64,000 bases of DNA, taken from NCBI GenBank assembly GCA_965242695.1, contig CBDESU010000002.1:672001-736000 (forward strand). The letters are read 5' to 3'. Under the pieces are notes generated by a model. That model did no database searches and was not told the DNA's origin. It was given only the letters and a program-made list of their open reading frames with translations. Positions 1-64,000 of the stretch are shown here, one piece after another. This stretch comes from Cenarchaeum sp. GTDB lineage: Archaea > Thermoproteota > Nitrososphaeria > Nitrososphaerales > Nitrosopumilaceae. The stretch's first letter is position 1. Each line of letters begins with the position of its first letter. The position numbers were made by a program, and so were the translations under genes.

Positions 1-1
1 C

Positions 2-589
2 GTGCGGCACGCGATGAACGAGTCGTTTGCGACCATACCGACGAGGCAGCTCGTCAACGCCCAGATCATAAACTACACGAGGGGCGCAAAGCTCGTCCCC
101 GTGACGGTCGAGGTAGGCGTGTCGTACCTCAACGACCCCAGGCAGGTCGCCGCGATCCTCATGAAGGTCGGCAGGCGCACGATGCGCGAGGCCAAGAGCG
201 CGTCCGGCAAGCACCTGGTGCGGCAGAAGCGCTGCCCGTACATCGAGGAGAACAGGCCGAGCTGCGGGTGCGACAAGGGGCTGCACGTCGACATTACGCA
301 GCCGGTCGTGAGGTTCAACCACTTCAACGACTCGGCCCTCGACTTTGCCCTGTGGGTGTACGTAAAGTCGTACGGCGACCAGTTTGCGCTAAAGTCGGAC
401 ATGCGCATGATAATGTACGAGGAGTTCAAGAGGTACGACATACGCATACCGTGGCCCATACGGACCGTCTACCAGGGCGACGAGAAGAGAGAGGCCGAGG
501 AGATCGGCTCGCTCGACGCCGAGCGCGACCGGGTCGTCAAAGAGTACGGGACGGGCGACATCACGGCCGGCGGCGAAGAGGACGAGTAG
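2..589 (+). CDS. Mechanosensitive channel MscS family protein, C-terminal part (5' truncated by window edge)
   Basis: IPTRQLVNAQIINY...VEVGVSY...FNDSALDFALWVYV...IRIPWP match the MscS beta/cytoplasmic domain pattern. Confidence 0.85.
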   Translation: MRHAMNESFATIPTRQLVNAQIINYTRGAKLVPVTVEVGVSYLNDPRQVAAILMKVGRRTMREAKSASGKHLVRQKRCPYIEENRPSCGCDKGLHVDITQPVVRFNHFNDSALDFALWVYVKSYGDQFALKSDMRMIMYEEFKRYDIRIPWPIRTVYQGDEKREAEEIGSLDAERDRVVKEYGTGDITAGGEEDE

Positions 590-610
590 CGGCCGGCGAG
601 GGGCGGCGCC

Positions 611-1948
611 CTAACGGCTTGGCGCCGCCGGCCGGCAGCCGCATTGCGGCGCAGGCGGCTGCGCCACGAGGGGACGGCCGCACCGGCTGCACGCGCTCGC
701 GCGGGGGCCCATGCCGTGCCCGAATATGCGCGACCATGCGACGAGGTACGGCGGCCCGTCGTACGGATCGGCCTGCCGGAGGCATGCCGCGCAGCGCGGG
801 CGCCTGTCCGCGCCGCCGCTGCGCTCCATGACAATGTCGGGCTCTGCTACGCGCGGTTCAATCCCAGCACTCTCCTCGGCCAGGGTGACCGCCTCGTCAA
901 TCCTCGCCCGCGGGCTTGCTTTTTTCATAAACTCGGCCCAGCCGTCAAGCACGACCCACATCAGTATGTTGTAGCGGCCGCGGAAAAAGTCGAACGCCTC
1001 CGGCTTTAGGCGCAGCTCCTGATCGTCGTCGCTGTAGTCGTAAAAGACGGGGTTTGGGGCGACGCGCCACCCCATGCCGCCAGGGCCGCCCGGCCCGCAT
1101 ACGACGTTCTGGAAGCGCGGCACGACCAGGGACGTCTTCTTGCGGGCGTGGCCGAAGACCTGCCGCATGATGTGCTTCTCGACATCGGCGCGGTCGGCGC
1201 GGCCCAGGCTATAGTACGGCCCGCTGGCGCGGGCCCCCGCCCCGATGGGCGGCGCGAGGCGGACGCCCTTTACCGCCGCCGGCAGGCTCTTCTTGAGGGT
1301 CTGCCCGAGCCCGAACACGCGGTCGAGCGGCCAGTAGTACTCGGCAAAGCGCCCGGCCAGGTACCGGTAGGGCACGACCAGTCGCGAGCCGCCGTGCTCG
1401 CGGTTGGTGCTGCAGTACTCTAGCAGGGCCCTGGCCAGGGCGAACTTGTACGTGTTGTCCTTTTTGCCCGACCGGATGATGCCGGTGAACACGCAGTAGA
1501 GGGGAGCCTGCGGGTCAGCCGCCCCCGATGCGGCGCCTCTCGAGAATGGCCCGCCCTCGGCCGTGCTCGTCGACAGGACGGCCGGAGGGTCGGGAGGGAG
1601 GGGAGCCGCAAGCCTCCACACCCCAAGGCCCGAGCCGGCCCGCCAGTCCTGTATGTGGCCTTTGCGCCGAAGGCGCGAGATCTCGTCGGCTACGGACTTG
1701 TACAGCTCGTTGTCGTCCCGGTCGGGGCCAACGACCCTGCCCTCGGCAAGCTTTAGGCGGGCGGCCACGCAGCGGTCGATCTCGGGCTTGGAGTGCCAGA
1801 CATTCTCGCTGCGGAAGGGGCGCGCAGCGGCATCCCCGGGGTGCGTAGCCTCGTCAAGAATGTCGCGTATGGGGAGGCCAGGGGCCCGCAGGCACTCGCG
1901 GACCGCGGCGGCCACCAGGGCGCTCGGAATCCTGGCGGGCGGGGCCAC
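611..1948 (-). CDS. HNH-endonuclease-family-like protein (N-terminal wHTH, TYKFAL domain, degenerate C-terminal HNH)
   Basis: KKDNTYKFALARALLEY...FAEYYW motif typical of HNH restriction-type proteins; C-terminal CAAC...CSRC. Confidence 0.55.
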   Translation of the reverse strand: MAPPARIPSALVAAAVRECLRAPGLPIRDILDEATHPGDAAARPFRSENVWHSKPEIDRCVAARLKLAEGRVVGPDRDDNELYKSVADEISRLRRKGHIQDWRAGSGLGVWRLAAPLPPDPPAVLSTSTAEGGPFSRGAASGAADPQAPLYCVFTGIIRSGKKDNTYKFALARALLEYCSTNREHGGSRLVVPYRYLAGRFAEYYWPLDRVFGLGQTLKKSLPAAVKGVRLAPPIGAGARASGPYYSLGRADRADVEKHIMRQVFGHARKKTSLVVPRFQNVVCGPGGPGGMGWRVAPNPVFYDYSDDDQELRLKPEAFDFFRGRYNILMWVVLDGWAEFMKKASPRARIDEAVTLAEESAGIEPRVAEPDIVMERSGGADRRPRCAACLRQADPYDGPPYLVAWSRIFGHGMGPRASACSRCGRPLVAQPPAPQCGCRPAAPSR

Positions 1949-2078
1949 GGACAGCGGAACGGAGGGCGCCTAAAAAGTTGACCGGTGGCGGGCGGGGGCG
2001 CATCCGGCTTGGCAGTCCCTGGGCAGACCCCTTGCGCCGCTCTCAAAATTTAAGAGCCGTGCGGCGGGCGGCGGGGCG

Positions 2079-2975
2079 TTGGCGAGCCTCACTGTAGTCG
2101 GCAGCCGGGGCGGCCTGGCGGCCAGCGTTGCGGGCAGGCTTCGCGCAGCCCACGTCAAGGTCGATGTCAGGATGTTTCCCGACGGCGAGGGCAAGATCAC
2201 CCTGGACTCTAGGCCGGAGAAGGGGGTGCCGGCTGCCGTCGTGCACTCGGTCTCGCCGCCGGTCGACTCCAACCTGGTGCGGGCCCTGTCGATGATCCAC
2301 GAGGCCCGCAAGTTCACGGACGACGTGACGGCCGTGGTTCCCTACATGGGGTACGCCAGGCAGGACCAGGTGTTCCTTGACGGCGAGGTCGTGACAATGG
2401 GGGTCGTGGCAAGCCTGCTAGAGTCTGCCGGCGCGTCCCGGATCGTCGTCGTCGACATACACAGCGAAAAGGCCCTGTCGCACTTTTCGGTGCCGGCGGC
2501 CAACATTTCGGCCGTGCCCGAGCTGGCCGACCACTTTGCGGGGATGGACCTGCCCGAGCCGCTGGTGGTCTCGCCCGATGCCGGCGGGCTTGAGAGGGCG
2601 CGCGAGTTTGCGAGGCGGCTCGGCGCCGGATGCGCCGTGCTCGAAAAGGAGCGGAACAGGCACACGGGCGAGGTGCGCATAGTCGGATCCGACCTTGGAG
2701 AGACGGCCGGGCGGGACATTGTCCTTGTCGACGACATGATAAGCACGGGCGGCAGCATAGTCAAGGCCGCCGAGTTCCTCGGGAAGCGCGGGTGCGGCCG
2801 CATATTCGCGGCGTGCACGCACGCGCTGCTCGTGGGCGGGGCCGGCGCCATGATCGGCGAGGCCGGCGTGGCAAGCATCGTCGGCACCAATACGATCGAC
2901 GGGTGGGGCGCGCATGACGGGAAAACTGAGGTCGTCGATGTGGCGGGCATCATAGCCGCGTCATTGGAAGACTAA
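2079..2975 (+). CDS. prs: Ribose-phosphate pyrophosphokinase
   Basis: FPDGE, PYMGYARQD, VDIHS, SPDAGG, LVDDMISTGGS motifs. Confidence 0.95.
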   Translation: MASLTVVGSRGGLAASVAGRLRAAHVKVDVRMFPDGEGKITLDSRPEKGVPAAVVHSVSPPVDSNLVRALSMIHEARKFTDDVTAVVPYMGYARQDQVFLDGEVVTMGVVASLLESAGASRIVVVDIHSEKALSHFSVPAANISAVPELADHFAGMDLPEPLVVSPDAGGLERAREFARRLGAGCAVLEKERNRHTGEVRIVGSDLGETAGRDIVLVDDMISTGGSIVKAAEFLGKRGCGRIFAACTHALLVGGAGAMIGEAGVASIVGTNTIDGWGAHDGKTEVVDVAGIIAASLED

Positions 2976-3097
2976 AAGGCAAGCAGAGCAACAGGTTCGC
3001 CGTAACCGCCCACCAAGTTGCGGGTGTGATAGTAATGTTCGAGTCGATACGGATTTGTCCGTCATGTCGATAACATCTGCAAGCAGGGGCCAAAAAG

Positions 3098-3829
3098 TTA
3101 CAGATCCCAGTTGTTTTTGTAGCTGTCCATGTTTGAAGCTTTGCAACGGAATGAGCCGCGATGGTGTGTGAATATTACCTGATAGGTTGACACGTTCTTT
3201 TGTGCTTTAGCGGTTATCTTGCGCGCCGTAATCATTCCCTGGATTACATCACGAGGAACGATGATAAACACCATGTCGCCAGTAAGTCGCACCCTTATCC
3301 CGAATACATAATATGTGCCGGGCTGGTTGGCCCTGTCAAACGAATCCTTCCTGATGGTAAACGAGTAGGGCGGCTTGTCCGTGTTGATGGTTTTCACCTG
3401 GATATAGAATGTTTGATCATTCCTGGTAGCCACTATGTCGACGCCACGATCCGGCGTTGGCTTGCTAACCTCGAACCCACGAAACAACAACTCGCTTTGA
3501 ATTCGCGCCTCTCCGGCAGGACCTGTAAATATACCGGAGACTTCGGATTTTGTCTGATCGCCGTTCGGTGAAGACTCTGTCTCGGCTGTTACCTCAGTCC
3601 TATGCCCCTTAGGAGATAGGTCAAATTCGTTCTTGCCCGTTTTTTGAAACCTTGCATTCTCTCCCTGCGTTTTGATCTCATGTATTATCATCGATGCAAG
3701 TGATGTGTAGGCCTTTGGGTTGGCGGTCTGTATTCTGCCCTTGTCTGTGGCTTCTTTAATGATGTCCTTGACATGCATGGGCCCGCCCACCTCTTTGAGT
3801 AGCCGGAATGCTTCCTCCTTATACCCCAC
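3098..3829 (-). CDS. HARE-type HTH + PD-(D/E)XK nuclease-domain protein
   Basis: N-terminal GGPMHVKDII...NPKAYTSLASMI...RFQKTGKNEFDL (HARE-HTH-like); C-terminal GEARIQSELL...PDRGVDIVA...YIQVKT; GTG start 3829 about 25 nt after a TTTATTAA box; low GC. Confidence 0.7.
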   Translation of the reverse strand: MGYKEEAFRLLKEVGGPMHVKDIIKEATDKGRIQTANPKAYTSLASMIIHEIKTQGENARFQKTGKNEFDLSPKGHRTEVTAETESSPNGDQTKSEVSGIFTGPAGEARIQSELLFRGFEVSKPTPDRGVDIVATRNDQTFYIQVKTINTDKPPYSFTIRKDSFDRANQPGTYYVFGIRVRLTGDMVFIIVPRDVIQGMITARKITAKAQKNVSTYQVIFTHHRGSFRCKASNMDSYKNNWDL

Positions 3830-4354
3830 GACGGGGCGCGCCCCACGCCGCCTTAATAAACCATAGCGACGCATGCCCCCTTTTTTGGCCCACACGGACC
3901 TGCTAGTCAGACGATCGAGGCGTAGTGCCACTGTCCCCTAGGCGGCCTTGGCCCAGATGCCGAGGGAATCCCATGAAGCGCTTGGGTGGCGTTGTACCGT
4001 CGTCAGTCGACGCGGTTGCGTCTGATCGACGGGGGCACACTGGGATGAACAGGCAGTTCGCTAGGTAATCTTGCGGTTGCTATAGCGGCGGCTCTAGGTG
4101 GCTTCAGTTAGTCCGGGCGAGCTCTGGTTGACTTTGATCGTCAAGAGGCACGCGCGGCCCTCACGCGCCCCCCACAAACGCTGTCACCCGTATGCCTAGA
4201 GAAAGCGCAACATGAACACAGCAAAGTCCGTCGCTATAACACCGACAGGGATCAACGGCAACGACGTGTCAGCTGCCCTAGACAGCCGAGTCTCGGTCAT
4301 CCTGCTTGGCGGTCACCCGTATATGCATAAAACGCCCCGCACCGCCGCCGCCGC

Positions 4355-5278
4355 ATGAGGCTCGTCTTCCTCGGCACGGCCGCGGCCTGCCCCACGCCCA
4401 GCCGCGGCCTGGCGTGCACGTGCCTTGCGACCGACGAGGGCGAGATCGTCATGTTCGACGCCGGCGAGGGCGCGCAGATCGCCTACACGAGGGCGGGGCT
4501 CGGGTGGAACAAGCCGATGAAGGTGTTCATAACGCACATGCACGGCGACCACTGCCTCGGCATACCGGGGCTTCTCATGACGATGGGCATGCGCGGCAGG
4601 ACCGAGCCCGTCGAGTTGTTCGGGCCGGCCGGAATCACAGAGTACGTGAGGGCCAACGTCAGGGCCCTCGGCCTCGGCGTGCCGTTCGGACTGACCGTCC
4701 GCGAGGTCGGCGAGGGCAGGGATGTGGCGGCCGGCAAGGGGTACAGGATGCACGCCTGCAGGGCAGACCACACGGTGCCCGCCCTGTCGTACCTGTTCGC
4801 CGAGGACGGCCGGCCGGGCACGTTCCACCCCGACAGGGCCAAGGAGCTCGGCGTGCCGGAGGGACCCCTCTGGAGCGCGCTGCAGCGCGGGCAAACCGTT
4901 GCCGGCGAGGGCGGCCGAGCCGTCAGGCCCGAGGACGTGCTCGGCAGGGGGCGCGCGGGCAGGACTGTCGGATACTCGGGCGACACGCGACCAGCTCGCA
5001 GGCTTGCCGAGTTCTTTCGCGGGGCAAGCTGCCTGGTCTTCGACTCTACGTTCGCCGACGACCACGCCGAGCGGGCCGAAGAGACGGGCCACTCGACGGC
5101 GTCGGGGGCAGGGCGCCTTGCAAGGGATGCCGGCGTCGAGCACCTGGTGCTGACGCACTTTTCGTCTAGGTACCCCGACGCGGCCGTAATGGTCGCCGAG
5201 GCCGGCAAGCTGCACCCGCGCGTGACGGCCGCGCGGGACCTGATGGAGGTCGAGGTGGAGTGGCCAGAGGCGGCATGA
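4355..5278 (+). CDS. rnz: Ribonuclease Z
   Basis: FLGTAAACP, FDAGEG, ITHMHGDH, YSGDT, HFSSRY. Confidence 0.95.
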   Translation: MRLVFLGTAAACPTPSRGLACTCLATDEGEIVMFDAGEGAQIAYTRAGLGWNKPMKVFITHMHGDHCLGIPGLLMTMGMRGRTEPVELFGPAGITEYVRANVRALGLGVPFGLTVREVGEGRDVAAGKGYRMHACRADHTVPALSYLFAEDGRPGTFHPDRAKELGVPEGPLWSALQRGQTVAGEGGRAVRPEDVLGRGRAGRTVGYSGDTRPARRLAEFFRGASCLVFDSTFADDHAERAEETGHSTASGAGRLARDAGVEHLVLTHFSSRYPDAAVMVAEAGKLHPRVTAARDLMEVEVEWPEAA

Positions 5279-6090
5279 ACTCGAGGCCCGAAGAGGGCGG
5301 CGGAGCCCCGCCGGCGGGGATCGGCGCCGCAACGGCCAAGCGGCTCGCAGAGGCCGAGAAGATCGCCGTGTTCACCGGCGCCGGCGTCTCGACCGAGAGC
5401 GGCATACCGACGTTCCGCGGCAAGGACGGCCTGTGGCGCAACTACGACCCGATGGAGCTTGCCACCGTGGGCGCCTTCGAGAGGAACCCGAAGCTGGTCT
5501 GGGAGTGGTACGATGACCGCCGCGCAAACATACGCGCCGCCAAGCCGAACGCGGGGCACCGCGCCATCGCATCCCTCGAGGAGACGCACGAGGTCTCGGT
5601 CATAACGCAGAACATCGACGGGCTGCACCAGCGCGCGGGCAGCACGGACGTGATCGAGCTGCACGGCAGCATAGTGCGCACGCGGTGCAGCTCGTGCGGG
5701 GCGCCCGACGAGTCCGACGACGGCTCGCGCGCGCACCCCGTATTGCCGCCCCCGTGCGCCGCCGGCTGCGGCGGGATCATGCGCCCCGACGTGGTCTGGT
5801 TCGGAGAGGCCCTGCCGGCCGGCGCCCTCGAGAGGGCGGCCGAGAAGGCCCGCGCGTGCGATGCAATGATCATAGCCGGCACGTCGCTGGCCGTGGCGCC
5901 GGCCAACATGCTGCCCGGCGAGGCAAGGGCCGGCGGGGCCGTCATAGTCAACGTCAACCCCGAGGGCGGGCCCATGTCCCATATGATGGACGCCGAGGTT
6001 CGCGGCGGGGCGGCCGCCTCGCTCCCCCGGCTGGCCGCCTTCATCGCCGGGCGCGGCGGGAGGGGGCGCGGCCAAGGCGCGCAGGGCTAG
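5275..6090 (+). CDS. cobB: NAD-dependent protein deacylase (sirtuin, Sir2/CobB family)
   Basis: TGAGVSTESGIPTFRG, TQNIDGLH, ELHGS, CxxC zinc knuckles, RPDVVWFGE. Confidence 0.93.
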   Translation: MNSRPEEGGGAPPAGIGAATAKRLAEAEKIAVFTGAGVSTESGIPTFRGKDGLWRNYDPMELATVGAFERNPKLVWEWYDDRRANIRAAKPNAGHRAIASLEETHEVSVITQNIDGLHQRAGSTDVIELHGSIVRTRCSSCGAPDESDDGSRAHPVLPPPCAAGCGGIMRPDVVWFGEALPAGALERAAEKARACDAMIIAGTSLAVAPANMLPGEARAGGAVIVNVNPEGGPMSHMMDAEVRGGAAASLPRLAAFIAGRGGRGRGQGAQG

Positions 6091-6120
6091 AACCGCAGGC
6101 ACCACCCCCGCAGGCGGTTC

Positions 6121-6682
6121 TCAGCGGGGAATGCACATCGCCGGCATCTTTGGCCCGTCGGCGTCCGTGCGCGACAGCGACACAAGCGTTCCGATCGACG
6201 CCTCGGCTGCCGCCGCCTTGGCCGTGGCGGCAGGCGCGCCGTCCGCCCCGTCGGCGCCGTCCGCCCCGTCGGCGCCTGCCGGGGCGCGCGGCTGCGAGGT
6301 CACGACCGTGGGCGCCTTGGAGGGCAGAGAGCCGCTGCCGCTACCGGCGGCGGCAGGGACGCCGAGTGCGGCCGCCCCGTCGCCTACTGCCCGCGCCGAT
6401 CCGCACGCGATCGCGCTTGCCGTGGTGCTAGACGCCGAGTGCGGCCGCCCCGTCGCCTACTGCCCGGGTCGCGTTGTCGACCGCCCCGCCCACGGCCCGG
6501 GTCGCGTTGTCGACCACTCCGCCGACCGCCCCCTGCGCCTGCGCCCCGATGCTGGACACGTCGGACGCGACCGAGCCGATGATCTCGCCGGGATCGGGGA
6601 ACAGCGATGCCGTCTGCGGCAGGAAGAGCGCCACGAGGATGGCGACCGCCGCCACGCCGGCGCCGATGATTATCAGTCCCAT
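6121..6682 (-). pseudogene. Membrane-anchored low-complexity protein interrupted by a 73-bp insertion (fragments 6428-6682 and 6121-6393)
   Basis: N-terminal TM segment; RAVGDGAAALGV is encoded twice in different frames (6358-6393 and 6431-6466) with a stop between. Confidence 0.45.
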
Positions 6683-6707
6683 GCCACCTGCCGGCGGCCG
6701 CGAGTAT

Positions 6708-7208
6708 CTAGGGGGCGGGTGAAATCTTTGCGCGCGCAGCTCTAATTTTGTTGAGCTGGCCCGGCGCCAGCCAGTCGATGACCTCTTCGATGCCCGGCGA
6801 GCTGACGGTAACGCGGATGGGGCCAAGCGGCGACTCGTCGGCCTCGGCGCACAGCGCGACGCGCCCCGCGGCGGCCGCCTGCTTGTTGAGGTAGAACCAC
6901 GTGCTGCCTCCCGCCGAACCGCCCTCGCCGCATTCCATGTTCCGCAGCATGCAGCGCAGGTACGCGGCCTGGCTCGACCTGGAGCGGACGGTCTCGGCGA
7001 TGCGCGAGAGGCATCCTAGGCCGCTCGCCGACGCCTCGGCCCTGCCCGCCCCCGCGCCGGCGGCGGACTCGTCGACCCGCACCGACGCGCCGGGGACGAC
7101 CTCGGACAGGGCGGCGGCCACCGCCTGCGCATCCTCCGAGGGGCGCACCTCGCACTCTGCCACAACCGAGCAGGGCACGCCCTGGGGGAGAGCAACAGAG
7201 GGGGTCAT
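6708..7208 (-). CDS. UPF0201/DUF54 RNA-binding-domain protein
   Basis: VRPSED...WFYLNKQAAAAGRVALCAEADESPLGPIRVTV. Confidence 0.8.
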   Translation of the reverse strand: MTPSVALPQGVPCSVVAECEVRPSEDAQAVAAALSEVVPGASVRVDESAAGAGAGRAEASASGLGCLSRIAETVRSRSSQAAYLRCMLRNMECGEGGSAGGSTWFYLNKQAAAAGRVALCAEADESPLGPIRVTVSSPGIEEVIDWLAPGQLNKIRAARAKISPAP

Positions 7209-7822
7209 CGCCGGCCGCCGTCTCCCGCCTCTCCGCCCTCGCCTTCGCCGCCGGCCTCCTCGGCCGCCCACCGCGCTATGATCGAGGCGGCGCGGCCGAC
7301 GAGCGCGTCGATGCCGCCCGAGTTGTTCGACAGCGACTCGTCGGCCATTGCTATCGAGCCGCTTATGCCGATGCCGAGCTCGCGCCGGTCGCGCTCGTCG
7401 AACCTGTCCCGGTCGGCAGAGTCGTCGGACCGGCCGCGCCGGCCCAGGAACCCGAACCGCGTCTCGGCCGACGCATGCACGGACAGTATGCGGACGCGGC
7501 CGAGCGACCTAAAGTGGTCGATCTCGGCGTTTGAGCGTATGCCGTCGACGACCACCGTGTGGCCCGGCGGGGCCGCCTCGACGCTCGGGCCGACCAGCCT
7601 AGCGATCGCGCCGGGGCCGCCGCTCTCGCGCAGCTCGACCATCAGGGAGCCGAGGTTGGCCGCGGTCGGCTCTAGGCCCCTCCTGCCAGCCTCGGCCCGC
7701 ACCGCATCGCCCATGTTGACAAGCGTGTGGCCGCCGAGCCTGCGCAGGCCGCCGGCGATCGTCGACTTGCCGGCGCCCGGCATGCCGGTCAGGCACACGA
7801 TCAGCCTGTCCCCCGCGCCCAC
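7205..7822 (-). CDS. UPF0200 nucleoside-monophosphate-kinase-like P-loop protein (dephospho-CoA kinase-like)
   Basis: LTGMPGAGKST, MGDAVR, VDGIRS, RGRSDD. Confidence 0.85.
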   Translation of the reverse strand: MGAGDRLIVCLTGMPGAGKSTIAGGLRRLGGHTLVNMGDAVRAEAGRRGLEPTAANLGSLMVELRESGGPGAIARLVGPSVEAAPPGHTVVVDGIRSNAEIDHFRSLGRVRILSVHASAETRFGFLGRRGRSDDSADRDRFDERDRRELGIGISGSIAMADESLSNNSGGIDALVGRAASIIARWAAEEAGGEGEGGEAGDGGRR

Positions 7823-7896
7823 GCCGCGCCGCCCCGCACGGTTTCTATCAACCTAGCGGAGACTTTATAACATAGGGGCCGGGTTTATCGGCAACG

Positions 7897-8499
7897 ATGA
7901 GGGCCTTCGTGTGCGTGGACGTGACCGATGCGGCCGTCCTGGCGGCAGTCGGCAGGGCGCAGCAGCGGCTGCGCGACGAGGCCGGCGCGCGGCCCGTGGG
8001 GCCGGCCCCGATCCACTTTACCCTCGCCTTCCTCGGCGACGTGCCGGACGAGGGGGAGGGAGGAGGGGGGAGGATAGCAGCGGCCCTCGCCTCGATCAGG
8101 TTCAAGGCGTTCAGCGCCGCGGTCGTCGGCGTCGGCGCGTTCCCGAGCGCCCGCAGGCCGCGGGCGGTATGGGTCGGCGCCGATGCCGAGGAGGGCGGCA
8201 GGGGGCTGGCCGAACTGGCCGCGTCCGTCGCCGGCGCGCTAGGGCCGCTCGGTCCCGCGGCCGGCAAGGCCGGGGGAGGGGGCGGCAGGCCGTTCAGGCC
8301 GCATGCCACCATATGCCGCATGGCCGGGGCCCGGGAGGGCGCGCAGGAAAAGGCCGCCGCGGCAGGGCCGATCATCGAGTCGCTAAGATCCGAGCGGTTC
8401 GGCACGCAGCGCGTCGGCTCGTTCAAGCTAAAGAAGAGCGTCCTAGCGCCGGGCGGCGCCGTCCACACCGACGTCTCCGAGGTGGTGGCCTCACCATGA
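7897..8499 (+). CDS. thpR: RNA 2',3'-cyclic phosphodiesterase (2H family)
   Basis: Two HxT motifs (HFTLAFLG, PHATICR), GAFP...PRAVW. Confidence 0.9.
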   Translation: MRAFVCVDVTDAAVLAAVGRAQQRLRDEAGARPVGPAPIHFTLAFLGDVPDEGEGGGGRIAAALASIRFKAFSAAVVGVGAFPSARRPRAVWVGADAEEGGRGLAELAASVAGALGPLGPAAGKAGGGGGRPFRPHATICRMAGAREGAQEKAAAAGPIIESLRSERFGTQRVGSFKLKKSVLAPGGAVHTDVSEVVASP

Positions 8500-9848
8500 A
8501 CAAGTCGAGCGTGGCCGGCGTCGCGCGCAGGGCCCTCGGCAAGGCCTCGCCGTCGGCCAAGGAGCAGCGCATCATGGACGACGTGGCAAGCTCGGCGCTA
8601 GACCTGATACGAAACAAGGCCAAGATGTATCCGGATATAGTAGACGTCGAGCTCGGCGGTTCGTACATCAAGGGCACGTGGATACCCGGCGCCGATGCGG
8701 ACATCGACGTGTTCATCCGGTTCAAGGAGGAGACGGGGTCAGAGGCGTTCGCCGACACGGCCCTCGTAATCGGCGGCGAGGCCCTCTCCGACTATGATCC
8801 GTACACGCGATTCTCCGAGCACCCGTACGTCGAGTGCAGGGTCCGCGGAATCAGGGTCAACGCGGTCCCCTGCTACGCCGTCCCAAGGGGCAAGTGGAAG
8901 AGCGCGGCGGACCGCTCGCACTACCACACCGAGTTCATGCGCGAAAGGCTCACGTCGGCGACCAGAAAGGGCGCGAGGCTCCTAAAGCTGCTCCTCAAGA
9001 GCAACAGGCTGTACGGCGCGCAGATAGCCATGCAGGGGCTGAGCGGGTACGCGGCCGAGTCGCTCGTCCTGCACTACAACGGCTTTGAGGAGACGGTCCG
9101 CGCGCTCGCCGGCGTAGAGCCCGGGCAGGTCATCGGAACGGCGTCGAAAAAGTTCGACACCCCCATCGCGATAGCCGACCCGATAGACCCCGCGCGCAAC
9201 CTCGCCGCGTCGGCGTCCGTCGAGAACATCGGCAGGCTCGTCCTGCTGTGCAGGTCGTTCCTGAGGGCGCCGGCCGTCTCGTACTTTGCCCCGCCCGAGC
9301 CGAAGCGCAACGACGCCCTCATCGGCAACTGCGTGGCCGTCTCGTTCAGCTACTCGGAGCGCAGCCCCGACGTCGTGTGGGGGCAGCTAAAGTCGGCCGC
9401 GCGGGCCGTGGCCGAGCAGCTCGGCAGGGCCGGGTTCCAGGTCGTCCGGTACGACGCGCACACGGACGAGGCCGGCGCGGCCGAGCTGCTGTTCATGCTA
9501 GGCGCCACGACCATACCCGAGTACCACCTCAGGGAGGGGCCGTGGTTCTTCAGCACGCCCGAGGCCGAGCAGTTCGTCGGCAAGAACGTGAGGGACTCGC
9601 CGTTCATGTGGATAGGCCCGAACGCGCGCATCAGGGTCATGGAGAGGCGCCGGCACCCCGGCGTCGCCTCGTTCCTCGAGGACCTGCTCGGGAGGCTCGT
9701 CGACGAGTCCGGCGTGCCGTCCGGCCTCGCCCCCGACCTCAGGGCCGGCTTTGAGATCACCGTCGGCGGGCGCGGCACGTCAAAGGCGGTCAAGAGGCAG
9801 CTGATGGAGCTGATCTCTACCGATGCGGCGGTATTTCCGCCGGGCTGA
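8496..9848 (+). CDS. cca: Archaeal class I CCA-adding enzyme
   Basis: GGSYIKGTW...DIDVF, SEHPY, SAADRS, GLSGY, DPIDPARN. Confidence 0.93.
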   Translation: MNKSSVAGVARRALGKASPSAKEQRIMDDVASSALDLIRNKAKMYPDIVDVELGGSYIKGTWIPGADADIDVFIRFKEETGSEAFADTALVIGGEALSDYDPYTRFSEHPYVECRVRGIRVNAVPCYAVPRGKWKSAADRSHYHTEFMRERLTSATRKGARLLKLLLKSNRLYGAQIAMQGLSGYAAESLVLHYNGFEETVRALAGVEPGQVIGTASKKFDTPIAIADPIDPARNLAASASVENIGRLVLLCRSFLRAPAVSYFAPPEPKRNDALIGNCVAVSFSYSERSPDVVWGQLKSAARAVAEQLGRAGFQVVRYDAHTDEAGAAELLFMLGATTIPEYHLREGPWFFSTPEAEQFVGKNVRDSPFMWIGPNARIRVMERRRHPGVASFLEDLLGRLVDESGVPSGLAPDLRAGFEITVGGRGTSKAVKRQLMELISTDAAVFPPG

Positions 9849-10632
9849 CGAGCTGCGGGGGCCCCCGTACTCGGGGCTCGTCGCGTACCCGGGGCGCGCC
9901 GGCGGCCGCGGCGCTGCCCGGCGCGTAGTCGAGCAGCGCCTGGCAGAGATGGAGAGGCTCGGCATTACTGGGGTGTCGTTCGAGGGGCCGACCGAGATAT
10001 GCGGCGTGCGGCTTCTCGGCAGGGGCCACACCGGTATAGTCGTGCTCGCCTCGCGCGGGCGCGGCAGGGCCGCGGCCGCCCTCAAGATGCGGCGCACCGA
10101 CTCGCCGCGCGCTTCCATGGCGCGGGAGGCGCGCCTGCTCGCCGCGGCCAACGAGGCGGGGGCCGGGCCGCTCCTGTTCGGGCACACGCGCAACCTGCTG
10201 GCCATGGAGCACCTCGACGGGACGACGATCGAGCGGTGGATCGGCGGCGGGGTCGAAGAGGCCGAGGCCAAGGCCGTCGCGCGTATGGTCCTCGAGGACT
10301 GCTACCGCCTGGACGAGCGCGGCCTGGACCACGGCGAGCTTAGCAACATAGCGCGGCACGTCGTCGTCGCGCCTAGGCGGCGCGGCGGGCGGGGAAGGGG
10401 CGGCATCGACGCATGCATTGTCGACTTTGAGGGCGCAAGCGACGGCAGGCGCGCTTCCAACGTGACGTCGGCCGCCCAGAGCATGTTCATCGGCTCGGCA
10501 GTGGCTAGGGGAATGGCCAGGGCCTACGCCGTCCCCCCAAGGGACGAGATCATCGGGGCGCTCCGGGCGTACAAGCGCGAGGGGGGGCCGGACAGCTTTG
10601 GCAGGCTGCTCGGCCTGCTCGGCCTGCTATGA
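9823..10632 (+). CDS. Ser/Thr protein kinase-like (RIO-related, COG2112 type)
   Basis: LLGRGHTGIV, ALKMRRTDS, LDHGELS, IVDFE; conserved neighbour of cca. Confidence 0.8.
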   Translation: MRRYFRRADELRGPPYSGLVAYPGRAGGRGAARRVVEQRLAEMERLGITGVSFEGPTEICGVRLLGRGHTGIVVLASRGRGRAAAALKMRRTDSPRASMAREARLLAAANEAGAGPLLFGHTRNLLAMEHLDGTTIERWIGGGVEEAEAKAVARMVLEDCYRLDERGLDHGELSNIARHVVVAPRRRGGRGRGGIDACIVDFEGASDGRRASNVTSAAQSMFIGSAVARGMARAYAVPPRDEIIGALRAYKREGGPDSFGRLLGLLGLL

Positions 10633-11291
10633 AGCGCGCCGGCGGGGGCGGGGCCCCCGAAGAGGAAGGGGCGGCGGGGCGGACCGTAGATGCAGAGGCC
10701 ATCGACCACCTCTGCATGGACCCAAGGCTCGAGGCCGTCATCAGGGAGGTCGGCGAGTACGCAATCGAGCCGCCCGGCGACAGGTACGAGTCGCTCGTCG
10801 AGCTGATCATCACGCAGCAGCTCTCCGGCAAGGCGGCCGGCGCCATCACGGCCCGGCTCAGGGCCGCGTACGGCGGCGCGCTCCCCTCGCCGGCCGACAT
10901 TCTGGCCGCCTCCGACGAGGACCTCAGGGCCACGGGAATGTCGAGGATGAAGGCGTCGTACCTAAGGGACCTGGCCGAGAGGGTCGCATCCGGGCGGCTC
11001 CGGCTCGGCGAGCTCGACGGCCTGTCCGACGAGGAGGCCATCGCGAGGCTCTCCGAGGTCAGGGGGGTCGGCAGGTGGACTGCCGAGATATTCCTGATAT
11101 TCACGATGGGCCGGCTCGACGTGCTGCCCGCCGGCGACCTGTGGTTCAGGAAGGGGATCAAGGAGGCGTACTCGACGCGGCTCATACCAAACGAGGAAGA
11201 GGCGGCGCGCATTGCGGAGCGGTGGAGGCCGTACAGGTCGGTCGCGGCGTGGTACCTGTGGAAGTACCAGCCCGGCTTTGACAAGGTGTGA
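10629..11291 (+). CDS. DNA-3-methyladenine glycosylase II (AlkA/HhH-GPD family)
   Basis: IITQQLSGKAA, VRGVGRWTAE, LPAGD, WRPYRS. Confidence 0.92.
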   Translation: MKRAGGGGAPEEEGAAGRTVDAEAIDHLCMDPRLEAVIREVGEYAIEPPGDRYESLVELIITQQLSGKAAGAITARLRAAYGGALPSPADILAASDEDLRATGMSRMKASYLRDLAERVASGRLRLGELDGLSDEEAIARLSEVRGVGRWTAEIFLIFTMGRLDVLPAGDLWFRKGIKEAYSTRLIPNEEEAARIAERWRPYRSVAAWYLWKYQPGFDKV

Positions 11292-11352
11292 CCGCGCAGG
11301 CGGGAGGGCGTGCCCTAGCAGCTGTTATAGAGAGCCGCGCGGCCCGGGCCGC

Positions 11353-12444
11353 GTGCAGCGGCAGGGGCGCGGCGGAGGCGCAGGGGCTCTGGCAAAAAAG
11401 GAGGCCGGCAGGGGGCGCGGGAACGCAAGGTCTCCGTTCGGCGGCAAGGAGGCCGGCAGGAAGCGCAAGGCATCGCCGGGCGCTGCGGCGGCAAGGGCGG
11501 CGAAGGCCAAGCCGAAGGCCGGGCGCAAGGCATCGCCGGGCGCTGCGGCGGCGAAGGCCAAGCCGAAGGCCGGGCGCAAGGCATCGCCGGGCGCTGCGGC
11601 GGCGAAGGCCAAGCCGAAGGCCGGGCGCAAGGCATCGCCGGGCGCTGCGGCGGCGAAGGCCAAGCCGAAGGCCGGGCGCAAGGCATCGCCGGGCGCTGCG
11701 GCGGCGAAGGCCAAGCCGAAGGCCGGGCGCAAGGCATCGCCGGGCGCAAGGCAGGGCGGGAGACGCGGCGGAAAGGCCCCCGGCAGGACAGCAGGGGCGG
11801 CCGGCAGGGGGCGCAAGCCAAAGCGCCCGGACAGGCTGCCGATCCGCACCGAGATCATCGACCACCTGTGCACCGACCCAAGGCTAGAGGCGGCCGTCCG
11901 AGAGGTCGGCGAGTACGACATCAGGCTCGACTCGGACAAGTACGAGTCGCTCGTGCAGGCGATCATCACGCAGCAGCTCTCCGGCAAGGCGTCCGGCGCC
12001 ATCACGGCCCGGCTCAAGGCAATGTACGGCGGCGCGCTTCCCTCCCCGGCCGACGTCCTGGCCACCTCCGACGAGGACCTCAGGGCGGCCGGCCTGTCTC
12101 GCGGCAAGGTCTCGTACATCAAGGGCATCTCGGAGCTCGTCGAGTCCGGCGGCCTGGACCTGGACTCGCTCGAGAATATGTCCGACGACGACGTCGTTGC
12201 GACGCTCACCGCGGTGAAGGGGATCGGCAGGTGGACGGCCGAGATGTTCCTCATATTCACGCTAGGCCGGCTCGACGTCCTGCCCGTCGGCGACCTGGGC
12301 CTCCGCAAGGGAATCAAGATGGTGTACTCGACCAGGACGCTTCCGACAGCGGCCGAGGCGACGCGCATTGCCGAGCGGTGGAGGCCGTACAGGACCGTCG
12401 CGACCTGGTACCTGTGGAAGTACCAGCACATGCTCGACAGGTGA
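11353..12444 (+). CDS. AlkA-family glycosylase with N-terminal Lys/Ala-rich repeat extension
   Basis: Same HhH-GPD motifs as the upstream paralogue; in-frame GTG at 11353 about 25 nt after a TTATA box; start uncertain. Confidence 0.85.
   Translation: MQRQGRGGGAGALAKKEAGRGRGNARSPFGGKEAGRKRKASPGAAAARAAKAKPKAGRKASPGAAAAKAKPKAGRKASPGAAAAKAKPKAGRKASPGAAAAKAKPKAGRKASPGAAAAKAKPKAGRKASPGARQGGRRGGKAPGRTAGAAGRGRKPKRPDRLPIRTEIIDHLCTDPRLEAAVREVGEYDIRLDSDKYESLVQAIITQQLSGKASGAITARLKAMYGGALPSPADVLATSDEDLRAAGLSRGKVSYIKGISELVESGGLDLDSLENMSDDDVVATLTAVKGIGRWTAEMFLIFTLGRLDVLPVGDLGLRKGIKMVYSTRTLPTAAEATRIAERWRPYRTVATWYLWKYQHMLDR
11461..11751 (+). repeat. 51-bp tandem repeat (4 perfect units 11521-11724 plus flanking partial units) encoding GRKASPGAAAAKAKPKA
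   Basis: Directly visible unit gggcgcaaggcatcgccgggcgctgcggcggcgaaggccaagccgaaggcc. Confidence 0.95.
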
Positions 12445-12476
12445 GCGGGGGCCGCGCCGGCGCGGCGCGCGCAGCC

Positions 12477-13025
12477 CTAGCGGCCGCCGCCGCCCCCGCC
12501 GGAAGCGCGCCCTCCGCCCGCGACGAGGTCGTACAGGCCGTACTTTTGCTGCAGGGCGGCCCGGCGGCGGGCGATGGACGGCCCCTGCGGGGAACCTCCG
12601 CCCTCGTCGCCGGCGCCCGCCATGAGCATGGCTATGTCGTAGCAGTGCAGGCGTAGGCGGAGGCTGTTGATGCGGTCAAGCGGCTTGTGGTGCATTACGT
12701 CGTTTCGCAGCGACAGGATGATTCTCATCTTGTGCTGGAAGACCGGCTTGTCGTGGAACACGGGCCCAAAGACCTCCCGCCAGTTGTCGCGGCGCGCGAT
12801 AATCTTCTCGTACGCGTCGAACCCGAGATAGTCCGCCTCTGCATGGTCCGGCTTGCCGAGGACCCTGTTGAGGGTCCTTGTCGACGCATGCCGCGCGGCG
12901 GCGCTCTGCCTCAGGGCTGCCGGCACGCGCGACTCCCACCAGTCGCCGTGGGCCGCGGAGAGCCGGGCTACTACGAACTCCCTGATCGACTTTTCAAACC
13001 GCGCGACCACCGCCGCATCGTCCAT
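12477..13025 (-). CDS. Swt1-like HEPN domain protein
   Basis: FEKSIREFV...DWW...NWREVFGPVF...LRNDVMH (RxxxxH). Confidence 0.7.
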   Translation of the reverse strand: MDDAAVVARFEKSIREFVVARLSAAHGDWWESRVPAALRQSAAARHASTRTLNRVLGKPDHAEADYLGFDAYEKIIARRDNWREVFGPVFHDKPVFQHKMRIILSLRNDVMHHKPLDRINSLRLRLHCYDIAMLMAGAGDEGGGSPQGPSIARRRAALQQKYGLYDLVAGGGRASGGGGGGR

Positions 13026-13224
13026 GCGGCGGCGGAGGACGGCCGGCCTTTAAGTGCACAATGGAGGCGCGGGAGGCGTATCCCGGGAGCGCCGGCACGG
13101 GGGCCGCAGGGGCGGGCAGGGGGCCGCAGGGGCGGGCAGGGGGCCAGGGCAGCCCCGAACGGGCGGGCCCGAAGAGCGGGTGCCGGGTTTCGTCCCCGGC
13201 AGGCAGCCGCTGCCGCTACTGCGA

Positions 13225-13314
13225 CTAGCGGCCGTCCGCGCCGCCGTCCTCGTCGGCCGACTCTCTGACCTTTTTCATGACGCAGTATTTCTTGAGGCGG
13301 TTGCGTAGTCCCAT
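13225..13314 (-). CDS. Putative small basic protein (29 aa)
   Basis: MGLRNRLKKYCVMKKVRESADEDGGADGR with a TTATAT box about 24 nt upstream. Confidence 0.35.
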   Translation of the reverse strand: MGLRNRLKKYCVMKKVRESADEDGGADGR

Positions 13315-13375
13315 GCGGCCCGGCGGCGGCGGCCCGATATAAGCGTATTCGGCCCCCGCGGACGGCTGTTGATAA

Positions 13376-13453
13376 TGGTGGGACCGGCAGGATTTGAACC
13401 TGCGACCTCTAGCACCCCAGGCTAGCATCATAACCAAGCTAGACGACGGCCCC
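13376..13453 (-). tRNA. tRNA-Pro (anticodon GGG), CCA encoded, no intron
   Basis: Reverse complement GGGGCCGTCGTCTAGCTTGGTTATGATGCTAGCCTGGGGTGCTAGAGGTCGCAGGTTCAAATCCTGCCGGTCCCACCA folds as a cloverleaf; TTTAATAA box upstream. Confidence 0.95.
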
Positions 13454-13506
13454 GCGGACGGGGCAAACCGGGGCAAATTATTAAACCGTTAGGTTGGCGG
13501 CTGCGC

Positions 13507-13800
13507 ATGGACGGCGGCGGAGGCGGCATCGCAACGTGCTCGGTATGCGGCAGGATATCGGCGTCCGGCGGCGACCACCTGGACTGCGCCGAGATGCGGC
13601 GCGCCAGGCTCGAGGACGAAAGGATCGGGGCGGCCGCGCGCAACGAGCTGTTTGGCCCGGACGGCGGAAGCCGTGCAGACGGGGCGGATCTTGCCGTCGA
13701 GATGCGGGCCGTGCTGGACCACATCGGCGGCGGCGAAGGCGGGGCAGGCGCGGGGCAGGCGCCTGCGCGGCGCCCTAGCGCTCCTGAACGGTCGGCCTGA
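13507..13800 (+). CDS. Small hypothetical protein with CxxC...HxxC motif
   Basis: CSVCGR...DHLDC; AT-rich box at about 13477-13486 shared with the divergent tRNA. Confidence 0.5.
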   Translation: MDGGGGGIATCSVCGRISASGGDHLDCAEMRRARLEDERIGAAARNELFGPDGGSRADGADLAVEMRAVLDHIGGGEGGAGAGQAPARRPSAPERSA

Positions 13801-14515
13801 CGAGGACCTCGTTGACGCTTACGTGGTCGGGCTGCTCGACTGCGTACAGGACGGCGCGCGCAATGTCGTCTGCCTGCAGGGCGGCCATCTTCTTGGCCCC
13901 CTCCACAAACGCATGGAGCGACTCGTCCGTGATCGTGTCGGTCAGGTCGGTGGCGACCACGCCGGGCTCGATCGACGTGACCCTGACCCCTGAGCGCGCG
14001 CTCAGCTCTTGGCGCAGGCCCTCGGTAAAGGCGGTGACCGCGTGCTTGGTCGCGCAGTACACGCTGCCGGCCGGAAAGACGATCCTGCCGGCGACCGACG
14101 ACATGTTGACGATGTGGCCCGAGCCGCGCTCGCGCATGTGCCCGACGACGGCGGCCGTGCAGTGCAGCACCCCCTTTACGTTGACGTCGATCATCCTGTC
14201 CCACTCGTCCACCTTGAGGTTCTTGACAAAGCTCAGCGGCATGATGCCGGCGTTGTTGACCAGTATGTCGATGCGGCCCCACTTGTCGAGCGCCGCGGCC
14301 GCAAAGGCGTCGCACTGGGCCCTGTCGGCCACGTCGAGCCTGCACGCGATGGCCTCGCCGCCTGCCGACTCGATCTCGGACACGAGGGACTCTAGGAGGT
14401 CGGTGCGCCGCGCCCCGGCGGCCACCCTTGCGCCGGCGCGCGCCAGGGACGCGGCCGTGGCCCTGCCGATGCCGCCGCTTGCACCCGTCACAAGGGCAAC
14501 CTTGCCTTCCAGCAC
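13775..14515 (-). CDS. Short-chain dehydrogenase/reductase
   Basis: TGASGGIG, NNAG, YCATK. Confidence 0.93.
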   Translation of the reverse strand: MLEGKVALVTGASGGIGRATAASLARAGARVAAGARRTDLLESLVSEIESAGGEAIACRLDVADRAQCDAFAAAALDKWGRIDILVNNAGIMPLSFVKNLKVDEWDRMIDVNVKGVLHCTAAVVGHMRERGSGHIVNMSSVAGRIVFPAGSVYCATKHAVTAFTEGLRQELSARSGVRVTSIEPGVVATDLTDTITDESLHAFVEGAKKMAALQADDIARAVLYAVEQPDHVSVNEVLVRPTVQER

Positions 14516-14606
14516 GGCGCGGCCCCCCGCCGGCCGTGTAAAAACCCTCCGGGCCGGCCCCTGGCCTCCCAACCTTTTATTATACGACCCTTCCTAACGG
14601 AGGGCC

Positions 14607-14831
14607 GTGAAGACCGAAAAGTGCGCCTACTGCGGCGACATGACGGACATGCCGTTTGAGTGCAGCTATTGCAGGGATCCGTTCTGCGCCGAGCACCGGC
14701 TTCCCGAGGAGCACCGGTGCGTAAAGCTCACCCAGATCAGGTCCAGCAAGTTCGGGCAGAGGGGCGTCATCAGGGACGGCAACAGGGGCAGGCCCAGCCT
14801 GCTGCGGAGAATGTTCGGGCGGGGCGGCTGA
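14607..14831 (+). CDS. AN1-type zinc finger protein
   Basis: CAYC...PFECSYCRDPFCAEHRLPEEHRC. Confidence 0.88.
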   Translation: MKTEKCAYCGDMTDMPFECSYCRDPFCAEHRLPEEHRCVKLTQIRSSKFGQRGVIRDGNRGRPSLLRRMFGRGG

Positions 14832-14852
14832 GCCGGGGGCCGGACAGGGCCG

Positions 14853-15128
14853 TCAGTACTCCTGCTTGGAGGGGTCCAGCCAGACGCGCCGGGCCTGGTA
14901 GAAGAGGGCCGCCGCCAGGGCAAGCAGCACTATGGACGTGAGCCAGTGCGCCGTAATCATGGTCACGTACGCGACGGCAAAGCCTGCCGAGGCGAGGCCC
15001 TGCGCGAAGAGCTTTGCCCACGACGGGAACCGGATGATCCTGTACGCCACCTCGACGGCGAGCAGGCCCGCCGCGGGGTACACCGTGAGCAGCAGAAAGT
15101 CGATGACATCTACGTCAAGATGCGACAT
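14853..15128 (-). CDS. Small membrane protein (3 TM)
   Basis: Hydrophobic ORF with genome-typical codon usage. Confidence 0.65.
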   Translation of the reverse strand: MSHLDVDVIDFLLLTVYPAAGLLAVEVAYRIIRFPSWAKLFAQGLASAGFAVAYVTMITAHWLTSIVLLALAAALFYQARRVWLDPSKQEY

Positions 15129-15155
15129 GCAGGCGCGCCTCCCTGTACGGCCCCG

Positions 15156-15857
15156 CTAGCCGCGGTCCGTGCCGACCCGCGCGGCCGCCCCCTGCGAGAC
15201 GAGGGCCGCCGCATTCTCGAGCGGAATGGTCGCCACGTCCTCCGCCGAGTACGGGCCGTACCGCGCCATGTCGGCGCCGGTCATCTCGTCGACCGGCTTG
15301 AGCATCCTGACCATGACCAGCCCCGTCCTGTGCGCGGCCGTGACGGACTCGAGGAGCCGCGGGCGGCCCGAGACAATGCCGTCAAGGACAAGCGAGCGCC
15401 TCTCGTCCATGTCCGTGCCGGGGTAGAGGATGTACTTTTCCTCGTCGAGCAGGTTGCCGGGGCCGGGGGGCGGGGCGGGACCCTGGGGGGGCGGGGCGTC
15501 CTGCTCGCCCGCCAGAGCGCCGTCGGGGGGCGAAAAGTCGGCGGGCGGGCCGGGGGCGGGGGCCTCTTCGCCGGCCGGGGGCGGGGCGCCCCGGCGCGGA
15601 CGGCCGCGCCGGCCGGCCGCCTTCTCTAGGCGCATCTCGAGCAGCAGCGAGAGCATGAGCGTGGCCCTGGACGTGACGGCCCTCTTCACGGCCGCCTCTG
15701 CGCCGTCGTACCGCTCGTGCTTGAGGCGGCCGAGGTACTCGGACGCGGCCCTGTAGAAGTCGGGGTCCATCTCCTGTATGACGTCGTCGCGCGCCTCGCG
15801 CAGCGCCGCCTCGTAGAGCATGCCCAGGCTGACATCGGTCGTCTCCACGGCCGCCAA
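15156..15857 (-). CDS. GINS complex subunit (Gins15-like)
   Basis: QEMDPDFY...NLLDEEKYI...VRMLKPVDEMTGADMARYGPYSAEDVATIPLENA. Confidence 0.8.
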   Translation of the reverse strand: MAAVETTDVSLGMLYEAALREARDDVIQEMDPDFYRAASEYLGRLKHERYDGAEAAVKRAVTSRATLMLSLLLEMRLEKAAGRRGRPRRGAPPPAGEEAPAPGPPADFSPPDGALAGEQDAPPPQGPAPPPGPGNLLDEEKYILYPGTDMDERRSLVLDGIVSGRPRLLESVTAAHRTGLVMVRMLKPVDEMTGADMARYGPYSAEDVATIPLENAAALVSQGAAARVGTDRG

Positions 15858-15894
15858 TCCTTAAATCCTAGGTATTTATCTTGCCGCCGTATAG

Positions 15895-17355
15895 TTGCCA
15901 TACAGGGTAAGCCACGGGAAGGCGCTAGAGCTGCGCTACTCGGCAGATGAGGTCTTCTCCAAGATACAGCACGAGGGCATAAAGTTCGTCGACCTCCAGT
16001 TCACGGGGCTGACCGGCCGGTTCCACCACACGACCATCTCGGCCGACACGTTCACGCCCGAGCAGATGACCGACGGCCTGCCAAAGCTCGACGGCTCGTC
16101 GATCGTCGGCTTTACGAACATCGACGACTCGGACCTGGTCCTCAAGCCGGACCCGAACACGTTCGCCGTCGTCCCCTGGTACTCGGAGAACAAGACGGCC
16201 AGGCTCCTGTGCGACGTGTACTGGGGCGCCGGCAGGGGCAGGCTCAACCGCGACCCGAGGGGCATAGCGCAAAAGGCCGAAGAGTCCGTCAAGGCCGCCG
16301 GGTTCGACTTTAGCGCGTGGGGCCCCGAGGTCGAGTTCTTCGTCTTCGACAAGGTCCACTGGGACGTCCTGACGCCGTACAAGGGGCAGTCGTACTCGAT
16401 CGAGTCCGAGGAGGCGCCGTGGAGCCAGGAGGGGACGGGGTACCCCATGGGCCTGCAGGAGGGGTACTATCCGAGCACGCCGTCGGACACGCTCACGCCG
16501 TTCCGCAACGAGTGCGTCAACGTCCTCAACGAGTCCTTTGGCATACTGTGCGACAACCACCACCACGAGGTGGCCACCGCCGGCCAGTGCGAGATAGACA
16601 TCAGGTACGACTACCTCACCAACGCGGCCGACGCGACGCAGTCGTACAAGTTCGTCATACGGAACATCGCCAAGAAGTACGGCAAGATCGCCACGATGAT
16701 GCCAAAGCCGATCTCGATGGACTCTGGCTCTGGGATGCACACCAACGTGAGCCTGTGGAAGAAGAAGAAGAACATCTTCTTCGACCCCGAGGGCGACATG
16801 GAGCTGAGCCAGACCGGCAGGTACTTTTGCGGCGGCATCCTGTCGCACGCAAAGGCGCTGTGCGCGATAACCAACCCGACGACAAACTCGTACCACAGGC
16901 TCGTCCCCGGCTACGAGGCGCCCGTGTACGTGGCGTGGAGCGGCAGCAACCGCTCGGCCATAGTCAGGGTGCCCCGGCACTTCAAGGGCGAGGGGTACGC
17001 GGCGCTCAAGCGCCTCGAGTTCAGGGCGCCGGACCCGTCGGCCAACCCGTACCTGGTGTTCTCGTCGGTGCTGGCAGCGGGGCTCGACGGCGTCAAGAGG
17101 AAGGTCGACCCCGGAGACCAGGTCAAGGAGGACATATTCAAGATGACAAAGTCCGAGAGGTCAAAGAGGAACATCGGCGTCCTGCCGGCCAACCTGGGCG
17201 AGGCCCTCGATGCGCTGGAGAGCGACCGCAAGTTCCTCGCGTCCATATTCCCGGACGACGTCGTCGACAAGCTCATCGAGCTCGAGCGGCGCGACCAGCG
17301 CGAGATCTCGATCAGGCCCCACCCGCACGAGTTCTACCTGTACTTTGACGTGTAG
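15895..17355 (+). CDS. glnA: Glutamine synthetase type I
   Basis: DGSSI, GPEVEFF, HHEVATAGQCE, GSGMH, RLVPGYEAP, NRSA, RLEFRAPD. Confidence 0.97.
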   Translation: MPYRVSHGKALELRYSADEVFSKIQHEGIKFVDLQFTGLTGRFHHTTISADTFTPEQMTDGLPKLDGSSIVGFTNIDDSDLVLKPDPNTFAVVPWYSENKTARLLCDVYWGAGRGRLNRDPRGIAQKAEESVKAAGFDFSAWGPEVEFFVFDKVHWDVLTPYKGQSYSIESEEAPWSQEGTGYPMGLQEGYYPSTPSDTLTPFRNECVNVLNESFGILCDNHHHEVATAGQCEIDIRYDYLTNAADATQSYKFVIRNIAKKYGKIATMMPKPISMDSGSGMHTNVSLWKKKKNIFFDPEGDMELSQTGRYFCGGILSHAKALCAITNPTTNSYHRLVPGYEAPVYVAWSGSNRSAIVRVPRHFKGEGYAALKRLEFRAPDPSANPYLVFSSVLAAGLDGVKRKVDPGDQVKEDIFKMTKSERSKRNIGVLPANLGEALDALESDRKFLASIFPDDVVDKLIELERRDQREISIRPHPHEFYLYFDV

Positions 17356-17688
17356 TCGGCGGCGGCGGCCGCCGGGCGGCGGGGGCATTAGTGCGCCTGC
17401 GATACGGCCCGCCCTGCGGCGGCCCAGAGTCCTCGGGGCGTCCCAGCGAGAGTAGGCCCAAGTCTTGGGGCGCTGCGAGCGCCGTGCTGCCTGCCGGCAA
17501 GGCTCGGCAGGGCGGCGCGCGGCCGCGCTTAGCCCCGTCGCGCCTGCGGGCCGGTCCGCGGCGGCCGCCGCATTGCGCGGGTTGGCGGCTTTGGCGCGGC
17601 GGCGGCCGGGTGCGGCCTAGATGACGGTTGTTAGGGACAGGGCGGCCGAGTTGGGGTAGTCCGGCGCCGGCGGGCGGCCGGGTGCGGC

Positions 17689-17985
17689 CTAGATGACGGC
17701 CCCGAAGCGGTTGGTCAGGAGCAGGATCAGGAACAGCGAGGCGGCGAGCAGCCCGAACCCCGCCCCCATGTACACGCCCCTGCGCTCGTTGAGCGTTACG
17801 CCCTTGTAGACCAGGATTGCGCCGGCGAGCCCCAGCGACAGGACCAGCGTGCCGGCCACCACCCCCTCAAAGCTCGCCCCCGTGATCACGGGGTAGAAGA
17901 ACCCCGACAGGAGGACAAAGAGGACCGCCAGATAGACGTACTTGCCGCCGCCGATGAGCTTTGAGGCAATCTGTTCCGTGTTCAT
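17689..17985 (-). CDS. Small membrane protein
   Basis: Three hydrophobic segments. Confidence 0.65.
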   Translation of the reverse strand: MNTEQIASKLIGGGKYVYLAVLFVLLSGFFYPVITGASFEGVVAGTLVLSLGLAGAILVYKGVTLNERRGVYMGAGFGLLAASLFLILLLTNRFGAVI

Positions 17986-18048
17986 TAGAGTCCCCCCGGC
18001 GAGCCGGCTAGCAAACGTGGGATGGTAAAGGGTGTCATGCGCGGGCGC

Positions 18049-19755
18049 TCACATGTCCATGTCGCCCATGCCACCCATTCCGCCCATGCCGCCGCCCATG
18101 CCACCCATTCCGCCCATGCCGCCTCCGGGCCCGCCCCCTTCGCCTCCAGGGGGGCCCGACGACTTGGCGGTGGCCACGACATCGTCGATCCTAAGTATCA
18201 TGCAGGCCGCCTCCGCCGCGGCCGAGACGATCTGCGTCTTTACCGCGAGCGGCTCGATAATGTCGCTCGTCTTCATGTTGGCCGTCTTCGCCTTCATGAC
18301 GTCGATGCCGGTCCACTTTTCGCCCTTTAGCTGCCTTGACCGCAGGGCCGTAATGGTGTCGATTGGATCCATGCCGGCGTTCTCGGCCAGCGTGAGGGGT
18401 ATGGACTCTAGCGAGTCGGCAAACTTTTCGGCCGCCAGCTGCTCGCGGCCGACCAGCGACTTTGACCACGCGCGTATCTTGGACGCCGCGTACGTCTCGG
18501 GCGCGCCGCCGCCTGCCACCACGGACGGCATCTCCATGACGTCCTTTACGACCATGATGGCGTCGTGGACGGACCGCTCGACCTCGTCGACCACGCGCTG
18601 CGAGCCGCCGCGCAGCAGGAGCGTCACCGACTTGGGGTGGCGGCAGCCCTCGACGAACACCCAGCGATCCTCCTCGATCTTGCGCTCCTCGACGGTCTCG
18701 GCCGAGCCCAGATCCCTCTCGTAGAGGTCGTCGATGTTGGTTACAATGCGCGCATCCGTGGCGCGGGCCAGCTTTGTCAGGTCGCTCTCCTTTATCCGCC
18801 TGACGGCCAGCACGCCGGCCTTGGAGAGATAGTGCTGGGCCATGTCGTCGATTCCCTTTTGGCACAGCACCACGTTGGCCCCCGCGCCGATCAGCTTGTC
18901 GACCATCTCCTTGAGGATGCGGTTCTCCTCGTCCAGGAACGACTTGAGCTGCTGCGGGTTCGAGATGTTGATCTTTGCGTCCGTCTCGGTCTTGCTGATC
19001 TCGAGCGCCGCGTTGACGAGGGCAATCTTGGCCCCGGACACCTTCTTGGGCATCCCGCCGTGGACGACTTCCTTGTCCAGGACAATCCCCTTGACGAGGC
19101 GCGAGTCCTTGATCGAGCCGCCCGGCTTTTTCTCGACCTTTATGTCGTCGTCGTCGACCTCGTACGTGTCGCCGTCCCTCTCGGCGACGGCAGAGACGGA
19201 CTGGACGACCAAGTCGGACAGGGCATCCGAGTCCTTGCGGACGAGCTTTGTCTGCAGCGACGTCTTTGCCACCTTTGAGAGCATGGCCTGGTCGCCGGCC
19301 GAGACGGCATCGGCGATCTCCCTGAGGTAGCTCTCGGCCATGCGGGCCGCCTTGCGGTAGCCGTCGACGATGATGGTCGGGTGAACGTCCTGCGTGATGA
19401 GCGACTCGGCGTTCTCCAGCAGGGAGCCCGCCAGCACGACCGCCGAGGTCGTCCCGTCGCCGACCTCGTTGTCCGTCGTCTTTGATATCTCGACGAGCAT
19501 CTTGGCCGCAGGGTGCTGCACGTCGATCTCCTTGAGGATCGTCGCGCCGTCGTTGGTGATCGTGACGTCGCCGAGCGAGTCGACGAGCATCTTGTCCATG
19601 CCGCGCGGGCCTAGGCTGGAGTGGACGATCTCGGCGACGACCTTCGAGGCGGCGATGTTGTTCTTCTGGGCGTCGCGGCCCTTGGTCTCGGTCGAGCCCT
19701 CCTTGAGTAGGACTACGGGCATGGTTCCCTTTGACGAGGCCTGTACGTGGCTCAC
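18049..19755 (-). CDS. ths: Thermosome (group II chaperonin) subunit, canonical
   Basis: [32 protein letters not shown] tail. Confidence 0.97.
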
Positions 19756-19825
19756 GGGCGGGCCGCTTTCGGGGCCACATATAAGGTATCCGAATTGCGC
19801 AATTTCGGGCCGTCGGGGCGGTTCG

Positions 19826-20040
19826 GCGCCCGTGCGCAGGCGTGGGGGGGGCGCCCGTGCGCAGGCGTGGGGGGGTTCGTTGGGGGGGGGCGTGCGCAGG
19901 CGTGGGGGGGTTCGGCGTCTGGGGGGGGGGGCAGGGGCGCCAGGTCACGCGTCGGTGTCGGGAGGGGCGACGGGGGCAGGCACCCGGCCCCGCAAAGGGG
20001 GCAGGGGCGCCAGGTCACGCGTCGATGTCGGGAGGGGGCG
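19826..20040. repeat. G-rich intergenic repeats: 3x cgtgcgcaggcgtgggggg and a ~41-bp direct repeat (19927/19997)
   Basis: Directly visible between the divergent ths and glyA genes. Confidence 0.85.
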
Positions 20041-20239
20041 GCCGCCGGCCCGGCCCGGCCCTGCCAGCCGTGCCGTCCGGCACCTCTGCTTCCAGCACCC
20101 CCTTGTGTGCGGCGCCGCTACCGCCGGCCCCTCCCCGCGGAGGGCAGGACAGGGCCGCAGGCCCCACGCCGTAGCTGGGGCGAGGGGGGCGGCCACCCAC
20201 CCTAGACGTTTTAAATGGGGATGGATGCGCAGGGGCTGC

Positions 20240-21568
20240 ATGGCAGACAAGTACGTGACCACTCCTAGGGAAATGTACCGGCAGGTCTTTGACGATCTGC
20301 AACGGCACCACAGGTGGTTCCAGAATGCGATACCGCTCATAGCAAGCGAGAACATACCGAGTCCCGCAGTGCGCGAGGCCCTCGCATCGGACTTTGGCAA
20401 CCGGTACGCCGAGGGCTGGCCCGGCGAGCGCGTCTACGCCGGATGCACCTACATCGACAAGGTCGAGGTCATGTGCGCCAAGATCGCGCGGACGCTGTTC
20501 AGGGCCCAGTTTGCCGACGTCAGGCCGATCTCGGGCGTAGTGGCCAACCTGGCCGTCTACTCGGCGTTTTCAAAGCCGGGCGACACGATGCTGGCCCCGT
20601 CCATACCGGCCGGCGGGCACATATCCCACGGCAAGAGGGAGCACTCGGGGACGGCCGGCCTGGTCCACGGCCTCGACATCGAGTTCTTCCCGTTCGATCC
20701 GATGGAGATGAACATAGACGTGGATGCGACCAAGAAGAAGGTGCGCCAGCTAAAGGGCTCGAAAAGGCCCAAGATTGCGATGTTCGGCGGGTCGCTGTTC
20801 CTGTTCCCCCATCCGGTCAAGGAGCTGTCCGAGTTCCTCAAGGGTTACGGCATGCACGTCAACTACGACGGGGCCCATGTGGCGGGGCTGATCGCCGGCG
20901 GAATGTTCCAGGATCCCCTGCGCGAGGGGGCAGACACGTTCACGGCCAGCACCCACAAGACCCTGTTCGGGCCGCAGGGCGGAATGGTCCTAGGCCGCAA
21001 GGAGCATGCCGATCCGATCAAAAAGGCCGTCTTCCCCGGCCTGACAAGCAGCCACCACATACACCACATGGCCGCAAAGGCCATCGCGTACGCGGAGGCG
21101 CTCAAGTTCGCAGAGCCGTACGCCAAGCAGGTCGTTGCCAACGCCAAGGCGCTCGCGGAGGCGCTCAGCGAAGAGGGCTTCAAGGTGCTCGGTGAGTCCA
21201 ACGGGTTTACAAAGTCGCACCAGGTGGCGGTCGACGTCCTCAAGTACTCGGACGGCGGCAAGGTCGAGAAGGCCCTCGAAATGGCCAACATCATAGTCAA
21301 CAGGCAGCTCATACCCGGCGACATCAAGGCTGGCAGGCACTACCTGCACCCGGGCGGCATCCGCCTGGGCGTGGCCGAGGTCACTAGGCTCGGCATGAAG
21401 GGCGACGAGATGAAGAGGATTGCCGAGCTCATCAGGCAGGTCGTCATAGACCGGGTGGATCCTAAGGACAACAGGATCAGGGCCAAGACGCTCAGGCGCG
21501 ACTTCCAGACAGTCTACTACTGCTTTGACCGCGCGACGCCGGCGTACAAGTACCTCCGGCTCAGGTAG
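20240..21568 (+). CDS. glyA: Serine hydroxymethyltransferase
   Basis: [35 protein letters not shown]. Confidence 0.97.
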
Positions 21569-21642
21569 CCCCCGGCGCGACGGCCGCCAAGGGCAGCGCC
21601 CGACGATCATCCTCCCCAAGCTTCGCCGCCCGTTGGCACCGC

Positions 21643-24600
21643 CTACTCCGCATAGTCCGTGAGCAACGCCTGGTCGCCGCCCCCCTTGCCGAACACCAGT
21701 TCGATCTCGTCGGCCAGGGCGTGGATGCGCCCGTGGTTGTACTTGCCGACTTCGTACTGCTCGACAAGGCGCTTGGCCGGCCCCAGGTACTTTTCGACCG
21801 AGGCCCTCGTAATGGTCTGTATGATCTCGTGGCCGCATTTGCAGCGGCCCTTGAGGGGCGGCCGCCGGTAGGACGTGTTGCAGGCGGTGCACCGCAGCTG
21901 CTGCCGCGCGTACGACCGCAGGTTGCCCATGATGTCGGGCACTAGGTGCGAGGAGATCACGTTCGTGACTATCACGGTCGTGTCGACGGCGCGTATCAGG
22001 TCGGCGTTGCGTATCTGCATGTCGAGCTTGTCGAGCATTGAGCCGACCGTCGAGTAGGCGCTGCGCGAGTTCGACGAGGCCAGCTGCGACGTCGCGTGCG
22101 TGTAGTGGTAGTTGCGGAACTGCTCGGGCGAGTCGAGGCGGGACCGGATGATCTCGATGCAGTCTATGTCGGACGCCTTTGGTAGGCCGAGCGTGGCCTC
22201 GAAGAACCTTGCGGGAAAGGCGCGCATGACCTCGAGGTTGTGCGCCTGCGGCTGCGACTCGTGAGGCAGGACAAGCGGCTGTATGAGCAGCGGCGCGTCC
22301 ATGAGCCCGCCGATCCTGTCGGACAGGTAGTCGCGCGAGAAGTTGAGCAGGACGTCCATGAGGAGCATTACAGAGTCGGCGTCGCCGTCGGCGTCGCGCC
22401 GCTTGGCCGAGTGCCAGTTCGGCGTCCCAAAGCACACCTGCATGCCCGTCCGGCCGATTATCCTGGCCACCACGCCGACCGAGGTGTGCGGCGCAAGTCC
22501 GACGACAAGGTGGCCCACCAGGCCGTCGGCGTCCTTGACGTTGTAGTAGCGCGGCCTGCCGTAGAGCCGCTCAAGCTCGTCGTCTATGTACCTGCACGCC
22601 TTGACAAGGTACGAGGCGCCCTCCTCGGGGATGACTATATCCTGCATCATAATCTCGACGGTCTGGTCGTCTCGCTCGAGTGGAAGGCCGTCTACGTCGC
22701 GCTCGTACCCGAGCTCCCTGAGCCGGGCCACGCTCGTGCCTATCCACGACGGCCTGAAGTGGGTCAGTGGCGAGTTGGTCGCGTCGAACCGAACCGTCCC
22801 GTCCTTGAAGACGGTTAGTCCGCAGCTCTGCCGGATCAGCCCCTTCTCGAGCGGCTCGGCGGCGCGGTCGTGGCTGATCAGCTCGTTGACCCCCTTGAGG
22901 GGGGTGTGCGCCCGAACGCGGGCCTGTTCCTGGGCCGCCGCGAGCATCTTCTTAAGCGGAACGGGCTTGTACGAGTATGCGGCAACCTTCCTGCCGCACG
23001 TATCGCACTCGGCGCCGTCCACGCTGGTGCGGCACTTGGAGCAGGTGCGCTCTAGCGATGTCTTCTCTCCGCATGCGGCGCACCGGATGCCGAGGGACAG
23101 CTCTCCGCATGCGGCGCACTTCCGGTTCGATATGTTCGTGAAGAAGGACGGCTCGTCGGCCGCCTTGATCAGGTCGCGCTGCGGCCCGCCCTTTGACGAG
23201 ACGGGAAACAGGCAGTGTACGGGAGGGTTCATGCTGCGCGCTGCCGCCTTTTCGGGGCGGCCAATCCTGACCCCCAGCGCGGTCGAGAATTTCGGCCGTA
23301 TCTCGACCCCGGACGATGCGGTGATCGCTGCCGGGACGGTCGGTCGGGCCCCGTCGCCAGAGCCCAGATCCGGCCGCTTTTCATAGAGCAGTACGTTGAA
23401 CAGGACGGCCTCGTCGCCGGACAGGACGGCCTCGTCGCCGTCGAGCCGATGGGGCACGCCAAGGCTCTCAAGGACGGGCTTGCACGTGGCAGCGTCAAGG
23501 CGCAGCTCGGCCGCGGCCGCATCGCCGCCGCCTCCGCCGTCCCCGTGCAGCACGCCCTCCAGCAACGCAGCCAGGTCGTCGATTGTGATCTGATCCCAGT
23601 AGTGTAGGTAGCGCGGGTGCAGCGGCACGCCAGCGTCCCGGGCAAGGCGCAACGACTCGGCAAGCGACGGGGGCTTTTCGAGGAAGCGGCCCAGGGCGGC
23701 GCGCGCCTCGTACCCGCCCTCCTTTATTCGGGCAGCCAGCTCCGCCTCCCAGTACTCCTCGACGTACCCGGACGGCACAAGCGGCGCGTTGTTCTCGAGA
23801 AAGTCGCCGAACGAGACGAGGGCGTCGCCGAGGTGGATCACCTCCTTGATCTTCCCCTTGAGGCGGGCGGCGTGCGCCGCGTCGCGGACCCGAACGACAT
23901 CGCCGCCGGCGAGCATCACCGTCGGCGGCTCGATCGAGTCGACCAGCGCCACGGTGGCGCCCTTTCCCGGCATGTCGATCTTGACCTGCGTGCCGACCGT
24001 TATCGTGTGCTCGAGGATCTCGGCGACCGCCGGATGGAACCCGACCGCCGCAAACCCCGTGTTGCATGCCCTGCCGTACCGCAGCCGGAAGCCGCCCAGC
24101 CGTCCCGGCGTGGACAGCACCGACCGGCCAATGATCACCTCGCGCATGCGCTTGGCCGCCGCGCCCTCCTCGTCGTCGCCCGTCTGGTCTGCGCCGTGCA
24201 GGTCCGCCAGCCACTCCCAGCCCTCGAGCTTGTACATGTCGATGCGCTTGAGGAGTTTTTTGGACCTGCCGATGAGCCCGTCGTTGAGGACGCGCAGCGC
24301 CCCGCCGCGCACCCGATCCGTCTTGATCCGCCGCATGCCTTTGTGGTTTACCACCTCGACGGGATCCGTGTCGACCCCGTCGAGCTCCACGGGCAGGTTC
24401 GATATGACCTTGACTATATCCTCGTCCTTGACGCGGTACTGGAACCCTATGCCCGACTCGCGCTCGTACACCCGCAGCTCCTCGACGAAGCGGCCCGTCT
24501 CGTCGTCGAACGAGTTGGCGGCGTACTTGTCCAGGCCGGCCGTCTTGCGCACGTGGTCCGCGAGCAGCATCGTGACGGCCGACTCGGTGCCGCCGGCCGA

Positions 24601-25077
24601 CCGCATCGGCCCCGCAATCGACACGGACAGGTACTCGCTCTCGTCCTTGTTCTTCTTTATGGTCACGTCGGCGATGCCCTGCAACGGGGCAATCGTCACT
24701 CCCTCGGTCACTACGGCCAGCCCGACCCTGACCGCCATGTCCAGGCGCTCGACGAGCTCTGCGTCCGGCTGCATGTACTTGCCGCGCGCGATCTCCTCGG
24801 ACAGGCGCAGCGCCGTAACCTCCTTGCCCTGCGATGCGAGGCGCTCGCGCAGGTCGGCGGCTATGTCGATATCGTGCATCCTCGCGACGCGGTCGGCCAG
24901 ATCGTACGCAATGCGCGGCTCTACGCTCGACGAGGCGTCGACGAGCGTCGACTTTGCCGCCGCCGCCGCCTCAAACTCGTCGCCCGACCGCTTCGTCAGC
25001 CCCGCGTAGTAGTCGTAGTAGTGGCCCGGCATGTCCATGCCGCGAAGGCGGCCCAGGGCATCGTCGTACGAGCTCAC
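21643..25077 (-). CDS. polC: DNA polymerase D large subunit DP2
   Basis: VVTEGVTIAPLQG, GPMRSAGGT, RIGRPEKA, KRRDADGDAD, zinc fingers. Confidence 0.97.
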   Translation of the reverse strand: MSSYDDALGRLRGMDMPGHYYDYYAGLTKRSGDEFEAAAAAKSTLVDASSSVEPRIAYDLADRVARMHDIDIAADLRERLASQGKEVTALRLSEEIARGKYMQPDAELVERLDMAVRVGLAVVTEGVTIAPLQGIADVTIKKNKDESEYLSVSIAGPMRSAGGTESAVTMLLADHVRKTAGLDKYAANSFDDETGRFVEELRVYERESGIGFQYRVKDEDIVKVISNLPVELDGVDTDPVEVVNHKGMRRIKTDRVRGGALRVLNDGLIGRSKKLLKRIDMYKLEGWEWLADLHGADQTGDDEEGAAAKRMREVIIGRSVLSTPGRLGGFRLRYGRACNTGFAAVGFHPAVAEILEHTITVGTQVKIDMPGKGATVALVDSIEPPTVMLAGGDVVRVRDAAHAARLKGKIKEVIHLGDALVSFGDFLENNAPLVPSGYVEEYWEAELAARIKEGGYEARAALGRFLEKPPSLAESLRLARDAGVPLHPRYLHYWDQITIDDLAALLEGVLHGDGGGGGDAAAAELRLDAATCKPVLESLGVPHRLDGDEAVLSGDEAVLFNVLLYEKRPDLGSGDGARPTVPAAITASSGVEIRPKFSTALGVRIGRPEKAAARSMNPPVHCLFPVSSKGGPQRDLIKAADEPSFFTNISNRKCAACGELSLGIRCAACGEKTSLERTCSKCRTSVDGAECDTCGRKVAAYSYKPVPLKKMLAAAQEQARVRAHTPLKGVNELISHDRAAEPLEKGLIRQSCGLTVFKDGTVRFDATNSPLTHFRPSWIGTSVARLRELGYERDVDGLPLERDDQTVEIMMQDIVIPEEGASYLVKACRYIDDELERLYGRPRYYNVKDADGLVGHLVVGLAPHTSVGVVARIIGRTGMQVCFGTPNWHSAKRRDADGDADSVMLLMDVLLNFSRDYLSDRIGGLMDAPLLIQPLVLPHESQPQAHNLEVMRAFPARFFEATLGLPKASDIDCIEIIRSRLDSPEQFRNYHYTHATSQLASSNSRSAYSTVGSMLDKLDMQIRNADLIRAVDTTVIVTNVISSHLVPDIMGNLRSYARQQLRCTACNTSYRRPPLKGRCKCGHEIIQTITRASVEKYLGPAKRLVEQYEVGKYNHGRIHALADEIELVFGKGGGDQALLTDYAE

Positions 25078-25847
25078 GGCCCAGACCCGCCGCTTCGGCG
25101 CCGCTGCCCCTGCATGGCGCCGATCATCTCCTCGATCACCGCAAGGCGGTCCGGCCCGGCGGCCTCTAGCAGCGTCCCGACGACGACTGCGTCGGCGCCG
25201 GCGGCCGATATCCGCCCCGCCGTCTCGGCGTCGCGAATGCCGCCGCCCACGATCAAAAAGCCGTCAAACACCTTGCGCACCGCGGCGACCATCTCGGGCC
25301 TTACGCTGGAGGCGGCCCCCGAGCCCGCCTCCAAGTACACAAACCGCATGCCAAGAAACCGCGCGGCCAGCGAGTACGCCGCGGCGATGGCAGGCTTGCC
25401 GTGCGGAATGGCCCGGGCCGAGCCGACAAACCAGGCCGTCGTGCCCTCGCCGACGACCAGATACGCGGTCGGAAGCGCCTCGAGGCCGTGCCGAAGGACG
25501 CTTGGCGCCGCCAGCGCCTGCGCCTGCGTGATGTAGTAGGGGTTTTCCGAGTTCATCAGCGAGCTGAACAGGATTGCGTCGGCGCCGCCAACCACCCCCG
25601 TGATGTTGCCGGGGAACAGCACGACGGGCACGCCCACGGCGTCCTTTATGCCCTGCACGGTTCGGGCAAGATCAACCTGGTCAGCCGTCGTCGACCCGCC
25701 GACCAGTATGGCCGAGGCGCCGCCAGACTCGGCCCGCCGGGCCGACTCGCTTGCCGCCGACGCGTCGGACACCTCCGAGTCGATGAGGGCAAACAGCAAC
25801 GTCCCCTTTTCAGAGCGCTCCCGGCGCAGCCTGGCCTCCACACCCAC
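25074..25847 (-). CDS. Geranylgeranylglyceryl phosphate synthase
   Basis: LIDSE, LVGGST, LFPGN, YLEAGSGA, VGGGIR. Confidence 0.93.
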   Translation of the reverse strand: MGVEARLRRERSEKGTLLFALIDSEVSDASAASESARRAESGGASAILVGGSTTADQVDLARTVQGIKDAVGVPVVLFPGNITGVVGGADAILFSSLMNSENPYYITQAQALAAPSVLRHGLEALPTAYLVVGEGTTAWFVGSARAIPHGKPAIAAAYSLAARFLGMRFVYLEAGSGAASSVRPEMVAAVRKVFDGFLIVGGGIRDAETAGRISAAGADAVVVGTLLEAAGPDRLAVIEEMIGAMQGQRRRSGGSGP

Positions 25848-25914
25848 GAGGAGGCGCCCGTCTGACGGTCTTTAAAGTTTAAGTGGCAGGCCCCGCATAC
25901 AGATTTGTATAGCT

Positions 25915-26277
25915 TTGACGGAACACGACGAGTCTGGTTTCAAGGGGATTATTAGGGAAATAATAGAAAAATCCCTGTTTACGGAGCGTCAAATTGAAAT
26001 TTTGTTACATTCGAAGGGCCTCAAGGAATCTAGTCTGGGCATTAGCAGGGGTGCGTACTACAGGCAGGAGGGCCAGGCGCGCGACAAACTGGCCCGATTC
26101 TACTACACGGCCGTCCTCCTGCGCGCCCTAGGCGTGCTACTGCCAGATGACATGGATGTAATGTCACGCCTAGCCGAGCAGGTATCAGTGATACTAGATG
26201 GTGATATTGGGGAGGAGCGCAACGATGAGGTGTTAGATGTGATTGAAAAGATCATAAAACAGGCGTCAAAAGTGTGA
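25915..26277 (+). CDS. Hypothetical HTH-like protein
   Basis: SLFTERQIEIL...ISRGAYYRQ (sigma-region-4/HTH-like). Confidence 0.7.
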   Translation: MTEHDESGFKGIIREIIEKSLFTERQIEILLHSKGLKESSLGISRGAYYRQEGQARDKLARFYYTAVLLRALGVLLPDDMDVMSRLAEQVSVILDGDIGEERNDEVLDVIEKIIKQASKV

Positions 26278-26400
26278 TTTGCGGGCGCGACCACGTGCGA
26301 CTCCATGCACAGTCTATGAGGCCAGCGTTGCAAAGATCGCGTGATTTGTGAGTTTTAGTTGACCAAACGACTTAAATCACCATACGGGGCGGGGCCAGCG

Positions 26401-27006
26401 TTGGCCATTGAACTGACGGCCCTAGAGATGGTGCTGGGCGGCATACTCGCCTTCCTTGCGGGGCTGTTCGCCCTGCTGTTCTACTACGAGCGGCGGACGG
26501 CGCGCCAGACGGCACAGAGTGGACAGGATCCGGCACACCTTGATCGCCTGGAACAGTACGAAAACCAGTTGATTGGTATGAAAATACGCCTAGATGCCCT
26601 CAGCTTAGGTGTCACAGAGCCGGCAGGCCAGGCAGGGCAAGAAGAGGGCGGCAGCCAGGACGCGTCAAGGGCTGCGGACGACAGGCAGGGAGAGCCGAGC
26701 AGGGAGAAGGCAACCACAAGCGAGCCACCGGCGCCTGTAGCGGCGTCCGGCTCAAAGCAGCCCCCGGCAGGCCCATATGATATTACAAATCACATATTAC
26801 AACTTATCACATCAAAGTCAATGACCTCTCGTGATATTCAAATCACAATCGGTAGGACGCGCGAGCATACATCAAGGCTAATGAAGCGGCTGGCAGAGGA
26901 AGGCCTCGTCAAGAGGCACCCCGGCTCGAGGCCATACACATACTCGATCACAGAGCGTGGGAAGGAGAGACTGGGAGGCCAGAAGAGCATAGCATCAGAA
27001 CCATAG
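26401..27006 (+). CDS. Membrane-anchored winged-helix (MarR-like) protein: TM + coiled coil + linker + wHTH
   Basis: VLGGILAFLAGLFALLFYY TM; LEQYENQLIGMKIRLDAL; MTSRDIQITIGRTREHTSRLMKRLAEEGLVKR...PYTYSITERG; TTG start about 25 nt after TTAAAT. Confidence 0.8.
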   Translation: MAIELTALEMVLGGILAFLAGLFALLFYYERRTARQTAQSGQDPAHLDRLEQYENQLIGMKIRLDALSLGVTEPAGQAGQEEGGSQDASRAADDRQGEPSREKATTSEPPAPVAASGSKQPPAGPYDITNHILQLITSKSMTSRDIQITIGRTREHTSRLMKRLAEEGLVKRHPGSRPYTYSITERGKERLGGQKSIASEP

Positions 27007-27221
27007 CGGCAGGCCATGCACCGCCCCCTCTCAAGGCCTTCTCCCTATACACTCGCGCCACAGCAACCTGGCATGTTATTCCTAGACCTGTCATGTACAC
27101 ATGTTCATTTTACGCTTAAATTAACATGTATTATTATTATTTTAATAAGTATTAATTATTATAAATTAGGCTTTTTATACCATAATAAATTATTTATAAT
27201 CAAAAATAATGCTTGGGCGGT

Positions 27222-27383
27222 ATGGATACGCAACATGACGAAGCGCTTGTCAAGGTCACAGTGGCAGGCACCATCTCGCTGCCAAAGCAGTTCAGAAAGT
27301 ACATGGACTTGCAAAGGGGCGACTATGTCAAGGTCGTACTTGACGGGGATCGGCTGACTGTGAGAAAGGCTGTTATCACATAG
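27222..27383 (+). CDS. AbrB/MazE/SpoVT family DNA-binding protein (53 aa, not in ORF track)
   Basis: MDTQHDEALVKVTVAGTISLPKQFRKYMDLQRGDYVKVVLDGDRLTVRKAVIT. Confidence 0.85.
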   Translation: MDTQHDEALVKVTVAGTISLPKQFRKYMDLQRGDYVKVVLDGDRLTVRKAVIT

Positions 27384-27792
27384 GCAGTCTTCCCGCTTGG
27401 CTGGCGGCCACCAGAGGGGCCTCCTTGACCACGTGGTACGACCACTCCCTGCCTGTTTTGACCCTCTCAAGCTGCCCCTTGTGGGCAAACCTCGACAGGT
27501 AGGTCGATATGACGCTCAGCTTGATGGGGCGATTGTACTCGTCCTCGTATTTTTCAAGCACAGCCGTCGAGGTAAACCGTCCCATTGGGTACTCCTTCTC
27601 AACGACATGCCATATCCTAGAGCCTACCGAGTCTAGGCTAGGCGCCTCCTTTGGGTCGTCCTCTATGTTTATCATCTCCATGGCCTCGAATATCCTAAGG
27701 ACCTTCTCCCTCGTGACTGCCCCCTCGAGCTTGATGTCGTACCTCATCCCGTCGGCATCCTCCATGTCGATGCGGATACGCTTGCGTCCCAT
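27376..27792 (-). CDS. Hypothetical protein with C-terminal wHTH-like domain
   Basis: FTSTAVLEKYEDEYNRPIKLSVISTYLSRFAHKGQLERVKTGREWSY. Confidence 0.75.
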   Translation of the reverse strand: MGRKRIRIDMEDADGMRYDIKLEGAVTREKVLRIFEAMEMINIEDDPKEAPSLDSVGSRIWHVVEKEYPMGRFTSTAVLEKYEDEYNRPIKLSVISTYLSRFAHKGQLERVKTGREWSYHVVKEAPLVAASQAGRLPM

Positions 27793-27799
27793 CACACCC

Positions 27800-28380
27800 T
27801 GTAGTGTGGCGCGCCGTTAACCCCTCTTGTCAATCTTTGTTAACATGCTAGGTTGTGAAAGTTGACGCCTAGTAGCCGCGCTGTAGGGGCCTGACGATAA
27901 CAGGCCTGCCGCTGGGGTGCCTGCCGCTGGGGTGCCTGCCACGCCTAGAGTGGAAATGAAGGGGTCAAACCGGCCCCTTCACAGTGTTAACGCCCATCTT
28001 CACGCCTAGAGTGGAAATGAAGGGGTCAAACCGGCCCCTCCTAGGCTGGACTTCACACCTACCTAGCGGCTGTGAACGGGCCTTGCCCTGTGTACCGTAC
28101 CCTCTACTCTACCCACACACCATCATTTCCACTCTCTTTCTTTTCAAATTTTTTTCAAGAGTAGCTGTCTGTGGGTGTGGTGTCGTCATGCCAGTATGAT
28201 CTAGAGTGGAAACGTGGGTGTGTGGGCAGGCAGGCGTGGCGGGGGAGGGACGGGGAGGGATGAACGCGGGTGGGTGCATGGGCGAAGGCGGCAGTCTTGG
28301 CAGGCTGTAGTCAACATCTTTACACCTCTGCCGAACAAACATCGACAAGCGGCGTTAACGACGGCCGGTGCGACCCTGCA
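27800..28380. other. Replication origin (oriC) with ORB elements
   Basis: AGAGTGGAAA(T/C)G-G-string boxes at about 27945, 28006 and 28201 (+) and 28111-28135 (-); T-rich tract 28136-28157; immediately upstream of orc1/cdc6. Confidence 0.85.
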
Positions 28381-28382
28381 AC

Positions 28383-29597
28383 ATGAGGGCGGTCTACGAG
28401 GACCCAGTCGAGAGGCTGTTCGAGGCGGCCGAGGCGGGGCAGATGCTCATCCAGAACAGGGAGATACTCCACTTCACCTACATCCCCGACGTGATACGGC
28501 ACAGGGACACGGAGCAAAAACAGGTGGCGCAGTCGCTCCTGCCGATCCTAAAGCAGTCGAAGCCGTCGAACCTCCTCGTGTACGGCAAGCCGGGAACCGG
28601 CAAGACGCTGGTGGTCCGCAAGATACTCGACCAGATACGCGAGAGGGTAGACCGCTCCGAGTTCCCGATAAGGCTCGTCTACTCCAACGCCAAGGAGGAG
28701 ACTACATTGTACGGGCTGTTCATAAGCCTCGGCAAGCAGCTGGGCCTCAGCGACAAGGACATGCCGGCGACGGGGCTTGCCATCGCCGAGATATTCCGGC
28801 GCATACTGGCGGCCGTCTCAAAGGGCGCCCTCAACGTGGTCTTCGTGATCGACGAGATCGACCACCTGGCGCACATGGTGGCCAAGACGCACAACGACGT
28901 GCTGTACCAGCTGACGAGGGCTAACGAGCGCGTCAAGGCAGGCTCGATAACCATAGTCGGCATATCCAACGACCTGACGTTCAAGGAACGCCTCGACCCG
29001 AGGGTGATCAGCACCCTGCGCGAGGAAGAGATAGTCTTTACCAACTATACGATAAGCCAGATACAGAGCATACTGAGGGACAGGATTGGCGCCGCGTTCG
29101 TCGCCGGCTCGGTGAGCGATCCCGCCCTGAGCCTCTGCGCTGCCATGGCGGGGCGCGAGCACGGCGATGCAAGGAGGGCCCTGGACCTGCTGCGCGTGGC
29201 GGGCGAGGTGGCCGAGCGCGAGCAGGCGCCGGCGGTCACCGAGGTCCACATCAGGGAGGCCGCCTCGAAGATAGAGGAGAACAAGGAGGTTACCGCCCTC
29301 AGGTCGTACCCCCTGCACGAGAAGCTGCTGATACTGGCCGTGATGAGGGCGCAGGGGTCGACGACCGGCGAGATATATGCCACGTACAAGAGCCTGGCGC
29401 GGACGATCCGCCAGAGCGAGCTGACCAACAGGCGCGTCACGCAGATGCTCAGTGAGATAGAGATGTCCGGGATGATATCCGGACGGATAGCCCACCAGGG
29501 CCGGCACGGGCGCACCAAGAAGTTCCGGCTTATGGTCTCGCCGGACATGGTAAAGAAGACGTTTGCCGGCGACCTAGCCCTGGTCGACGTCCTCTAG
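28383..29597 (+). CDS. cdc6: Orc1/Cdc6 replication initiator
   Basis: YGKPGTGKT, VIDEID, GISND, HGDARRALDLLR, C-terminal wHTH GRHGRT. Confidence 0.96.
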   Translation: MRAVYEDPVERLFEAAEAGQMLIQNREILHFTYIPDVIRHRDTEQKQVAQSLLPILKQSKPSNLLVYGKPGTGKTLVVRKILDQIRERVDRSEFPIRLVYSNAKEETTLYGLFISLGKQLGLSDKDMPATGLAIAEIFRRILAAVSKGALNVVFVIDEIDHLAHMVAKTHNDVLYQLTRANERVKAGSITIVGISNDLTFKERLDPRVISTLREEEIVFTNYTISQIQSILRDRIGAAFVAGSVSDPALSLCAAMAGREHGDARRALDLLRVAGEVAEREQAPAVTEVHIREAASKIEENKEVTALRSYPLHEKLLILAVMRAQGSTTGEIYATYKSLARTIRQSELTNRRVTQMLSEIEMSGMISGRIAHQGRHGRTKKFRLMVSPDMVKKTFAGDLALVDVL

Positions 29598-29601
29598 GGG
29601 G

Positions 29602-31152
29602 CTAGGCAAGGCCGGACGACGCATCGCCGTGCTCCACGCAGTCCTTGGTGAAGACCTTGAACGTCTTGAGGTTGACCAGGACGGCCTGGCCGGCGTCGGG
29701 CTGTATGCCGCGCGCCTGCTGGAAGGGGGTCTGCGACTGCCACGTGCCAGAGTTGACCGTCAGCACGCCGCGGTGCAGCCCAAAGCCGAGCCTGTGGACG
29801 TGACCCACGTGCAGTATGTCCGGCACCTCGTCGATGACGAGCATGTCCTCGGTCTCGGGCGCGATGGGCGTCTGGCTGCCGTAGATGGGGCTGAGGTGAC
29901 GCGCCTTGAGCAGCGCCTCCATGACCGGCCCCGGCTCGTCGTAGCTTAGGCCCGGCGCGGCCTTTACGAGGTCGTCGGCGCTCTGGCCGTGGAACATGGT
30001 CACGCGCACGCCGTTGAGCGAGATGCTGGCGGGGTTGCCGAGCATTTCGACGTTGGGCATGGCCCACATCTCGGGGCAGAACTTTTCGGGTATGGCCGGC
30101 TGCGGCAGGGCGCGCCTGCCGGGGTCGTGGTTGCCCGGTATGACGAATATTTTGATGTGCTCGGGGACGAGCGAGAGCAGCGATGCGAGCTTTGACATCT
30201 GCTCGCCGGCCGTCTTGTGGATGAGCTCCTTGTCCTGGTCGGGGTAGACGCCGACGCCGTCGACGACGTCGCCGCAGAGCAGGACAAACCGCACCCTCCT
30301 TGCAGTCGGGTCGGGGCCGGACAGCCACCTGGCAAAGAACTCGAACTCGCGCTCGAGGAAGAACCGGCTGCCCACGTGCAGGTCGGAGAGGAGCACGGCG
30401 TAGGCGTCGGTCTTTGACCGGCGCCTGGCCGTGTCGGCCACGTCGGGGGACATTATCTCGCGCGCGACGAGGCCGCTTCCCCTGCCCGCGCCCACCCTTG
30501 CCACCACAAGCTGATCGTGGAACAGCGCCTCGGCGTCCTTGCGCACGTCCTCGTCGTACGCGACAAGCTCGACCGTGCCCGTCGGGTCGTCGATTGTGAC
30601 GCGCACCGCCGTGCGGTCGGTCGACTTTGACGTCACAAGGCCGCACACGTACGGATCGTCGCCCCCCTCGCCGCCGCGTCCGCCTCCTCCCCCTGCCCTG
30701 CCCCCCTCGCCCCCCTCTTCCCTCCCTCCCTCTCCCCCCTTCCTGCCTCGCGGGCGCGGCGGGGCCGGCGGCGACTCGACCAGGGACTTGATCGTGCGCA
30801 TGCGCTTGGCCTCGGGCCGGTCTGCCACGATCGCCCTGAGCTTTTCAAAGCGGCTCTTGAAGAGGGCCGCGTACCCTTCCGCACCCTCGCCGGATGCCGT
30901 CCGCCCCGTAGGATCCGATACGACCTCGTAGTCGGCGTCCACCTCTTCGTCCCCGCCCACGCCGAGCAGCTCGTCAAGGTCGGCCGGCCCTATGTGGTAT
31001 GCGCGCTGGCGGGTCTTTTCCTTGACCAGGTCCCGGATCAGCTTCGGCAGGGCGCCCGGCTCGATGCCCTCCAGCGTGAGCAGGGCGTCGGGGTGCACCT
31101 GGAACCCCCTGCTCAGGGCGTAGCTGAGCGCCTGCTTCACGTCCCTTCTCAT
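29602..31152 (-). CDS. polB: DNA polymerase D small subunit DP1
   Basis: SDLHVGS, GDVVDGVGVYP, PGNHD, FHG, HVGHVH, SGTWQSQT. Confidence 0.95.
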   Translation of the reverse strand: MRRDVKQALSYALSRGFQVHPDALLTLEGIEPGALPKLIRDLVKEKTRQRAYHIGPADLDELLGVGGDEEVDADYEVVSDPTGRTASGEGAEGYAALFKSRFEKLRAIVADRPEAKRMRTIKSLVESPPAPPRPRGRKGGEGGREEGGEGGRAGGGGGRGGEGGDDPYVCGLVTSKSTDRTAVRVTIDDPTGTVELVAYDEDVRKDAEALFHDQLVVARVGAGRGSGLVAREIMSPDVADTARRRSKTDAYAVLLSDLHVGSRFFLEREFEFFARWLSGPDPTARRVRFVLLCGDVVDGVGVYPDQDKELIHKTAGEQMSKLASLLSLVPEHIKIFVIPGNHDPGRRALPQPAIPEKFCPEMWAMPNVEMLGNPASISLNGVRVTMFHGQSADDLVKAAPGLSYDEPGPVMEALLKARHLSPIYGSQTPIAPETEDMLVIDEVPDILHVGHVHRLGFGLHRGVLTVNSGTWQSQTPFQQARGIQPDAGQAVLVNLKTFKVFTKDCVEHGDASSGLA

Positions 31153-31249
31153 TTGCCTCGCACGGCGGCCGTTTTAATTAAACCTGCGCGGCCTGCCGCC
31201 CACGCCCGCAGACGAAGGCGCTTATAGCGCCTCGGCGCCCCCGCCACAT

Positions 31250-31798
31250 GTGCAGCGGCTCTACCTGTTCTTTGCATTCACGGCGGTGTTTTCCGCGGCG
31301 TACCAGCTCGGCGCCATGTACGACGTCGACGAGGAGGAGGCGCAGGAGTTCATGGACCAGTTTGGCGGGCTAATCGAGGGCATTGACGCGCCTGGCATAT
31401 TCCGGCACAACATGATGATCGCGCTGCCGATGTTCGTGCCCGGCCTCGGCGTCGGCTGGGGCCTCTTCTCGGCGTGGTCCACGGGGTATGCCTTTGCGTC
31501 GATTGCGACCGTCAACCCGTCGCTCGGCGGCATCCTGCCCCTGGCCGTCCTGTACCTGTCGCCGTTCGGGCTCATGGAGCTGGCCGCGTACTCGCTTGCC
31601 GTCTCGCGCAGCTTTGTCCTGGCGCTTGCGCTGGCGCGCCGCAGGCCGTTTCGTCCCCTCCTTCCCGCCACGGCGGCCGAGGTTGCCGTGCTGGCGGGGC
31701 TCCTGCTTGCGGCCGCGTACATCGAGATGCACATGATCGAGGCGCTCGCCGGCGGCGAGGGGGCGGTGCCCGGCCTCGGCGTGGAGGGGCCCGGGTGA
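31250..31798 (+). CDS. SpoIIM-family membrane protein
   Basis: IFRHN...PFGLMELAAY...LLAAAYIE. Confidence 0.8.
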   Translation: MQRLYLFFAFTAVFSAAYQLGAMYDVDEEEAQEFMDQFGGLIEGIDAPGIFRHNMMIALPMFVPGLGVGWGLFSAWSTGYAFASIATVNPSLGGILPLAVLYLSPFGLMELAAYSLAVSRSFVLALALARRRPFRPLLPATAAEVAVLAGLLLAAAYIEMHMIEALAGGEGAVPGLGVEGPG

Positions 31799-31848
31799 CC
31801 GCCGCACGGCCGGTTTATATCGAACGGCCCGCGCGACGCGCCGCCGTC

Positions 31849-32463
31849 TTGACAGCAGAAAGCGGGCGTCCGCGCGACGCAGAGCTGCACGGCCTGATCT
31901 CCAGGCTTGCGCTGTCGCACAGCGACGAGCCCGTGCTGCTCGCCTCGGGCAGGCGGTCGCGCAGCTACTTTGACCTGCGGCGGCTGACGGGGGATCCGAG
32001 CGGCCTGGCTGCGACGGCCCGTGCCGTGCACGGGCTCATCGAGCGCATCGGCGGCGTGCGGTCCGTCGGCGGCATCGAGTCCGGCTCCATCCCGATATCG
32101 GCTGCCGTCTCGCTGTACAGCGCGCGCATTGCGCCCCGCCCCGCCGCCGCCCTGCCCTCGTTCTACGTCCGAAAGCGGCCCAAGGAGCACGGCCTGGCGC
32201 GGTGGATAGAGGGTGCGCCGGCCTCGCCGGCCGTCCTTGTCGAGGACGTGATGACGAGCGGCCAGTCGGCCCTCAAGGCCCTGCGCGTCCTTGCCGACGA
32301 GGGCATCGAGGTGAAGCGCCTGATAGCCATCGTGTACAGGGACGCGCCCGATGCCAAGGCGCGGCTCGAGGCCGAAAGCGGCACAAGGATCGACAACCTG
32401 TTCTTCGAGTCGGACTTTGCGGGCCCGCCGGGCGGGGACGCAGCCCCGGGCGCGGGCCGCTAG
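31849..32463 (+). CDS. pyrE: Orotate phosphoribosyltransferase
   Basis: LASGRRSRSYFD, VRKRPKEHG, VEDVMTSGQS. Confidence 0.9.
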   Translation: MTAESGRPRDAELHGLISRLALSHSDEPVLLASGRRSRSYFDLRRLTGDPSGLAATARAVHGLIERIGGVRSVGGIESGSIPISAAVSLYSARIAPRPAAALPSFYVRKRPKEHGLARWIEGAPASPAVLVEDVMTSGQSALKALRVLADEGIEVKRLIAIVYRDAPDAKARLEAESGTRIDNLFFESDFAGPPGGDAAPGAGR

Positions 32464-32542
32464 GCGGCGCGGGCCGCTAGGCGGCGCTCGCCGCGGGCCG
32501 GCGGGGGGCAAGCTATAAACCGAACGCGACCCTGCGCCGGGC

Positions 32543-33550
32543 ATGGCATCGGGGCGGGCCTCGCAGCCGGCCCCGGCCGCCTGCGCCGCGGCGCTGGCCG
32601 GCATCGCCGTGCTGTGCGCCGTCTCGGCCGGCCTCCCCCTGCAGGATGCCGGCGCCGCCGCGGCGCCCAACGGCACGTACTATATCGAGGGCGTCGGGTA
32701 CGCCACCTCCGACGCCGAGCCGGCCGGCCCGTCCCAGTTCGGGCTGGCCGTCTCGGCGGGTCCCGCGGGCCCCGGCGGCCGCAGCGACATTGCGATCAGC
32801 GGCGGCGTCGTCTCGTTCGACGGGGCCGACTATGCGGCCGACGGCCTCGGCGGCTCGCTGCTGCGCGGCGGCGACCTGATCCGCATATCGGGGACGGCGA
32901 CGGGCCGGTCGGGAGCCTCCGTCGAGCTGAGCGTCCTCGGCAAGCTGGTCGAGGACGGCGTGGGCGGCTCGGCGTACCTGTTCACAGGCAGGATCACCGA
33001 GGGCGGCACCCCGTACAGGGCCCTATACTCGTCGCTCGTCTCGCCTGTCGGCGGGGATGCGGGCGAGGCGGCGGCCGCCGCGGGCCCTGCCGGCTCGCCG
33101 CGGCCGGGGGAGGAGGGAGTGACGCTGCGCATACTGCCCGGCTCGTCTGACCGCGGCCTCGGCTCGTACTCTGACCGGACCGGCAGGGCCATGTCGTCGC
33201 CCTCGGCCGGCTACTTTGATCCGACCCGGCTGTCGATCGATCCGGGCACGGCGGTCACCGTCGTCAACGACGACACGGTCCCGCACCGGATTGTGAGCGG
33301 CACGGTGTCGGGCTCGACGAGCCGCGGCGCGCTGGTGATCTGCCCCGAGCCCGCCGAGGATCTTGCCCCGGGATCGAGCTACTCGCAGTCGGGCTGCACG
33401 TTCACCATGGACGGGCGGATCGACACGGGCGAGATCGCGCCCGGCTCGTCTGCCACCGCCGTCTTCTCCGAGAGGGCCCTCTACCGGCTCACCGACCCCC
33501 AGTACGCGTGGATGAGCATCGACGTCCTCGCGTTCGGGGGCGCGCGGTAG
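32543..33550 (+). CDS. Secreted protein with C-terminal cupredoxin-like domain
   Basis: Signal peptide; FDPTRLSIDPGTAVTVVNDDTVPHRIVSG...DTGEIAPG. Confidence 0.7.
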   Translation: MASGRASQPAPAACAAALAGIAVLCAVSAGLPLQDAGAAAAPNGTYYIEGVGYATSDAEPAGPSQFGLAVSAGPAGPGGRSDIAISGGVVSFDGADYAADGLGGSLLRGGDLIRISGTATGRSGASVELSVLGKLVEDGVGGSAYLFTGRITEGGTPYRALYSSLVSPVGGDAGEAAAAAGPAGSPRPGEEGVTLRILPGSSDRGLGSYSDRTGRAMSSPSAGYFDPTRLSIDPGTAVTVVNDDTVPHRIVSGTVSGSTSRGALVICPEPAEDLAPGSSYSQSGCTFTMDGRIDTGEIAPGSSATAVFSERALYRLTDPQYAWMSIDVLAFGGAR

Positions 33551-33563
33551 CCCCTCCCTCGCC

Positions 33564-34265
33564 TCACCCGTAGTTTGTGTAGGGATCGGGGCCGGCCTCG
33601 CCGAGCACCACGACGGTCATGTCCGAGAACGTCCTGCCCTCCATGTCGGCCGCCAGCCCGTCGAACACGGACTCGTCGTGCGTCGTGAGGTTCTCGTAGA
33701 CGCGCGCCCGGAGCGAGCCGGTGTCGACCCCGCCGCTCCTGAGAAACACGGCGATCTCGGACGGCATGAAGTTCTTGGCGGGGTTTCGGGGCCAGGGCCG
33801 CGGCACGGCTATGACGGGCCTGCCGGACAGGATGGCCTCGAGCATGTCCGACTTCATGCCGTCGATCGAGCCGGACACGTGCATCGTGATCACCCTTGCC
33901 TTGTCGAGCGGCACGCGGGCGCGCGCGGCGGCGACCTGCACCGAGCTGACGCCTGCCACGAGGACCACGTCGCCGAATATCTCGGCCAGCCTGTCGACGA
34001 CCTCGGACTCTGAAAAGCTCACGTCGCCGGTGAACGGGACGACGACCCGCCTGTCGGCGGGGCCGGCGGCGATCTCGTGGTACACCGTGTCCTGGTTGTC
34101 CATCGTGACGACGTGAACCTCCTTTTCGGCCGTGAGCGCCTTGATGGTGCGCAGCGTGCGGCTGTACCCGACGACCACGTCGCAGTCCCTGATCGCGGCG
34201 ACGGCCTCCCCCGTCACGCATGCCGCCGCGCCGGGCCCCACGCCGACGGCAAAGACGCGGGCCAT
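33564..34265 (-). CDS. cbiE: Cobalt-precorrin-7 C5-methyltransferase
   Basis: VGVGPG, TGDVSFS, GVSSVQVAAAR, YENLT. Confidence 0.85.
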   Translation of the reverse strand: MARVFAVGVGPGAAACVTGEAVAAIRDCDVVVGYSRTLRTIKALTAEKEVHVVTMDNQDTVYHEIAAGPADRRVVVPFTGDVSFSESEVVDRLAEIFGDVVLVAGVSSVQVAAARARVPLDKARVITMHVSGSIDGMKSDMLEAILSGRPVIAVPRPWPRNPAKNFMPSEIAVFLRSGGVDTGSLRARVYENLTTHDESVFDGLAADMEGRTFSDMTVVVLGEAGPDPYTNYG

Positions 34266-34756
34266 TACTCCTTGACCGTCCTGCCCCTGTTGATAAACCC
34301 GACAAACGGCCCCCAGTCGACCCTCAGGTAGCGGGTCGGCTCCTTGGCGGGGTACTTTACCCAGTCGCGCGCTATCGAGTACTGGAACTTTTCGCGCTTG
34401 CCGTTCTTGACGTAGTCTAGGAGCAGGACGCTGCCCCACTCCTTCTCCTCGGCCCGCGCGTCGAGTATGTCGTCAAACGACAGCTCGACGTTCTTCGGGT
34501 TGGCCAGGTCCCTCGCAAGGTCCTCCTCGCCGTACCCGTCGTGCAGTATTATGGTGTCCTTTGAGCGCATCATCCGCATGGCCTGCCTGGCCACGATGGA
34601 CGTCCACCACCTCTTCTTGGCCTCGGTCTTGTGCACAAAGCACAGGTGCCGGTCGGTCAGGAAGAGCATGCCCTCGCGGCCGCCGATCGACATGAACTTG
34701 CGCGCCTCCCTCCACACGGACACGAGGTGCGCCCTGATCCTCTCGTCGGGATCCAC
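34265..34756 (-). CDS. Hypothetical protein (PH/GRAM-like)
   Basis: GREGMLFLTDRHLCFV; typical codon usage. Confidence 0.65.
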   Translation of the reverse strand: MDPDERIRAHLVSVWREARKFMSIGGREGMLFLTDRHLCFVHKTEAKKRWWTSIVARQAMRMMRSKDTIILHDGYGEEDLARDLANPKNVELSFDDILDARAEEKEWGSVLLLDYVKNGKREKFQYSIARDWVKYPAKEPTRYLRVDWGPFVGFINRGRTVKE

Positions 34757-34860
34757 GCATGCCGGGCGGGCGGGGCGCCTTAAAAAACAAACCTGCCTCC
34801 CGCGCGCTGCTTGCCGGCATGCGGCGTGGCTTTTTATTTGGACTTGCGCGCCGCGCCGCG

Positions 34861-36477
34861 TTGAGACCTGCGCGAACGGCTTCCACGCCGCTCCTTGCCG
34901 GGGCGCTTGTGGCCGCCGCTGCCGCCTGCATGGCCGCGGCCGCCCCGCAGGCGGCGCATGCGGCCGAGGACCGCCTCGCCGTCCTCGACACCGGGTCGGG
35001 CCGGATAGTCATCGAGTTCTTTGCAGACGACGCCCCTGCGCACGTCGACAACTTTGTCTCGCTCGCCGAGTCGGGCTTTTACGACGGGACCGTCTTCCAC
35101 CGCGTCATACGCGGCTTCATGATACAGGGGGGCGATCCGAACACGCGCCAGGACGATCCGGGGCCGCGCAGCAGCTGGGGGATGGGCGGGCCCGACGAGA
35201 CGGTCGATGCCGAGTTCAGCGACATACGGCACGACCGCGGGATCGTCTCGATGGCAAGGTCGATGAGCCCAGACAGCGCCGGCTCGCAGTTCTTCATAGT
35301 GCACAGCAACTCAAACTTTCTTGACGGCCAGTACACGGCGTTCGGGAGGGTCGCGACGGCCGACAGCCTCGAGACCCTCGACGCCATAGCCGAGCTGCCG
35401 ACCGACGAGCGGGACGTGCCCGAGGACGTCGCGCCGGCCGTCGTCAGGTCGGTTGCGATAGTCGACAGGGACTCGGTCGAGGGCGTCGAGGACCTCGGCG
35501 AGCCGGCCCGCGTGTCCGTCCCGGCGGGCCCCCCGCCCGGCATGTCCCCGATGGAGGCCGTCCCCGAGAGCGGGACCTACACGAGCGACGCGTTCGGCGT
35601 CTCGTTCGACGTCCCCGAGGGGTGGTTCCTGCAGCTGACCGGCGAGACGGGCGACTTCTTCCCTGACATTGCGATCCTCGGGCCGGCGCCGATGGGCGGC
35701 CAGCCGCAGGCCATTACGATCGCCGTCGACCCGCTCGGCGATGCCACCTTTGAGGAGATGCTCGAGGACCACGCGGCGACGATCCAAGAGGCCGTCGACG
35801 ACGGCCAGCTCGAGATCGAGTCGAGGAGCATGATCACGGTCGGCGGCGTCGTCGCGCAGCAGACCGACGCGAAGAGCGACCTCGAGTTTGCCGGCGAAGA
35901 GGTCACGATCCGGTTCCGCGAGGTGGTCGTGGCGGGCACCGACGACTTTTACACCATAACGTACAGCAGCATCGCCGACCAGTTTGCCGACTCGGAGGGC
36001 GACTTTGCCGGCATCATCTCGTCGTTCGCGGCCGCCGGCGTGGGCCGCCCGCCGGCCGCTGATGCGGATGCTGATGCGGATGCGGCCGAGGCCGCCGGCG
36101 GGGGCGGATGCCTGATCGCGACGGCCGCATACGGCACCGAGCTTGCGCCGCAGGTGCAGCTTCTCAGGGAGGTGCGCGACGGGGCCCTGGCGCAGACGGC
36201 TGCCGGCTCTGCGCTCCTTGGCGCCTTCAACACGGCGTACTATGCGTTCTCGCCTGCCGCGGCCGATGCGATCCGCAACCACCCGGCCGCCGCCGATGCG
36301 GCCAGGGTTGCCGCCGCCCCGCTGCTCTCCGTGCTGTCGGCCGCGTCGCTTGCCGACGGGCAGTCCGAGTGGCAGGCCGCCCCGCTTGCACTGCTCGCCG
36401 CGGCCCTGGCCCTCGGCGCGTACGTCGCCGCGCCAACCACACTCGCCGCCGGCCTTCGCCGCCGTGCGCGCCGCTAG
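34861..36477 (+). CDS. Secreted cyclophilin-type peptidyl-prolyl isomerase with PsbP-like domain and C-terminal CFI-box-type sorting domain
   Basis: FHRVIRGFMIQGGDP, SAGSQFFI, YTAFG; GGGCLIATAAYGTELAPQVQLLREVRD; start uncertain. Confidence 0.88.
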   Translation: MRPARTASTPLLAGALVAAAAACMAAAAPQAAHAAEDRLAVLDTGSGRIVIEFFADDAPAHVDNFVSLAESGFYDGTVFHRVIRGFMIQGGDPNTRQDDPGPRSSWGMGGPDETVDAEFSDIRHDRGIVSMARSMSPDSAGSQFFIVHSNSNFLDGQYTAFGRVATADSLETLDAIAELPTDERDVPEDVAPAVVRSVAIVDRDSVEGVEDLGEPARVSVPAGPPPGMSPMEAVPESGTYTSDAFGVSFDVPEGWFLQLTGETGDFFPDIAILGPAPMGGQPQAITIAVDPLGDATFEEMLEDHAATIQEAVDDGQLEIESRSMITVGGVVAQQTDAKSDLEFAGEEVTIRFREVVVAGTDDFYTITYSSIADQFADSEGDFAGIISSFAAAGVGRPPAADADADADAAEAAGGGGCLIATAAYGTELAPQVQLLREVRDGALAQTAAGSALLGAFNTAYYAFSPAAADAIRNHPAAADAARVAAAPLLSVLSAASLADGQSEWQAAPLALLAAALALGAYVAAPTTLAAGLRRRARR

Positions 36478-36617
36478 TGCGCGCCTGCCCGCCAGTGAGC
36501 CCGCCCTTGGCCGCCGCGCCCTTGGCGCGCAGACGGGCAGTGGTGTCGGGAGAGGGGCCCAGCAGATGCCGAGATGTTGTATAAATAGCGGGCGCCGGCG
36601 GCGGCAGCGGTGTCTGT

Positions 36618-36866
36618 GTGGGGAAAATGCTATTTCGGGCCGGCATCGCCGTCTCCATGCTTGGCGCGCTTGGGATGGCGACGGGCTCCGTGCTGGTCGT
36701 TGGCGCGCTTGGCATGGTGTCTGAGGCCTGGGACGACGACGTCCGGTATGCTGGGTTCGATCTGGCCCCGAACGGCCTTGTCGACATGGGGGCCCGGCTA
36801 GTTGGAGTCGGAGGTCCGGTAGTGGTCTTCGGGTGTGCAATGATGCTGGTTGGGGGCCGGACATAG
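36618..36866 (+). CDS. Small hypothetical membrane protein (2 TM)
   Basis: Two hydrophobic segments; TATAAATA at about 36580. Confidence 0.4.
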   Translation: MGKMLFRAGIAVSMLGALGMATGSVLVVGALGMVSEAWDDDVRYAGFDLAPNGLVDMGARLVGVGGPVVVFGCAMMLVGGRT

Positions 36867-36921
36867 CCGCGCCGCATTGTTGGCCCGCGCCCCGGCGCAC
36901 ATCGCCCCCTCCCCCGCCCGA

Positions 36922-38289
36922 CTACCACACGTCGTCGACCTCGTCGAGCGCCTTGTACTCGAGCTCGGCCGGCTTGCGGAAGAACTTCATCCGCGCAATG
37001 TCCCTGTCGAAGAACACGTCGATGATCCAGTCGATGAGGACCCTGACGCGCTTGTCGGCCCTCGGGATCTTCGAGAGGTAGATGTTCCTCCACAGCACCC
37101 ACGCCCAGAACCCCGATATGTTCAGCCCGAACACGGACGCGATCCCCATCCGCTTGCCGATGACGGCCATCTGCCCGCGCGACTTGAACTCGAACCCCTT
37201 CCTACTCCCGCCGCGTATGAGGGCGTGCAGGTTGGCCGCGGCCGTCTTGGCCTGCGCCTCGGCTATCTGCGCCGTAGGCGGGTACGGCCTGCCCGACTCG
37301 GGGTCGAGCAGGAGCGCGCAGTCCCCGACGGCAAAGACGCCGGGAAAGTCGGGCACCTCCATGTGCTCGTTGACGACGATCTTTCCGCGGTCCGTCTTGA
37401 GCATCGACCTCTTTATCGTGTTGACCGGCGTGACGCCGGCCGTCCAGACGAGCGTGTTGGTGCGGATCGTCTCCTCCTCGCCGGGCTCCTCGCCCCCCTT
37501 CTCCTCCGGCAGCCTCTTGACGCTCACCTCGCGGCCGTCAAAGCTGGTGACGGCCGTCCTCAGCCGGATGTCGATCCCGTGCTCGGCCATCTTCTTGTGC
37601 GCGAACGAGGCGAGCTTCTCGCTGAACCCCGGCAGGAGGGCCGGCAGGGCCTCCAGCACGGTCACGCTGATGTCCCCCCTGTGCGTGTTCGGGTAGTACC
37701 GCTCGGCGTCGATGAGCAGGTCCATGATCTCGCCGGCCGTCTCGACGCCGGCGAACCCTCCGCCGACGATGACGAACGTGAGCATGCCCCTCCTCATTAT
37801 GGGGTCCGTCTCGTTCTCGGCCTGCTCGAGCATGTCGATGACGCGGTTGCGCAGCACGACGGCGTCGTCGAGCGTCTTCATCGTATACGCGTGCTTTTCG
37901 ACGTCGCTCATGCCGAAAAAGTTCGTCTCGCTGCCGAGCGCGACGACGAGAAAGTCGTAGTGCAGCGAGATGCCGCGACGGTCGCCCGTCCCCCACAGGT
38001 TGACCAGCTTTCCCCACGGGTCAATGTTCTTGATGCGCCCCTCGTAGAACCTGGTGTGCTCGCAGATGGTCCGTATGGGCATGATGATGTGCCGCGTCTC
38101 GATCATTCCAGACGCCACCTGCGGCAGCATCGGCGTGAACAGCAGAAAGTTGTCCTCGCTGACCATGACGAGCTCTACGTCGTCGGCGCCGGCAAAGTGC
38201 GACTCTAGCTTTCGCGCGCACTCTACGCCGGCGAACCCGCCGCCGAGGATCACAATGCGGCGCTTGCGGGGCTTGGCCGTCAGGGCCAC
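36922..38289 (-). CDS. Type II NADH dehydrogenase-like FAD/NAD(P) oxidoreductase
   Basis: GGGFAG twice, FTPMLP, WTAGV, AVGDCA, PPTAQ. Confidence 0.9.
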   Translation of the reverse strand: MALTAKPRKRRIVILGGGFAGVECARKLESHFAGADDVELVMVSEDNFLLFTPMLPQVASGMIETRHIIMPIRTICEHTRFYEGRIKNIDPWGKLVNLWGTGDRRGISLHYDFLVVALGSETNFFGMSDVEKHAYTMKTLDDAVVLRNRVIDMLEQAENETDPIMRRGMLTFVIVGGGFAGVETAGEIMDLLIDAERYYPNTHRGDISVTVLEALPALLPGFSEKLASFAHKKMAEHGIDIRLRTAVTSFDGREVSVKRLPEEKGGEEPGEEETIRTNTLVWTAGVTPVNTIKRSMLKTDRGKIVVNEHMEVPDFPGVFAVGDCALLLDPESGRPYPPTAQIAEAQAKTAAANLHALIRGGSRKGFEFKSRGQMAVIGKRMGIASVFGLNISGFWAWVLWRNIYLSKIPRADKRVRVLIDWIIDVFFDRDIARMKFFRKPAELEYKALDEVDDVW

Positions 38290-38984
38290 CCCCCCGCCGC
38301 GCCGCGGCCGCCGCCGGACGTCTCGGCCCGGAGCGCATCGTACGCCCGCGCCGCGTCGCCCTCGTCGAGCGTAACGACCATCCCGTCGCCTCCCATGTAC
38401 GCATCCACGTACCCTATGCCGTTCCTGCGCAGCAGGTCTACTACCAGCGCGCCCGCATCGGCGGCCGCCCCGCCGGGCACCGTTATCTTGATCCTGACCA
38501 GCCCCGTGTGGATTGCGCCGGCGCCGGGCACCGACTGCACGGCGCTTCTTGCGCCCTCCATGTCCTCGACGATGAGCCTCAGCGAGCCGGGCAGCCTGAA
38601 CAGGTCAAAGTCGCTCGTCACGCGCGAGATGCGCTCGATGAGGCCGGCCATGTCGCCGGCGGCCCCGAGCCGCATGTCCATGATGCCGTCGGTCAGCGAT
38701 ATCCTCGCTCCCTGCAGGGCGTCGGCTCCGCGCGGCGCCTGCCCGCCTCCGCCCCCCTCTTCCCCGCCTCCGCCCCCGCCGAGCGCGTCGGCGTACCGCT
38801 TGACGGCGACCACGACCGTGTTGGGGTTGACCGGCCCGCCGGCGAGCGCCTCGACCTCTGGCCGTATCCTTGCGGCCAGCGCCGTGTAGTTGACCAGGCC
38901 CATCCTCAGGCAGTCGTACACGGAGCGGTTGCTCGACACGATGCGGCGCACGGCCCCCTGTACGGACAGCGCTGTTGCCCTCAC
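38280..38984 (-). CDS. Archaeal ACT-domain regulatory protein
   Basis: DCLRMGLVNYTALAARI...NTVVVAVKRY; C-terminal ACT-like segment. Confidence 0.75.
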   Translation of the reverse strand: MRATALSVQGAVRRIVSSNRSVYDCLRMGLVNYTALAARIRPEVEALAGGPVNPNTVVVAVKRYADALGGGGGGEEGGGGGQAPRGADALQGARISLTDGIMDMRLGAAGDMAGLIERISRVTSDFDLFRLPGSLRLIVEDMEGARSAVQSVPGAGAIHTGLVRIKITVPGGAAADAGALVVDLLRRNGIGYVDAYMGGDGMVVTLDEGDAARAYDALRAETSGGGRGAAGGWP

Positions 38985-39092
38985 GGGCGGGGGGGCCTTG
39001 TCATATTATTTAACCATTGCGTAAAATCCGGCGCCAGATTGCAATATTCTTATATAATGTCAGGGGGCTGACAAAAAGCAAGGAGACATGAC

Positions 39093-39629
39093 ATGTTCGA
39101 CTTTGACGAGTTCGACAAGCTCTTCCGCGGGATGCACGGGTCGTTCGTGAACCTCGACGACCTGCTCGATGCGGCAAGGCATGCAGGCGCCGGCGGCTCT
39201 GGCCGCATCGGCCCGTACTACTACGGGTACACGATGACGGTGGGGCCCGACGGCCGGCCGGTCGTCCGGGAGTACGGCAACGTGCGCCCGGGCCTGGCCG
39301 GCGACGGCTCTGGCGGCGGCGACTGCTGCGCGCCGGCCGTCCGGGACGGCCTGCAGGCCGAGACCATCCTCGACGACAAGGAGCGCGTCCTCAAGCTGGT
39401 CGCAGAGATGCCCGGCGTAGAGAAGGAGGACGTCAAGATCGTCGTCGACGGCGATGCGGTGAGCATCGACGCCGACCGCGGCAAGAAGAGCTACCACGCA
39501 AGGGTCCCGCTCGACCAGAAGGTCGACAAGGACACTGCAAAGGCTACGTACCGCAACGGGATACTCGAGCTGGCCTTCAGGCTGGCCGATCCCGACCCCC
39601 CCAAGGGGACGGCGGTGGAGGTCCAGTAG
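39093..39629 (+). CDS. hsp20: Small heat shock protein Hsp20
   Basis: [37 protein letters not shown]. Confidence 0.93.
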
Positions 39630-39647
39630 CCCTCTCCTTTTTTACTA

Positions 39648-41981
39648 ATGGTGGTTGCAATGGGCGGTGAAAGGCTGGCTGCAGGGAAAGGCGAGGCGGG
39701 CAGGGCCGAGCTGCGCGTGGCCGAGGCGCCGCGGCAGTTCGTCGGGACGGGGCGCGGGATAGCCGACCCGCGCGTCATCGAGTCGGCCGGGTGGAGCACG
39801 GGGCAGATAATAGAGCTCGGACACGGCCGCACGACCCACGTAAAGCTGTGGCCCGGCGGGCCCGAGGATGTGGGAACGGGGATCATACGGATCGACGGGA
39901 TGACGCGCCAGAACCTCGGGGCTGGCATAGGCGACAGGGTGTCTGCCAGGGCCGTCGAGGCGGCCGCCGCCGAGCGCATAGTCCTCTCGCCTACCGAAGA
40001 GGTCCGCGTGGCCGGGCTGCAAGAGTACATGGCCGGCCACTTTCCGAACCACGTATTCACGCAGGGCGACGGCGTCGCGCTGCGCACCTCGATGGGCGGG
40101 TCGATGCAGTTTGTCGTGACGCGCACCTCGCCGCCGGGCCGGCCCGTCATCGTCGGCGAGGGCACCGCGTTCGAGCTCGGGCCGCAGGCCGACGCGGCCG
40201 ATGCGGCGCGCCCGCGCGTCACGTACGACGACCTCGGCGGCCTCCGGGCCGAGGTGCAGAAGATACGCGAGATGGTCGAGCTGCCGATGAGGCACCCCGA
40301 GCTGTTCGAGCAGATCGGCGTCGAGGCACCCAAGGGCGTGCTGCTGCACGGCCCTCCGGGGACGGGCAAGACGCTGCTCGCAAGGGCCGTCGCCGGCGAG
40401 ACGAACGCGCACTTTACGTCCGTGAGCGGCCCCGAGATCATGGGCAGGCACTACGGCGAGAGCGAGGAGCGCCTGCGCGAGATATTCAGGCAGGCCGAGG
40501 AGCGCGCGCCGAGCATCGTGTTCATCGACGAGATCGACTCGATCGCGCCAAAGCGCGACGAGGTCTCGGGCGAGGTAGAGAAGCGCATAGTCTCGCAGCT
40601 GCTCACGCTCATGGACGGGATCAAGGGCAGGGGCAAGGTCATCGTCATCGCGGCGACCAACCGGCCCGACTCGATCGATCCCGCGCTGCGCAGGCCCGGC
40701 CGCCTCGACCGCGAGATCGAGATCGGCGTGCCCGACAGGGACGGCCGCGAGCGGATACTCGCCATCCACACGGCCGGCATGCCGCTCGACGGCGGCGTCG
40801 ACCTTGCGCGCACCGCCAGGGCCGCCCACGGGTTCGTCGGCGCCGACCTCGAGGCGCTCGCAAAGGAGGCCGCCATGAGGGCCCTGAGGCGCGTCCTGCC
40901 CGGGATGGACCTGGACGCCGACAGGATCTCCCCAGAGGCGCTCGGGCGCATCCGCGTTACGGAGGAGGACCTGCGCGGCGCGCTGCGCGAGATACGGCCG
41001 TCGGCGTTGCGCGAGGTGCTCGTGCAGGCGCCCGACGTCGGCTGGGGCGACATCGGCGGCCTGGACGGGCTCAAGGAGGAGATGCGCGAGGCCATCGAGT
41101 GGCCGCTCAGGTATGGTGGGGCCATGGCGCACGTCGGGGCCCGGCCGCCAAAGGGGATACTGCTGCACGGCCCGCCGGGGACGGGCAAGACGCTTGCGGC
41201 AAAGGCCGCGGCCCGCACGGCCGAGTCGAACTTTATCAGCATCAAGGGGCCCGAACTGCTCTCAAAGTGGGTCGGCGAGTCCGAAAAGGGCGTGCGCGAG
41301 GTGTTCCGCAAGGCCCGCCAGGCTGCGCCGTGCATCGTGTTCTTTGACGAGGTCGACGCGCTCGTGCCGCGCAGGCGCTCGGGAGGGGGCGGCGACGGGG
41401 GATCGCGCGTCACGGAAAGCGTCGTCTCGCAGATACTCACCGAGATCGACGGGCTCGAAGAGCTCGGCGACGTCCTCATCGTCGGCGCGACCAACCGCCT
41501 CGACATAGTCGACCCCGCCCTGCTCCGGCCGGGCCGGTTCGACCGCGTCATCGAGGTGCCGATGCCCGACGCTGGCGCGCGCAGGAGCATCCTCGGGATA
41601 CACACGCGCGGCAAGCCGCTCGCCGCCGGCGTCGACCTCGATGCGCTAGCCGGCATGACCGGGGGCATGAGCGGCGCCGAGATCGAGGGGGCCGTCGACA
41701 GGGCCGCGCTGGCGGCCCTCCGGCGGCACATCGACGGCAAGGATCCGCCCGAGTACGGGGACATCCGCATCACGCGCGAGGACCTGGAGGGGGCCCTTGG
41801 CGCGGGGGCCGGGGCCGGGGCCGGGAGCCGCCCCGGCGCGCCGCCGCAGGGCGCGGAGGCGGCGAGGACGGAAGGGGCGGCGGAGGCGGCGAGGACGGAA
41901 GGGGCGGCGGAGGCGGCGCCGAAGGAAGGGAGAGACGCCGCCCCCGCCGCCGAAGCCGGCCCGTACCCCGTTAAATCTTAA
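39648..41981 (+). CDS. CDC48/p97 family AAA+ ATPase
   Basis: Two AAA modules ([22 protein letters not shown]). Confidence 0.95.
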
Positions 41982-42016
41982 ATAAAAGCCCGCTATTGTA
42001 GGCCGGGCGCCGTTAC

Positions 42017-42898
42017 ATGGAGGCATACGACGATTCGCTGGTAGAGCCGATCGAGCTGCGGATGATCCGCCCCTCAAAGTTCCCCGTGCGCTACCCCGAC
42101 GGCAGGGGCTCGCCAGAGCTTGACGGCCTCAAGGCGAGCATACGGCAGCACGGCCTGCTCCAGCCGATCGTGGTGCGCCCCCTCGAGCACGGCTTTGAGA
42201 TCGTCGCCGGCCACAGGAGGTTCGCCGCCTGCAAGTCGCTCAGGTGGCGGTTCCTGCCGTGCAAGATCCGCGAGATCGACGACCGCCAGGCGTTCGAGAT
42301 CCAGCTGTGCGAGAACCTGCAGCGCAAGACGATGGACCCCATCGAGGAGGCCGAGGCGTTCGAGCGGTACGTCGTCGACTTTGGGTGGGGCGGAGTCACC
42401 GACCTGGGCCGGCGCATCGGCCGCAGCGAAGAGTACGTCTCGCACCGCATGCAGCTGCTCAAGCTGCCCGAGGCCGTCAGGGAAAAGGTCACGAGCTCCG
42501 AGCTTGGCGTCAGCCAGGCCATCGAGATTACGGGCGCAGCCCCGTCGATCCGCTCCGAGCTGATCGACACGGTGGCCGGGCCGGGCGTAGCCAGGATGAC
42601 CGTCAAGCAGGTGCGCCTGGCAAAGTCGCGCTTGGCCGAAAGGGCGGCCGATGCGGGGCAGCGCGATGCGCCGACGCCGGCGCAGCGCGAGCGGCGGCAG
42701 GCCAAGATAGTCAAGAGGAGCAGCCTGGCACTCCGGGTGACCCTGTCCAGGATCGACGACCTCATTGAGGATGCGCACAAAGGCGGACCGGACGGGCGCG
42801 CCGAGCTGATCGAGTTCCTGATGGACCTGCGGCGCCGGACGCACACGATGATCGACGACGCCCTGCGATACGGAAAGGAGTGCGGCCGCGGCGGCTGA
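42017..42898 (+). CDS. ParB/Spo0J-family protein
   Basis: GLLQPIVVR...AGHRRF...ENLQR...PIEEAEAF, HTH IGRSEEYVSHR. Confidence 0.88.
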   Translation: MEAYDDSLVEPIELRMIRPSKFPVRYPDGRGSPELDGLKASIRQHGLLQPIVVRPLEHGFEIVAGHRRFAACKSLRWRFLPCKIREIDDRQAFEIQLCENLQRKTMDPIEEAEAFERYVVDFGWGGVTDLGRRIGRSEEYVSHRMQLLKLPEAVREKVTSSELGVSQAIEITGAAPSIRSELIDTVAGPGVARMTVKQVRLAKSRLAERAADAGQRDAPTPAQRERRQAKIVKRSSLALRVTLSRIDDLIEDAHKGGPDGRAELIEFLMDLRRRTHTMIDDALRYGKECGRGG

Positions 42899-42911
42899 GG
42901 ATGCCGCGCCC

Positions 42912-43457
42912 CTACCTGCCGATGAACGGCGGCACCCACTCCTTGAGGAACGCCTTGTACTCGGCCTCCGTGTACGCCAGGGCGTACGGCGAGACGGGCG
43001 TCTGCGGGACAAAGTCGTACACCTCGTACACCTGCAGTATGTCGCCGAACAGGTTGCGGTAGATGTCGTTCTCCTCGTCGGCCATCTCCGAGGACAGGAA
43101 CGACTTGACGGTGATCCAGTCGTACCCGCCCCTCGTGCGCCCCGAGTAGACGACGAACGGGGCGTCGGCGAGGTACTTTTTGAGGCCCTCCAGCCTGCGC
43201 GGCAGCGCCTGCGACGTCCTGAACGTGACGAGGTCGACGCGCACGACCCTCCTGCCGGCGGGCAGCTTCTTGGCGTCGACCGACACCGTGTACCTGATGA
43301 CGCCGTCCTCCTCGAGGGCGCGCCTGCGCGCCTCGATCTCCTCCTCAGGCACGCTGTGCCCGAGGCCCCTGAGGTAGTCCCAAATGTCGGCCGTCCCCTG
43401 CCTGGCATCCTGGCTTAGGGCCGAGATGATCAGCTCGTCTATCCTGTCGGGCGCCAT
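42912..43457 (-). CDS. Lrp/AsnC-family transcriptional regulator
   Basis: DRIDELIISALSQDAR...RRRALEEDGVI; RAM-like GRTRGGYD. Confidence 0.8.
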   Translation of the reverse strand: MAPDRIDELIISALSQDARQGTADIWDYLRGLGHSVPEEEIEARRRALEEDGVIRYTVSVDAKKLPAGRRVVRVDLVTFRTSQALPRRLEGLKKYLADAPFVVYSGRTRGGYDWITVKSFLSSEMADEENDIYRNLFGDILQVYEVYDFVPQTPVSPYALAYTEAEYKAFLKEWVPPFIGR

Positions 43458-43781
43458 CCGCACCTGTACGCGGCGCCGCGCTATTTACGTGTTGAAGGGG
43501 GCCGTTCGCGCCGCCGCTCGGGCCGCATGCGGCGGGGCCAGGCAGGGCGGGGCGGTGCGTGCGCGCGCGATCCCCGCCGCGCAGAGGTCGAACCTCAAGG
43601 GCCCAAAGGGAACACGCTGGCGCGGCCCACTAACGGCTTTTGGAGACGGACTCCATTTACGTTGCGGCGGGGCCTGGAAGGGCCCGGTTTTACCCGCGCG
43701 CGCACGGGCGCAGGCGCCGCCGCCCCCGATATAGCGGTTGCCGCCCGCCGATCTTTAATACGCCGCCTCGCCACACCGGAC

Positions 43782-46181
43782 ATGGCGACCCCGACGATCC
43801 TGCCCGAGAACGTCGGGTACCTTGCCCTGTTTGCCGTCGGCCTGATAATGGCCGCCGCCGTCACGCTCATGGTCAGGGCCGAGGCGAGGTGGGGCGGCGC
43901 GCGCAAGACGTCCGAGTGGTTCTACACGGCGGGGCGCACGATCAAGACGGGGCTGATAGCCTCGTCGATCGTCTCGGCGTGGACCTGGGCGGCGACCCTC
44001 CTGCAGTCCTCGACGGTCGCCTTCGAGTTCGGCGCGGCCGGCGCGTTCTGGTACGCCGCCGGCGCCTCGATCCAGGTCATACTGTTCTCGATCCTGGCAA
44101 TAGAGCTCAAGCGCAAGGCGCCGATGACCCACACGTTCCCCGAGGTGCTGTACGTCCGGTACGGCCGCCACCCGCACAAGGTGTTCCTGTTCTTTGCGCT
44201 GCTGACGAACACCGTCGTCACGGCCATGCTCGTGCTCGGCGGCGCGGCCGTCGTCAACTCGCTCACCGGCGTCGACATAACGCTTGCCGCGTTCCTGCTG
44301 CCGGCCGGCATCATCCTGTACACGGTGTTCGGGGGGCTAAAGGCGACGTTCTTTGCCGAGTACCTCAACGCGGCGTTCATCTTTGCCGTCGTGCTCGTGT
44401 TCGTCACGGCGATCTACTTTGCAAGCCCCGACATCGGCGGCGTGCCGGGCATGTACGAAAAGCTCACCGAGGCGGCCGCGCTGCGCCCCGTCGAGGGCAA
44501 CGCGCTCGGCAGCTACCTGACCCTTGCGTCGGCCGGCGCCCTCGTGTTCGGCGTGATCAACATCGTCGGCAACTTTGGCACCGTGTTCGTCGACCAGTCG
44601 TACTGGCAGAGGGCGATTGCGGCCAGGCCGCGGTCGGTCGCCGGCGGCTTCCTGGCCGGCGGCCTTGCGTGGTTTGCGATACCGTTCGCGCTTGCGACCA
44701 CGCTCGGCCTTGCCGCCGTCGCCACCGGCATCGAGCTGACCGAGGACGAGGTCGGGCTCGGACTGGTCGCCCCTGCGGCCGCATCTGCCCTGATGGGCGA
44801 CCTCGGGGCGATCCTCATACTCACGATCGTCTTCACCGCCGTGACGGCGGCCGGCTCGTCGCAGCTCGTCAGCGTCTCGTCGCTGCTCACGTACGACGTG
44901 TACCGCACGTACCTGCGGCCGTCGGCGACGGGCCGCCAGCTCATGCGCATATCGCGGTTCGCCATACTGTCGTTTGGAATAGGCATGGGCGCGCTCGCCT
45001 CGTTCCTGTTCCAGCTCGGCGTCGGGCTCCAGTACGTCTACCTCATGATGGGCATACTCATCGGGCCGGCCGTCGCGCCGATCTCGCTCGGCGTGCTCTG
45101 GCGCCGCACCAACCGGCGGGCCGCCACGGCGGCCGCCGTGGCCGGCCTGGCCGCCGGCTTGGCGGCCTGGACCGGAGCCGCGGCGGCCCTGTACGGCGAG
45201 GTTACGATCGAGACAACCGGACGCACGGCGGCCCTGCTCGCCGGCAACGTCGCATCGATAGGGGTGAGCCTGGCCATCACGCTCGCCGGCAGCGCGGCGT
45301 TCCCCGAGAGGTTCGACTTTGGGGTGCTCCGGCAGAAGATACACCTCGTCGACGACCGGGTGCGCTCGGCGATGCGGCGCGACTCGGACGAGGCAAGGCT
45401 CCGCCGCGCATCGTCCGTGTGCAAGAGGGCCGGCATCGGGGTCACGCTGTTCCTGGTGGTCGTCTGGCCGGCCTCGCTGTACCTGTCGGGGCACGTCTTT
45501 ACGCCCGTCTCGTTTGCCGCGTGGATCGCGCTCATGGTCGTGTGGGCGTTCGGCTCGGCGGCAACGGTCGCACTGCTGCCGGTGATCGAGGCCCGCTCGA
45601 GCATAGGCAGCATACTCGCAAGGGCCGGCGCGGCCGCCTCGGCGGCGGCCTCTGGAGCCGCCGCCCGCTCGGCCGACCCGCCGCCCGCGCGCCGGCTGCT
45701 CGTGGCCATTGACGGCTCGCCGCCGTCGCTGCGCGCCCTCGGCGGCGCGCACGGCCTGTTCGGCGCCGACGCAAGGGCGCGCGTCTACATGCTGCACGTG
45801 GTCAGGCCTCCTTCCGATGCGCCGCCGCCGGGCGGCAGCGGAGGCGGCCCGGGGGCAGACCACGAGGCGATGATGCGCGAGGGCCGTCTGGTCCTCAGGA
45901 GCGTGGCGGTGCCGCGGCACGCCGGCGGCGGCAGCGGCGGCAACGACTACCGCCGCATAGTAAAGGTCGGCGACCCGGCCAGGGTCATTGCAGAGACGGC
46001 CGACCGGCTCGGCGTCGACGTTGTCGTGATGGGGCGTAGCGGCCTGGGCAGGCGCAACGGCGCCGCGGCCGGCGCCGATGCCGATGCCGCAGGCGCGGCC
46101 CGCCGCCCGCCCGGCGAGATGGGGAGCGTGGCCATCTCGGTCCTTGCCCTGACCTCAAAGCCGGTCGCGTTTCTCGGCTAG
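43782..46181 (+). CDS. DUR3-like urea:sodium symporter fused to a C-terminal universal stress protein (USP) domain
   Basis: VSAWTWAATLLQSS, GNFGTVFVDQSYWQ; RLLVAIDGSPPS...GDPARVI...VVMGRSG...MGSVA. Confidence 0.9.
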   Translation: MATPTILPENVGYLALFAVGLIMAAAVTLMVRAEARWGGARKTSEWFYTAGRTIKTGLIASSIVSAWTWAATLLQSSTVAFEFGAAGAFWYAAGASIQVILFSILAIELKRKAPMTHTFPEVLYVRYGRHPHKVFLFFALLTNTVVTAMLVLGGAAVVNSLTGVDITLAAFLLPAGIILYTVFGGLKATFFAEYLNAAFIFAVVLVFVTAIYFASPDIGGVPGMYEKLTEAAALRPVEGNALGSYLTLASAGALVFGVINIVGNFGTVFVDQSYWQRAIAARPRSVAGGFLAGGLAWFAIPFALATTLGLAAVATGIELTEDEVGLGLVAPAAASALMGDLGAILILTIVFTAVTAAGSSQLVSVSSLLTYDVYRTYLRPSATGRQLMRISRFAILSFGIGMGALASFLFQLGVGLQYVYLMMGILIGPAVAPISLGVLWRRTNRRAATAAAVAGLAAGLAAWTGAAAALYGEVTIETTGRTAALLAGNVASIGVSLAITLAGSAAFPERFDFGVLRQKIHLVDDRVRSAMRRDSDEARLRRASSVCKRAGIGVTLFLVVVWPASLYLSGHVFTPVSFAAWIALMVVWAFGSAATVALLPVIEARSSIGSILARAGAAASAAASGAAARSADPPPARRLLVAIDGSPPSLRALGGAHGLFGADARARVYMLHVVRPPSDAPPPGGSGGGPGADHEAMMREGRLVLRSVAVPRHAGGGSGGNDYRRIVKVGDPARVIAETADRLGVDVVVMGRSGLGRRNGAAAGADADAAGAARRPPGEMGSVAISVLALTSKPVAFLG

Positions 46182-46186
46182 GCCGC

Positions 46187-47050
46187 CTATCCCTTCCTGA
46201 TTCCCGCGAACGGCCTGCCGGCGCATCGGGACCTTGCGGCCGCGACGACGTCGAGCACGGCATTCCTGACGTCGGCGGCGCGCGCCCCGAGCAGCCTGCC
46301 GAGTATGCCGGATCCGTCGCGCATGACGCTGCACCCGCCCGCCACGCCGGCCCGCCCCGACACGGCCGCCCCGACATCGCCGAGCAGCGCCTCGACGTTG
46401 CGGCGCGGCGTCATCACGTATACGGTGCCGACTACGCCGTGCCCTCCCATCGAGCCGGGCGCCGACAAGTCTAGCCTCGACGGCTCGAGCCGCGCCGCAT
46501 CGGCGAACCTGCGCCGCCCGCCGCACCCGAACGCCTCCGTCCCCAGGTCGCATGCATCGTACTTGAACTCCTCGCCCATTGCCGCCCGCCCCGCCGCGAC
46601 GACCTCGGAGCCGACCATGGTCGCCCCGTCGTGCACGTCAAGCCGCACGCGCTGCCTGAACCTGGCCCCCTCGTACGGGATGATCTGGTCGGGGATCATC
46701 TCCAGGTACGCCCCGTCGGCGACCGACACGCGCACGTCCTGGGAGGCAAGGCCGCCGGGATCCATTCCGTACACCCTGGTCGCGCCCTGCGTCGTGACGT
46801 GCGCCATGGACCACGGCCCGGCCGCTATGTCCACCGAGTACCTGTCGCCCTGCAGCATCCCGCCGGCGACCGACGCCACGTACAGGTACGCCATCGGCGA
46901 CCCCGGCCCGTCGCAGTACATGACGCGCTGCGCCGCGAGCGGAACCTTGGCCGAGACCCTCTCGGCCACGGTGCGGCCGCCCGGCCCGCCTGCCGCAAAC
47001 GCCACCTCGAGCCGCCCGGCCCGGCCCGCCGCCTCTCCCCTGCCCGTCAT
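46187..47050 (-). CDS. ureD: Urease accessory protein UreD
   Basis: GGMLQGD, TTQGATRVY, PDQIIPY, GRAAMGE. Confidence 0.9.
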   Translation of the reverse strand: MTGRGEAAGRAGRLEVAFAAGGPGGRTVAERVSAKVPLAAQRVMYCDGPGSPMAYLYVASVAGGMLQGDRYSVDIAAGPWSMAHVTTQGATRVYGMDPGGLASQDVRVSVADGAYLEMIPDQIIPYEGARFRQRVRLDVHDGATMVGSEVVAAGRAAMGEEFKYDACDLGTEAFGCGGRRRFADAARLEPSRLDLSAPGSMGGHGVVGTVYVMTPRRNVEALLGDVGAAVSGRAGVAGGCSVMRDGSGILGRLLGARAADVRNAVLDVVAAARSRCAGRPFAGIRKG

Positions 47051-47745
47051 GCCCCTCCCTCCCCGCCGGCCGCCCTGGGCGGCGCATCGAACAGCAGGTC
47101 GCGCACGATCCGGCCTGCCACGTCGCCGACGCCCTGGTCGGTCGTGCAGTCTACCATGGCAAACGGCCTGCCAGCGCGCACGCGCTCCGCATCGGCGCGC
47201 ATCACGCCGAGGTCGGCGCCGACGTGCGGCGCAAGGTCGATCTTGTTTATGACGAGCAGGTCGCAGTTCTGTATGCCGAGGCCGCCCTTGCGCGGGTACT
47301 TGTCCCCGCCGGCGACATCCACAATGTAGATGAAGTAGTCGGCAAGCAGCGGGCTGAACGTCGTCGTCACGTTGTCCCCGCCGCTCTCGATCAGGATCAG
47401 GTCGAGCTCGGGGTGGTCCCTCTCCATCTCCTCGATCACCGACATGTTGAGCGACGGATCCTCCCGCACCGCCGTGTGCGGGCAGCCGCCCGTGGCGAGC
47501 CCCACGACCAGGTTCTCTGGGAGCAGCCCCTGGTCCGTGGCCAGCCCCGCCCTCATGCGGTCCGCGTCCTCCTTTGATATGACGTCGTTCGATATGATGC
47601 TCATCCTGTACCCGCGAGCGGCAAGGACGGGAACGACCCGCTCGATGAGCATGCTCTTTCCGGCGCCGACGGGTCCGCCTATGCCGACCCTTGGTATGCG
47701 GCGCGGCCCCCCCTCTTCCTCGCGGCCCCCCTCGTTCGCGTCCAT
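47047..47745 (-). CDS. ureG: Urease accessory GTPase UreG
   Basis: GGPVGAGKS, GGCPH, ESGGDN, NKID. Confidence 0.95.
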   Translation of the reverse strand: MDANEGGREEEGGPRRIPRVGIGGPVGAGKSMLIERVVPVLAARGYRMSIISNDVISKEDADRMRAGLATDQGLLPENLVVGLATGGCPHTAVREDPSLNMSVIEEMERDHPELDLILIESGGDNVTTTFSPLLADYFIYIVDVAGGDKYPRKGGLGIQNCDLLVINKIDLAPHVGADLGVMRADAERVRAGRPFAMVDCTTDQGVGDVAGRIVRDLLFDAPPRAAGGEGGA

Positions 47746-47759
47746 TTTGCACCCTCCCC

Positions 47760-48518
47760 TCACGCGGCGAACATCCTCGCGTCCATCCGCTCGTGGTCCA
47801 TCTGCGCAATCTCGGCGAGCGGGGCGAACTGCCACGCCCCCTCCGCCCCCTCCCCGCTTTCCGCGCGGCCTCCGGCCTCCCGCGCCGCCTCGGCCATCCG
47901 CGGCTTGAGGCCGTGTATGATCTCCTGCCCCTCCATGTGGTGTATGATCCCGAGCCGCAGCGCCGCGCCGACCATCGATGCGGCAAAGCCGTACAGCGCG
48001 ACAAGGGCCGCATGCCCTGGGGTCATCCCGAGCGAGCCGCAGCATGCCCCGAGCGCGACGGGATACGCGCCAGAGGCGGCGCCCGACGAGATGGCCCGAT
48101 GGTACCTGGCTAGGGCATTGCCGTCCCCGCCGAACCCCTTGACGCACCTGGCCAGCTGCGCGCCCGACCTTGCCGCCGCCTCCCTCTGCTCCCTGACCGG
48201 CTTGAGGGCCGAGCACCTTTCGTCCAGCTCGACAAGCCCCGCATCGTCGCCGCCGGCCGCAAGCGAGCACGCACGCGCCGCCATGACGCAGTCGCACGGC
48301 CCGACCTGCTGGTCGATCAAGGTGCGGCACAGCCCTGCTAGCGCGCCGGCCGACGCTATCGACCCGTCAAGAAACATCGACTCGAGGCCGTTGGACGTCG
48401 CAAACAGCCCCGACGGAAACATAGAGTCGGACAGCTGCATCGCGCCGAGCAGCTGCATCTCGGCCCCGCCGGCGGCCGTGCCGCCGCCGTCGTTGCGGCC
48501 GCCGTCATTCGTGGCCAC
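47760..48518 (-). CDS. ureF: Urease accessory protein UreF
   Basis: QLSDSMFPSGLFATSNGLE; C-terminal HERMDARMF. Confidence 0.9.
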   Translation of the reverse strand: MATNDGGRNDGGGTAAGGAEMQLLGAMQLSDSMFPSGLFATSNGLESMFLDGSIASAGALAGLCRTLIDQQVGPCDCVMAARACSLAAGGDDAGLVELDERCSALKPVREQREAAARSGAQLARCVKGFGGDGNALARYHRAISSGAASGAYPVALGACCGSLGMTPGHAALVALYGFAASMVGAALRLGIIHHMEGQEIIHGLKPRMAEAAREAGGRAESGEGAEGAWQFAPLAEIAQMDHERMDARMFAA

Positions 48519-48999
48519 GCACGTCCGCCCCCCCGTGCGGCCGGAACACCCCTTCGGACACCTCTAGCTCGACGCCTCCCTCGATGCGGCCAAACAGGCT
48601 CCTGAACACGTCCGCCTCCGAGTCGGCCTGCAGGGGAAACGAGATCGACCCGCCATCGGCCGACACCGAGATCGGCCTGTGCCTGTTGCCGACTATGTGG
48701 CCGACAAGGAACGCAACTGCGTTCCCCGCGCCGCCTGCCGGCCTTGCGGTGGCGATCTTTTCGGGCGCCTGCTCTACCAGTATGCGCCCGCCGTCCCCGC
48801 CGCCTGCATCAAGCAGGTCGCCGTCGCGCAGGACGGTGCCGGCCGGCAGCGACACCGCAATGTCCGTTCCCCCCTCGGTCGTCTTTCTGATCCTGCTCTT
48901 TTCAAGCTCGGCCCTTGTCATCCTGACCCGATCGACGACGTTCCCCCCCTCTTCCTCCCCGGCCCCGCCGCGCGCAACGGACTTGACTGCTACCAGCAT
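48505..48999 (-). CDS. ureE: Urease accessory protein UreE
   Basis: KSRIRKTT...LRDGD...GHIVGNRH. Confidence 0.9.
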   Translation of the reverse strand: MLVAVKSVARGGAGEEEGGNVVDRVRMTRAELEKSRIRKTTEGGTDIAVSLPAGTVLRDGDLLDAGGGDGGRILVEQAPEKIATARPAGGAGNAVAFLVGHIVGNRHRPISVSADGGSISFPLQADSEADVFRSLFGRIEGGVELEVSEGVFRPHGGADVRGHE

Positions 49000-49088
49000 G
49001 CCCCACGCCGCGGCGCCCTACAATATCAAAATTGCGCCCCCCGCAGGGCCGTCCTGCGCCCCACGCCCGCGCGCCTTATTCCTGTCCG

Positions 49089-49961
49089 CTAGAATGCGCC
49101 GGCGGCCACCCCCGACACTATGGCGATCCCGATTGCCACGCTGGCGATGCCAATGCCTGCCCGCATCGCCCTCTTGGCCCTGTCCAGCCTGGCCGCAAAG
49201 GCAAACGGGAGCGACAGCGTCCCGCTCGCCAGCATCATGCCGGCGACCGAGCCGGCCCCAAAGGCGAGGACCATCGCGATCCCCGCCTCCATGCTTCCCA
49301 TGGCGGATGCGCCCAGGGCGATCAGGCCCCCGCTGCCTGCCAGTCCGTGTATGCAGCCGATCAGGTACGACCTGTGCCCATGCCGGTGCGCACTGCCCCC
49401 GTCCCAGCCTCCGTGCGAGTGCGGGTGCGTGTGGACCGTGCCCCCCGCGTGCGAGTGCGGGTGCGTGTGGACCGTGCCCCCCGCGTGCGAGTGCGGGTGC
49501 GGATGCGCCCCGCCTCTTCCCCTTCCCCGCATCCTCCTCCAAAGGCCAAGCATGCTGGTTCCGGTCCACGCCGACACGCCGAGCGCCACGAGCATGACGC
49601 CGACGGCCGCCTCGAGCCCGTCAAAGACGGCGCCCGGAATGCTCAGCGAAAAGGCGAGCACGCCGAGCGCCACGAGCAGTATGGCCGAGGTGTGGCCGGC
49701 GCCCCACAGCGCGCCGAGGAGCGAGCCGCGCGACAGGGCCCTTTTGACGCGTACGGGATCCGCCTCTTCCCCTCGCCGCCCTCCCGTCCTCCCGTGACCC
49801 GATGCGAGCACGGCCGCCACGTGATCGGGATCCAGGGCGTGCGCCAGCCCGACGACCACCCCAGCCGAGAGGAGCGCGGCAGGCGCCGCCGCGGCCGCAA
49901 CAGCGGCAACCCCCTCCCCGCCTCCGGCCCCCATCGCCTGCGCCACAATCTCGCCGAGCAC
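49089..49961 (-). CDS. Nickel transporter / UreH-like (NiCoT-related) membrane protein with His-rich loop
   Basis: HALDPDH, WGAGH, (HTHPHSHAGGTV) repeats, IHGLAGSG. Confidence 0.85.
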   Translation of the reverse strand: MLGEIVAQAMGAGGGEGVAAVAAAAAPAALLSAGVVVGLAHALDPDHVAAVLASGHGRTGGRRGEEADPVRVKRALSRGSLLGALWGAGHTSAILLVALGVLAFSLSIPGAVFDGLEAAVGVMLVALGVSAWTGTSMLGLWRRMRGRGRGGAHPHPHSHAGGTVHTHPHSHAGGTVHTHPHSHGGWDGGSAHRHGHRSYLIGCIHGLAGSGGLIALGASAMGSMEAGIAMVLAFGAGSVAGMMLASGTLSLPFAFAARLDRAKRAMRAGIGIASVAIGIAIVSGVAAGAF

Positions 49962-49974
49962 AGCAACCGCCCTC

Positions 49975-50388
49975 CTACTCCTCCCCGCGGCCGCCGCCCT
50001 CCGGCCAGAGGCCCTGCCGCCCGATCTCGATTGGCCTGTCTATCGCCACATGGGCGGCCTTGCCGAGCCCGTCCATCTCGAGCTCAAACCTCATCGAGTA
50101 GAGCATCTCTGGCACGCCGACCATTACGTTGTGCGGCTCGAGCATGCCGCGCGCATCCTCGGCTATCCGCCGCCCGTCCCTGCCGTCCCCGACCGACACG
50201 GCAACGTAGGCTGCGAACATCAGCAGGGCATCGTTGACGTTGAGCCGCATGCCGCGCGCGAGCATGTCCCTGATCCTGCCCGCCGAGGCGGCAAGCACGT
50301 CGTCGTCAAGACCCGCATACTCGAACACCCTGCGAAGCGGGGCTGCGTGCGGCCCGGCCTCGGCGGCCGTGACCGCGATGCGCATCAT
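49975..50388 (-). CDS. Divergent urease gamma subunit (UreA)-like protein
   Basis: ARGMRLNVNDAL...DGRD...VMVGVPEML aligns with [10 protein letters not shown]...DGRS...VLPGVPEMI of ureA at 57657. Confidence 0.75.
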   Translation of the reverse strand: MMRIAVTAAEAGPHAAPLRRVFEYAGLDDDVLAASAGRIRDMLARGMRLNVNDALLMFAAYVAVSVGDGRDGRRIAEDARGMLEPHNVMVGVPEMLYSMRFELEMDGLGKAAHVAIDRPIEIGRQGLWPEGGGRGEE

Positions 50389-51500
50389 CCCCTCTTGGGG
50401 ATCACGGCGCGGGGCCCGCCAAAGCTGTACGTGTTCCCCGTCCCCCTGTAGTCGCGCGGCCTGACCGGATCGCCCCCCTCCAGCCCGCGCTTCGTGAGCG
50501 ACAGGCCGGCGAGCAGCTCTACGATCAGCCGCTGGCCTAGGCCCGACGTTATGCCCCCGTTGTACGAACTGTTGTCGCTAACGTCGTACGCCGGCGCGAC
50601 CTCGACGAGGTCCATGGCGAACCTGTCCGGGTCGAACGACTTTGAGAGCAGGCGGATCATCCGTATGCCCTCCCTCGACGTCAGGCCGTTCGGCTCGGGC
50701 TCGCCCGTGCCGGGCGCGTACGCCGGATCGAACGAGTCGATGTCCCAGCTCAGGTACACCGCGTCGGTGCCGTCGTTGGCCCTGTCGGCGATCTCCTTTG
50801 CGATGTAGTCGATGCCGAGCTCCTCGACGTCGAGCATCGTAAACCACTGAAAGTCCTGGTCGGACATCCACTTGTACAGGTCGGGCCCCGGCCAGTACCC
50901 GCGCGGCCCCACTAGCGAGTAGTTCCTGCCCCTCAGGCACCCGATCTCCATGATCCTCCTAATGTGCGCGCCGTGGTCGTACTTGTACCCCGTCAGCCCC
51001 TGCGGGGCGCAGTCCGCGTGGGTGTCGAAGTGGATCATGCCGATGTTCTTGTACTTTTTGGCGAACGCCCGCACGTTGGCGTACGTGATCGAGTGGTCGC
51101 CGCCGAGCATGACGGGGATGCCGTCCTGCTCGAGCACCTCCTTTACCTTTACGGTCATCCTCTTGTGCGACTCGATGACGTCGCCGGGCGAGACCTGCAC
51201 ATCCCCGTAGTCGACCGTCCTGAACGTCCCGAACGGGTCGGCGCCGGTCTCTATGTTGAACCTCTCGTACGGCGGCGACGGTATCGTGGATGCGGCCCTG
51301 AGGGCGCGCGGCCCGTACCTTGCGCCCGGCCGTATCGTCGTGCCAAAGTCGAACGGCTCCCCTATTATGGCCACATCGGGCCTCGCCTCGACGAGCTGCT
51401 CGCGCGTCTGCACCCACGGCAGGTGCAGGAACGTGTTGATCCCGACGAACGGCGCCACGTCGGCGCCGCGGTACGCGTCGCCGTAGAACTCCATGCCCAT
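50385..51500 (-). CDS. Ureohydrolase (agmatinase/arginase superfamily), substrate unknown
   Basis: RPGARYGP, GGDHSI, DTHAD, WDIDSFDP, PGTGEPEPNGL, DLVEVAP. Confidence 0.92.
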   Translation of the reverse strand: MGMEFYGDAYRGADVAPFVGINTFLHLPWVQTREQLVEARPDVAIIGEPFDFGTTIRPGARYGPRALRAASTIPSPPYERFNIETGADPFGTFRTVDYGDVQVSPGDVIESHKRMTVKVKEVLEQDGIPVMLGGDHSITYANVRAFAKKYKNIGMIHFDTHADCAPQGLTGYKYDHGAHIRRIMEIGCLRGRNYSLVGPRGYWPGPDLYKWMSDQDFQWFTMLDVEELGIDYIAKEIADRANDGTDAVYLSWDIDSFDPAYAPGTGEPEPNGLTSREGIRMIRLLSKSFDPDRFAMDLVEVAPAYDVSDNSSYNGGITSGLGQRLIVELLAGLSLTKRGLEGGDPVRPRDYRGTGNTYSFGGPRAVIPKRG

Positions 51501-51544
51501 GCGAACCGCACCACGCTACGGCCGGCATATACATAAGGAATCCA

Positions 51545-51555
51545 CGTAAAGTACG
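51545..51555. promoter_or_regulatory. CGTA-N3-TACG palindrome (also 52910-52920 and 56721-56731; near-match 56688-56698)
   Basis: cgtaaagtacg / cgtattgtacg / cgtatagtacg, each intergenic next to a TATA-like box. Confidence 0.55.
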
Positions 51556-51606
51556 CACGCGCGCCGGCCGGGGCACTGGTTAAATGCAGGCGCGGCAATT
51601 CCCTGC

Positions 51607-52878
51607 GTGGCGGGATCCGCGGGGGGCGAGTGGGCGCTGATCGCCGAGGGGCGCCGCTGGGAGGGGTACGGCGAGTTTCAAAGGGCCGCCTCGTGCTTTG
51701 AGAGGGCCCTGCGCATCGACGCGCGCAACGCCGTCGCGCTGCTGCGCCTCGGGCACGCGCTGTACGGGTGCGAGAGGTTCTCGGACGCCGAGGCGCGCTT
51801 TTCCGAGGCCCTCGCCGAGGCGCCGCGCGGGATCGACGCGCTGTACGGCCGCGGCCTTGCCCTTGAAAAGCTAGGCCGCTTCGAGGAGGCGGCCGGGTGC
51901 TTTGCGGCCGTCTCCGAGATCGACGCCTCGTACTCTGACGCGCAGTCCTGCAGGGCATCGTGCCTGAGCGGCGCAGGCCGCCACGCCGAGGCGCTGCGGC
52001 TCGTCGACGAGGCCCTAACGTCGCGGCCGGGCGATTCGTCCGCCGCCTTCTACTGCAAGAGCCGCATCCTGGGCAGGATGGGGCGCGCAAAAGAGTCCGT
52101 GTCGTGCCTTGAGGAGGCCATACGCGAGGACTCGAGGCGCTCTGCCGAAAGGTACGAGGAGGGCGCGGCCCTGGCCCGGCGCGGCAGGCACGAGGATGCG
52201 ATCGCGCTGTACACGGAGGCCATCAGGCTGGACCCAAAGAACACGCGCGCCCTTGTCGCAAAGGGCTGGACGCTGGACTTGGCCGGCCTCCCGCCCAAGG
52301 AGGCCGTGGCCTACTTTGACAGGGCGCTGGCCGTCGATCCGCGCTGCCACGAGGCGCTCATCAACAAGGGCATACTGTACGACCGCACGGGCCTCTACAA
52401 GAAGGCCGTCGAGTGCTTTGACCGCGTGCTCGGCGACGATCCGGCCAGCGCAAGGGCCATGTACAGCAAGGCCGTCTCCCTGTTCGGCCTAAACCAAAAG
52501 GCCGCGGCCGTGTTCTTCTGCGAGAGCGCCATCCGGCTCGACCCGACGAACGTAAAGGCGCTGTGCAGCATGGTATGGATACTCGAGCACAGCAAGAGGT
52601 ACGCCGACGCGCTCGCCTACTGCGACAGGGCCCTTGCCGAGGACCCCGGCTACGCCTACGCGGCGAGCTATCGCGGCAAGCTGCTCCTGCTCCTCGGCAG
52701 GCACGACGAGGCCCTCTCGCAGTACGACAGGGCGCTAGAGCTCGACCCCGGCAACCGCACCGCCATCTACCACCGCGACAGGGCCCTCGAAAAGGTAGAG
52801 GCGGAGGAGCGGCGGCGGGGCGGCGGGGCGCCGCGGCTGCGGCGGCTGTTTGGCCGCCCCGGGCCGGCGGCCGCGTAG
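51607..52878 (+). CDS. Tetratricopeptide repeat protein
   Basis: Multiple 34-aa repeats (A..YFDRALAVDP, KG..L, ALELDP). Confidence 0.9.
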   Translation: MAGSAGGEWALIAEGRRWEGYGEFQRAASCFERALRIDARNAVALLRLGHALYGCERFSDAEARFSEALAEAPRGIDALYGRGLALEKLGRFEEAAGCFAAVSEIDASYSDAQSCRASCLSGAGRHAEALRLVDEALTSRPGDSSAAFYCKSRILGRMGRAKESVSCLEEAIREDSRRSAERYEEGAALARRGRHEDAIALYTEAIRLDPKNTRALVAKGWTLDLAGLPPKEAVAYFDRALAVDPRCHEALINKGILYDRTGLYKKAVECFDRVLGDDPASARAMYSKAVSLFGLNQKAAAVFFCESAIRLDPTNVKALCSMVWILEHSKRYADALAYCDRALAEDPGYAYAASYRGKLLLLLGRHDEALSQYDRALELDPGNRTAIYHRDRALEKVEAEERRRGGGAPRLRRLFGRPGPAAA

Positions 52879-52974
52879 CGCCGGCGGCCGCGCGGCGCGC
52901 CGGAAAATGCGTATTGTACGCACGCCCCGCCCGCCCGAAAAAAGCCTTAAATCAAACCGCCGCACTTGCGGGGC

Positions 52975-53229
52975 ATGGTTCAAGTCTCGACGGCCGAGGA
53001 CATCGACAGGGAGTCGCGCAGGGTGATCGCCTCGCTCTACGGCGACGGCGTGTCGGACTTTCGCGTCAACGAGTCGTTTGCGGTGCCCGAAAAGGGGCCG
53101 CGCGAGGCGTGGGACGTGCAGGTCAACTTCATGCTCAACGGCCTAAAGTACACCGTCGACCTGGAGATACAGGAAAAGGACTGCCAGGTGACCAACGCGC
53201 GCCTGATCGACACGATGACCCCCCTGTAG
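52975..53229 (+). CDS. Small hypothetical protein
   Basis: MVQVSTAEDIDRESRR...; TTAAAT box about 25 nt upstream; typical codon usage. Confidence 0.75.
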   Translation: MVQVSTAEDIDRESRRVIASLYGDGVSDFRVNESFAVPEKGPREAWDVQVNFMLNGLKYTVDLEIQEKDCQVTNARLIDTMTPL

Positions 53230-53264
53230 TTTTTTGCGTGCGGCCGCGGGCGGGCGGCCCCTGC

Positions 53265-54977
53265 CTAGTAGTGGTGGTGCATCTGCCGCTGCTCGAGCCC
53301 CTCCTGCTCCCAGTGGCTGTGGTTCCTGCCGGGATCCTTGTGCGCGTGGACCGTCCCGTCTATGTGGCAGTGGGTGTTGTCGATGAGGTCCTTTACGAAC
53401 ACGTCGTCGACGTTGAGGATCAGGGCGGCCGTCTCGACGGCCGACTTTAGCACCTGCCTCTTGACGGCGGCCGTCTCGACGACGCCCGACCCCGACATGT
53501 CGGCGACCCTCCTCGCAGACGAGTCTATGCCGTGCCAGCAGCGGGCGGGGCCCCCGCCTGCCTCCGCCCCGCCGCCTCGCCGGGCGTGCTCCGACCTGAG
53601 CCTGGGCAGGGCGTCGAGCGGGCTCATCCCGACGTTCCCTGCAAGGGTCGCCGGGACCTCCTCGAGTGCATCGGCGACGCGCGATGCGGCAAGCTGCCGC
53701 TTGCCCTCGAGCGAGACGGCGCGCTCCCTGACGTCGCGCGCCATGGCGGCCTCGCATGCGCCCCCGCCGAAGACGACGTACGGCCTCTCGATATAGTTGC
53801 GGAGGACAAAGATCGCGCTCTTTGCCGTCCGGTGGAACTCGTCAAGGTGCTCCTTTGAGACCGCCCGCAGCAGCAGCGTGACCGACCGGGGCCTCTCGGA
53901 CTCGACGAACACCATCCTGTCGCCGCCGACGCTGCGCTCGTACACGCGGGATGCGAAGCCGAGCTCTTCCTCGGATATGTCCTCTACGCTGCGGCACGTC
54001 CTTGCGCCGGTCGCCTTTTCGAGCCACCACAGGTCGTTGTACTTTGCCCTGCGCACGGAGACAATGCCCTCGGCGGCGAGCATCTCTTGGGCGCGCGCGC
54101 CGATCCCCTTCCTTGATATGACCACCCTGGCGCCCGACTCGACGACCCTTCTTGCGAGCATCGCCACATTGGCGCCCTCTTGCAGGGCGAACTGCGCCAT
54201 GTTGTTCGGCGACGTCACTATGATCTCGGACTCTGTCCTTGTCCTGGTCGCCTCCAGCTCGTCGTTGATCAGCAGCACCTTTGCGTCCCTGACGGCGCGG
54301 GGCATGGCCGGGCTGTCCACGGGCTTGTCGATAACGGTCCCCATGACCAGCTCTATGCGCTCCGAGCCGCCCCGCTTTTCCTCGATCTTGATGTCGTCGA
54401 CGTCGACCGCGCCGGCGCGCGCATCGTGCACGGCCGAGACCGCGCCGACGACGGCATCGCGCACGGACTCCCTGTCGGCCATCGAGTCGAATATCGCCTT
54501 GCCCGAGAGGCAGGTGTCGACGAGGCTGTTCATCGTCGCAGCGTCCGCGCCCCCCGCCCGCACCTCCATCCCGTCGAGCGACTCTAGGGCGAACTCGAGA
54601 CCCGCCTCGAACCCGTCGATTATGGATGCCGTCGGCACGCCGGAGGCGCGCAGGTGCTGCGCGTGGCCGAGCAGGGCGCCGATCAGGACGGCCGCCGTCG
54701 CCGTGCCGTCGCCGACGTGCGTGTCGACGGCATTGACCCCCTCGACGACGGCCTTTGCCGCCGGATGGTCCACGTCGAGCTTGCGCAGGAACGCCCCACC
54801 GTGCTTTGTAATCGTCGCCTCGCCGAGTATGTCGATGTACACCTTTTCCATGCCCCTGGGGCCGAGCGACGTCCTTACGGTGTCCGCGGCCAGGCGAGCT
54901 GCCACCAGGTTGTACGCCTGCGACTCGCGCGCGCCGATCCTGGACAGCTCGGGGTTGAATATGTCGGGATACTTCAT
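53265..54977 (-). CDS. Divergent group II chaperonin (thermosome-like) with His/Cys-rich C-terminal tail
   Basis: SLGPRGMEK, DVDHPAAK, GDGTAT, DDIKIEEK, GGGACE; tail HCHIDGTVHAHKDPGRNHSHWEQEGLEQRQMHHHY. Confidence 0.9.
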   Translation of the reverse strand: MKYPDIFNPELSRIGARESQAYNLVAARLAADTVRTSLGPRGMEKVYIDILGEATITKHGGAFLRKLDVDHPAAKAVVEGVNAVDTHVGDGTATAAVLIGALLGHAQHLRASGVPTASIIDGFEAGLEFALESLDGMEVRAGGADAATMNSLVDTCLSGKAIFDSMADRESVRDAVVGAVSAVHDARAGAVDVDDIKIEEKRGGSERIELVMGTVIDKPVDSPAMPRAVRDAKVLLINDELEATRTRTESEIIVTSPNNMAQFALQEGANVAMLARRVVESGARVVISRKGIGARAQEMLAAEGIVSVRRAKYNDLWWLEKATGARTCRSVEDISEEELGFASRVYERSVGGDRMVFVESERPRSVTLLLRAVSKEHLDEFHRTAKSAIFVLRNYIERPYVVFGGGACEAAMARDVRERAVSLEGKRQLAASRVADALEEVPATLAGNVGMSPLDALPRLRSEHARRGGGAEAGGGPARCWHGIDSSARRVADMSGSGVVETAAVKRQVLKSAVETAALILNVDDVFVKDLIDNTHCHIDGTVHAHKDPGRNHSHWEQEGLEQRQMHHHY

Positions 54978-55027
54978 CGCTCGCTCGCCCCCTGCGCCCG
55001 CTCCCGCCAAATGGCGGGCGGGCCCCG

Positions 55028-56644
55028 CTACGCCGCCCTGGCCTCCGCCGGCGCCCGCTGGCCCGGCCTTGCCTCCGGCCTGTCCGCCCCCTCGTCCCCT
55101 CCGGCATCGTCCCCGCCGAGCCCCGACGTCATAAAGCCGCTCTTGAAGTGCTTGAGGTCCTCGCCGGCGATCACATCCTCCTCGGGCGGGACATAGTCCC
55201 TCACGTCGTGCCGGGCCTTTCCGGGGTACCTGCCCTGCGTCGCGAGCGCCACCGCTATGAACACCAGGAACGAGACCATGGCGGCGACCATCGTGTCGAG
55301 CCCGACCAGATCCTCGGGTATGGCAAAGAAGAGGTACAGCCTGAGGAACGAGCCGACGAGGAGGGCGGCCACGGCGGCCGGCATGTTCGACTTTTTCCAG
55401 AACAGGCCGAACGTGAGCGGCGCGAGCGCGCCGGCGAACATGATGTCGAACGCGAGCACAAGGTAGACGCCGGGCGCCGGCACGAGGTAGCCGAGCGTCG
55501 CGCCGGCGGCCATCATCGGTATTATGGCCACGCGCGTCATCAGGAGCAGCCTCCTGTCGCTCGTGCCCGGCCGGCCTAGCCACCTCCTCTGGATTATGCG
55601 GACAGCCAGGTTGCGCGAGACGACGCTCGATATGGCCAGCAGGCCGCCGCTTGCCGTCGACATCGACGCGCCGACGACGCCCATCAGTATGGCGGCCCCT
55701 ATCGCGAACGGCAGGTGCTCGGTCGCCAGTATGGGCAGGACCAGGTCGGGCAGCGTGTCGGCGGGGAGGTAGTAGAGCGCGACGATGCCGAGCATGCTCG
55801 TCGGGACGACCGTGAACAGGGTCAGGGCCCCGCCCATGAAGGCGCCGCGCCGCGCCACCTTTGGGCTCTTTGCGGCAAACACCCTCTCCATAAAGTCGAG
55901 CGCGATGATGTCCCCGAGGCCGAGCGCGAGTATGGTCGCCCAGCTTATCAGCGCGCCGTTGCCCACGTCGAAGAGGCCTGACAGGTCCACCGCCGCTGCC
56001 GGCGCGCTCCCGTAGATGACGTCCCACGGCGCGTCGGCGAACCCGCCGGCGAAGAATATGAAGCCGGCCCAGAACGCGGCGATCGCCAGGTACACCTGGA
56101 AGAGGTTCGTGTACGCCGATGCGAACAGCCCGCCGGCCGAGGTGTACACCAGGACGACCAGCGCCGATATCAGTATGCCCCAAAAGTAGTCTATCCCGAA
56201 TACGGTCTCCATGATGAACCCACTTGCGGCCAGGTTGCCGGCCACCAGTATGGTAAAGCTGATGATCATCAGGACGCTCGATATGCCCTCGGCCCCGTTG
56301 CCGAACCGCCTGAAGTAAAAGTCCGGCAGGGTGATCATCGACATGCGGTTGAGCGGCCGCGCAAAGAACGCGGCCGTGACGAGCAGGCATATGCCGAGCC
56401 CTATGGGGACCGTCGCGCCGGCCCAGAACCCGAACTCGAAGACGAGCGCCGCGTTGCCGAGCGTGGAGTTGCCGTCGACGGCCTGCGCGGCGAGCATCGT
56501 GCCGACCATCACGAGGGGGAGGCTCTTGCCGGCCACGATGAGGCGCTTGCCGCTCTTCCTGACGAGCCTGCCGGCGAGGACGCCGACGGCGAGCGTCAGC
56601 ACGATGAACGCGGTGATCGCGATGCCGAAGCCGTCAAACTCCAT
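55028..56644 (-). CDS. Sodium:solute symporter (SSS) family transporter, non-DUR3 type
   Basis: AGKSLP, TLPDFYFRRFG, YTSAGGL, GASMSTASG; about 13 TM. Confidence 0.9.
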   Translation of the reverse strand: MEFDGFGIAITAFIVLTLAVGVLAGRLVRKSGKRLIVAGKSLPLVMVGTMLAAQAVDGNSTLGNAALVFEFGFWAGATVPIGLGICLLVTAAFFARPLNRMSMITLPDFYFRRFGNGAEGISSVLMIISFTILVAGNLAASGFIMETVFGIDYFWGILISALVVLVYTSAGGLFASAYTNLFQVYLAIAAFWAGFIFFAGGFADAPWDVIYGSAPAAAVDLSGLFDVGNGALISWATILALGLGDIIALDFMERVFAAKSPKVARRGAFMGGALTLFTVVPTSMLGIVALYYLPADTLPDLVLPILATEHLPFAIGAAILMGVVGASMSTASGGLLAISSVVSRNLAVRIIQRRWLGRPGTSDRRLLLMTRVAIIPMMAAGATLGYLVPAPGVYLVLAFDIMFAGALAPLTFGLFWKKSNMPAAVAALLVGSFLRLYLFFAIPEDLVGLDTMVAAMVSFLVFIAVALATQGRYPGKARHDVRDYVPPEEDVIAGEDLKHFKSGFMTSGLGGDDAGGDEGADRPEARPGQRAPAEARAA

Positions 56645-56818
56645 CGGCAGGAATTGCCCGCCGTTTATTTAACCATTGAAAAATTTCAGTAAAGTACGTC
56701 TTTAGGCACGAAAGGCGGAGCGTATAGTACGAAAACGCCGGATCCGCCGGCAGAATCGGGCGGAATCCGCCGCACGCCGGCTCGGATCCTTTTATCGCAC
56801 GGCGCCGCGCCCCCTGGC

Positions 56819-57034
56819 GTGGACAAGCAGTTTGCGTTCGCCGTGATCCTGATAATCCTGGGATTCGGGCTCACGCAGGCCGGCGGCGAGGACGAGCCGT
56901 TCCTGGCCGGCCTAGGGTTCGGACTCGTCGTGATAGCCTCGGTGTGGATCGCCGTCCGGATCGTCCGCGAGTACCGCGGGGGCGGCGGGGGCGGCGGGGG
57001 CGGCGGCCCAGGCCCCGCGCCTGGCCAAAAATGA
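56819..57034 (+). CDS. Small 2-TM membrane protein
   Basis: Two hydrophobic helices; TTTAT box upstream. Confidence 0.6.
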   Translation: MDKQFAFAVILIILGFGLTQAGGEDEPFLAGLGFGLVVIASVWIAVRIVREYRGGGGGGGGGGPGPAPGQK

Positions 57035-57061
57035 TTTAAAGAAGCCGGCTATTTCCCGGCG

Positions 57062-57583
57062 ATGCCCAAGAACGGCTACTCGACGCTGGGGCTCAAGCCG
57101 GGCACGTTCTCACTCCTCGAGAGCCTCACCGACACGTTCTACCCGGGCATGTTCCTGCCGAGCACCCTGATCATGCTCATGAACGAGGTCAGGCGGGGGT
57201 CGTACCAGGTCAGCATGCACCCCGTGCAGGTCAGCAGGTCGGGGCGCTACAAGACGCTGACGGTCCGCTCCGACGTCCGCGCGTGGCTCGAGGAGACGTA
57301 CGAGGAGAACTCGACGGCGTACAAGGGCAGGTACCATACAAAGTGCTTTGCCCACTTTGTGAGCTACTTTGTGGCCAACCTCTTCAAGTCAAAGTTCGAG
57401 GCGCAGCACAACGTGATAAAGCTCAAGGAGTCCGACTTTACGTGGCTCCACGACGAGTACCAGAAGCACAGAAAGGCCGACGGCGACCCCTACGACACGT
57501 CGTCGTTCGAGCGGTTCGCCGACTCGTACGTCAACGACCTCCTCGGCAAGGTGAGGGCCGCAAGGGAGATGCTCGCCGCATGA
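57062..57583 (+). CDS. Hypothetical protein, possibly tandem ribbon-helix-helix-like
   Basis: Typical codon usage, TTTAAA box upstream; three strand-helix-helix-like units. Confidence 0.7.
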
Positions 57584-57656
57584 CGGCCCCCGCCCCCCGC
57601 CCCCCGCCCCGCGCCCCCTCAATGCACAAATACACCGCCGCCCTGCCGCGCATCGG

Positions 57657-57959
57657 ATGATCTTCACCCAGGGCGAGGCCGAGAAGATGCAGGTGTTCGT
57701 CGCAGCCGAGATCGCCCGGCGCCGCCGCGGCCGCGGCCTAAAGCTGAACCACCCAGAGGCCGTCGCGCTGATCGCCGACCACATACTCGAGGGGGCCAGG
57801 GACGGCAGGTCGGTGCCCGAGCTTGCAAGCTCGGGCCGCTCCGTGCTCGCGCGCGGCGACGTCCTGCCGGGAGTGCCCGAGATGATCCGCTCCGTCCAGG
57901 TGGAGGCTACGTTTGAGGACGGCACAAAGCTCGTCACGGTCCACGATCCGATAGTGTGA
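57657..57959 (+). CDS. ureA: Urease subunit gamma
   Basis: [26 protein letters not shown]. Confidence 0.97.
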
Positions 57960-58327
57960 TGCCCATGATCCCCGGCGAGTACTTTCTGGGAGACGGCGAC
58001 ATCGCCGCCAACGAGGGGCGCCCGACCGTCACGGTCAGGGTCGCCAACACGGGCGACCGGCCCGTGCAGGTCGGCTCGCACGCGCACTTCTTCGAGGTCA
58101 ACAAGGCGCTATCGTTCCCGCGGGCCGACGCGTACGGGTTCCACCTGAACATACCGGCGGGCACGTCGGTGCGCTTCGAGCCGGGCGACGAGCGCGACGT
58201 GGAGCTTGTCGGGTACGGCGGGCGCCGCACCGTGCACGGGTTCAGCGGCCTGGTCCGCGGCCCGCTCGACGAGAGGCGCGATGCCGCGATGCGGGCGGCC
58301 CGGGAGGGCCGCTTCAAGGGGGTGTAG
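57959..58327 (+). CDS. ureB: Urease subunit beta
   Basis: [26 protein letters not shown]. Confidence 0.97.
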
Positions 58328-58330
58328 GCG

Positions 58331-60055
58331 ATGGCCCTGACCATACCGCGCAACCGGTACGTAGACCTGTTCGGGCCGACGGCCGGCGACCGCATCCGGC
58401 TTGGCGACACCGACCTCGTAATAGAGGTCGAGAGGGATCTCTTGCGGCACGGCGACGAGGCCGTGTTCGGCGGGGGCAAGAGCGTGCGGGACGGGATGGC
58501 GCAGGCCTCGGGCGCGCCGCGCAGCGCCTCGCTCGACCTGGTCATTACGAACGCGGTCGTCATGGATCCCGTCCTCGGCATCATAAAGGCCGACATCGGC
58601 GTCAGGGACGGCCGCATAGCCGGGGTCGGAAACGCCGGCAACCCCGACATCATGGACGGCGTAGACATGACGATATCGTCGCATACGGAGGTCATCGCCG
58701 GCGAGCACACCATCTGCACGCCGGGCGCAATCGACGCGCACATTCACTTCATCTCGCCGCAGCAGGCGGTGACGGCCGTGTGCGCCGGCACCACGACGAT
58801 GATCGGCGGCGGGACGGGCCCCGCCGACGGCACGAACGCGACGACGTGCACGCCCGGCGAGTGGAACATACGCCGCATGATAGAGTCCGTCTCGGAGTTT
58901 CCGCTCAACTTTGGCCTCCTCTGCAAGGGCAACGACTCGCAGGAGGGGCCGCTGCTCGAGCAGGTCGCCGCCGGAGCGTGCGGCCTCAAGCTGCACGAGG
59001 ACTGGGGCACGACGCCCGCGACGATAGATGCGGCCCTCCGCGTCGCCGACCAGACCGACACGCAGGTTGCAATACACACGGACACGCTCAACGAGTGCGG
59101 CTACGTCGACGACACGATAGCCGCAATCGCGGGCAGGACTATACACACCTACCACACCGAGGGGGCCGGCGGGGGGCACGCACCCGACATTATGCGGGTC
59201 GCCGGCGAGGCCAACGTCCTGCCGTCCTCGACGAACCCGACACGCCCGTTCACCGTCAACACTCTCGAGGAGCACCTGGATATGATGATGGTGTGCCACC
59301 ACCTGAGCCCGTCGGTCCCCGAGGACGTCTCGTTCGCCGAGTCGCGCATACGGCGCGAGACCATAGCGGCCGAGGACGTCCTGCACGACATCGGGGCGAT
59401 CAGCATGATGTCCTCCGACAGCCAGGCCATGGGGAGGGTCGGCGAGGTGACGGCGCGCAACTGGCAGACGGCCGACAAGATGAAGCGCTCGACGGGGCCG
59501 CTGCCCGAGGACATGCGCGCCTCGGGCGGGCGCAACGACAACTCAAGGGCCCTGCGCTACCTTGCAAAGATCACGGTCAACCCCGCCATAGCGCACGGCG
59601 TCTCGCGGCACGTCGGCTCGCTCGAGCCAGGCCGCCTTGCCGACATAGTGGTGTGGTCGCCGCAGTTCTTTGGGGCCAGGCCCAGGATGGTCGTAAAGGG
59701 AGGCATGATCGCGTACGCGCTCATGGGCGATCCGAACGCGTCGATCCCGACGACCGAGCCGGTCATGTACAGGCCCATGTTCGGGGCCCTCGGCGGGGCC
59801 AGGCGGTCGACGTCCGTGACGTTCACGTCGAAGGCGGCCCTCGAGGCGGGGCTGGCCTCCAAGATTGACGCCGGCCGGCCGCTCGTCGCCGTCGAGGGGT
59901 GCCGCTCGATAGGCAAGAGGGACATGGTCCGCAACTCGCTGACGCCGAAGATCGAAATCAACCCCGAGACGTACAGGGTTACGGTCGACGGCAAGGTTGC
60001 CGAGGCCGAGCCTGCCGAGCGCGTCCCCCTCGGCAGGCTGTACAACCTGTACTAG
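58331..60055 (+). CDS. ureC: Urease subunit alpha
   Basis: [40 protein letters not shown]. Confidence 0.98.
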
Positions 60056-60173
60056 CCGTCGCGCAACAGCAGCAGCCTCGTGCCGCGCAGTCCGCTTCGC
60101 GCCCCGCCGCCGGCTGTTCGGCCCGCGCGCGCTAGGCAGGATGTAGGCCGCCCGCGCAGTCTGTCGAGCGCCT

Positions 60174-60254
60174 CCGCCGGGCGCCCTCCAACCTAGCCGA
60201 TGTCGGCTAGCCTGCGCGCCGCCGGGCGCCCTCCAACCTAGCCGATGTCGGCTA
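60174..60254. repeat. 36-bp direct repeat (60174-60209, 60219-60254), each ending in the inverted repeat TAGCCGA-TG-TCGGCTA
   Basis: Directly visible. Confidence 0.9.
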
Positions 60255-60346
60255 ATTGGCCCCCTCGCACCCACGCCTGCCGGCCCCGCTATTAAGGCGC
60301 CTTGCGGCATTAACCGACTAGTACGGGCCGCCCCCCGCCTGTTCGC

Positions 60347-62395
60347 ATGCTGGCTGGCACGAGGCCCCTCTGGGCCGGCAGGCGGTCCACGGCGACCATA
60401 GCGGCGGCGATCGCCGTCTCCTCGGCGCTTGCGATTGCGGCGCAGGCGCAGCCCGCATACGCGGCAGGCGTCATCGGCGAGGGCTTTACGATCGGCGAGG
60501 TCCTCGACGAGAGCTGGGGCTGGTTCATCGTTGTCGGGCTCGGCGCCGTGTTCGCAATCGTAATCACCGCCGAGACCAAGATAGAGGAGCGGTACCTGGG
60601 CGTCTCGCAGACGTCAGAATGGTTCAACACGGCCGGCAGGGTCATCAAGACGGGCCTGACGGCGGCGGCGATCGTCTCGGCCTGGACGTGGGCGGCGACG
60701 CTCCTACAGTCCTCGACGGTGGCGTACCAGTACGGGATAAGCGGCCCGTTCTGGTACGCGGCAGGCGCGTCCATACAGGTGCTGCTGTTCGGCATACTGG
60801 CCATCGAGCTAAAGCGCAAGGCGCCCAACGCCCACACCTTCTTGGAGATCATCCGCGCCAGGTACGGCGACGGGGCCCACCGCGTGTTCCTCGTGTTCGC
60901 CCTCATGACGAACATGATCGTCACTGCCATGCTGCTGCTCGGCGGCGCGGCCGTAGTCAACGGCCTTACCGGCATGGACATCTCGCTGGCCGCATTCCTC
61001 ATACCCATCGGGGTCATGATCTACACGCTGGTGGGGGGGCTAAAGGCCACGTTCGTCGCCGACTACATGCACACGATCATCATATTCATCGTCATACTCA
61101 CGTTCGTGGCCACCGTCTACTTTGTCAGCCCGCTCACCGGCGGCATAGAGGGCATGTACGACAAGCTCACCGAGGCCGCCGCGCTGCGCCCCGTAGAGGG
61201 CAACGCCGCCGGCATGTACCTGACGATGGCCTCGCTCGGCGGCCTCATATTCGGCATCATCAACATCGTGGGCAACTTTGGGACCGTGTTCGTCGACCAG
61301 GCGTACTGGCAGAGGGCCATCGCCGCGCAGCCGACGTCCACGGTAAAGGGGTTCCTGCTCGGCGGCGCGTGCTGGTTTGCGATCCCCTTTACGCTGGCCA
61401 CTACAATGGGGCTGACGGCCGTCGCGCTCGGCGTCGACCTCACGCCCGAGCAGGTGCAGCTCGGCCTGACCGTGCCCGCCGCCGCGTCCGTGCTCATGGG
61501 CGAGGTAGGCGCCGTCCTGGTCCTGACGATGCTGTTCATGGCCGTCACGTCGGCAGGCTCTGCCGAGCTGATCGCCGTCTCGTCGCTGATCACGTACGAC
61601 GTGTACCGCACGTACAAGAACCCGAACGCGTCGGGCAAGAAGCTGCTAAAGGTCTCGCGCGCGACAATCGTCGGGTTCGGGATCGGTATGGGCGGACTCG
61701 CCGTCATACTGCTCAGCATGGGGCTGAGCCTGGGGTTCGTGTACCTGGCCATGGGCGTGCTCATCGGCTCGGCCGTCATACCCATCGCCCTGACCATAAC
61801 GTGGAAGCGCACCGACAAGGTCGCAGCCACCGCGGGCGCGATCATCGGCCTGTTCGTGGCGCTCGGCACGTGGATCGGCGTGGCCGCCTCGCTGCCGGCG
61901 TACGGCGGCACGGTCTCGCTTGCGAGCCTCGGCGACAACTATTCGATGCTGTTTGGCAACATCGCCGGCATACTGACGGGCGGCGCGATCGCCGGCCTCG
62001 GGAGCCTGGCTCGGCGGACGACGTTTGACTGGAGCCTCATGCGCGAGCGCATAAAGCTCGTCGACATCTCGCAGGCCGAGGTGCGCCAGCTAGAGGAGGA
62101 CGAGGAGACGCTGGCCAAGGCGTTCAAGTTCAGCCTCCGCGGCGGCGGCATCATGACGCTCGTGCTGATCATCGCGTGGCCCATGCCGCTGTTCTTTGCG
62201 GGGTACGTGTTCGACATCGCGTTCTACTCGTTCTGGGTCGGCATCTCGATCGTGTGGGTGAGCGCCGCGACGTTCTTCATCGTCGGGCTCCCGATCATCG
62301 AGGCGCGGCACGGCATCGCAAAGGTGGCGCGCAGGCAGCGCGCGCCGCCGGCCTCGGAGGGCAACGGCGGAAGCGGAGGCGAGGACGGCAGGTGA
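60347..62395 (+). CDS. DUR3-like urea active transporter
   Basis: VSAWTWAATLLQSS, GNFGTVFVDQAYWQ, SAGSAELIAVSS. Confidence 0.93.
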   Translation: MLAGTRPLWAGRRSTATIAAAIAVSSALAIAAQAQPAYAAGVIGEGFTIGEVLDESWGWFIVVGLGAVFAIVITAETKIEERYLGVSQTSEWFNTAGRVIKTGLTAAAIVSAWTWAATLLQSSTVAYQYGISGPFWYAAGASIQVLLFGILAIELKRKAPNAHTFLEIIRARYGDGAHRVFLVFALMTNMIVTAMLLLGGAAVVNGLTGMDISLAAFLIPIGVMIYTLVGGLKATFVADYMHTIIIFIVILTFVATVYFVSPLTGGIEGMYDKLTEAAALRPVEGNAAGMYLTMASLGGLIFGIINIVGNFGTVFVDQAYWQRAIAAQPTSTVKGFLLGGACWFAIPFTLATTMGLTAVALGVDLTPEQVQLGLTVPAAASVLMGEVGAVLVLTMLFMAVTSAGSAELIAVSSLITYDVYRTYKNPNASGKKLLKVSRATIVGFGIGMGGLAVILLSMGLSLGFVYLAMGVLIGSAVIPIALTITWKRTDKVAATAGAIIGLFVALGTWIGVAASLPAYGGTVSLASLGDNYSMLFGNIAGILTGGAIAGLGSLARRTTFDWSLMRERIKLVDISQAEVRQLEEDEETLAKAFKFSLRGGGIMTLVLIIAWPMPLFFAGYVFDIAFYSFWVGISIVWVSAATFFIVGLPIIEARHGIAKVARRQRAPPASEGNGGSGGEDGR

Positions 62396-62997
62396 CCCAC
62401 TGCAGCGGCTGCGGCGTGGTCCTCGGCTGGAAAAAGTACAAGTTCCAGCGCATGTGGCGCATACCCGGATACTACTGCCGAAAGTGCATGATCGACCTCG
62501 GTCGGGACTTTGACAAGAACGCCAGGCTTACGCTGCCGACCCACCCGTGCGCGCTGTGCGGCGTCGAGTACTACTTTCTGAAGGGGTGCACCAAGGGCGG
62601 GGGCAAGCGGCACATGTACTGCAAGGTGTGCCACGAGGCCGTCTCGAACGGCGTCGTCCCCGCTACGCAGCAGGATGCGAAGGCGGGCGGGCAGAAGCAG
62701 CTGAAGACGCCCCCGCGGAACCTGCCGCTAGTCATGATGATCTTTGCCGGCCTCGGCGCGCTAATGATGGTGATGGGCTTGGTATTCACGATGATGTCGA
62801 CGGGCGACGATGCCAACGTGGCCAACATACTGTTCGGGTCGGTGACGACGGCGCTCGGGTTTGTCCTGCTGCGCAAGACGCTCCGGTCGCGCAGCCTGCT
62901 GCTCGGCCGGGCGGCCGCTGGCGGATCGGGCCCGCCGCAGTCCGCCTCGCCTCCTGCCGCGGCCGCGACTGCCGCCGTTGCCGATGGCCGAGCGTAG
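62392..62997 (+). CDS. Zinc-finger (4x CxxC) membrane protein
   Basis: CSGC, CRKC, CALC, CKVC followed by two TM helices; GTGA overlap with the upstream gene. Confidence 0.75.
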   Translation: MTHCSGCGVVLGWKKYKFQRMWRIPGYYCRKCMIDLGRDFDKNARLTLPTHPCALCGVEYYFLKGCTKGGGKRHMYCKVCHEAVSNGVVPATQQDAKAGGQKQLKTPPRNLPLVMMIFAGLGALMMVMGLVFTMMSTGDDANVANILFGSVTTALGFVLLRKTLRSRSLLLGRAAAGGSGPPQSASPPAAAATAAVADGRA

Positions 62998-63183
62998 CTC
63001 CCTTTTCTCCAACGGCACCCCTCACAGGCCTCAATGCGATGTCGCTAGGTGGGTTGCATGTGTAGACTTTCAAGCCTCTCGTTACGGCACAAGATCGTAA
63101 GCGCCCTGTGAACCCCCTGCACCGACAGCCACTGCCTAGCACCACTCACATTATTATACACTAGGGAAAGCCGCCGCTGTACG

Positions 63184-64000
63184 ATCACAAAAAAATCAGC
63201 GATCATCATTGTTATATTAGCAATGACAGGCGGAGCAGCCGGATATGCAGCTTATCCCTTCATGACCGAGGAAGACACAGAATGGACCACTAGCGCTGAG
63301 GGCACCGTCAACCAAGTTCAACGAAGTGTGCCTGAGCTGCATGCCGTACCCAAGCCAGCGCCCACCGCAGAGCCGTCCGCCGACAGCCCGATCGAATTAA
63401 TCACCTCTGCAGTGACAAAACAGATGGCAAGGCACAAGATAGATATGGCGACTGAACGCATCAATGATGCCCAGCGACAAGCGCAGCATGCCGAATTATC
63501 CACGGGCATGTTTGTGGTATCCGGCACACGATCTTTGACAACCCTGACATGGGCCGCCGACATAATCCACTTACCCGTCACAGATGACACCGCCGATGCT
63601 GTTGAGCTAATGGCAAACACGTTTGAGCGAACGGCAAACGATGCTGAGCGAATAGCAAGAGCGGAGCAACACATTCTAGACATGAAGGACACCCTCAGAA
63701 GTGACCCTGAAATCAGGGCTAAACTCGCTGGGAAATACATCATGGGATATAGCATGATGGAGGAGGTGGAAGCAACAATGAACCTGCGCATGAAGCCAAC
63801 CATAGAGGAATATGATGCGTTGTTAGCTAGTGGAGCCGAAATCGACAAGACCAGAGATGCAGTAAACGCTGAGATAACAGCAATGACATTGGTACGGCAA
63901 AGTGAGGCAATAGCAAATACCATGTCGACACTCGCCGATTTTTCAGAGCGTAAAGCAAACACTGCAACAGAATTTATCAACTACCTGAGAACTCAACTCG
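63184..64000 (+). CDS. Membrane-anchored alpha-helical hypothetical protein, 3' truncated, low-GC
   Basis: Frame open from 63112 to the window end: ITKKSAIIIVILAMTGGAAGYAAYPFMTEEDTEW...; first ATG at 63223. Confidence 0.6.
   Translation, partial: MTKKSAIIIVILAMTGGAAGYAAYPFMTEEDTEWTTSAEGTVNQVQRSVPELHAVPKPAPTAEPSADSPIELITSAVTKQMARHKIDMATERINDAQRQAQHAELSTGMFVVSGTRSLTTLTWAADIIHLPVTDDTADAVELMANTFERTANDAERIARAEQHILDMKDTLRSDPEIRAKLAGKYIMGYSMMEEVEATMNLRMKPTIEEYDALLASGAEIDKTRDAVNAEITAMTLVRQSEAIANTMSTLADFSERKANTATEFINYLRTQL

Follow-up and report, generated by a model that had tools for sequence, protein, structure and literature searches.

What is the role of a ureohydrolase gene that is embedded in the urease locus of an archaeon, next to genes for a UreA-like protein, a nickel transporter and the urease accessory proteins? 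The question was raised by a stretch of 64,000 nucleotides from Cenarchaeum sp., which was analysed at its full length and is called the window here. A first-pass annotation had suggested that the archaeon imports a guanidino compound, cleaves it with a possibly Ni-loaded ureohydrolase that is matured by the urease machinery, and feeds the released urea to urease.

Organization of the locus

Pfam and NCBIfam searches of the 64-kb window showed that every gene named in the first-pass annotation is present at its coordinates. The relevant features are the following (UH, ureohydrolase under study):

43527..46181, plus strand: SSS-Usp fusion transporter flanking ureD, canonical urease locus (SSF and Usp domains)
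46187..47050, minus strand: ureD (UreD, E 4.7e-48)
47047..47745, minus strand: ureG (TIGR00101, 221.7 bits, cut-off 204.2)
47760..48518, minus strand: ureF (UreF, E 7.7e-33)
48505..48999, minus strand: ureE (UreE_N, E 8e-15)
49089..49961, minus strand: NicO-type Ni/Co transporter with His-rich loop (ESM Atlas score 0.96)
49975..50388, minus strand: UreA-like (urease gamma-like) protein, translationally coupled to UH (Urease_gamma, 32.9 bits, cut-off 23.9)
50385..51500, minus strand: ureohydrolase UH, archaeal PGTG-E-PEP clade (PF00491, E 1.1e-80)
51607..52878, plus strand: protein with TPR repeats, encoded divergently from UH (matches to many Pfam TPR families, the best with E 2e-51)
53265..54977, minus strand: third, divergent thermosome (group II chaperonin) with conserved His-rich C-terminal tail (Cpn60_TCP1, E 1e-126)
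55028..56644, minus strand: SSS-family transporter, partner of UH and candidate importer of the guanidino substrate (Pfam SSF, E 3.7e-26)
57062..57583, plus strand: conserved 173-aa protein, candidate tandem ribbon-helix-helix (RHH) DNA-binding regulator (AF2 model)
57657..60055, plus strand: the urease structural genes ureA, ureB and ureC (Urease_gamma, E 7.8e-42; Urease_beta, E 1.1e-42; Urease_alpha and Amidohydro_1)
57657..57959, plus strand: true ureA
60347..62395, plus strand: probable urea transporter of the SSS family, belonging to the canonical urease locus (SSF, E 1.4e-23)

Within the minus-strand run from UH to ureD, the genes overlap except for intergenic gaps of 13 and 89 bp, and the ATGA overlap described for UH and the UreA-like gene is real. 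The ureABC genes, which had been placed about 6 kb away on the other strand, start 6.1 kb from the start of UH on the plus strand. The second minus-strand unit was also recovered as described, with the SSS gene followed after 50 bp by the thermosome paralog, which has nine His among its last 40 residues. In this window, the UH module separates ureE from ureA within a divergent urease locus of the canonical type.

Sequence and relatives of the ureohydrolase

UH matched PF00491 with 271.6 bits (cut-off 22) and covered profile positions 2-277 of 280. The metal ligands H136, D159, H161, D163, D253 and D255 were invariant in the UH alignment A1, and the binuclear metal-ligand motifs (His, Asp-x-His-x-Asp, Asp-x-Asp) were kept in 46-47 of 47 loci. 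The residue alignment bore out the earlier statements that the metal ligands are retained and that the subsequent motif is unusual, i.e., PGTG-E267-PEP-N271-GL. A Thr after the GTG motif is typical of the agmatinase SpeB. This Thr was found in all 66 bacterial loci and was absent from the UH clade, in which all 47 archaeal loci read PGTGEPEP. To judge from these sequences, UH represents a separate archaeal clade of the PGTG-E-PEP type.

An assignment of UH as canonical agmatinase was rejected, with scores of 156.6 for TIGR01230 (cut-off 174.3) and 204 for NF002564 (cut-off 302). A second ureohydrolase paralog in the genome cleared TIGR01230 (186.4 versus 174.3) and is a separate canonical agmatinase. 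Because UH fails both NCBIfam agmatinase cut-offs, while the paralog passes TIGR01230, UH is distinct from the housekeeping agmatinase. In public annotation, homologs of UH are listed as agmatinase or guanidinobutyrase.

When PDB chains were ranked with the clade profile A1, which includes three bacterial T-type rows, the guanidinases of Synechocystis (GdmH, 279 bits) and N. inopinata (264 bits) were followed by GbuA (249), PAH (242), GpuA (229) and E. coli SpeB (182). Both solved structures nearest by clade profile are thus Ni-dependent guanidinases, whereas the best match of the single UH sequence was the Mn enzyme GbuA (175 bits); MfmA scored 124-169 bits only. E267 of UH aligns with the Trp of 9FEK, so that the guanidinase Trp (W305/W313) is replaced by Glu. 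This Trp is one of four residues proposed to have an important part in hydrolysing guanidine in guanidinases (PMC11410670). T54/T55, H176 and E300, considered as equivalents of guanidinase Thr97/T105, His222 and Glu344, were conserved in UH, but the same residues are also kept in non-guanidinase relatives of the alignment. A C-terminal extension and an SD-x-SSYNGGIT insertion of UH are both absent from GbuA and GpuA.

Distribution of UH and its transporter

The distribution was quantified in 251 Nitrososphaeria genomes and, for a second phylum, in 231 Halobacteria genomes; because genomes within a family are kin, the co-occurrence counts overstate independence. UH was present in 61 Nitrososphaeria genomes, and ureC was found in 60 of these compared with 40 of the 190 genomes lacking UH. 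UH is thus encoded in 60 of the 100 urease-positive genomes sampled, and roughly one AOA genome in four of the sample carries the module. In Halobacteria, 19 genomes encode UH-E, and ureC was present in 18 of them versus 46 of the remaining 212.

The SSS transporter at 55028-56644 scored below every NCBIfam equivalog cut-off, and among solved chains, CHT1, a high-affinity transporter for choline (an organic cation), came closest (E 6.6e-23). Orthologs with at least 51% identity occurred in 60 of the 251 Nitrososphaeria genomes, all of which were UH-positive, and none was detected in the 190 UH-negative genomes, including the 40 that are urease-positive. A DUR3-type urea transporter was rejected for this gene, since its distribution does not follow urease. 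Its identity to the SSS encoded downstream of ureC is 20-25%. The haloarchaeal ortholog (39% identity) lies beside UH, within 4 kb, at 18 of 19 loci. These results strengthen the proposal of a dedicated importer and a non-agmatinase ureohydrolase feeding urease: UH and the SSS occur one-to-one, and are nearly confined to urease-positive genomes, in two archaeal phyla.

The conserved unit around UH

Because the same genes recur around UH at 28 thaumarchaeal loci, their arrangement is not due to chance. In 14 genomes, the UH module is located 93 kb to 2.2 Mb from ureABC, and it moves as a unit. In 11 of these 14 split genomes, the complete ureEFGD set remains with ureABC; in two genomes, ureF, or ureE and ureF, lies beside the UH module and is missing or degraded at the ureABC locus. 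At the separate urease loci, an SSS gene follows ureC in 13 of 14 cases (67-91% identity to 60347-62395), and the SSS-Usp fusion flanks the locus in 13 of 14. The SSS, thermosome, RHH, TPR, UreA-like and NicO genes travel with UH, whereas ureEFGD mostly does not. A ureohydrolase and a UreA-like gene heading the urease Ni-insertion genes, previously regarded as the defining feature, is a local arrangement only. The real unit consists of seven genes, encoding the SSS transporter, the His-tailed thermosome, the tandem-RHH protein, the TPR protein, UH, the UreA-like protein and the NicO-type transporter. The module is also found in soil and free-living lineages and in haloarchaea, and neither the thaumarchaeal nor the haloarchaeal module contains a gene for a second carbon product.

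The UreA-like protein stayed far under the NCBIfam UreA cut-offs (33 versus 123; TIGR00193, 31 versus 82.3), yet it is a UreA homolog that aligns with true UreA over the full length (20-26% identity). Both have LN-x-x-EA, VM-x-GVPE and a C-terminal PI motif in common, and the UreA-like protein is longer than true UreA by about 20 residues at the N terminus and by an extension at the C terminus. Its gene immediately follows UH in 21 of the 27 thaumarchaeal loci with the downstream flank present, and was found neither at the other six nor at any of 19 haloarchaeal loci. A role as urease subunit encoded with ureB and ureC was rejected, because the gene follows UH instead of preceding ureB and a true ureA is also present.

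The His-rich membrane protein encoded at 49089-49961 had no Pfam match even at E 1 and no NCBIfam match. ESM Atlas features assigned it to the 'Nickel/cobalt efflux system family' (0.96), with NicO on 84% of the cluster members, and it carries an H-x4-DH-like motif, which we take to be the signature of NicO/NiCoT-type transporters. Such a transporter was present in 75 of the 251 genomes, including urease-negative ones, and is thus not module-specific; its distance to UH is 0.1-0.6 kb at 15 of 28 loci and 5.6 kb at one more. Its role may be confined to urease.

No Pfam or NCBIfam family was found for the 173-aa protein. Its AF2 model (pLDDT 87) contains two beta-alpha-alpha units plus helices, and the best Foldseek matches, TraY of the F relaxosome, DndE and VirC2, were weak (E 0.03-0.7). 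This RHH candidate occurred in 50 of 251 genomes, 49 of them UH-positive, the remaining one being a fragment elsewhere. At 23 of 28 thaumarchaeal loci, a gene for the TPR protein was detected no more than 5 kb away from UH.

The His-tailed thermosome and possible metal loading

The module thermosome scored 424 bits, and the two canonical copies in the genome reached 616 and 615 bits; the module copy was barely above the cut-off of NF041082 (451.7 versus 450) and below that of TIGR02339 (438.8 versus 671.1). All 19 complete orthologs contain 7-9 His in the final 45 residues. The His-rich tail was found in 59 of the 251 Nitrososphaeria genomes, i.e., in 58 of the 61 UH-positive genomes and as one 64-aa remnant elsewhere, and the His-tailed chaperonin is thus part of the system, as had been presumed. 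In two genomes of family f5 that lack this thermosome, a His-rich tail is located on UH itself, and in both, UH-NicO-ureABCEFGD form one co-directional run. Haloarchaeal UH loci have neither His tail nor special chaperonin; a ZIP transporter gene lies beside two of them and a gene for a ZnuA-type protein beside one.

That a chaperonin helps a Ni enzyme is an idea already in the literature. The HspA of H. pylori is a His-rich co-chaperonin. Urease loci of Nitrososphaerales and Nitrosocaldus contain a conserved Hsp60 homolog (Abby et al. 2018, PMC5797428), which is, like the module thermosome, an extra chaperonin paralog tied to a Ni/urea cluster. However, the two are different paralogs with 25% identity, and the Hsp60 homolog is a separate gene between ureC and ureE (loci L111 and L112). 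The module thermosome has the conserved His-rich tail, tracks UH and not urease, and also occurs in family f1, to which the window belongs.

HypA (PF01155) was not found in the whole genome (96% complete), which extends its previously noted absence beyond the window. In known Ni-ureohydrolase operons, genes for Ni chaperones and for a Ni transporter are found together with urea genes (PMC11399263), and the comammox guanidinase is also described without HypA/HypB-type chaperones (PMC11410670). Ni loading of UH seems plausible, because a NicO-type transporter adjoins UH, His-rich tails are present, and the nearest solved relatives are Ni-guanidinases; Mn enzymes have the same six ligands, and sequence cannot separate the two metals. 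Because ureEFGD stays with ureABC and the module sits between ureE and ureA, maturation by UreEFGD is one possibility only.

Comparison with known systems

GdmH of Synechocystis (7ESR/7OI1) and the comammox guanidinase of N. inopinata (9FEK), the top PDB matches to the clade profile, have the fold and the six metal ligands in common with UH. They also release urea that is finished by urease, and the comammox enzyme serves a nitrifier (PMC11410670). UH differs by having Glu267 instead of the specificity-determining Trp, its system lacks HypA/HypB-type chaperones, the importer is an SSS and not an ABC or APC transporter, and the module adds a UreA-like protein and a group II chaperonin of its own with a His tail. 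Under their own definition, the guanidinase authors detected no guanidinase in AOA (PMC11410670).

The MefH/DmgH operons (metformin/dimethylguanidine) contain hypA-hypB, two ureohydrolase genes, hupE and urea genes (PMC11399263). As in the UH module, the ureohydrolase is flanked by genes for a Ni transporter and urea transport or metabolism, and activation depends on dedicated accessory proteins (PMC11399263). In contrast, the UH module has a single UH gene and not an alpha/beta pair, a NicO-type transporter and not HupE, and, instead of HypA/HypB, a thermosome paralog, a UreA-like and a TPR protein as accessories. GbuA and GpuA of P. aeruginosa (3NIO/3NIP) belong to the same 'agmatinase-like' subfamily as UH and have guanidino-compound substrates, but read PGTG-T-PE. 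Both are Mn-dependent. SpeB is a member of the same Pfam family, from which UH differs by the T-to-E change and by scores under the curated cut-offs.

Proposed function and alternative explanations

Our preferred reading, with a probability of about 0.6, is that the UH module serves guanidino import, hydrolysis by UH to urea and urea use by urease, UH being a Ni/Co enzyme served by the chaperonin and NicO. The SSS would import a small, probably cationic guanidino compound, for which its kinship to a choline (organic cation) transporter is a clue. Free or lightly substituted guanidine would be the first choice and agmatine-type compounds the second; the missing gene for a second carbon product fits guanidine, which gives only urea and ammonia. 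UH would yield urea and ammonia or an amine, and urease would convert the urea to ammonia, which would be used in both nitrification and assimilation. The metal of UH is probably Ni (or Co), and folding or metal loading of the enzyme may depend on the dedicated His-tailed chaperonin, with metal from the NicO transporter. The data show the gene content, its conservation and its co-occurrence with urease; we infer the direction of transport, the substrate and the metal, as well as the roles of the chaperonin and the UreA-like, TPR and RHH proteins. Palatinszky et al. 2024, the only study on how nitrifiers use guanidine, report no known guanidine-degradation genes in AOA (PMC11410670), and guanidine use would thus need a clade outside that guanidinase definition. 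A more specific scenario is tentative: many AOA and some haloarchaea would use free or small methylated guanidines via a second, independently evolved Ni guanidine hydrolase with Glu for Trp, loaded by a group II chaperonin with its His tail as Ni donor and not by HypA/HypB or UreEFGD, and the UreA-like protein would tie the hydrolase to urease or its machinery.

Alternatively, UH could be a second Mn-agmatinase SpeB that forms putrescine and urea from agmatine, the SSS a low-affinity urea transporter, and the chaperonin, NicO and the UreA-like protein could serve urease. Public labels (agmatinase or guanidinobutyrase) point this way, as do an ISME J 2024 article that reads an SSS-agmatinase cluster accordingly (PMC11131427), the two to three speB copies in most AOA (PMC10753782), and the Hsp60 homolog known from Nitrososphaerales urease loci (PMC5797428). 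We consider this unlikely, because UH remains under both agmatinase cut-offs beside a canonical paralog, the Thr-to-Glu change is invariant in 47/47 loci, the SSS is absent from all 40 urease-positive UH-negative genomes and fits a urea transporter poorly, and the thermosome follows UH, not urease, and is unlike the Hsp60 paralog.

It is similarly doubtful that UreEFGD supplies UH with Ni, as first proposed, and that the UreA-like protein is an adaptor docking UreD/F/G on UH. This would agree with the co-directionality of UH and ure accessory genes in this window and in family f5, with the missing HypA, with the near-confinement of UH to genomes having urease and hence UreEFGD, with the relocated ureF or ureE and ureF in two genomes, and with a true UreA homolog coupled to UH. 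However, urea as product explains the urease co-occurrence equally well, full ureEFGD sets lie away from UH in most split genomes, and the UreA-like gene was not found at 6/27 flanked loci or at any of the 19 haloarchaeal ones. Very unlikely, in our view, is a larger substrate for UH-E (for example arginine, a guanidino acid, taurocyamine, or compounds of the creatine type that come from animal or sponge hosts), from which nitrogen would be harvested and the carbon product excreted. Creatine/creatinine has been proposed for sponge thaumarchaeal symbionts (PMC6790972, PMC6742649), the closest Mn relatives, GbuA and GpuA, hydrolyse guanidino acids, and the TPR-rich content and large genome suggest that the organism may live with a host. 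Against this, the E267 carboxylate by the catalytic centre would suit a guanidinium that is cationic or unsubstituted better than a negatively charged guanidino acid, the module extends to soil and free-living lineages and haloarchaea, and the modules lack a second-product gene.

Implications

In two AOA families, one enzyme is accompanied by the thermosome paralog with its invariant tail rich in His. This paralog would be a client-specific chaperonin or metallochaperone of a new kind. It bears on how Ni-ureohydrolases are loaded where HypA/HypB are missing, e.g., in comammox. To our knowledge, no organic nitrogen source other than urea and cyanate has been firmly linked to AOA. The module described here probably represents a nitrogen source that has not yet been credited to them, a guanidine-type compound that is converted to urea for urease. 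If this is true, archaeal nitrification, in the oceans as well as in soils and animal hosts, would also be fuelled by a class of guanidino compounds.

Gene organization of the urease region

The genome that contains the window is archaeal, 96% complete and 3.89 Mb in size, with a GC content of about 68%; the genomes of its own family (f1) are mostly 1.2-2.2 Mb. Close relatives with names are MAGs of Nitrosopumilaceae and Nitrososphaeraceae. Because an archaeal AmoA is encoded in the genome, the organism is an ammonia oxidizer. Pfam and NCBIfam scans confirmed the minus-strand gene run that had been reported in the first-pass annotation, including its ATGA overlap, and yielded the following arrangement.

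Genes of the urease region in the window
48999 down to 46187, minus strand: ureE, ureF, ureG and ureD, with gaps of at most 89 bp (Pfam and NCBIfam scans)
flanking ureD: SSS-Usp fusion transporter, the third transporter of the region
49089-49961, minus strand: His-rich membrane protein (NicO-type transporter)
49975-50388, minus strand: UreA-like protein, with a true ATGA overlap with UH (Pfam and NCBIfam scans)
50385-51500, minus strand: ureohydrolase (UH) (Pfam and NCBIfam scans)
51607-52878, plus strand: TPR gene, divergent, upstream of the UH run
53265-54977, minus strand: thermosome paralog, 9 His in the last 40 residues
55028-56644, minus strand: SSS transporter, paired with the thermosome paralog
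57062-57583, plus strand: conserved 173-aa ORF, ahead of ureABC
57657-60055, plus strand: ureABC
60347-62395, plus strand: second SSS transporter (ureC-linked), after ureABC

The seven-gene UH module fills the space from ureE to ureA of a canonical divergent urease locus in the window. HypA was not found in the whole genome (96% complete). Just upstream of the urease locus (39093-42898), genes for an Hsp20, a CDC48-type AAA ATPase and a ParB-like protein were observed. At 27940-28230, upstream of orc1/cdc6 (28359-29597, plus strand), an element of 19-39 nt with the core AGAGTGGAAATGAAGGGGT occurs in three direct copies and one inverted copy, in a low-GC stretch (0.54) adjoining the Orc1/Cdc6 gene. 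These repeats resemble the origin recognition boxes found at replication origins.

The hydrolase represents a distinct archaeal clade

UH retains all six metal ligands and contains the motif PGTG-E267-PEP-N271-GL. It scored under the two curated cut-offs for agmatinases. The agmatinase equivalog model is passed by another paralog, encoded at a different place in the genome. Its homologs form a thaumarchaeal group with 72-95% identity and a haloarchaeal group with 50-57% identity, and the bacterial relatives reach at most 46%. The Glu of the motif was present at every one of 47 archaeal loci, 28 from thaumarchaea and 19 from haloarchaea, and the same position is occupied by Thr in the 66 bacterial loci retained. 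Alignment to solved structures placed E267 at the position of the guanidinase Trp, which helps to define guanidinases according to a passage of PMC11410670.

Match scores against PDB entries were used as a proxy for a phylogeny against the characterized SpeB, GdmH, GbuA, PAH and MfmAB. With the single UH sequence, guanidinobutyrase was the best match (175 bits), followed by the two solved guanidinases (165 and 161 bits). With a profile of the clade, which takes in three bacterial rows, these two Ni-guanidinases were at the top (279 and 264 bits), above GbuA, PAH, GpuA (guanidinopropionase) and SpeB (agmatinase). The thaumarchaeal UH proteins have a common C-terminal extension (…RP-x-DYRGTGNTY-x-FG…IPKR-D/x; 50385-50500 in the window), which the bacterial relatives do not have. 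Speculatively, this extension might serve as a tag that the TPR protein or the chaperonin recognizes.

Phyletic distribution in Nitrososphaeria

All counts were obtained from one identical sample of 251 Nitrososphaeria genomes, which included the window's own. Genomes with and without UH are designated UH+ and UH-.

Occurrence of module genes and ureC in the 251 genomes
UH ortholog (identity of at least 74%): 61 genomes
ureC (E value of 1e-48 or better): 100 genomes; 60/61 UH+, 40/190 UH-
ortholog of the SSS at 55028: 60 genomes; 60/61 UH+, 0/190 UH-
His-rich thermosome tail: 59 genomes; 58/61 UH+, in UH- one 64-aa remnant
173-aa protein: 50 genomes; 49/61 UH+, in UH- one fragment
NicO-type transporter: 75 genomes, UH- genomes among them, including urease-negative ones

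Only one UH+ genome lacks ureC, a MAG in 60 contigs, and only one lacks the SSS, a MAG in 210 contigs. The thermosome tail was missing from the latter MAG and from two genomes of another family (f5). The phyletic pattern led us to reject the SSS at 55028-56644 as a urea transporter, as it was absent from all UH- genomes although 40 of these have ureC. The NicO-type transporter was likewise rejected as a module-specific gene: its presence in 75/251 genomes, including urease-negative and UH- ones, shows that it is a Ni/Co transporter of general use which happens to lie beside UH.

Genes that travel with UH

Within 10 kb of UH, at 28 thaumarchaeal loci, the SSS was found 25 times, the TPR gene 23 times, the thermosome 20 times, the 173-aa protein 19 times and NicO 16 times, with several of the misses due to short contigs. 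The UreA-like gene directly followed UH at 21 of the 27 loci with a downstream flank, one of these being a divergent ORF that was recognized by eye only.

In 14 genomes, UH is separated from ureC by 93 kb to 2.2 Mb, and it is surrounded by the SSS, thermosome, 173-aa protein, TPR, UreA-like and NicO genes. In 11 of these split genomes, the full ureEFGD set lies beside ureABC, as do the SSS-Usp fusion and the SSS linked to ureC. Maturation of UH by Ure-type machinery, as proposed in the first-pass annotation, is therefore not supported as a general feature. Two further split genomes have a ureABC locus without ureF, or without ureE and with a degraded ureF; the intact ureF, or ureE and ureF, adjoin the UH module instead, hundreds of kb from ureABC (L088 versus L102 in G012, L096 versus L110 in G100). 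In one split genome, ure accessory genes were seen neither near UH nor near ureABC. At the UH locus L099 (G133), broken pieces of ureC, ureG and ureD were found as split matches (16330-17898), and the intact urease locus is 124 kb away. These patterns suggest that the UH module and urease were ancestrally contiguous and became separated at differing points.

Two loci, L101 (G076) and L108 (G129), each gave two matches to the ureC-linked SSS, a few kb apart and with identical alignment statistics, which look like tandem duplications. At L105 (G082), a second NicO-type gene beside ureD (13781-14490) is split over two frames and is probably frameshifted.

The UH-SSS pair in haloarchaea

UH with the Glu motif was found in 19 of 231 Halobacteria genomes, and ureC was present in 18 of these 19 versus 46 of the 212 others. 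Nineteen haloarchaeal loci were examined (G251, G252 and 17 more), leaving out a partial match in G409. At 18 of the 19 loci, an SSS ortholog and an AbrB/PhoU-like regulator, situated between SSS and UH, lie within 4 kb of UH. Urease genes adjoin UH at just two loci. The special thermosome, the UreA-like protein and a His tail were not seen at any of the 19 UH loci. A ZIP metal transporter gene directly follows UH at two loci (L017 and L147), and a His-rich ZnuA-type binding protein is encoded near UH at L018 (13467-14939). The pairing of UH with the SSS, and the reliance of this pair on urease, are thus shared by both phyla, while regulators and accessory genes are lineage-specific.

Accessory proteins

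The genome encodes two canonical thermosomes, one of them inside the window (about 18169-19638), and the divergent third one of the module. The His-rich tail of the latter is kept in 19 of 19 complete orthologs. Parts of Abby et al. 2018 (PMC5797428) describe another Hsp60 homolog in urease loci, not found in Nitrosopumilales. Identity of the His-tailed thermosome with this protein was rejected, as it is a different paralog (25% identity). L111 (G159) and L112 (G171) contain a second extra chaperonin between ureC and ureE, 25% identical to the module thermosome, which is probably the homolog of Abby et al. 2018.

In two f5 genomes, at L148 (G174; 5893-13204) and L149 (G192), a His-rich tail is found at the C terminus of UH itself, whose gene is the first of one co-directional run, UH-NicO-ureA-B-C-E-F-G-D. 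At L149, a further UreA paralog with 40% identity to UreA lies between UH and NicO. Neither the His-tailed thermosome nor the 173-aa protein was found in G174 and G192. The best clue that the His-rich segment serves UH is its placement either on the thermosome or, in f5, on UH. Since Ni, Co or Zn, and not Mn, are the metals bound by His-rich segments, this placement also hints that UH is not a Mn enzyme. The His-rich loop of the NicO-type protein (49089-49961) and the thermosome tail (53265-53400) contain a similar H-x-DGT-x-H-x-H sequence, also in orthologs, possibly a common metal-binding motif.

The UreA-like protein can be aligned over the whole of UreA and has extra N- and C-terminal segments. 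For the 173-aa protein and the His-rich membrane protein, Pfam and NCBIfam yielded no usable family at loose thresholds. The model of the 173-aa protein (pLDDT 87) has two beta-alpha-alpha units plus helices. Foldseek returned only weak matches (E value of 0.03 or worse), among them the tandem-RHH proteins TraY and VirC2, and the protein is therefore a candidate RHH regulator. The closest solved relative of the SSS is a choline transporter, an organic-cation carrier.

Proposed function of the module

The comparisons established four facts: UH forms a distinct clade, it has a dedicated one-to-one transporter, its co-occurrence with urease is near-obligate in both phyla, and a His-tailed chaperonin is specific to it. 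The core of the first-pass annotation, import followed by urea release and urease, has good support from comparative genomics, namely from the dedicated SSS and from the joint occurrence with urease in both phyla. The imported substrate would be a small cationic guanidino compound, which UH would hydrolyze to urea, and urease would release ammonia from this urea. UH would be loaded with Ni or Co with the assistance of the chaperonin, which is the more interesting partner. Guanidine or small guanidines are favored as substrates, short of proof, because the module contains no gene for a carbon co-product, Glu occupies the site of the pocket-closing Trp of guanidinases, guanidinases are the nearest profile matches, and the carrier resembles a cation transporter.

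Passages of Palatinszky et al. 2024 (PMC11410670) state that known guanidine genes were not found in ammonia-oxidizing archaea and that it is unexplained how the comammox enzyme acquires its Ni. The clustering of an SSS with an 'agmatinase' was already noted in part of PMC11131427. The literature searches turned up no paper that describes the Glu clade, the thermosome with the His tail or the UreA-like gene. As described in a section of PMC11399263, the MefH/DmgH operons similarly unite genes for Ni chaperones, for ureohydrolases and for a Ni transporter with urea genes. The archaeal module would be a variation of this known theme of a Ni-ureohydrolase together with urease.

Follow-up and report, generated by a model that had tools for sequence, protein, structure and literature searches.

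Why should a chaperonin gene lie inside an archaeal urease locus, and which protein would such a chaperonin serve? In the window (the whole stretch of DNA that was analysed, 64,000 nucleotides), a tail-bearing thermosome paralogue of type A, here called ThsL, is encoded at 53265..54977 on the minus strand (570 amino acids plus the stop). The first-pass annotation had placed it inside the urease locus, and it does lie there, with ureE (48505-48999) to one side and ureA (57657-57959) to the other; the four motifs quoted in that annotation (TITKHGGAFL, GDGTAT, GMEK, and HRTAKSA) are all present in the minus-strand translation. The plus-strand frame at 53265-54977 is full of stops; the coding strand is the minus strand. 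The start is the Met at 54977, and homologues likewise begin MKYPD. A longer open reading frame of 1041 amino acids (53265-56390) is a high-GC artefact.

The protein is a full-length chaperonin. Pfam PF00118 (Cpn60_TCP1) matches residues 31-528 (424 bits, E 1e-126), thermosomes in the PDB are matched with E values down to 4.5e-102, and the AF2 model has a mean pLDDT of 88.1 and a pTM of 0.87; all three place the complete equatorial-intermediate-apical fold in ThsL. The built-in lid (helical protrusion) aligned without deletion, with lower AF2 confidence there (62-72). Cpn60_TCP1 was the sole family found in the Pfam and NCBIfam searches, with no homology to UreD, UreE, UreF, or UreG. ThsL scores 441.4 bits against the NCBIfam thermosome subfamily TIGR02339, under the cut-off of 671.1, and barely passes that of the thermosome_alpha equivalog (454.3 versus 450). 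The canonical subunit used as comparator (18049..19755, minus strand; NCBIfam thermosome_beta, 784.7 bits) ends in a GGM-repeat tail and is 40% identical to ThsL over 515 residues; the genome has two such canonical paralogues. ThsL shares with canonical thermosomes and the solved chaperonin Mm-cpn the three-domain fold, the lid segment, the GDGT loop, the Lys of the nucleotide-sensing loop, and GGG..E, at 35-41% full-length identity. It differs from them in having H59 and S387 for the catalytic Asp pair, in the adjacent changes of Asn to Lys and Glu to His, and in a 44-residue His-rich tail in place of GGM; its gene is also cassette-borne, whereas the canonical thermosome is a core gene. Judged on these sequence comparisons, ThsL is a diverged thermosome paralogue of the ammonia-oxidising archaea and a third, specialised chaperonin.

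Tail-bearing chaperonins fall into two types, which in our tree form one clade with an SH-aLRT of 100 both with and without the tail columns. Type B, the sister form, comes from a second archaeal family; it has the same tail but often keeps one or both catalytic Asp residues, and type A is nested inside it. The tail is conserved across two archaeal families, and the stem branch is long (0.52). Pseudogene-like decay, with dN/dS near 1, had been named beforehand as an outcome that would speak against a specialised chaperonin. It was rejected: a comparison of 561 codons with a congener (G344) gave a dN/dS of 0.21, the reading frame is unbroken, and the changes are conserved in 120/120 homologues.

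Residue numbers were matched to the solved Mm-cpn structure 5w79_A by residue-by-residue alignment. Opposite the catalytic D60 of Mm-cpn lies His59 (codon 54801..54803, minus strand; TNDG has become TKHG), and opposite the catalytic D386 lies Ser387 (codon 53817..53819, minus strand). Asp is missing from both positions in all 120 best type A homologues, which are 56-99% identical to ThsL. The first position is His in 119 and Tyr in one; the second is Asn in 113 and Ser in seven. A nearby substitution, His382 (codon 53832..53834, minus strand; ERS to HRT), is a derived change common to both tail-bearing types, with His in 120/120 type A and 8/9 type B proteins and Glu in 52 of 66 other chaperonins. 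Much of the pocket is nevertheless kept, as GDGT, Lys160 of the nucleotide-sensing loop, and GxG..E are invariant in type A, and G404, G406, and E409 are retained. The remaining positions vary: in the GDGTT[ST] loop, the fifth position is T in 50, S in 26, and V in 26 among the residues listed, and the sixth is S in 87, T in 19, and A in 14, while the GGG of GGGxxE is GAG in 47/120.

A laboratory variant of Mm-cpn offers a close parallel. The D386A mutant is described as binding ATP without hydrolysis and as being locked open (PMC5019054), and one structure is deposited as 'Lidless D386A Mm-cpn variant' (PDB 3j02); the catalytic Asp it lacks is also missing from ThsL. Unlike that mutant, ThsL is natural and conserved, has lost D60 as well, and differs at other positions of the pocket and in its new tail. 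The first-pass annotation had called the protein apparently ATPase-dead. The replacement of both catalytic Asp residues is borne out, but the wording is too broad: because GDGT, the nucleotide-sensing-loop Lys, and GxG..E are retained, nucleotide binding may survive, and "hydrolysis-dead" fits better. Of nine type B proteins, four kept both Asp residues, two lost only the second, and three lost only the first; because the type B proteins so vary, hydrolysis looks dispensable across the tail-bearing clade as a whole.

Retention of the nucleotide-binding residues would also suit a subunit of regulatory or specialising function, built into rings together with the two canonical thermosome subunits, that alters ring cooperativity or client choice, comparable to the differing ATP use of CCT subunits. 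Two canonical partners are available in the genome and the ring-interface regions align gap-free, but a long stem branch, only ~40% identity to the canonical subunits, and the coming and going of ThsL with its cassette, when the canonical subunits are always present, make this reading quite improbable. In animals, BBS6, BBS10, and BBS12 are group II chaperonin paralogues that have diverged and are devoted to assembling one specific complex, and the ATP sites of some are degenerate. These eukaryotic proteins lack a metal-binding tail and form a different clade from ThsL.

The C-terminal 44 residues of ThsL (527-570; 53268..53399, minus strand) are His/Cys-rich and take the place of the GGM tail. 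This replacement, which the first-pass annotation had reported, is real: the tail has nine His and one Cys in 35 residues, and all 120 type A homologues have a near-identical one. Among 16 type A proteins, mean identity was 88% over the last 40 residues versus 61% over the body; the tail is under strong constraint, although at a pLDDT of 36-50 it is not predicted to fold on its own. A six-frame translation of the whole genome contains the strict motif H.H.[DEN]G..H.H just once, in the ThsL tail. Chaperonins with His-rich C-termini have precedents: the GroES protein HspA of Helicobacter pylori, which is connected with a nickel enzyme, has a His/Cys-rich C-terminus, and mycobacterial GroEL1 has a His-rich tail. 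Both belong to group I, have low-complexity tails, and retain normal chaperonin function; ThsL differs in belonging to group II, in the ordered and conserved motif of its tail, and in having lost the hydrolysis residues. Nor does the tail make up for a short one on UreE, as had been suggested earlier: the short HGHE/HEH ends of UreE are alike in five cassette-positive, three cassette-negative, and one family f5 loci.

The gene does not stand alone in the gap between ureE and ureA, which holds a six-gene cassette. From left to right, this comprises a His-loop membrane protein that is probably a NicO/RcnA-type metal permease (49089..49961, minus strand), a small urease-gamma-like protein that is a UreA paralogue (49975..50388, minus; Pfam Urease_gamma, E 8.8e-8), an arginase-family ureohydrolase (50385..51500, minus; Pfam Arginase PF00491, E 1.1e-80), a TPR-repeat protein (51607..52878, plus; Pfam TPR families; 40-58% identity across cassettes), ThsL, and a Na/solute symporter (55028..56644, minus; Pfam SSF, E 3.7e-26), whose gene has the same orientation as ThsL and precedes it by 50 bp. 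On one side are ureD, ureG, ureF, and ureE (46187..48999, minus; Pfam UreD, cobW/UreG, UreF, and UreE_N; the inner boundaries are approximate), and on the other ureA, ureB, and ureC (57657..60055, plus; Pfam Urease_gamma, Urease_beta, Urease_alpha, and Amidohydro_1). In related loci, the gene for the UreA-like protein keeps its place immediately downstream of the ureohydrolase, and the symporter adjoins ThsL in most of 80. In three cassette-negative relatives, ureE and ureA are adjacent with 0/6 cassette genes between them, and the symporter is missing from the three cassette-negative urease loci examined. In other genomes (loci L004-L008 and others), the ThsL cassette lies >10 kb from any ure gene.

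The assignment of the permease draws on its sequence and on Atlas feature similarity, which was 0.96 to NicO clusters (a lead) and 0.95 to an archaeal cluster labelled 'putative high-affinity nickel transporter'; no Pfam or NCBIfam model, PF03824 included, matched it even at E 10. Its loop has 11-13 His and the pattern HxHxHx[DN]GxxH[TS]H, conserved in 56 loci, and shares an HxHxDGTxHxH-type motif with the ThsL tail; at one locus (L061), the loop has DGTTHSH, a string identical to type B tails. The permease was not found in 5/5 complete urease-positive, cassette-negative genomes and was found in 3/3 cassette-positive genomes of the same family. A metal-handling role for the ThsL tail thus gains context from a putative NicO-like permease with the same His motif. 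In its apparent link to a nickel enzyme, through the urease locus, and to this permease, ThsL would resemble the His-rich nickel metallochaperones (UreE, HypB, SlyD, and the HspA tails). However, in the second family (f3), which has both ThsL and the ureohydrolase, the permease was not found in 2/2 genomes tried, nor in the f3 loci, and a hand-off from permease to tail therefore cannot be general.

Co-occurrence was scored across the class, in 401 genomes. Of these, 109 have the tail and 118 the ureohydrolase, with 108 having both, although the sampled genomes are related rather than independent and such counts overstate the number of events. The sole tail-positive genome without the enzyme (G208) has just a 64-amino-acid tail remnant; one genome (G306) was tail-positive when searched with a type B query. 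ThsL has been gained and lost together with the ureohydrolase. It is not strictly required by the enzyme, because four genomes checked by full-length query (G174, G192, and G266, all three in family f5, and G284) have the ureohydrolase without ThsL. Urease is present in 176/401 genomes, and 72 of the 176 are tail-negative, among them two of the same genus that are complete in one contig (G066 and G149). Since 108/109 tail-positive genomes have the ureohydrolase and these 72 urease-positive genomes do without ThsL, ThsL is linked to the arginase-family ureohydrolase cassette and not to urease as such. The first-pass annotation had offered either enzyme as the client of a nickel-related function and had proposed this survey; the survey supports the ureohydrolase as a possible client, but not a link to urease as such.

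That ThsL stabilises urease, or supplies it with nickel, had been put forward in the earlier literature and in the first-pass annotation. The gene lies between ureE and ureA here, and directly after ureD or before ureA at several loci (L041, L062, L065, L085, L090, and L092), ureC is present in 104/109 tail-positive genomes, and stabilisation was proposed by Abby et al. 2018 (PMC5797428). We consider it unlikely, given the urease-positive genomes that have no tail match, the intact ure loci of three cassette-negative relatives without ThsL, the cassettes far from any ure gene, and UreE tails that do not differ between cassette-positive and cassette-negative genomes. A urease-maturation role conditional on the cassette is inseparable by co-occurrence, because 104 of the 109 tail-positive genomes have urease. 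The tracking of a single enzyme gene bears equally on the proposal that ThsL is a client-free multimeric cage that displays many His tails as a Ni/Zn store or buffer, in the manner of small His-rich storage proteins. Nine His and one Cys per tail, multiplied by ring size if rings form, together with a metal permease in the same cassette and a loss of hydrolysis that suits a static role, would fit a store. Such tight tracking would be unexpected of one, and storage has no need of a near-invariant, ordered motif (88% identity and no simple His run) or of invariant apical-domain residues such as NDLWWLEKATGA; we hold this proposal to be no more probable than a urease role.

The ureohydrolase itself is strongly conserved, at 71-99% identity across three archaeal families and with a mean column identity of 87%. 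Residues D134, H135, D158, H160, D162, D252, and D254, which we take to be the binuclear-metal ligands, are invariant in 18 sequences. Arginase-family enzymes mostly use Mn. The closest solved relatives are a guanidinobutyrase (3nio), 'putative agmatinase 2' (9fek/7esr), and metformin hydrolase (8snf), of which the last is reported to be Ni-dependent (PMC10927577, PMC11271267); the cassette enzyme scores below both NCBIfam agmatinase cut-offs. Guanidine-degradation genes are reported, in the passages of Palatinszky et al. (PMC11410670) that concern AOA, to be absent from these organisms, and we therefore do not call the enzyme a guanidinase. The same source mentions Ni chaperones in guanidine hydrolase regions. 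The HypA/HypB-like Ni chaperones of guanidine and metformin hydrolase operons are, like ThsL, encoded beside arginase-family enzymes, in their case Ni-dependent ones; they are small GTPase or zinc-finger chaperones with no homology to ThsL, and no HypA/B-like gene was found among the cassette proteins scanned.

Metal binding, nucleotide binding, ring formation, and contact with the ureohydrolase are all predictions for ThsL. The reading that we prefer, and on which we are evenly balanced between belief and doubt, is that ThsL is an open-state holdase and metal-delivery chaperone, i.e., a maturation factor, for the cassette ureohydrolase. Like Mm-cpn D386A, it would bind nucleotide yet stay open, acting as a holdase or scaffold and not as a cycling folding machine. 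The 44-residue tails, sitting in the open cavity, would coordinate a divalent metal (Ni(II) being the likeliest, with Zn, Co, or Mn less probable), might receive it by ligand exchange from the matching His loop of the permease, and would hand it to the binuclear site of apo-ureohydrolase held on a modified apical helix (NDLWWLEKATGA). The enzyme would then convert an imported guanidino compound to urea, and the flanking urease would convert urea to ammonia. A structure prediction for the complex of TPR protein, ureohydrolase, and 44-residue tail scored 0.01, against a mark of 0.32, and speaks neither for nor against this reading. The full proposal, in which a group II chaperonin has turned metallochaperone and the HxHxDGTxHxH tails of an open, hydrolysis-dead ring move Ni(II) from the permease loop into a new Ni-dependent guanidino-compound hydrolase that feeds urease, is speculative, and we regard it as doubtful.

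Part of this picture is already known. Abby et al. 2018 (PMC5797428) point to a homologue of Hsp60 that is conserved within urease loci and suggest that it stabilises urease, citing the link between H. pylori Hsp60 and urease. Zhong et al. 2020 report an additional thermosome that is phylogenetically distinct and lies close to a symporter and urease, and suggest pressure adaptation. In the portions of the sources that a literature search returned, these two papers included, neither the loss of the Asp residues nor the tail nor the ureohydrolase link is described. The extra thermosome near urease is thus known, and the Asp losses, the tail, and the link to the cassette are apparently new.

Two consequences follow for chaperonins and metal supply. 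A natural, conserved group II chaperonin without both hydrolysis residues, together with one-Asp intermediates, makes a role without an ATP cycle testable. The matched motif in permease loop and chaperonin tail suggests a hand-off, of which no account for nickel was found in the sources returned by the search. Few microbes of ocean and soil outnumber the ammonia-oxidising archaea, and it is still being asked which nitrogen compounds these can use. Between about one quarter and one half of the sampled genomes in the two main families have the cassette, which points to a route from a guanidino compound through urea to ammonia that has so far been annotated just as 'agmatinase'; if this is true, marine and soil ammonia oxidisers would gain a second organic-nitrogen route feeding urease.

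The gene for the tail-bearing thermosome paralogue ThsL (P0001) lies at 53265-54977 on the minus strand and gives an uninterrupted translation of 570 amino acids starting, as in all homologues, with the Met at 54977; the plus strand of this interval is stop-rich, and the coding frame is that of the minus strand. Because the window is ~68% G+C, a spurious open frame of 1041 amino acids (53265-56390, minus strand) extends far upstream of the true ThsL start, over the symporter gene in another frame; long spurious ORFs are numerous on both strands. The motif changes listed in the first-pass annotation (TITKHGGAFL, GDGTAT, GMEK, and HRTAKSA) and the tail of nine His and one Cys were all present as quoted in the translation. 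Against the canonical thermosome at 18049-19755 (minus strand), which ends in GGM repeats, ThsL is 40% identical over 515 residues, with the lid region ungapped; it scores 424 bits for Pfam Cpn60_TCP1 versus 615 for the canonical copy, and its NCBIfam thermosome subfamily score of 441 falls under the cut-off of 671. Residue-by-residue alignment to the solved Methanococcus maripaludis chaperonin (Mm-cpn; 5w79_A) places His59 at D60 and Ser387 at D386, the catalytic aspartate pair. The AlphaFold2 model, from a 70-row alignment, has a confident body (mean pLDDT 88.1, pTM 0.87) and an unstructured tail (pLDDT 36-50). The chaperonin fold is intact and most nucleotide-binding residues are kept, but the residues for hydrolysis have been lost. 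An invariant apical segment unlike that of the canonical copy, NDLWWLEKATGA (residues 314-325), is helical in the model and, speculatively, may be a client site. The genome encodes three Cpn60_TCP1 proteins, two canonical and ThsL; that the latter is a modifying subunit of mixed thermosome rings is quite improbable.

A search of 5.8 billion proteins returned 2648 matches, the best 120 of which were 56-99% identical to ThsL over its full length. In an alignment of 120 proteins of the window's form (type A, the window's own included), the first catalytic position is His in 119 and Tyr in one, and the second is Asn in 113 and Ser in seven. Little or no variation is seen in GDGT, the nucleotide-sensing-loop Lys, and G..G..E; positions five and six of the GDGTTS loop are variable. 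Across 16 diverse members, mean identity is 88% over the last 40 residues versus 61% in the body. The first-pass annotation had held that a dN/dS near 1 would speak for pseudogene-like decay; the value relative to a congener (G344) is 0.21 over 561 codons, compared with 0.08 for ureC, 0.04 for the ureohydrolase gene, and 0.21 for the TPR gene, and ThsL is therefore not a pseudogene. It represents a real, conserved, and unusual family.

Pfam assignments place ThsL between two halves of a urease locus. An SSF transporter that carries a universal stress protein domain as a fusion (43527-46181, plus strand) precedes ureD, ureG, ureF, and ureE (46187-48999, minus), followed by a membrane protein, the putative permease (49089-49961, minus), a urease-gamma-like protein of 137 amino acids (49975-50388, minus), an arginase-family ureohydrolase (50385-51500, minus), a TPR protein (51607-52878, plus), ThsL, and an SSF symporter (55028-56644, minus); ureA, ureB, and ureC (57657-60055, plus) and a third SSF transporter (60347-62395, plus) complete the locus. 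The block from the membrane protein to ThsL and its symporter recurs in 80 related loci, also with no ure gene within 10 kb (e.g., L004-L008). In three urease-positive genomes lacking the block, none of the six genes was found, ureE adjoins ureA, and both outer transporters are kept. The six genes therefore behave as a unit, a cassette to which ThsL belongs and within which it is inherited with the ureohydrolase. Of the three SSF transporters, only the middle one is cassette-specific, the outer two remaining with urease in cassette-negative genomes. The urease gamma paralogue lies directly downstream of the ureohydrolase gene in most loci. At three loci of archaeal family f5 (L087, L088, and L093), the ureohydrolase, UreA-like, and permease genes are immediately upstream of, and co-oriented with, ureABCEFGD, in an operon-like arrangement; the three genomes yielded no chaperonin with the tail.

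The gene itself had been noticed before. Abby et al. 2018 (PMC5797428) reported that the urease loci of Nitrosocaldus and of the soil group share a conserved Hsp60 homologue, stated that it was not found in Nitrosopumilales, and suggested that it stabilises urease. In a hadal genome, Zhong et al. 2020 described an additional thermosome that is phylogenetically distinct and lies close to urease and a symporter, suggesting pressure adaptation.

Co-occurrence was counted over 401 genomes of the class (unpublished G283 and G364 included), with ureohydrolase orthologues taken at E <= 1e-60 (71-100% identity) and ureC at strong matches, 20 genomes whose best match had E >= 1e-5 being left out. Queried with its 44 amino acids alone, the tail was found in 109 genomes, the ureohydrolase in 118, and ureC in 176. 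The ureohydrolase is present in 108 of the 109 tail-positive genomes and ureC in 104, the other five being draft assemblies 88-99% complete; six genomes, all drafts, have the ureohydrolase without ureC. Ten ureohydrolase-positive genomes gave no tail match; one (G306) was positive with a query of the sister form, type B, and four more of the five rechecked (G174, G192, and G266, all of f5, and G284) had only canonical-length chaperonin matches. Related genomes are not independent, and these counts thus describe a pattern and not a number of events. The first-pass annotation had proposed urease or the ureohydrolase as partner, and the latter is the better supported: ThsL tracks the ureohydrolase cassette, not urease. 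A urease-directed role is unlikely, as 72 urease-positive genomes have no tail match; they include G066 and G149, which belong to the same genus as the window and are each complete in one contig. Moreover, the C-terminus of UreE is a short HGHE/HEH stretch with or without the cassette (five cassette-positive loci, three cassette-negative loci, and one f5 locus), which also disposes of the idea that the ThsL tail makes up for a short UreE tail.

The sole tail-positive genome without the ureohydrolase, G208, is complete and urease-positive; there, an intact permease gene adjoins a 64 amino acid remnant of the ThsL C-terminus (L089, contig C1, 9794-9973), and the cassette seems to be in the course of decay.

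By family, the tail occurs in 70 of 223 f1 genomes plus the window's own, in 38 of 78 f3 genomes, and in none of 99 genomes from 18 other families; the named f1 relatives carry the titles Nitrosopumilus, Cenarchaeum, or Nitrosarchaeum. Type B, probably the older form, covers f3 and a few genera of f1, whose proteins have body identity of just 38-47% and a clearly related variant tail (e.g., YYTHTHSDGTTHSH...HDHFDKLGKQQRPMHHYY). The derived substitutions of Asn by Lys and of Glu by His are common to both types but, unlike type A, type B often retains its aspartates: four of nine keep both, two only the first, and three only the second. In a tree of 91 chaperonins, the two types group together as a single clade (SH-aLRT 100, stem 0.52). 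Type A (support 100) nests among type B, and the canonical thermosomes from these archaea lie nearby; omitting the tail columns gave the same outcome. On the simplest reading, the tail and both neighbouring substitutions arose first, after which hydrolysis was no longer needed and disappeared more than once, with complete loss in type A, the direction of change being inferred because the trees were quick LG+G4 ones, midpoint-rooted. Among 1.8 billion representatives (50% clustering), matches reaching the last residue of ThsL were confined to cluster representatives of types A and B, plus a single fragment. Two proteins of that library (P0128 and P0131), ~1050 amino acids long and chaperonin-like with two matching stretches each, may be tandem-fused chaperonins. 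A second tail-like fragment, apart from the full ThsL of its genome, occurs at G141:C8:80579-80668 (67% identity over 30 residues, in a 61 amino acid frame with an in-frame TGA).

Ureohydrolase sequences from three archaeal families share 71-99% identity, with a mean column identity of 87% (18 sequences); the enzyme is more conserved than UreC (about 70-77%). Asp and His residues at the putative binuclear-metal site are invariant in the 18 sequences, and we take them to be the metal ligands. It scores under both NCBIfam agmatinase cut-offs, and among solved structures it is closest to guanidinobutyrase (3nio), "putative agmatinase 2" (9fek and 7esr), guanidinopropionase, and metformin hydrolase. 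PMC11131427 names it agmatinase/SpeB and notes its clustering with a symporter, and Palatinszky et al. (PMC11410670) report no guanidine-degradation genes in AOA. The putative permease had no match in Pfam or NCBIfam; its language-model feature scores were 0.96 against NicO-type nickel/cobalt transporters and 0.95 against an archaeal cluster titled "putative high-affinity nickel transporter". It was found in all three cassette-positive f1 genomes tried, in neither of the two cassette-positive f3 genomes tried, and in none of five complete urease-positive, cassette-negative genomes. A conserved loop of the protein contains 11-13 His and fits HxHPHxHx[DN]GxxH[TS]HxHxH, the same type of motif as in the ThsL tail; at L061 the loop carries DGTTHSH, identical to a string in type B tails. 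In the window's genome, a 13-residue loop unit, HPHSHAGGTVHTH, is tandemly duplicated, with a single unit in relatives. That ThsL is a general metal store seems doubtful.

In the literature searched, partly as excerpts, we found no earlier account of the loss of catalytic residues in ThsL, its conserved His/Cys tail, the type A/type B split, its wide presence in Nitrosopumilaceae-type genomes (70/223; 80 named loci), the six-gene cassette, the link to the ureohydrolase, or the motif common to permease loop and tail.

The function we propose for ThsL is plausible. It would bind nucleotide without cycling and remain open, like D386A, the engineered Mm-cpn mutant that binds ATP without hydrolysis. 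The metal bound by its tails would be divalent, with nickel the likeliest in view of the kind of permease, the setting within a urease locus, and the dependence of ureohydrolase relatives on Ni; where the permease gene exists, metal would pass to ThsL from the loop. As some genomes have the enzyme without ThsL and others ThsL without the permease, none of these steps is required in every lineage. We judge the chances evenly balanced for the reading as a whole: ThsL, an open and non-cycling chaperone, would hold the ureohydrolase and load metal into it, the cassette symporter would import a compound from which that enzyme makes urea, and the flanking urease would finish the route to ammonia.
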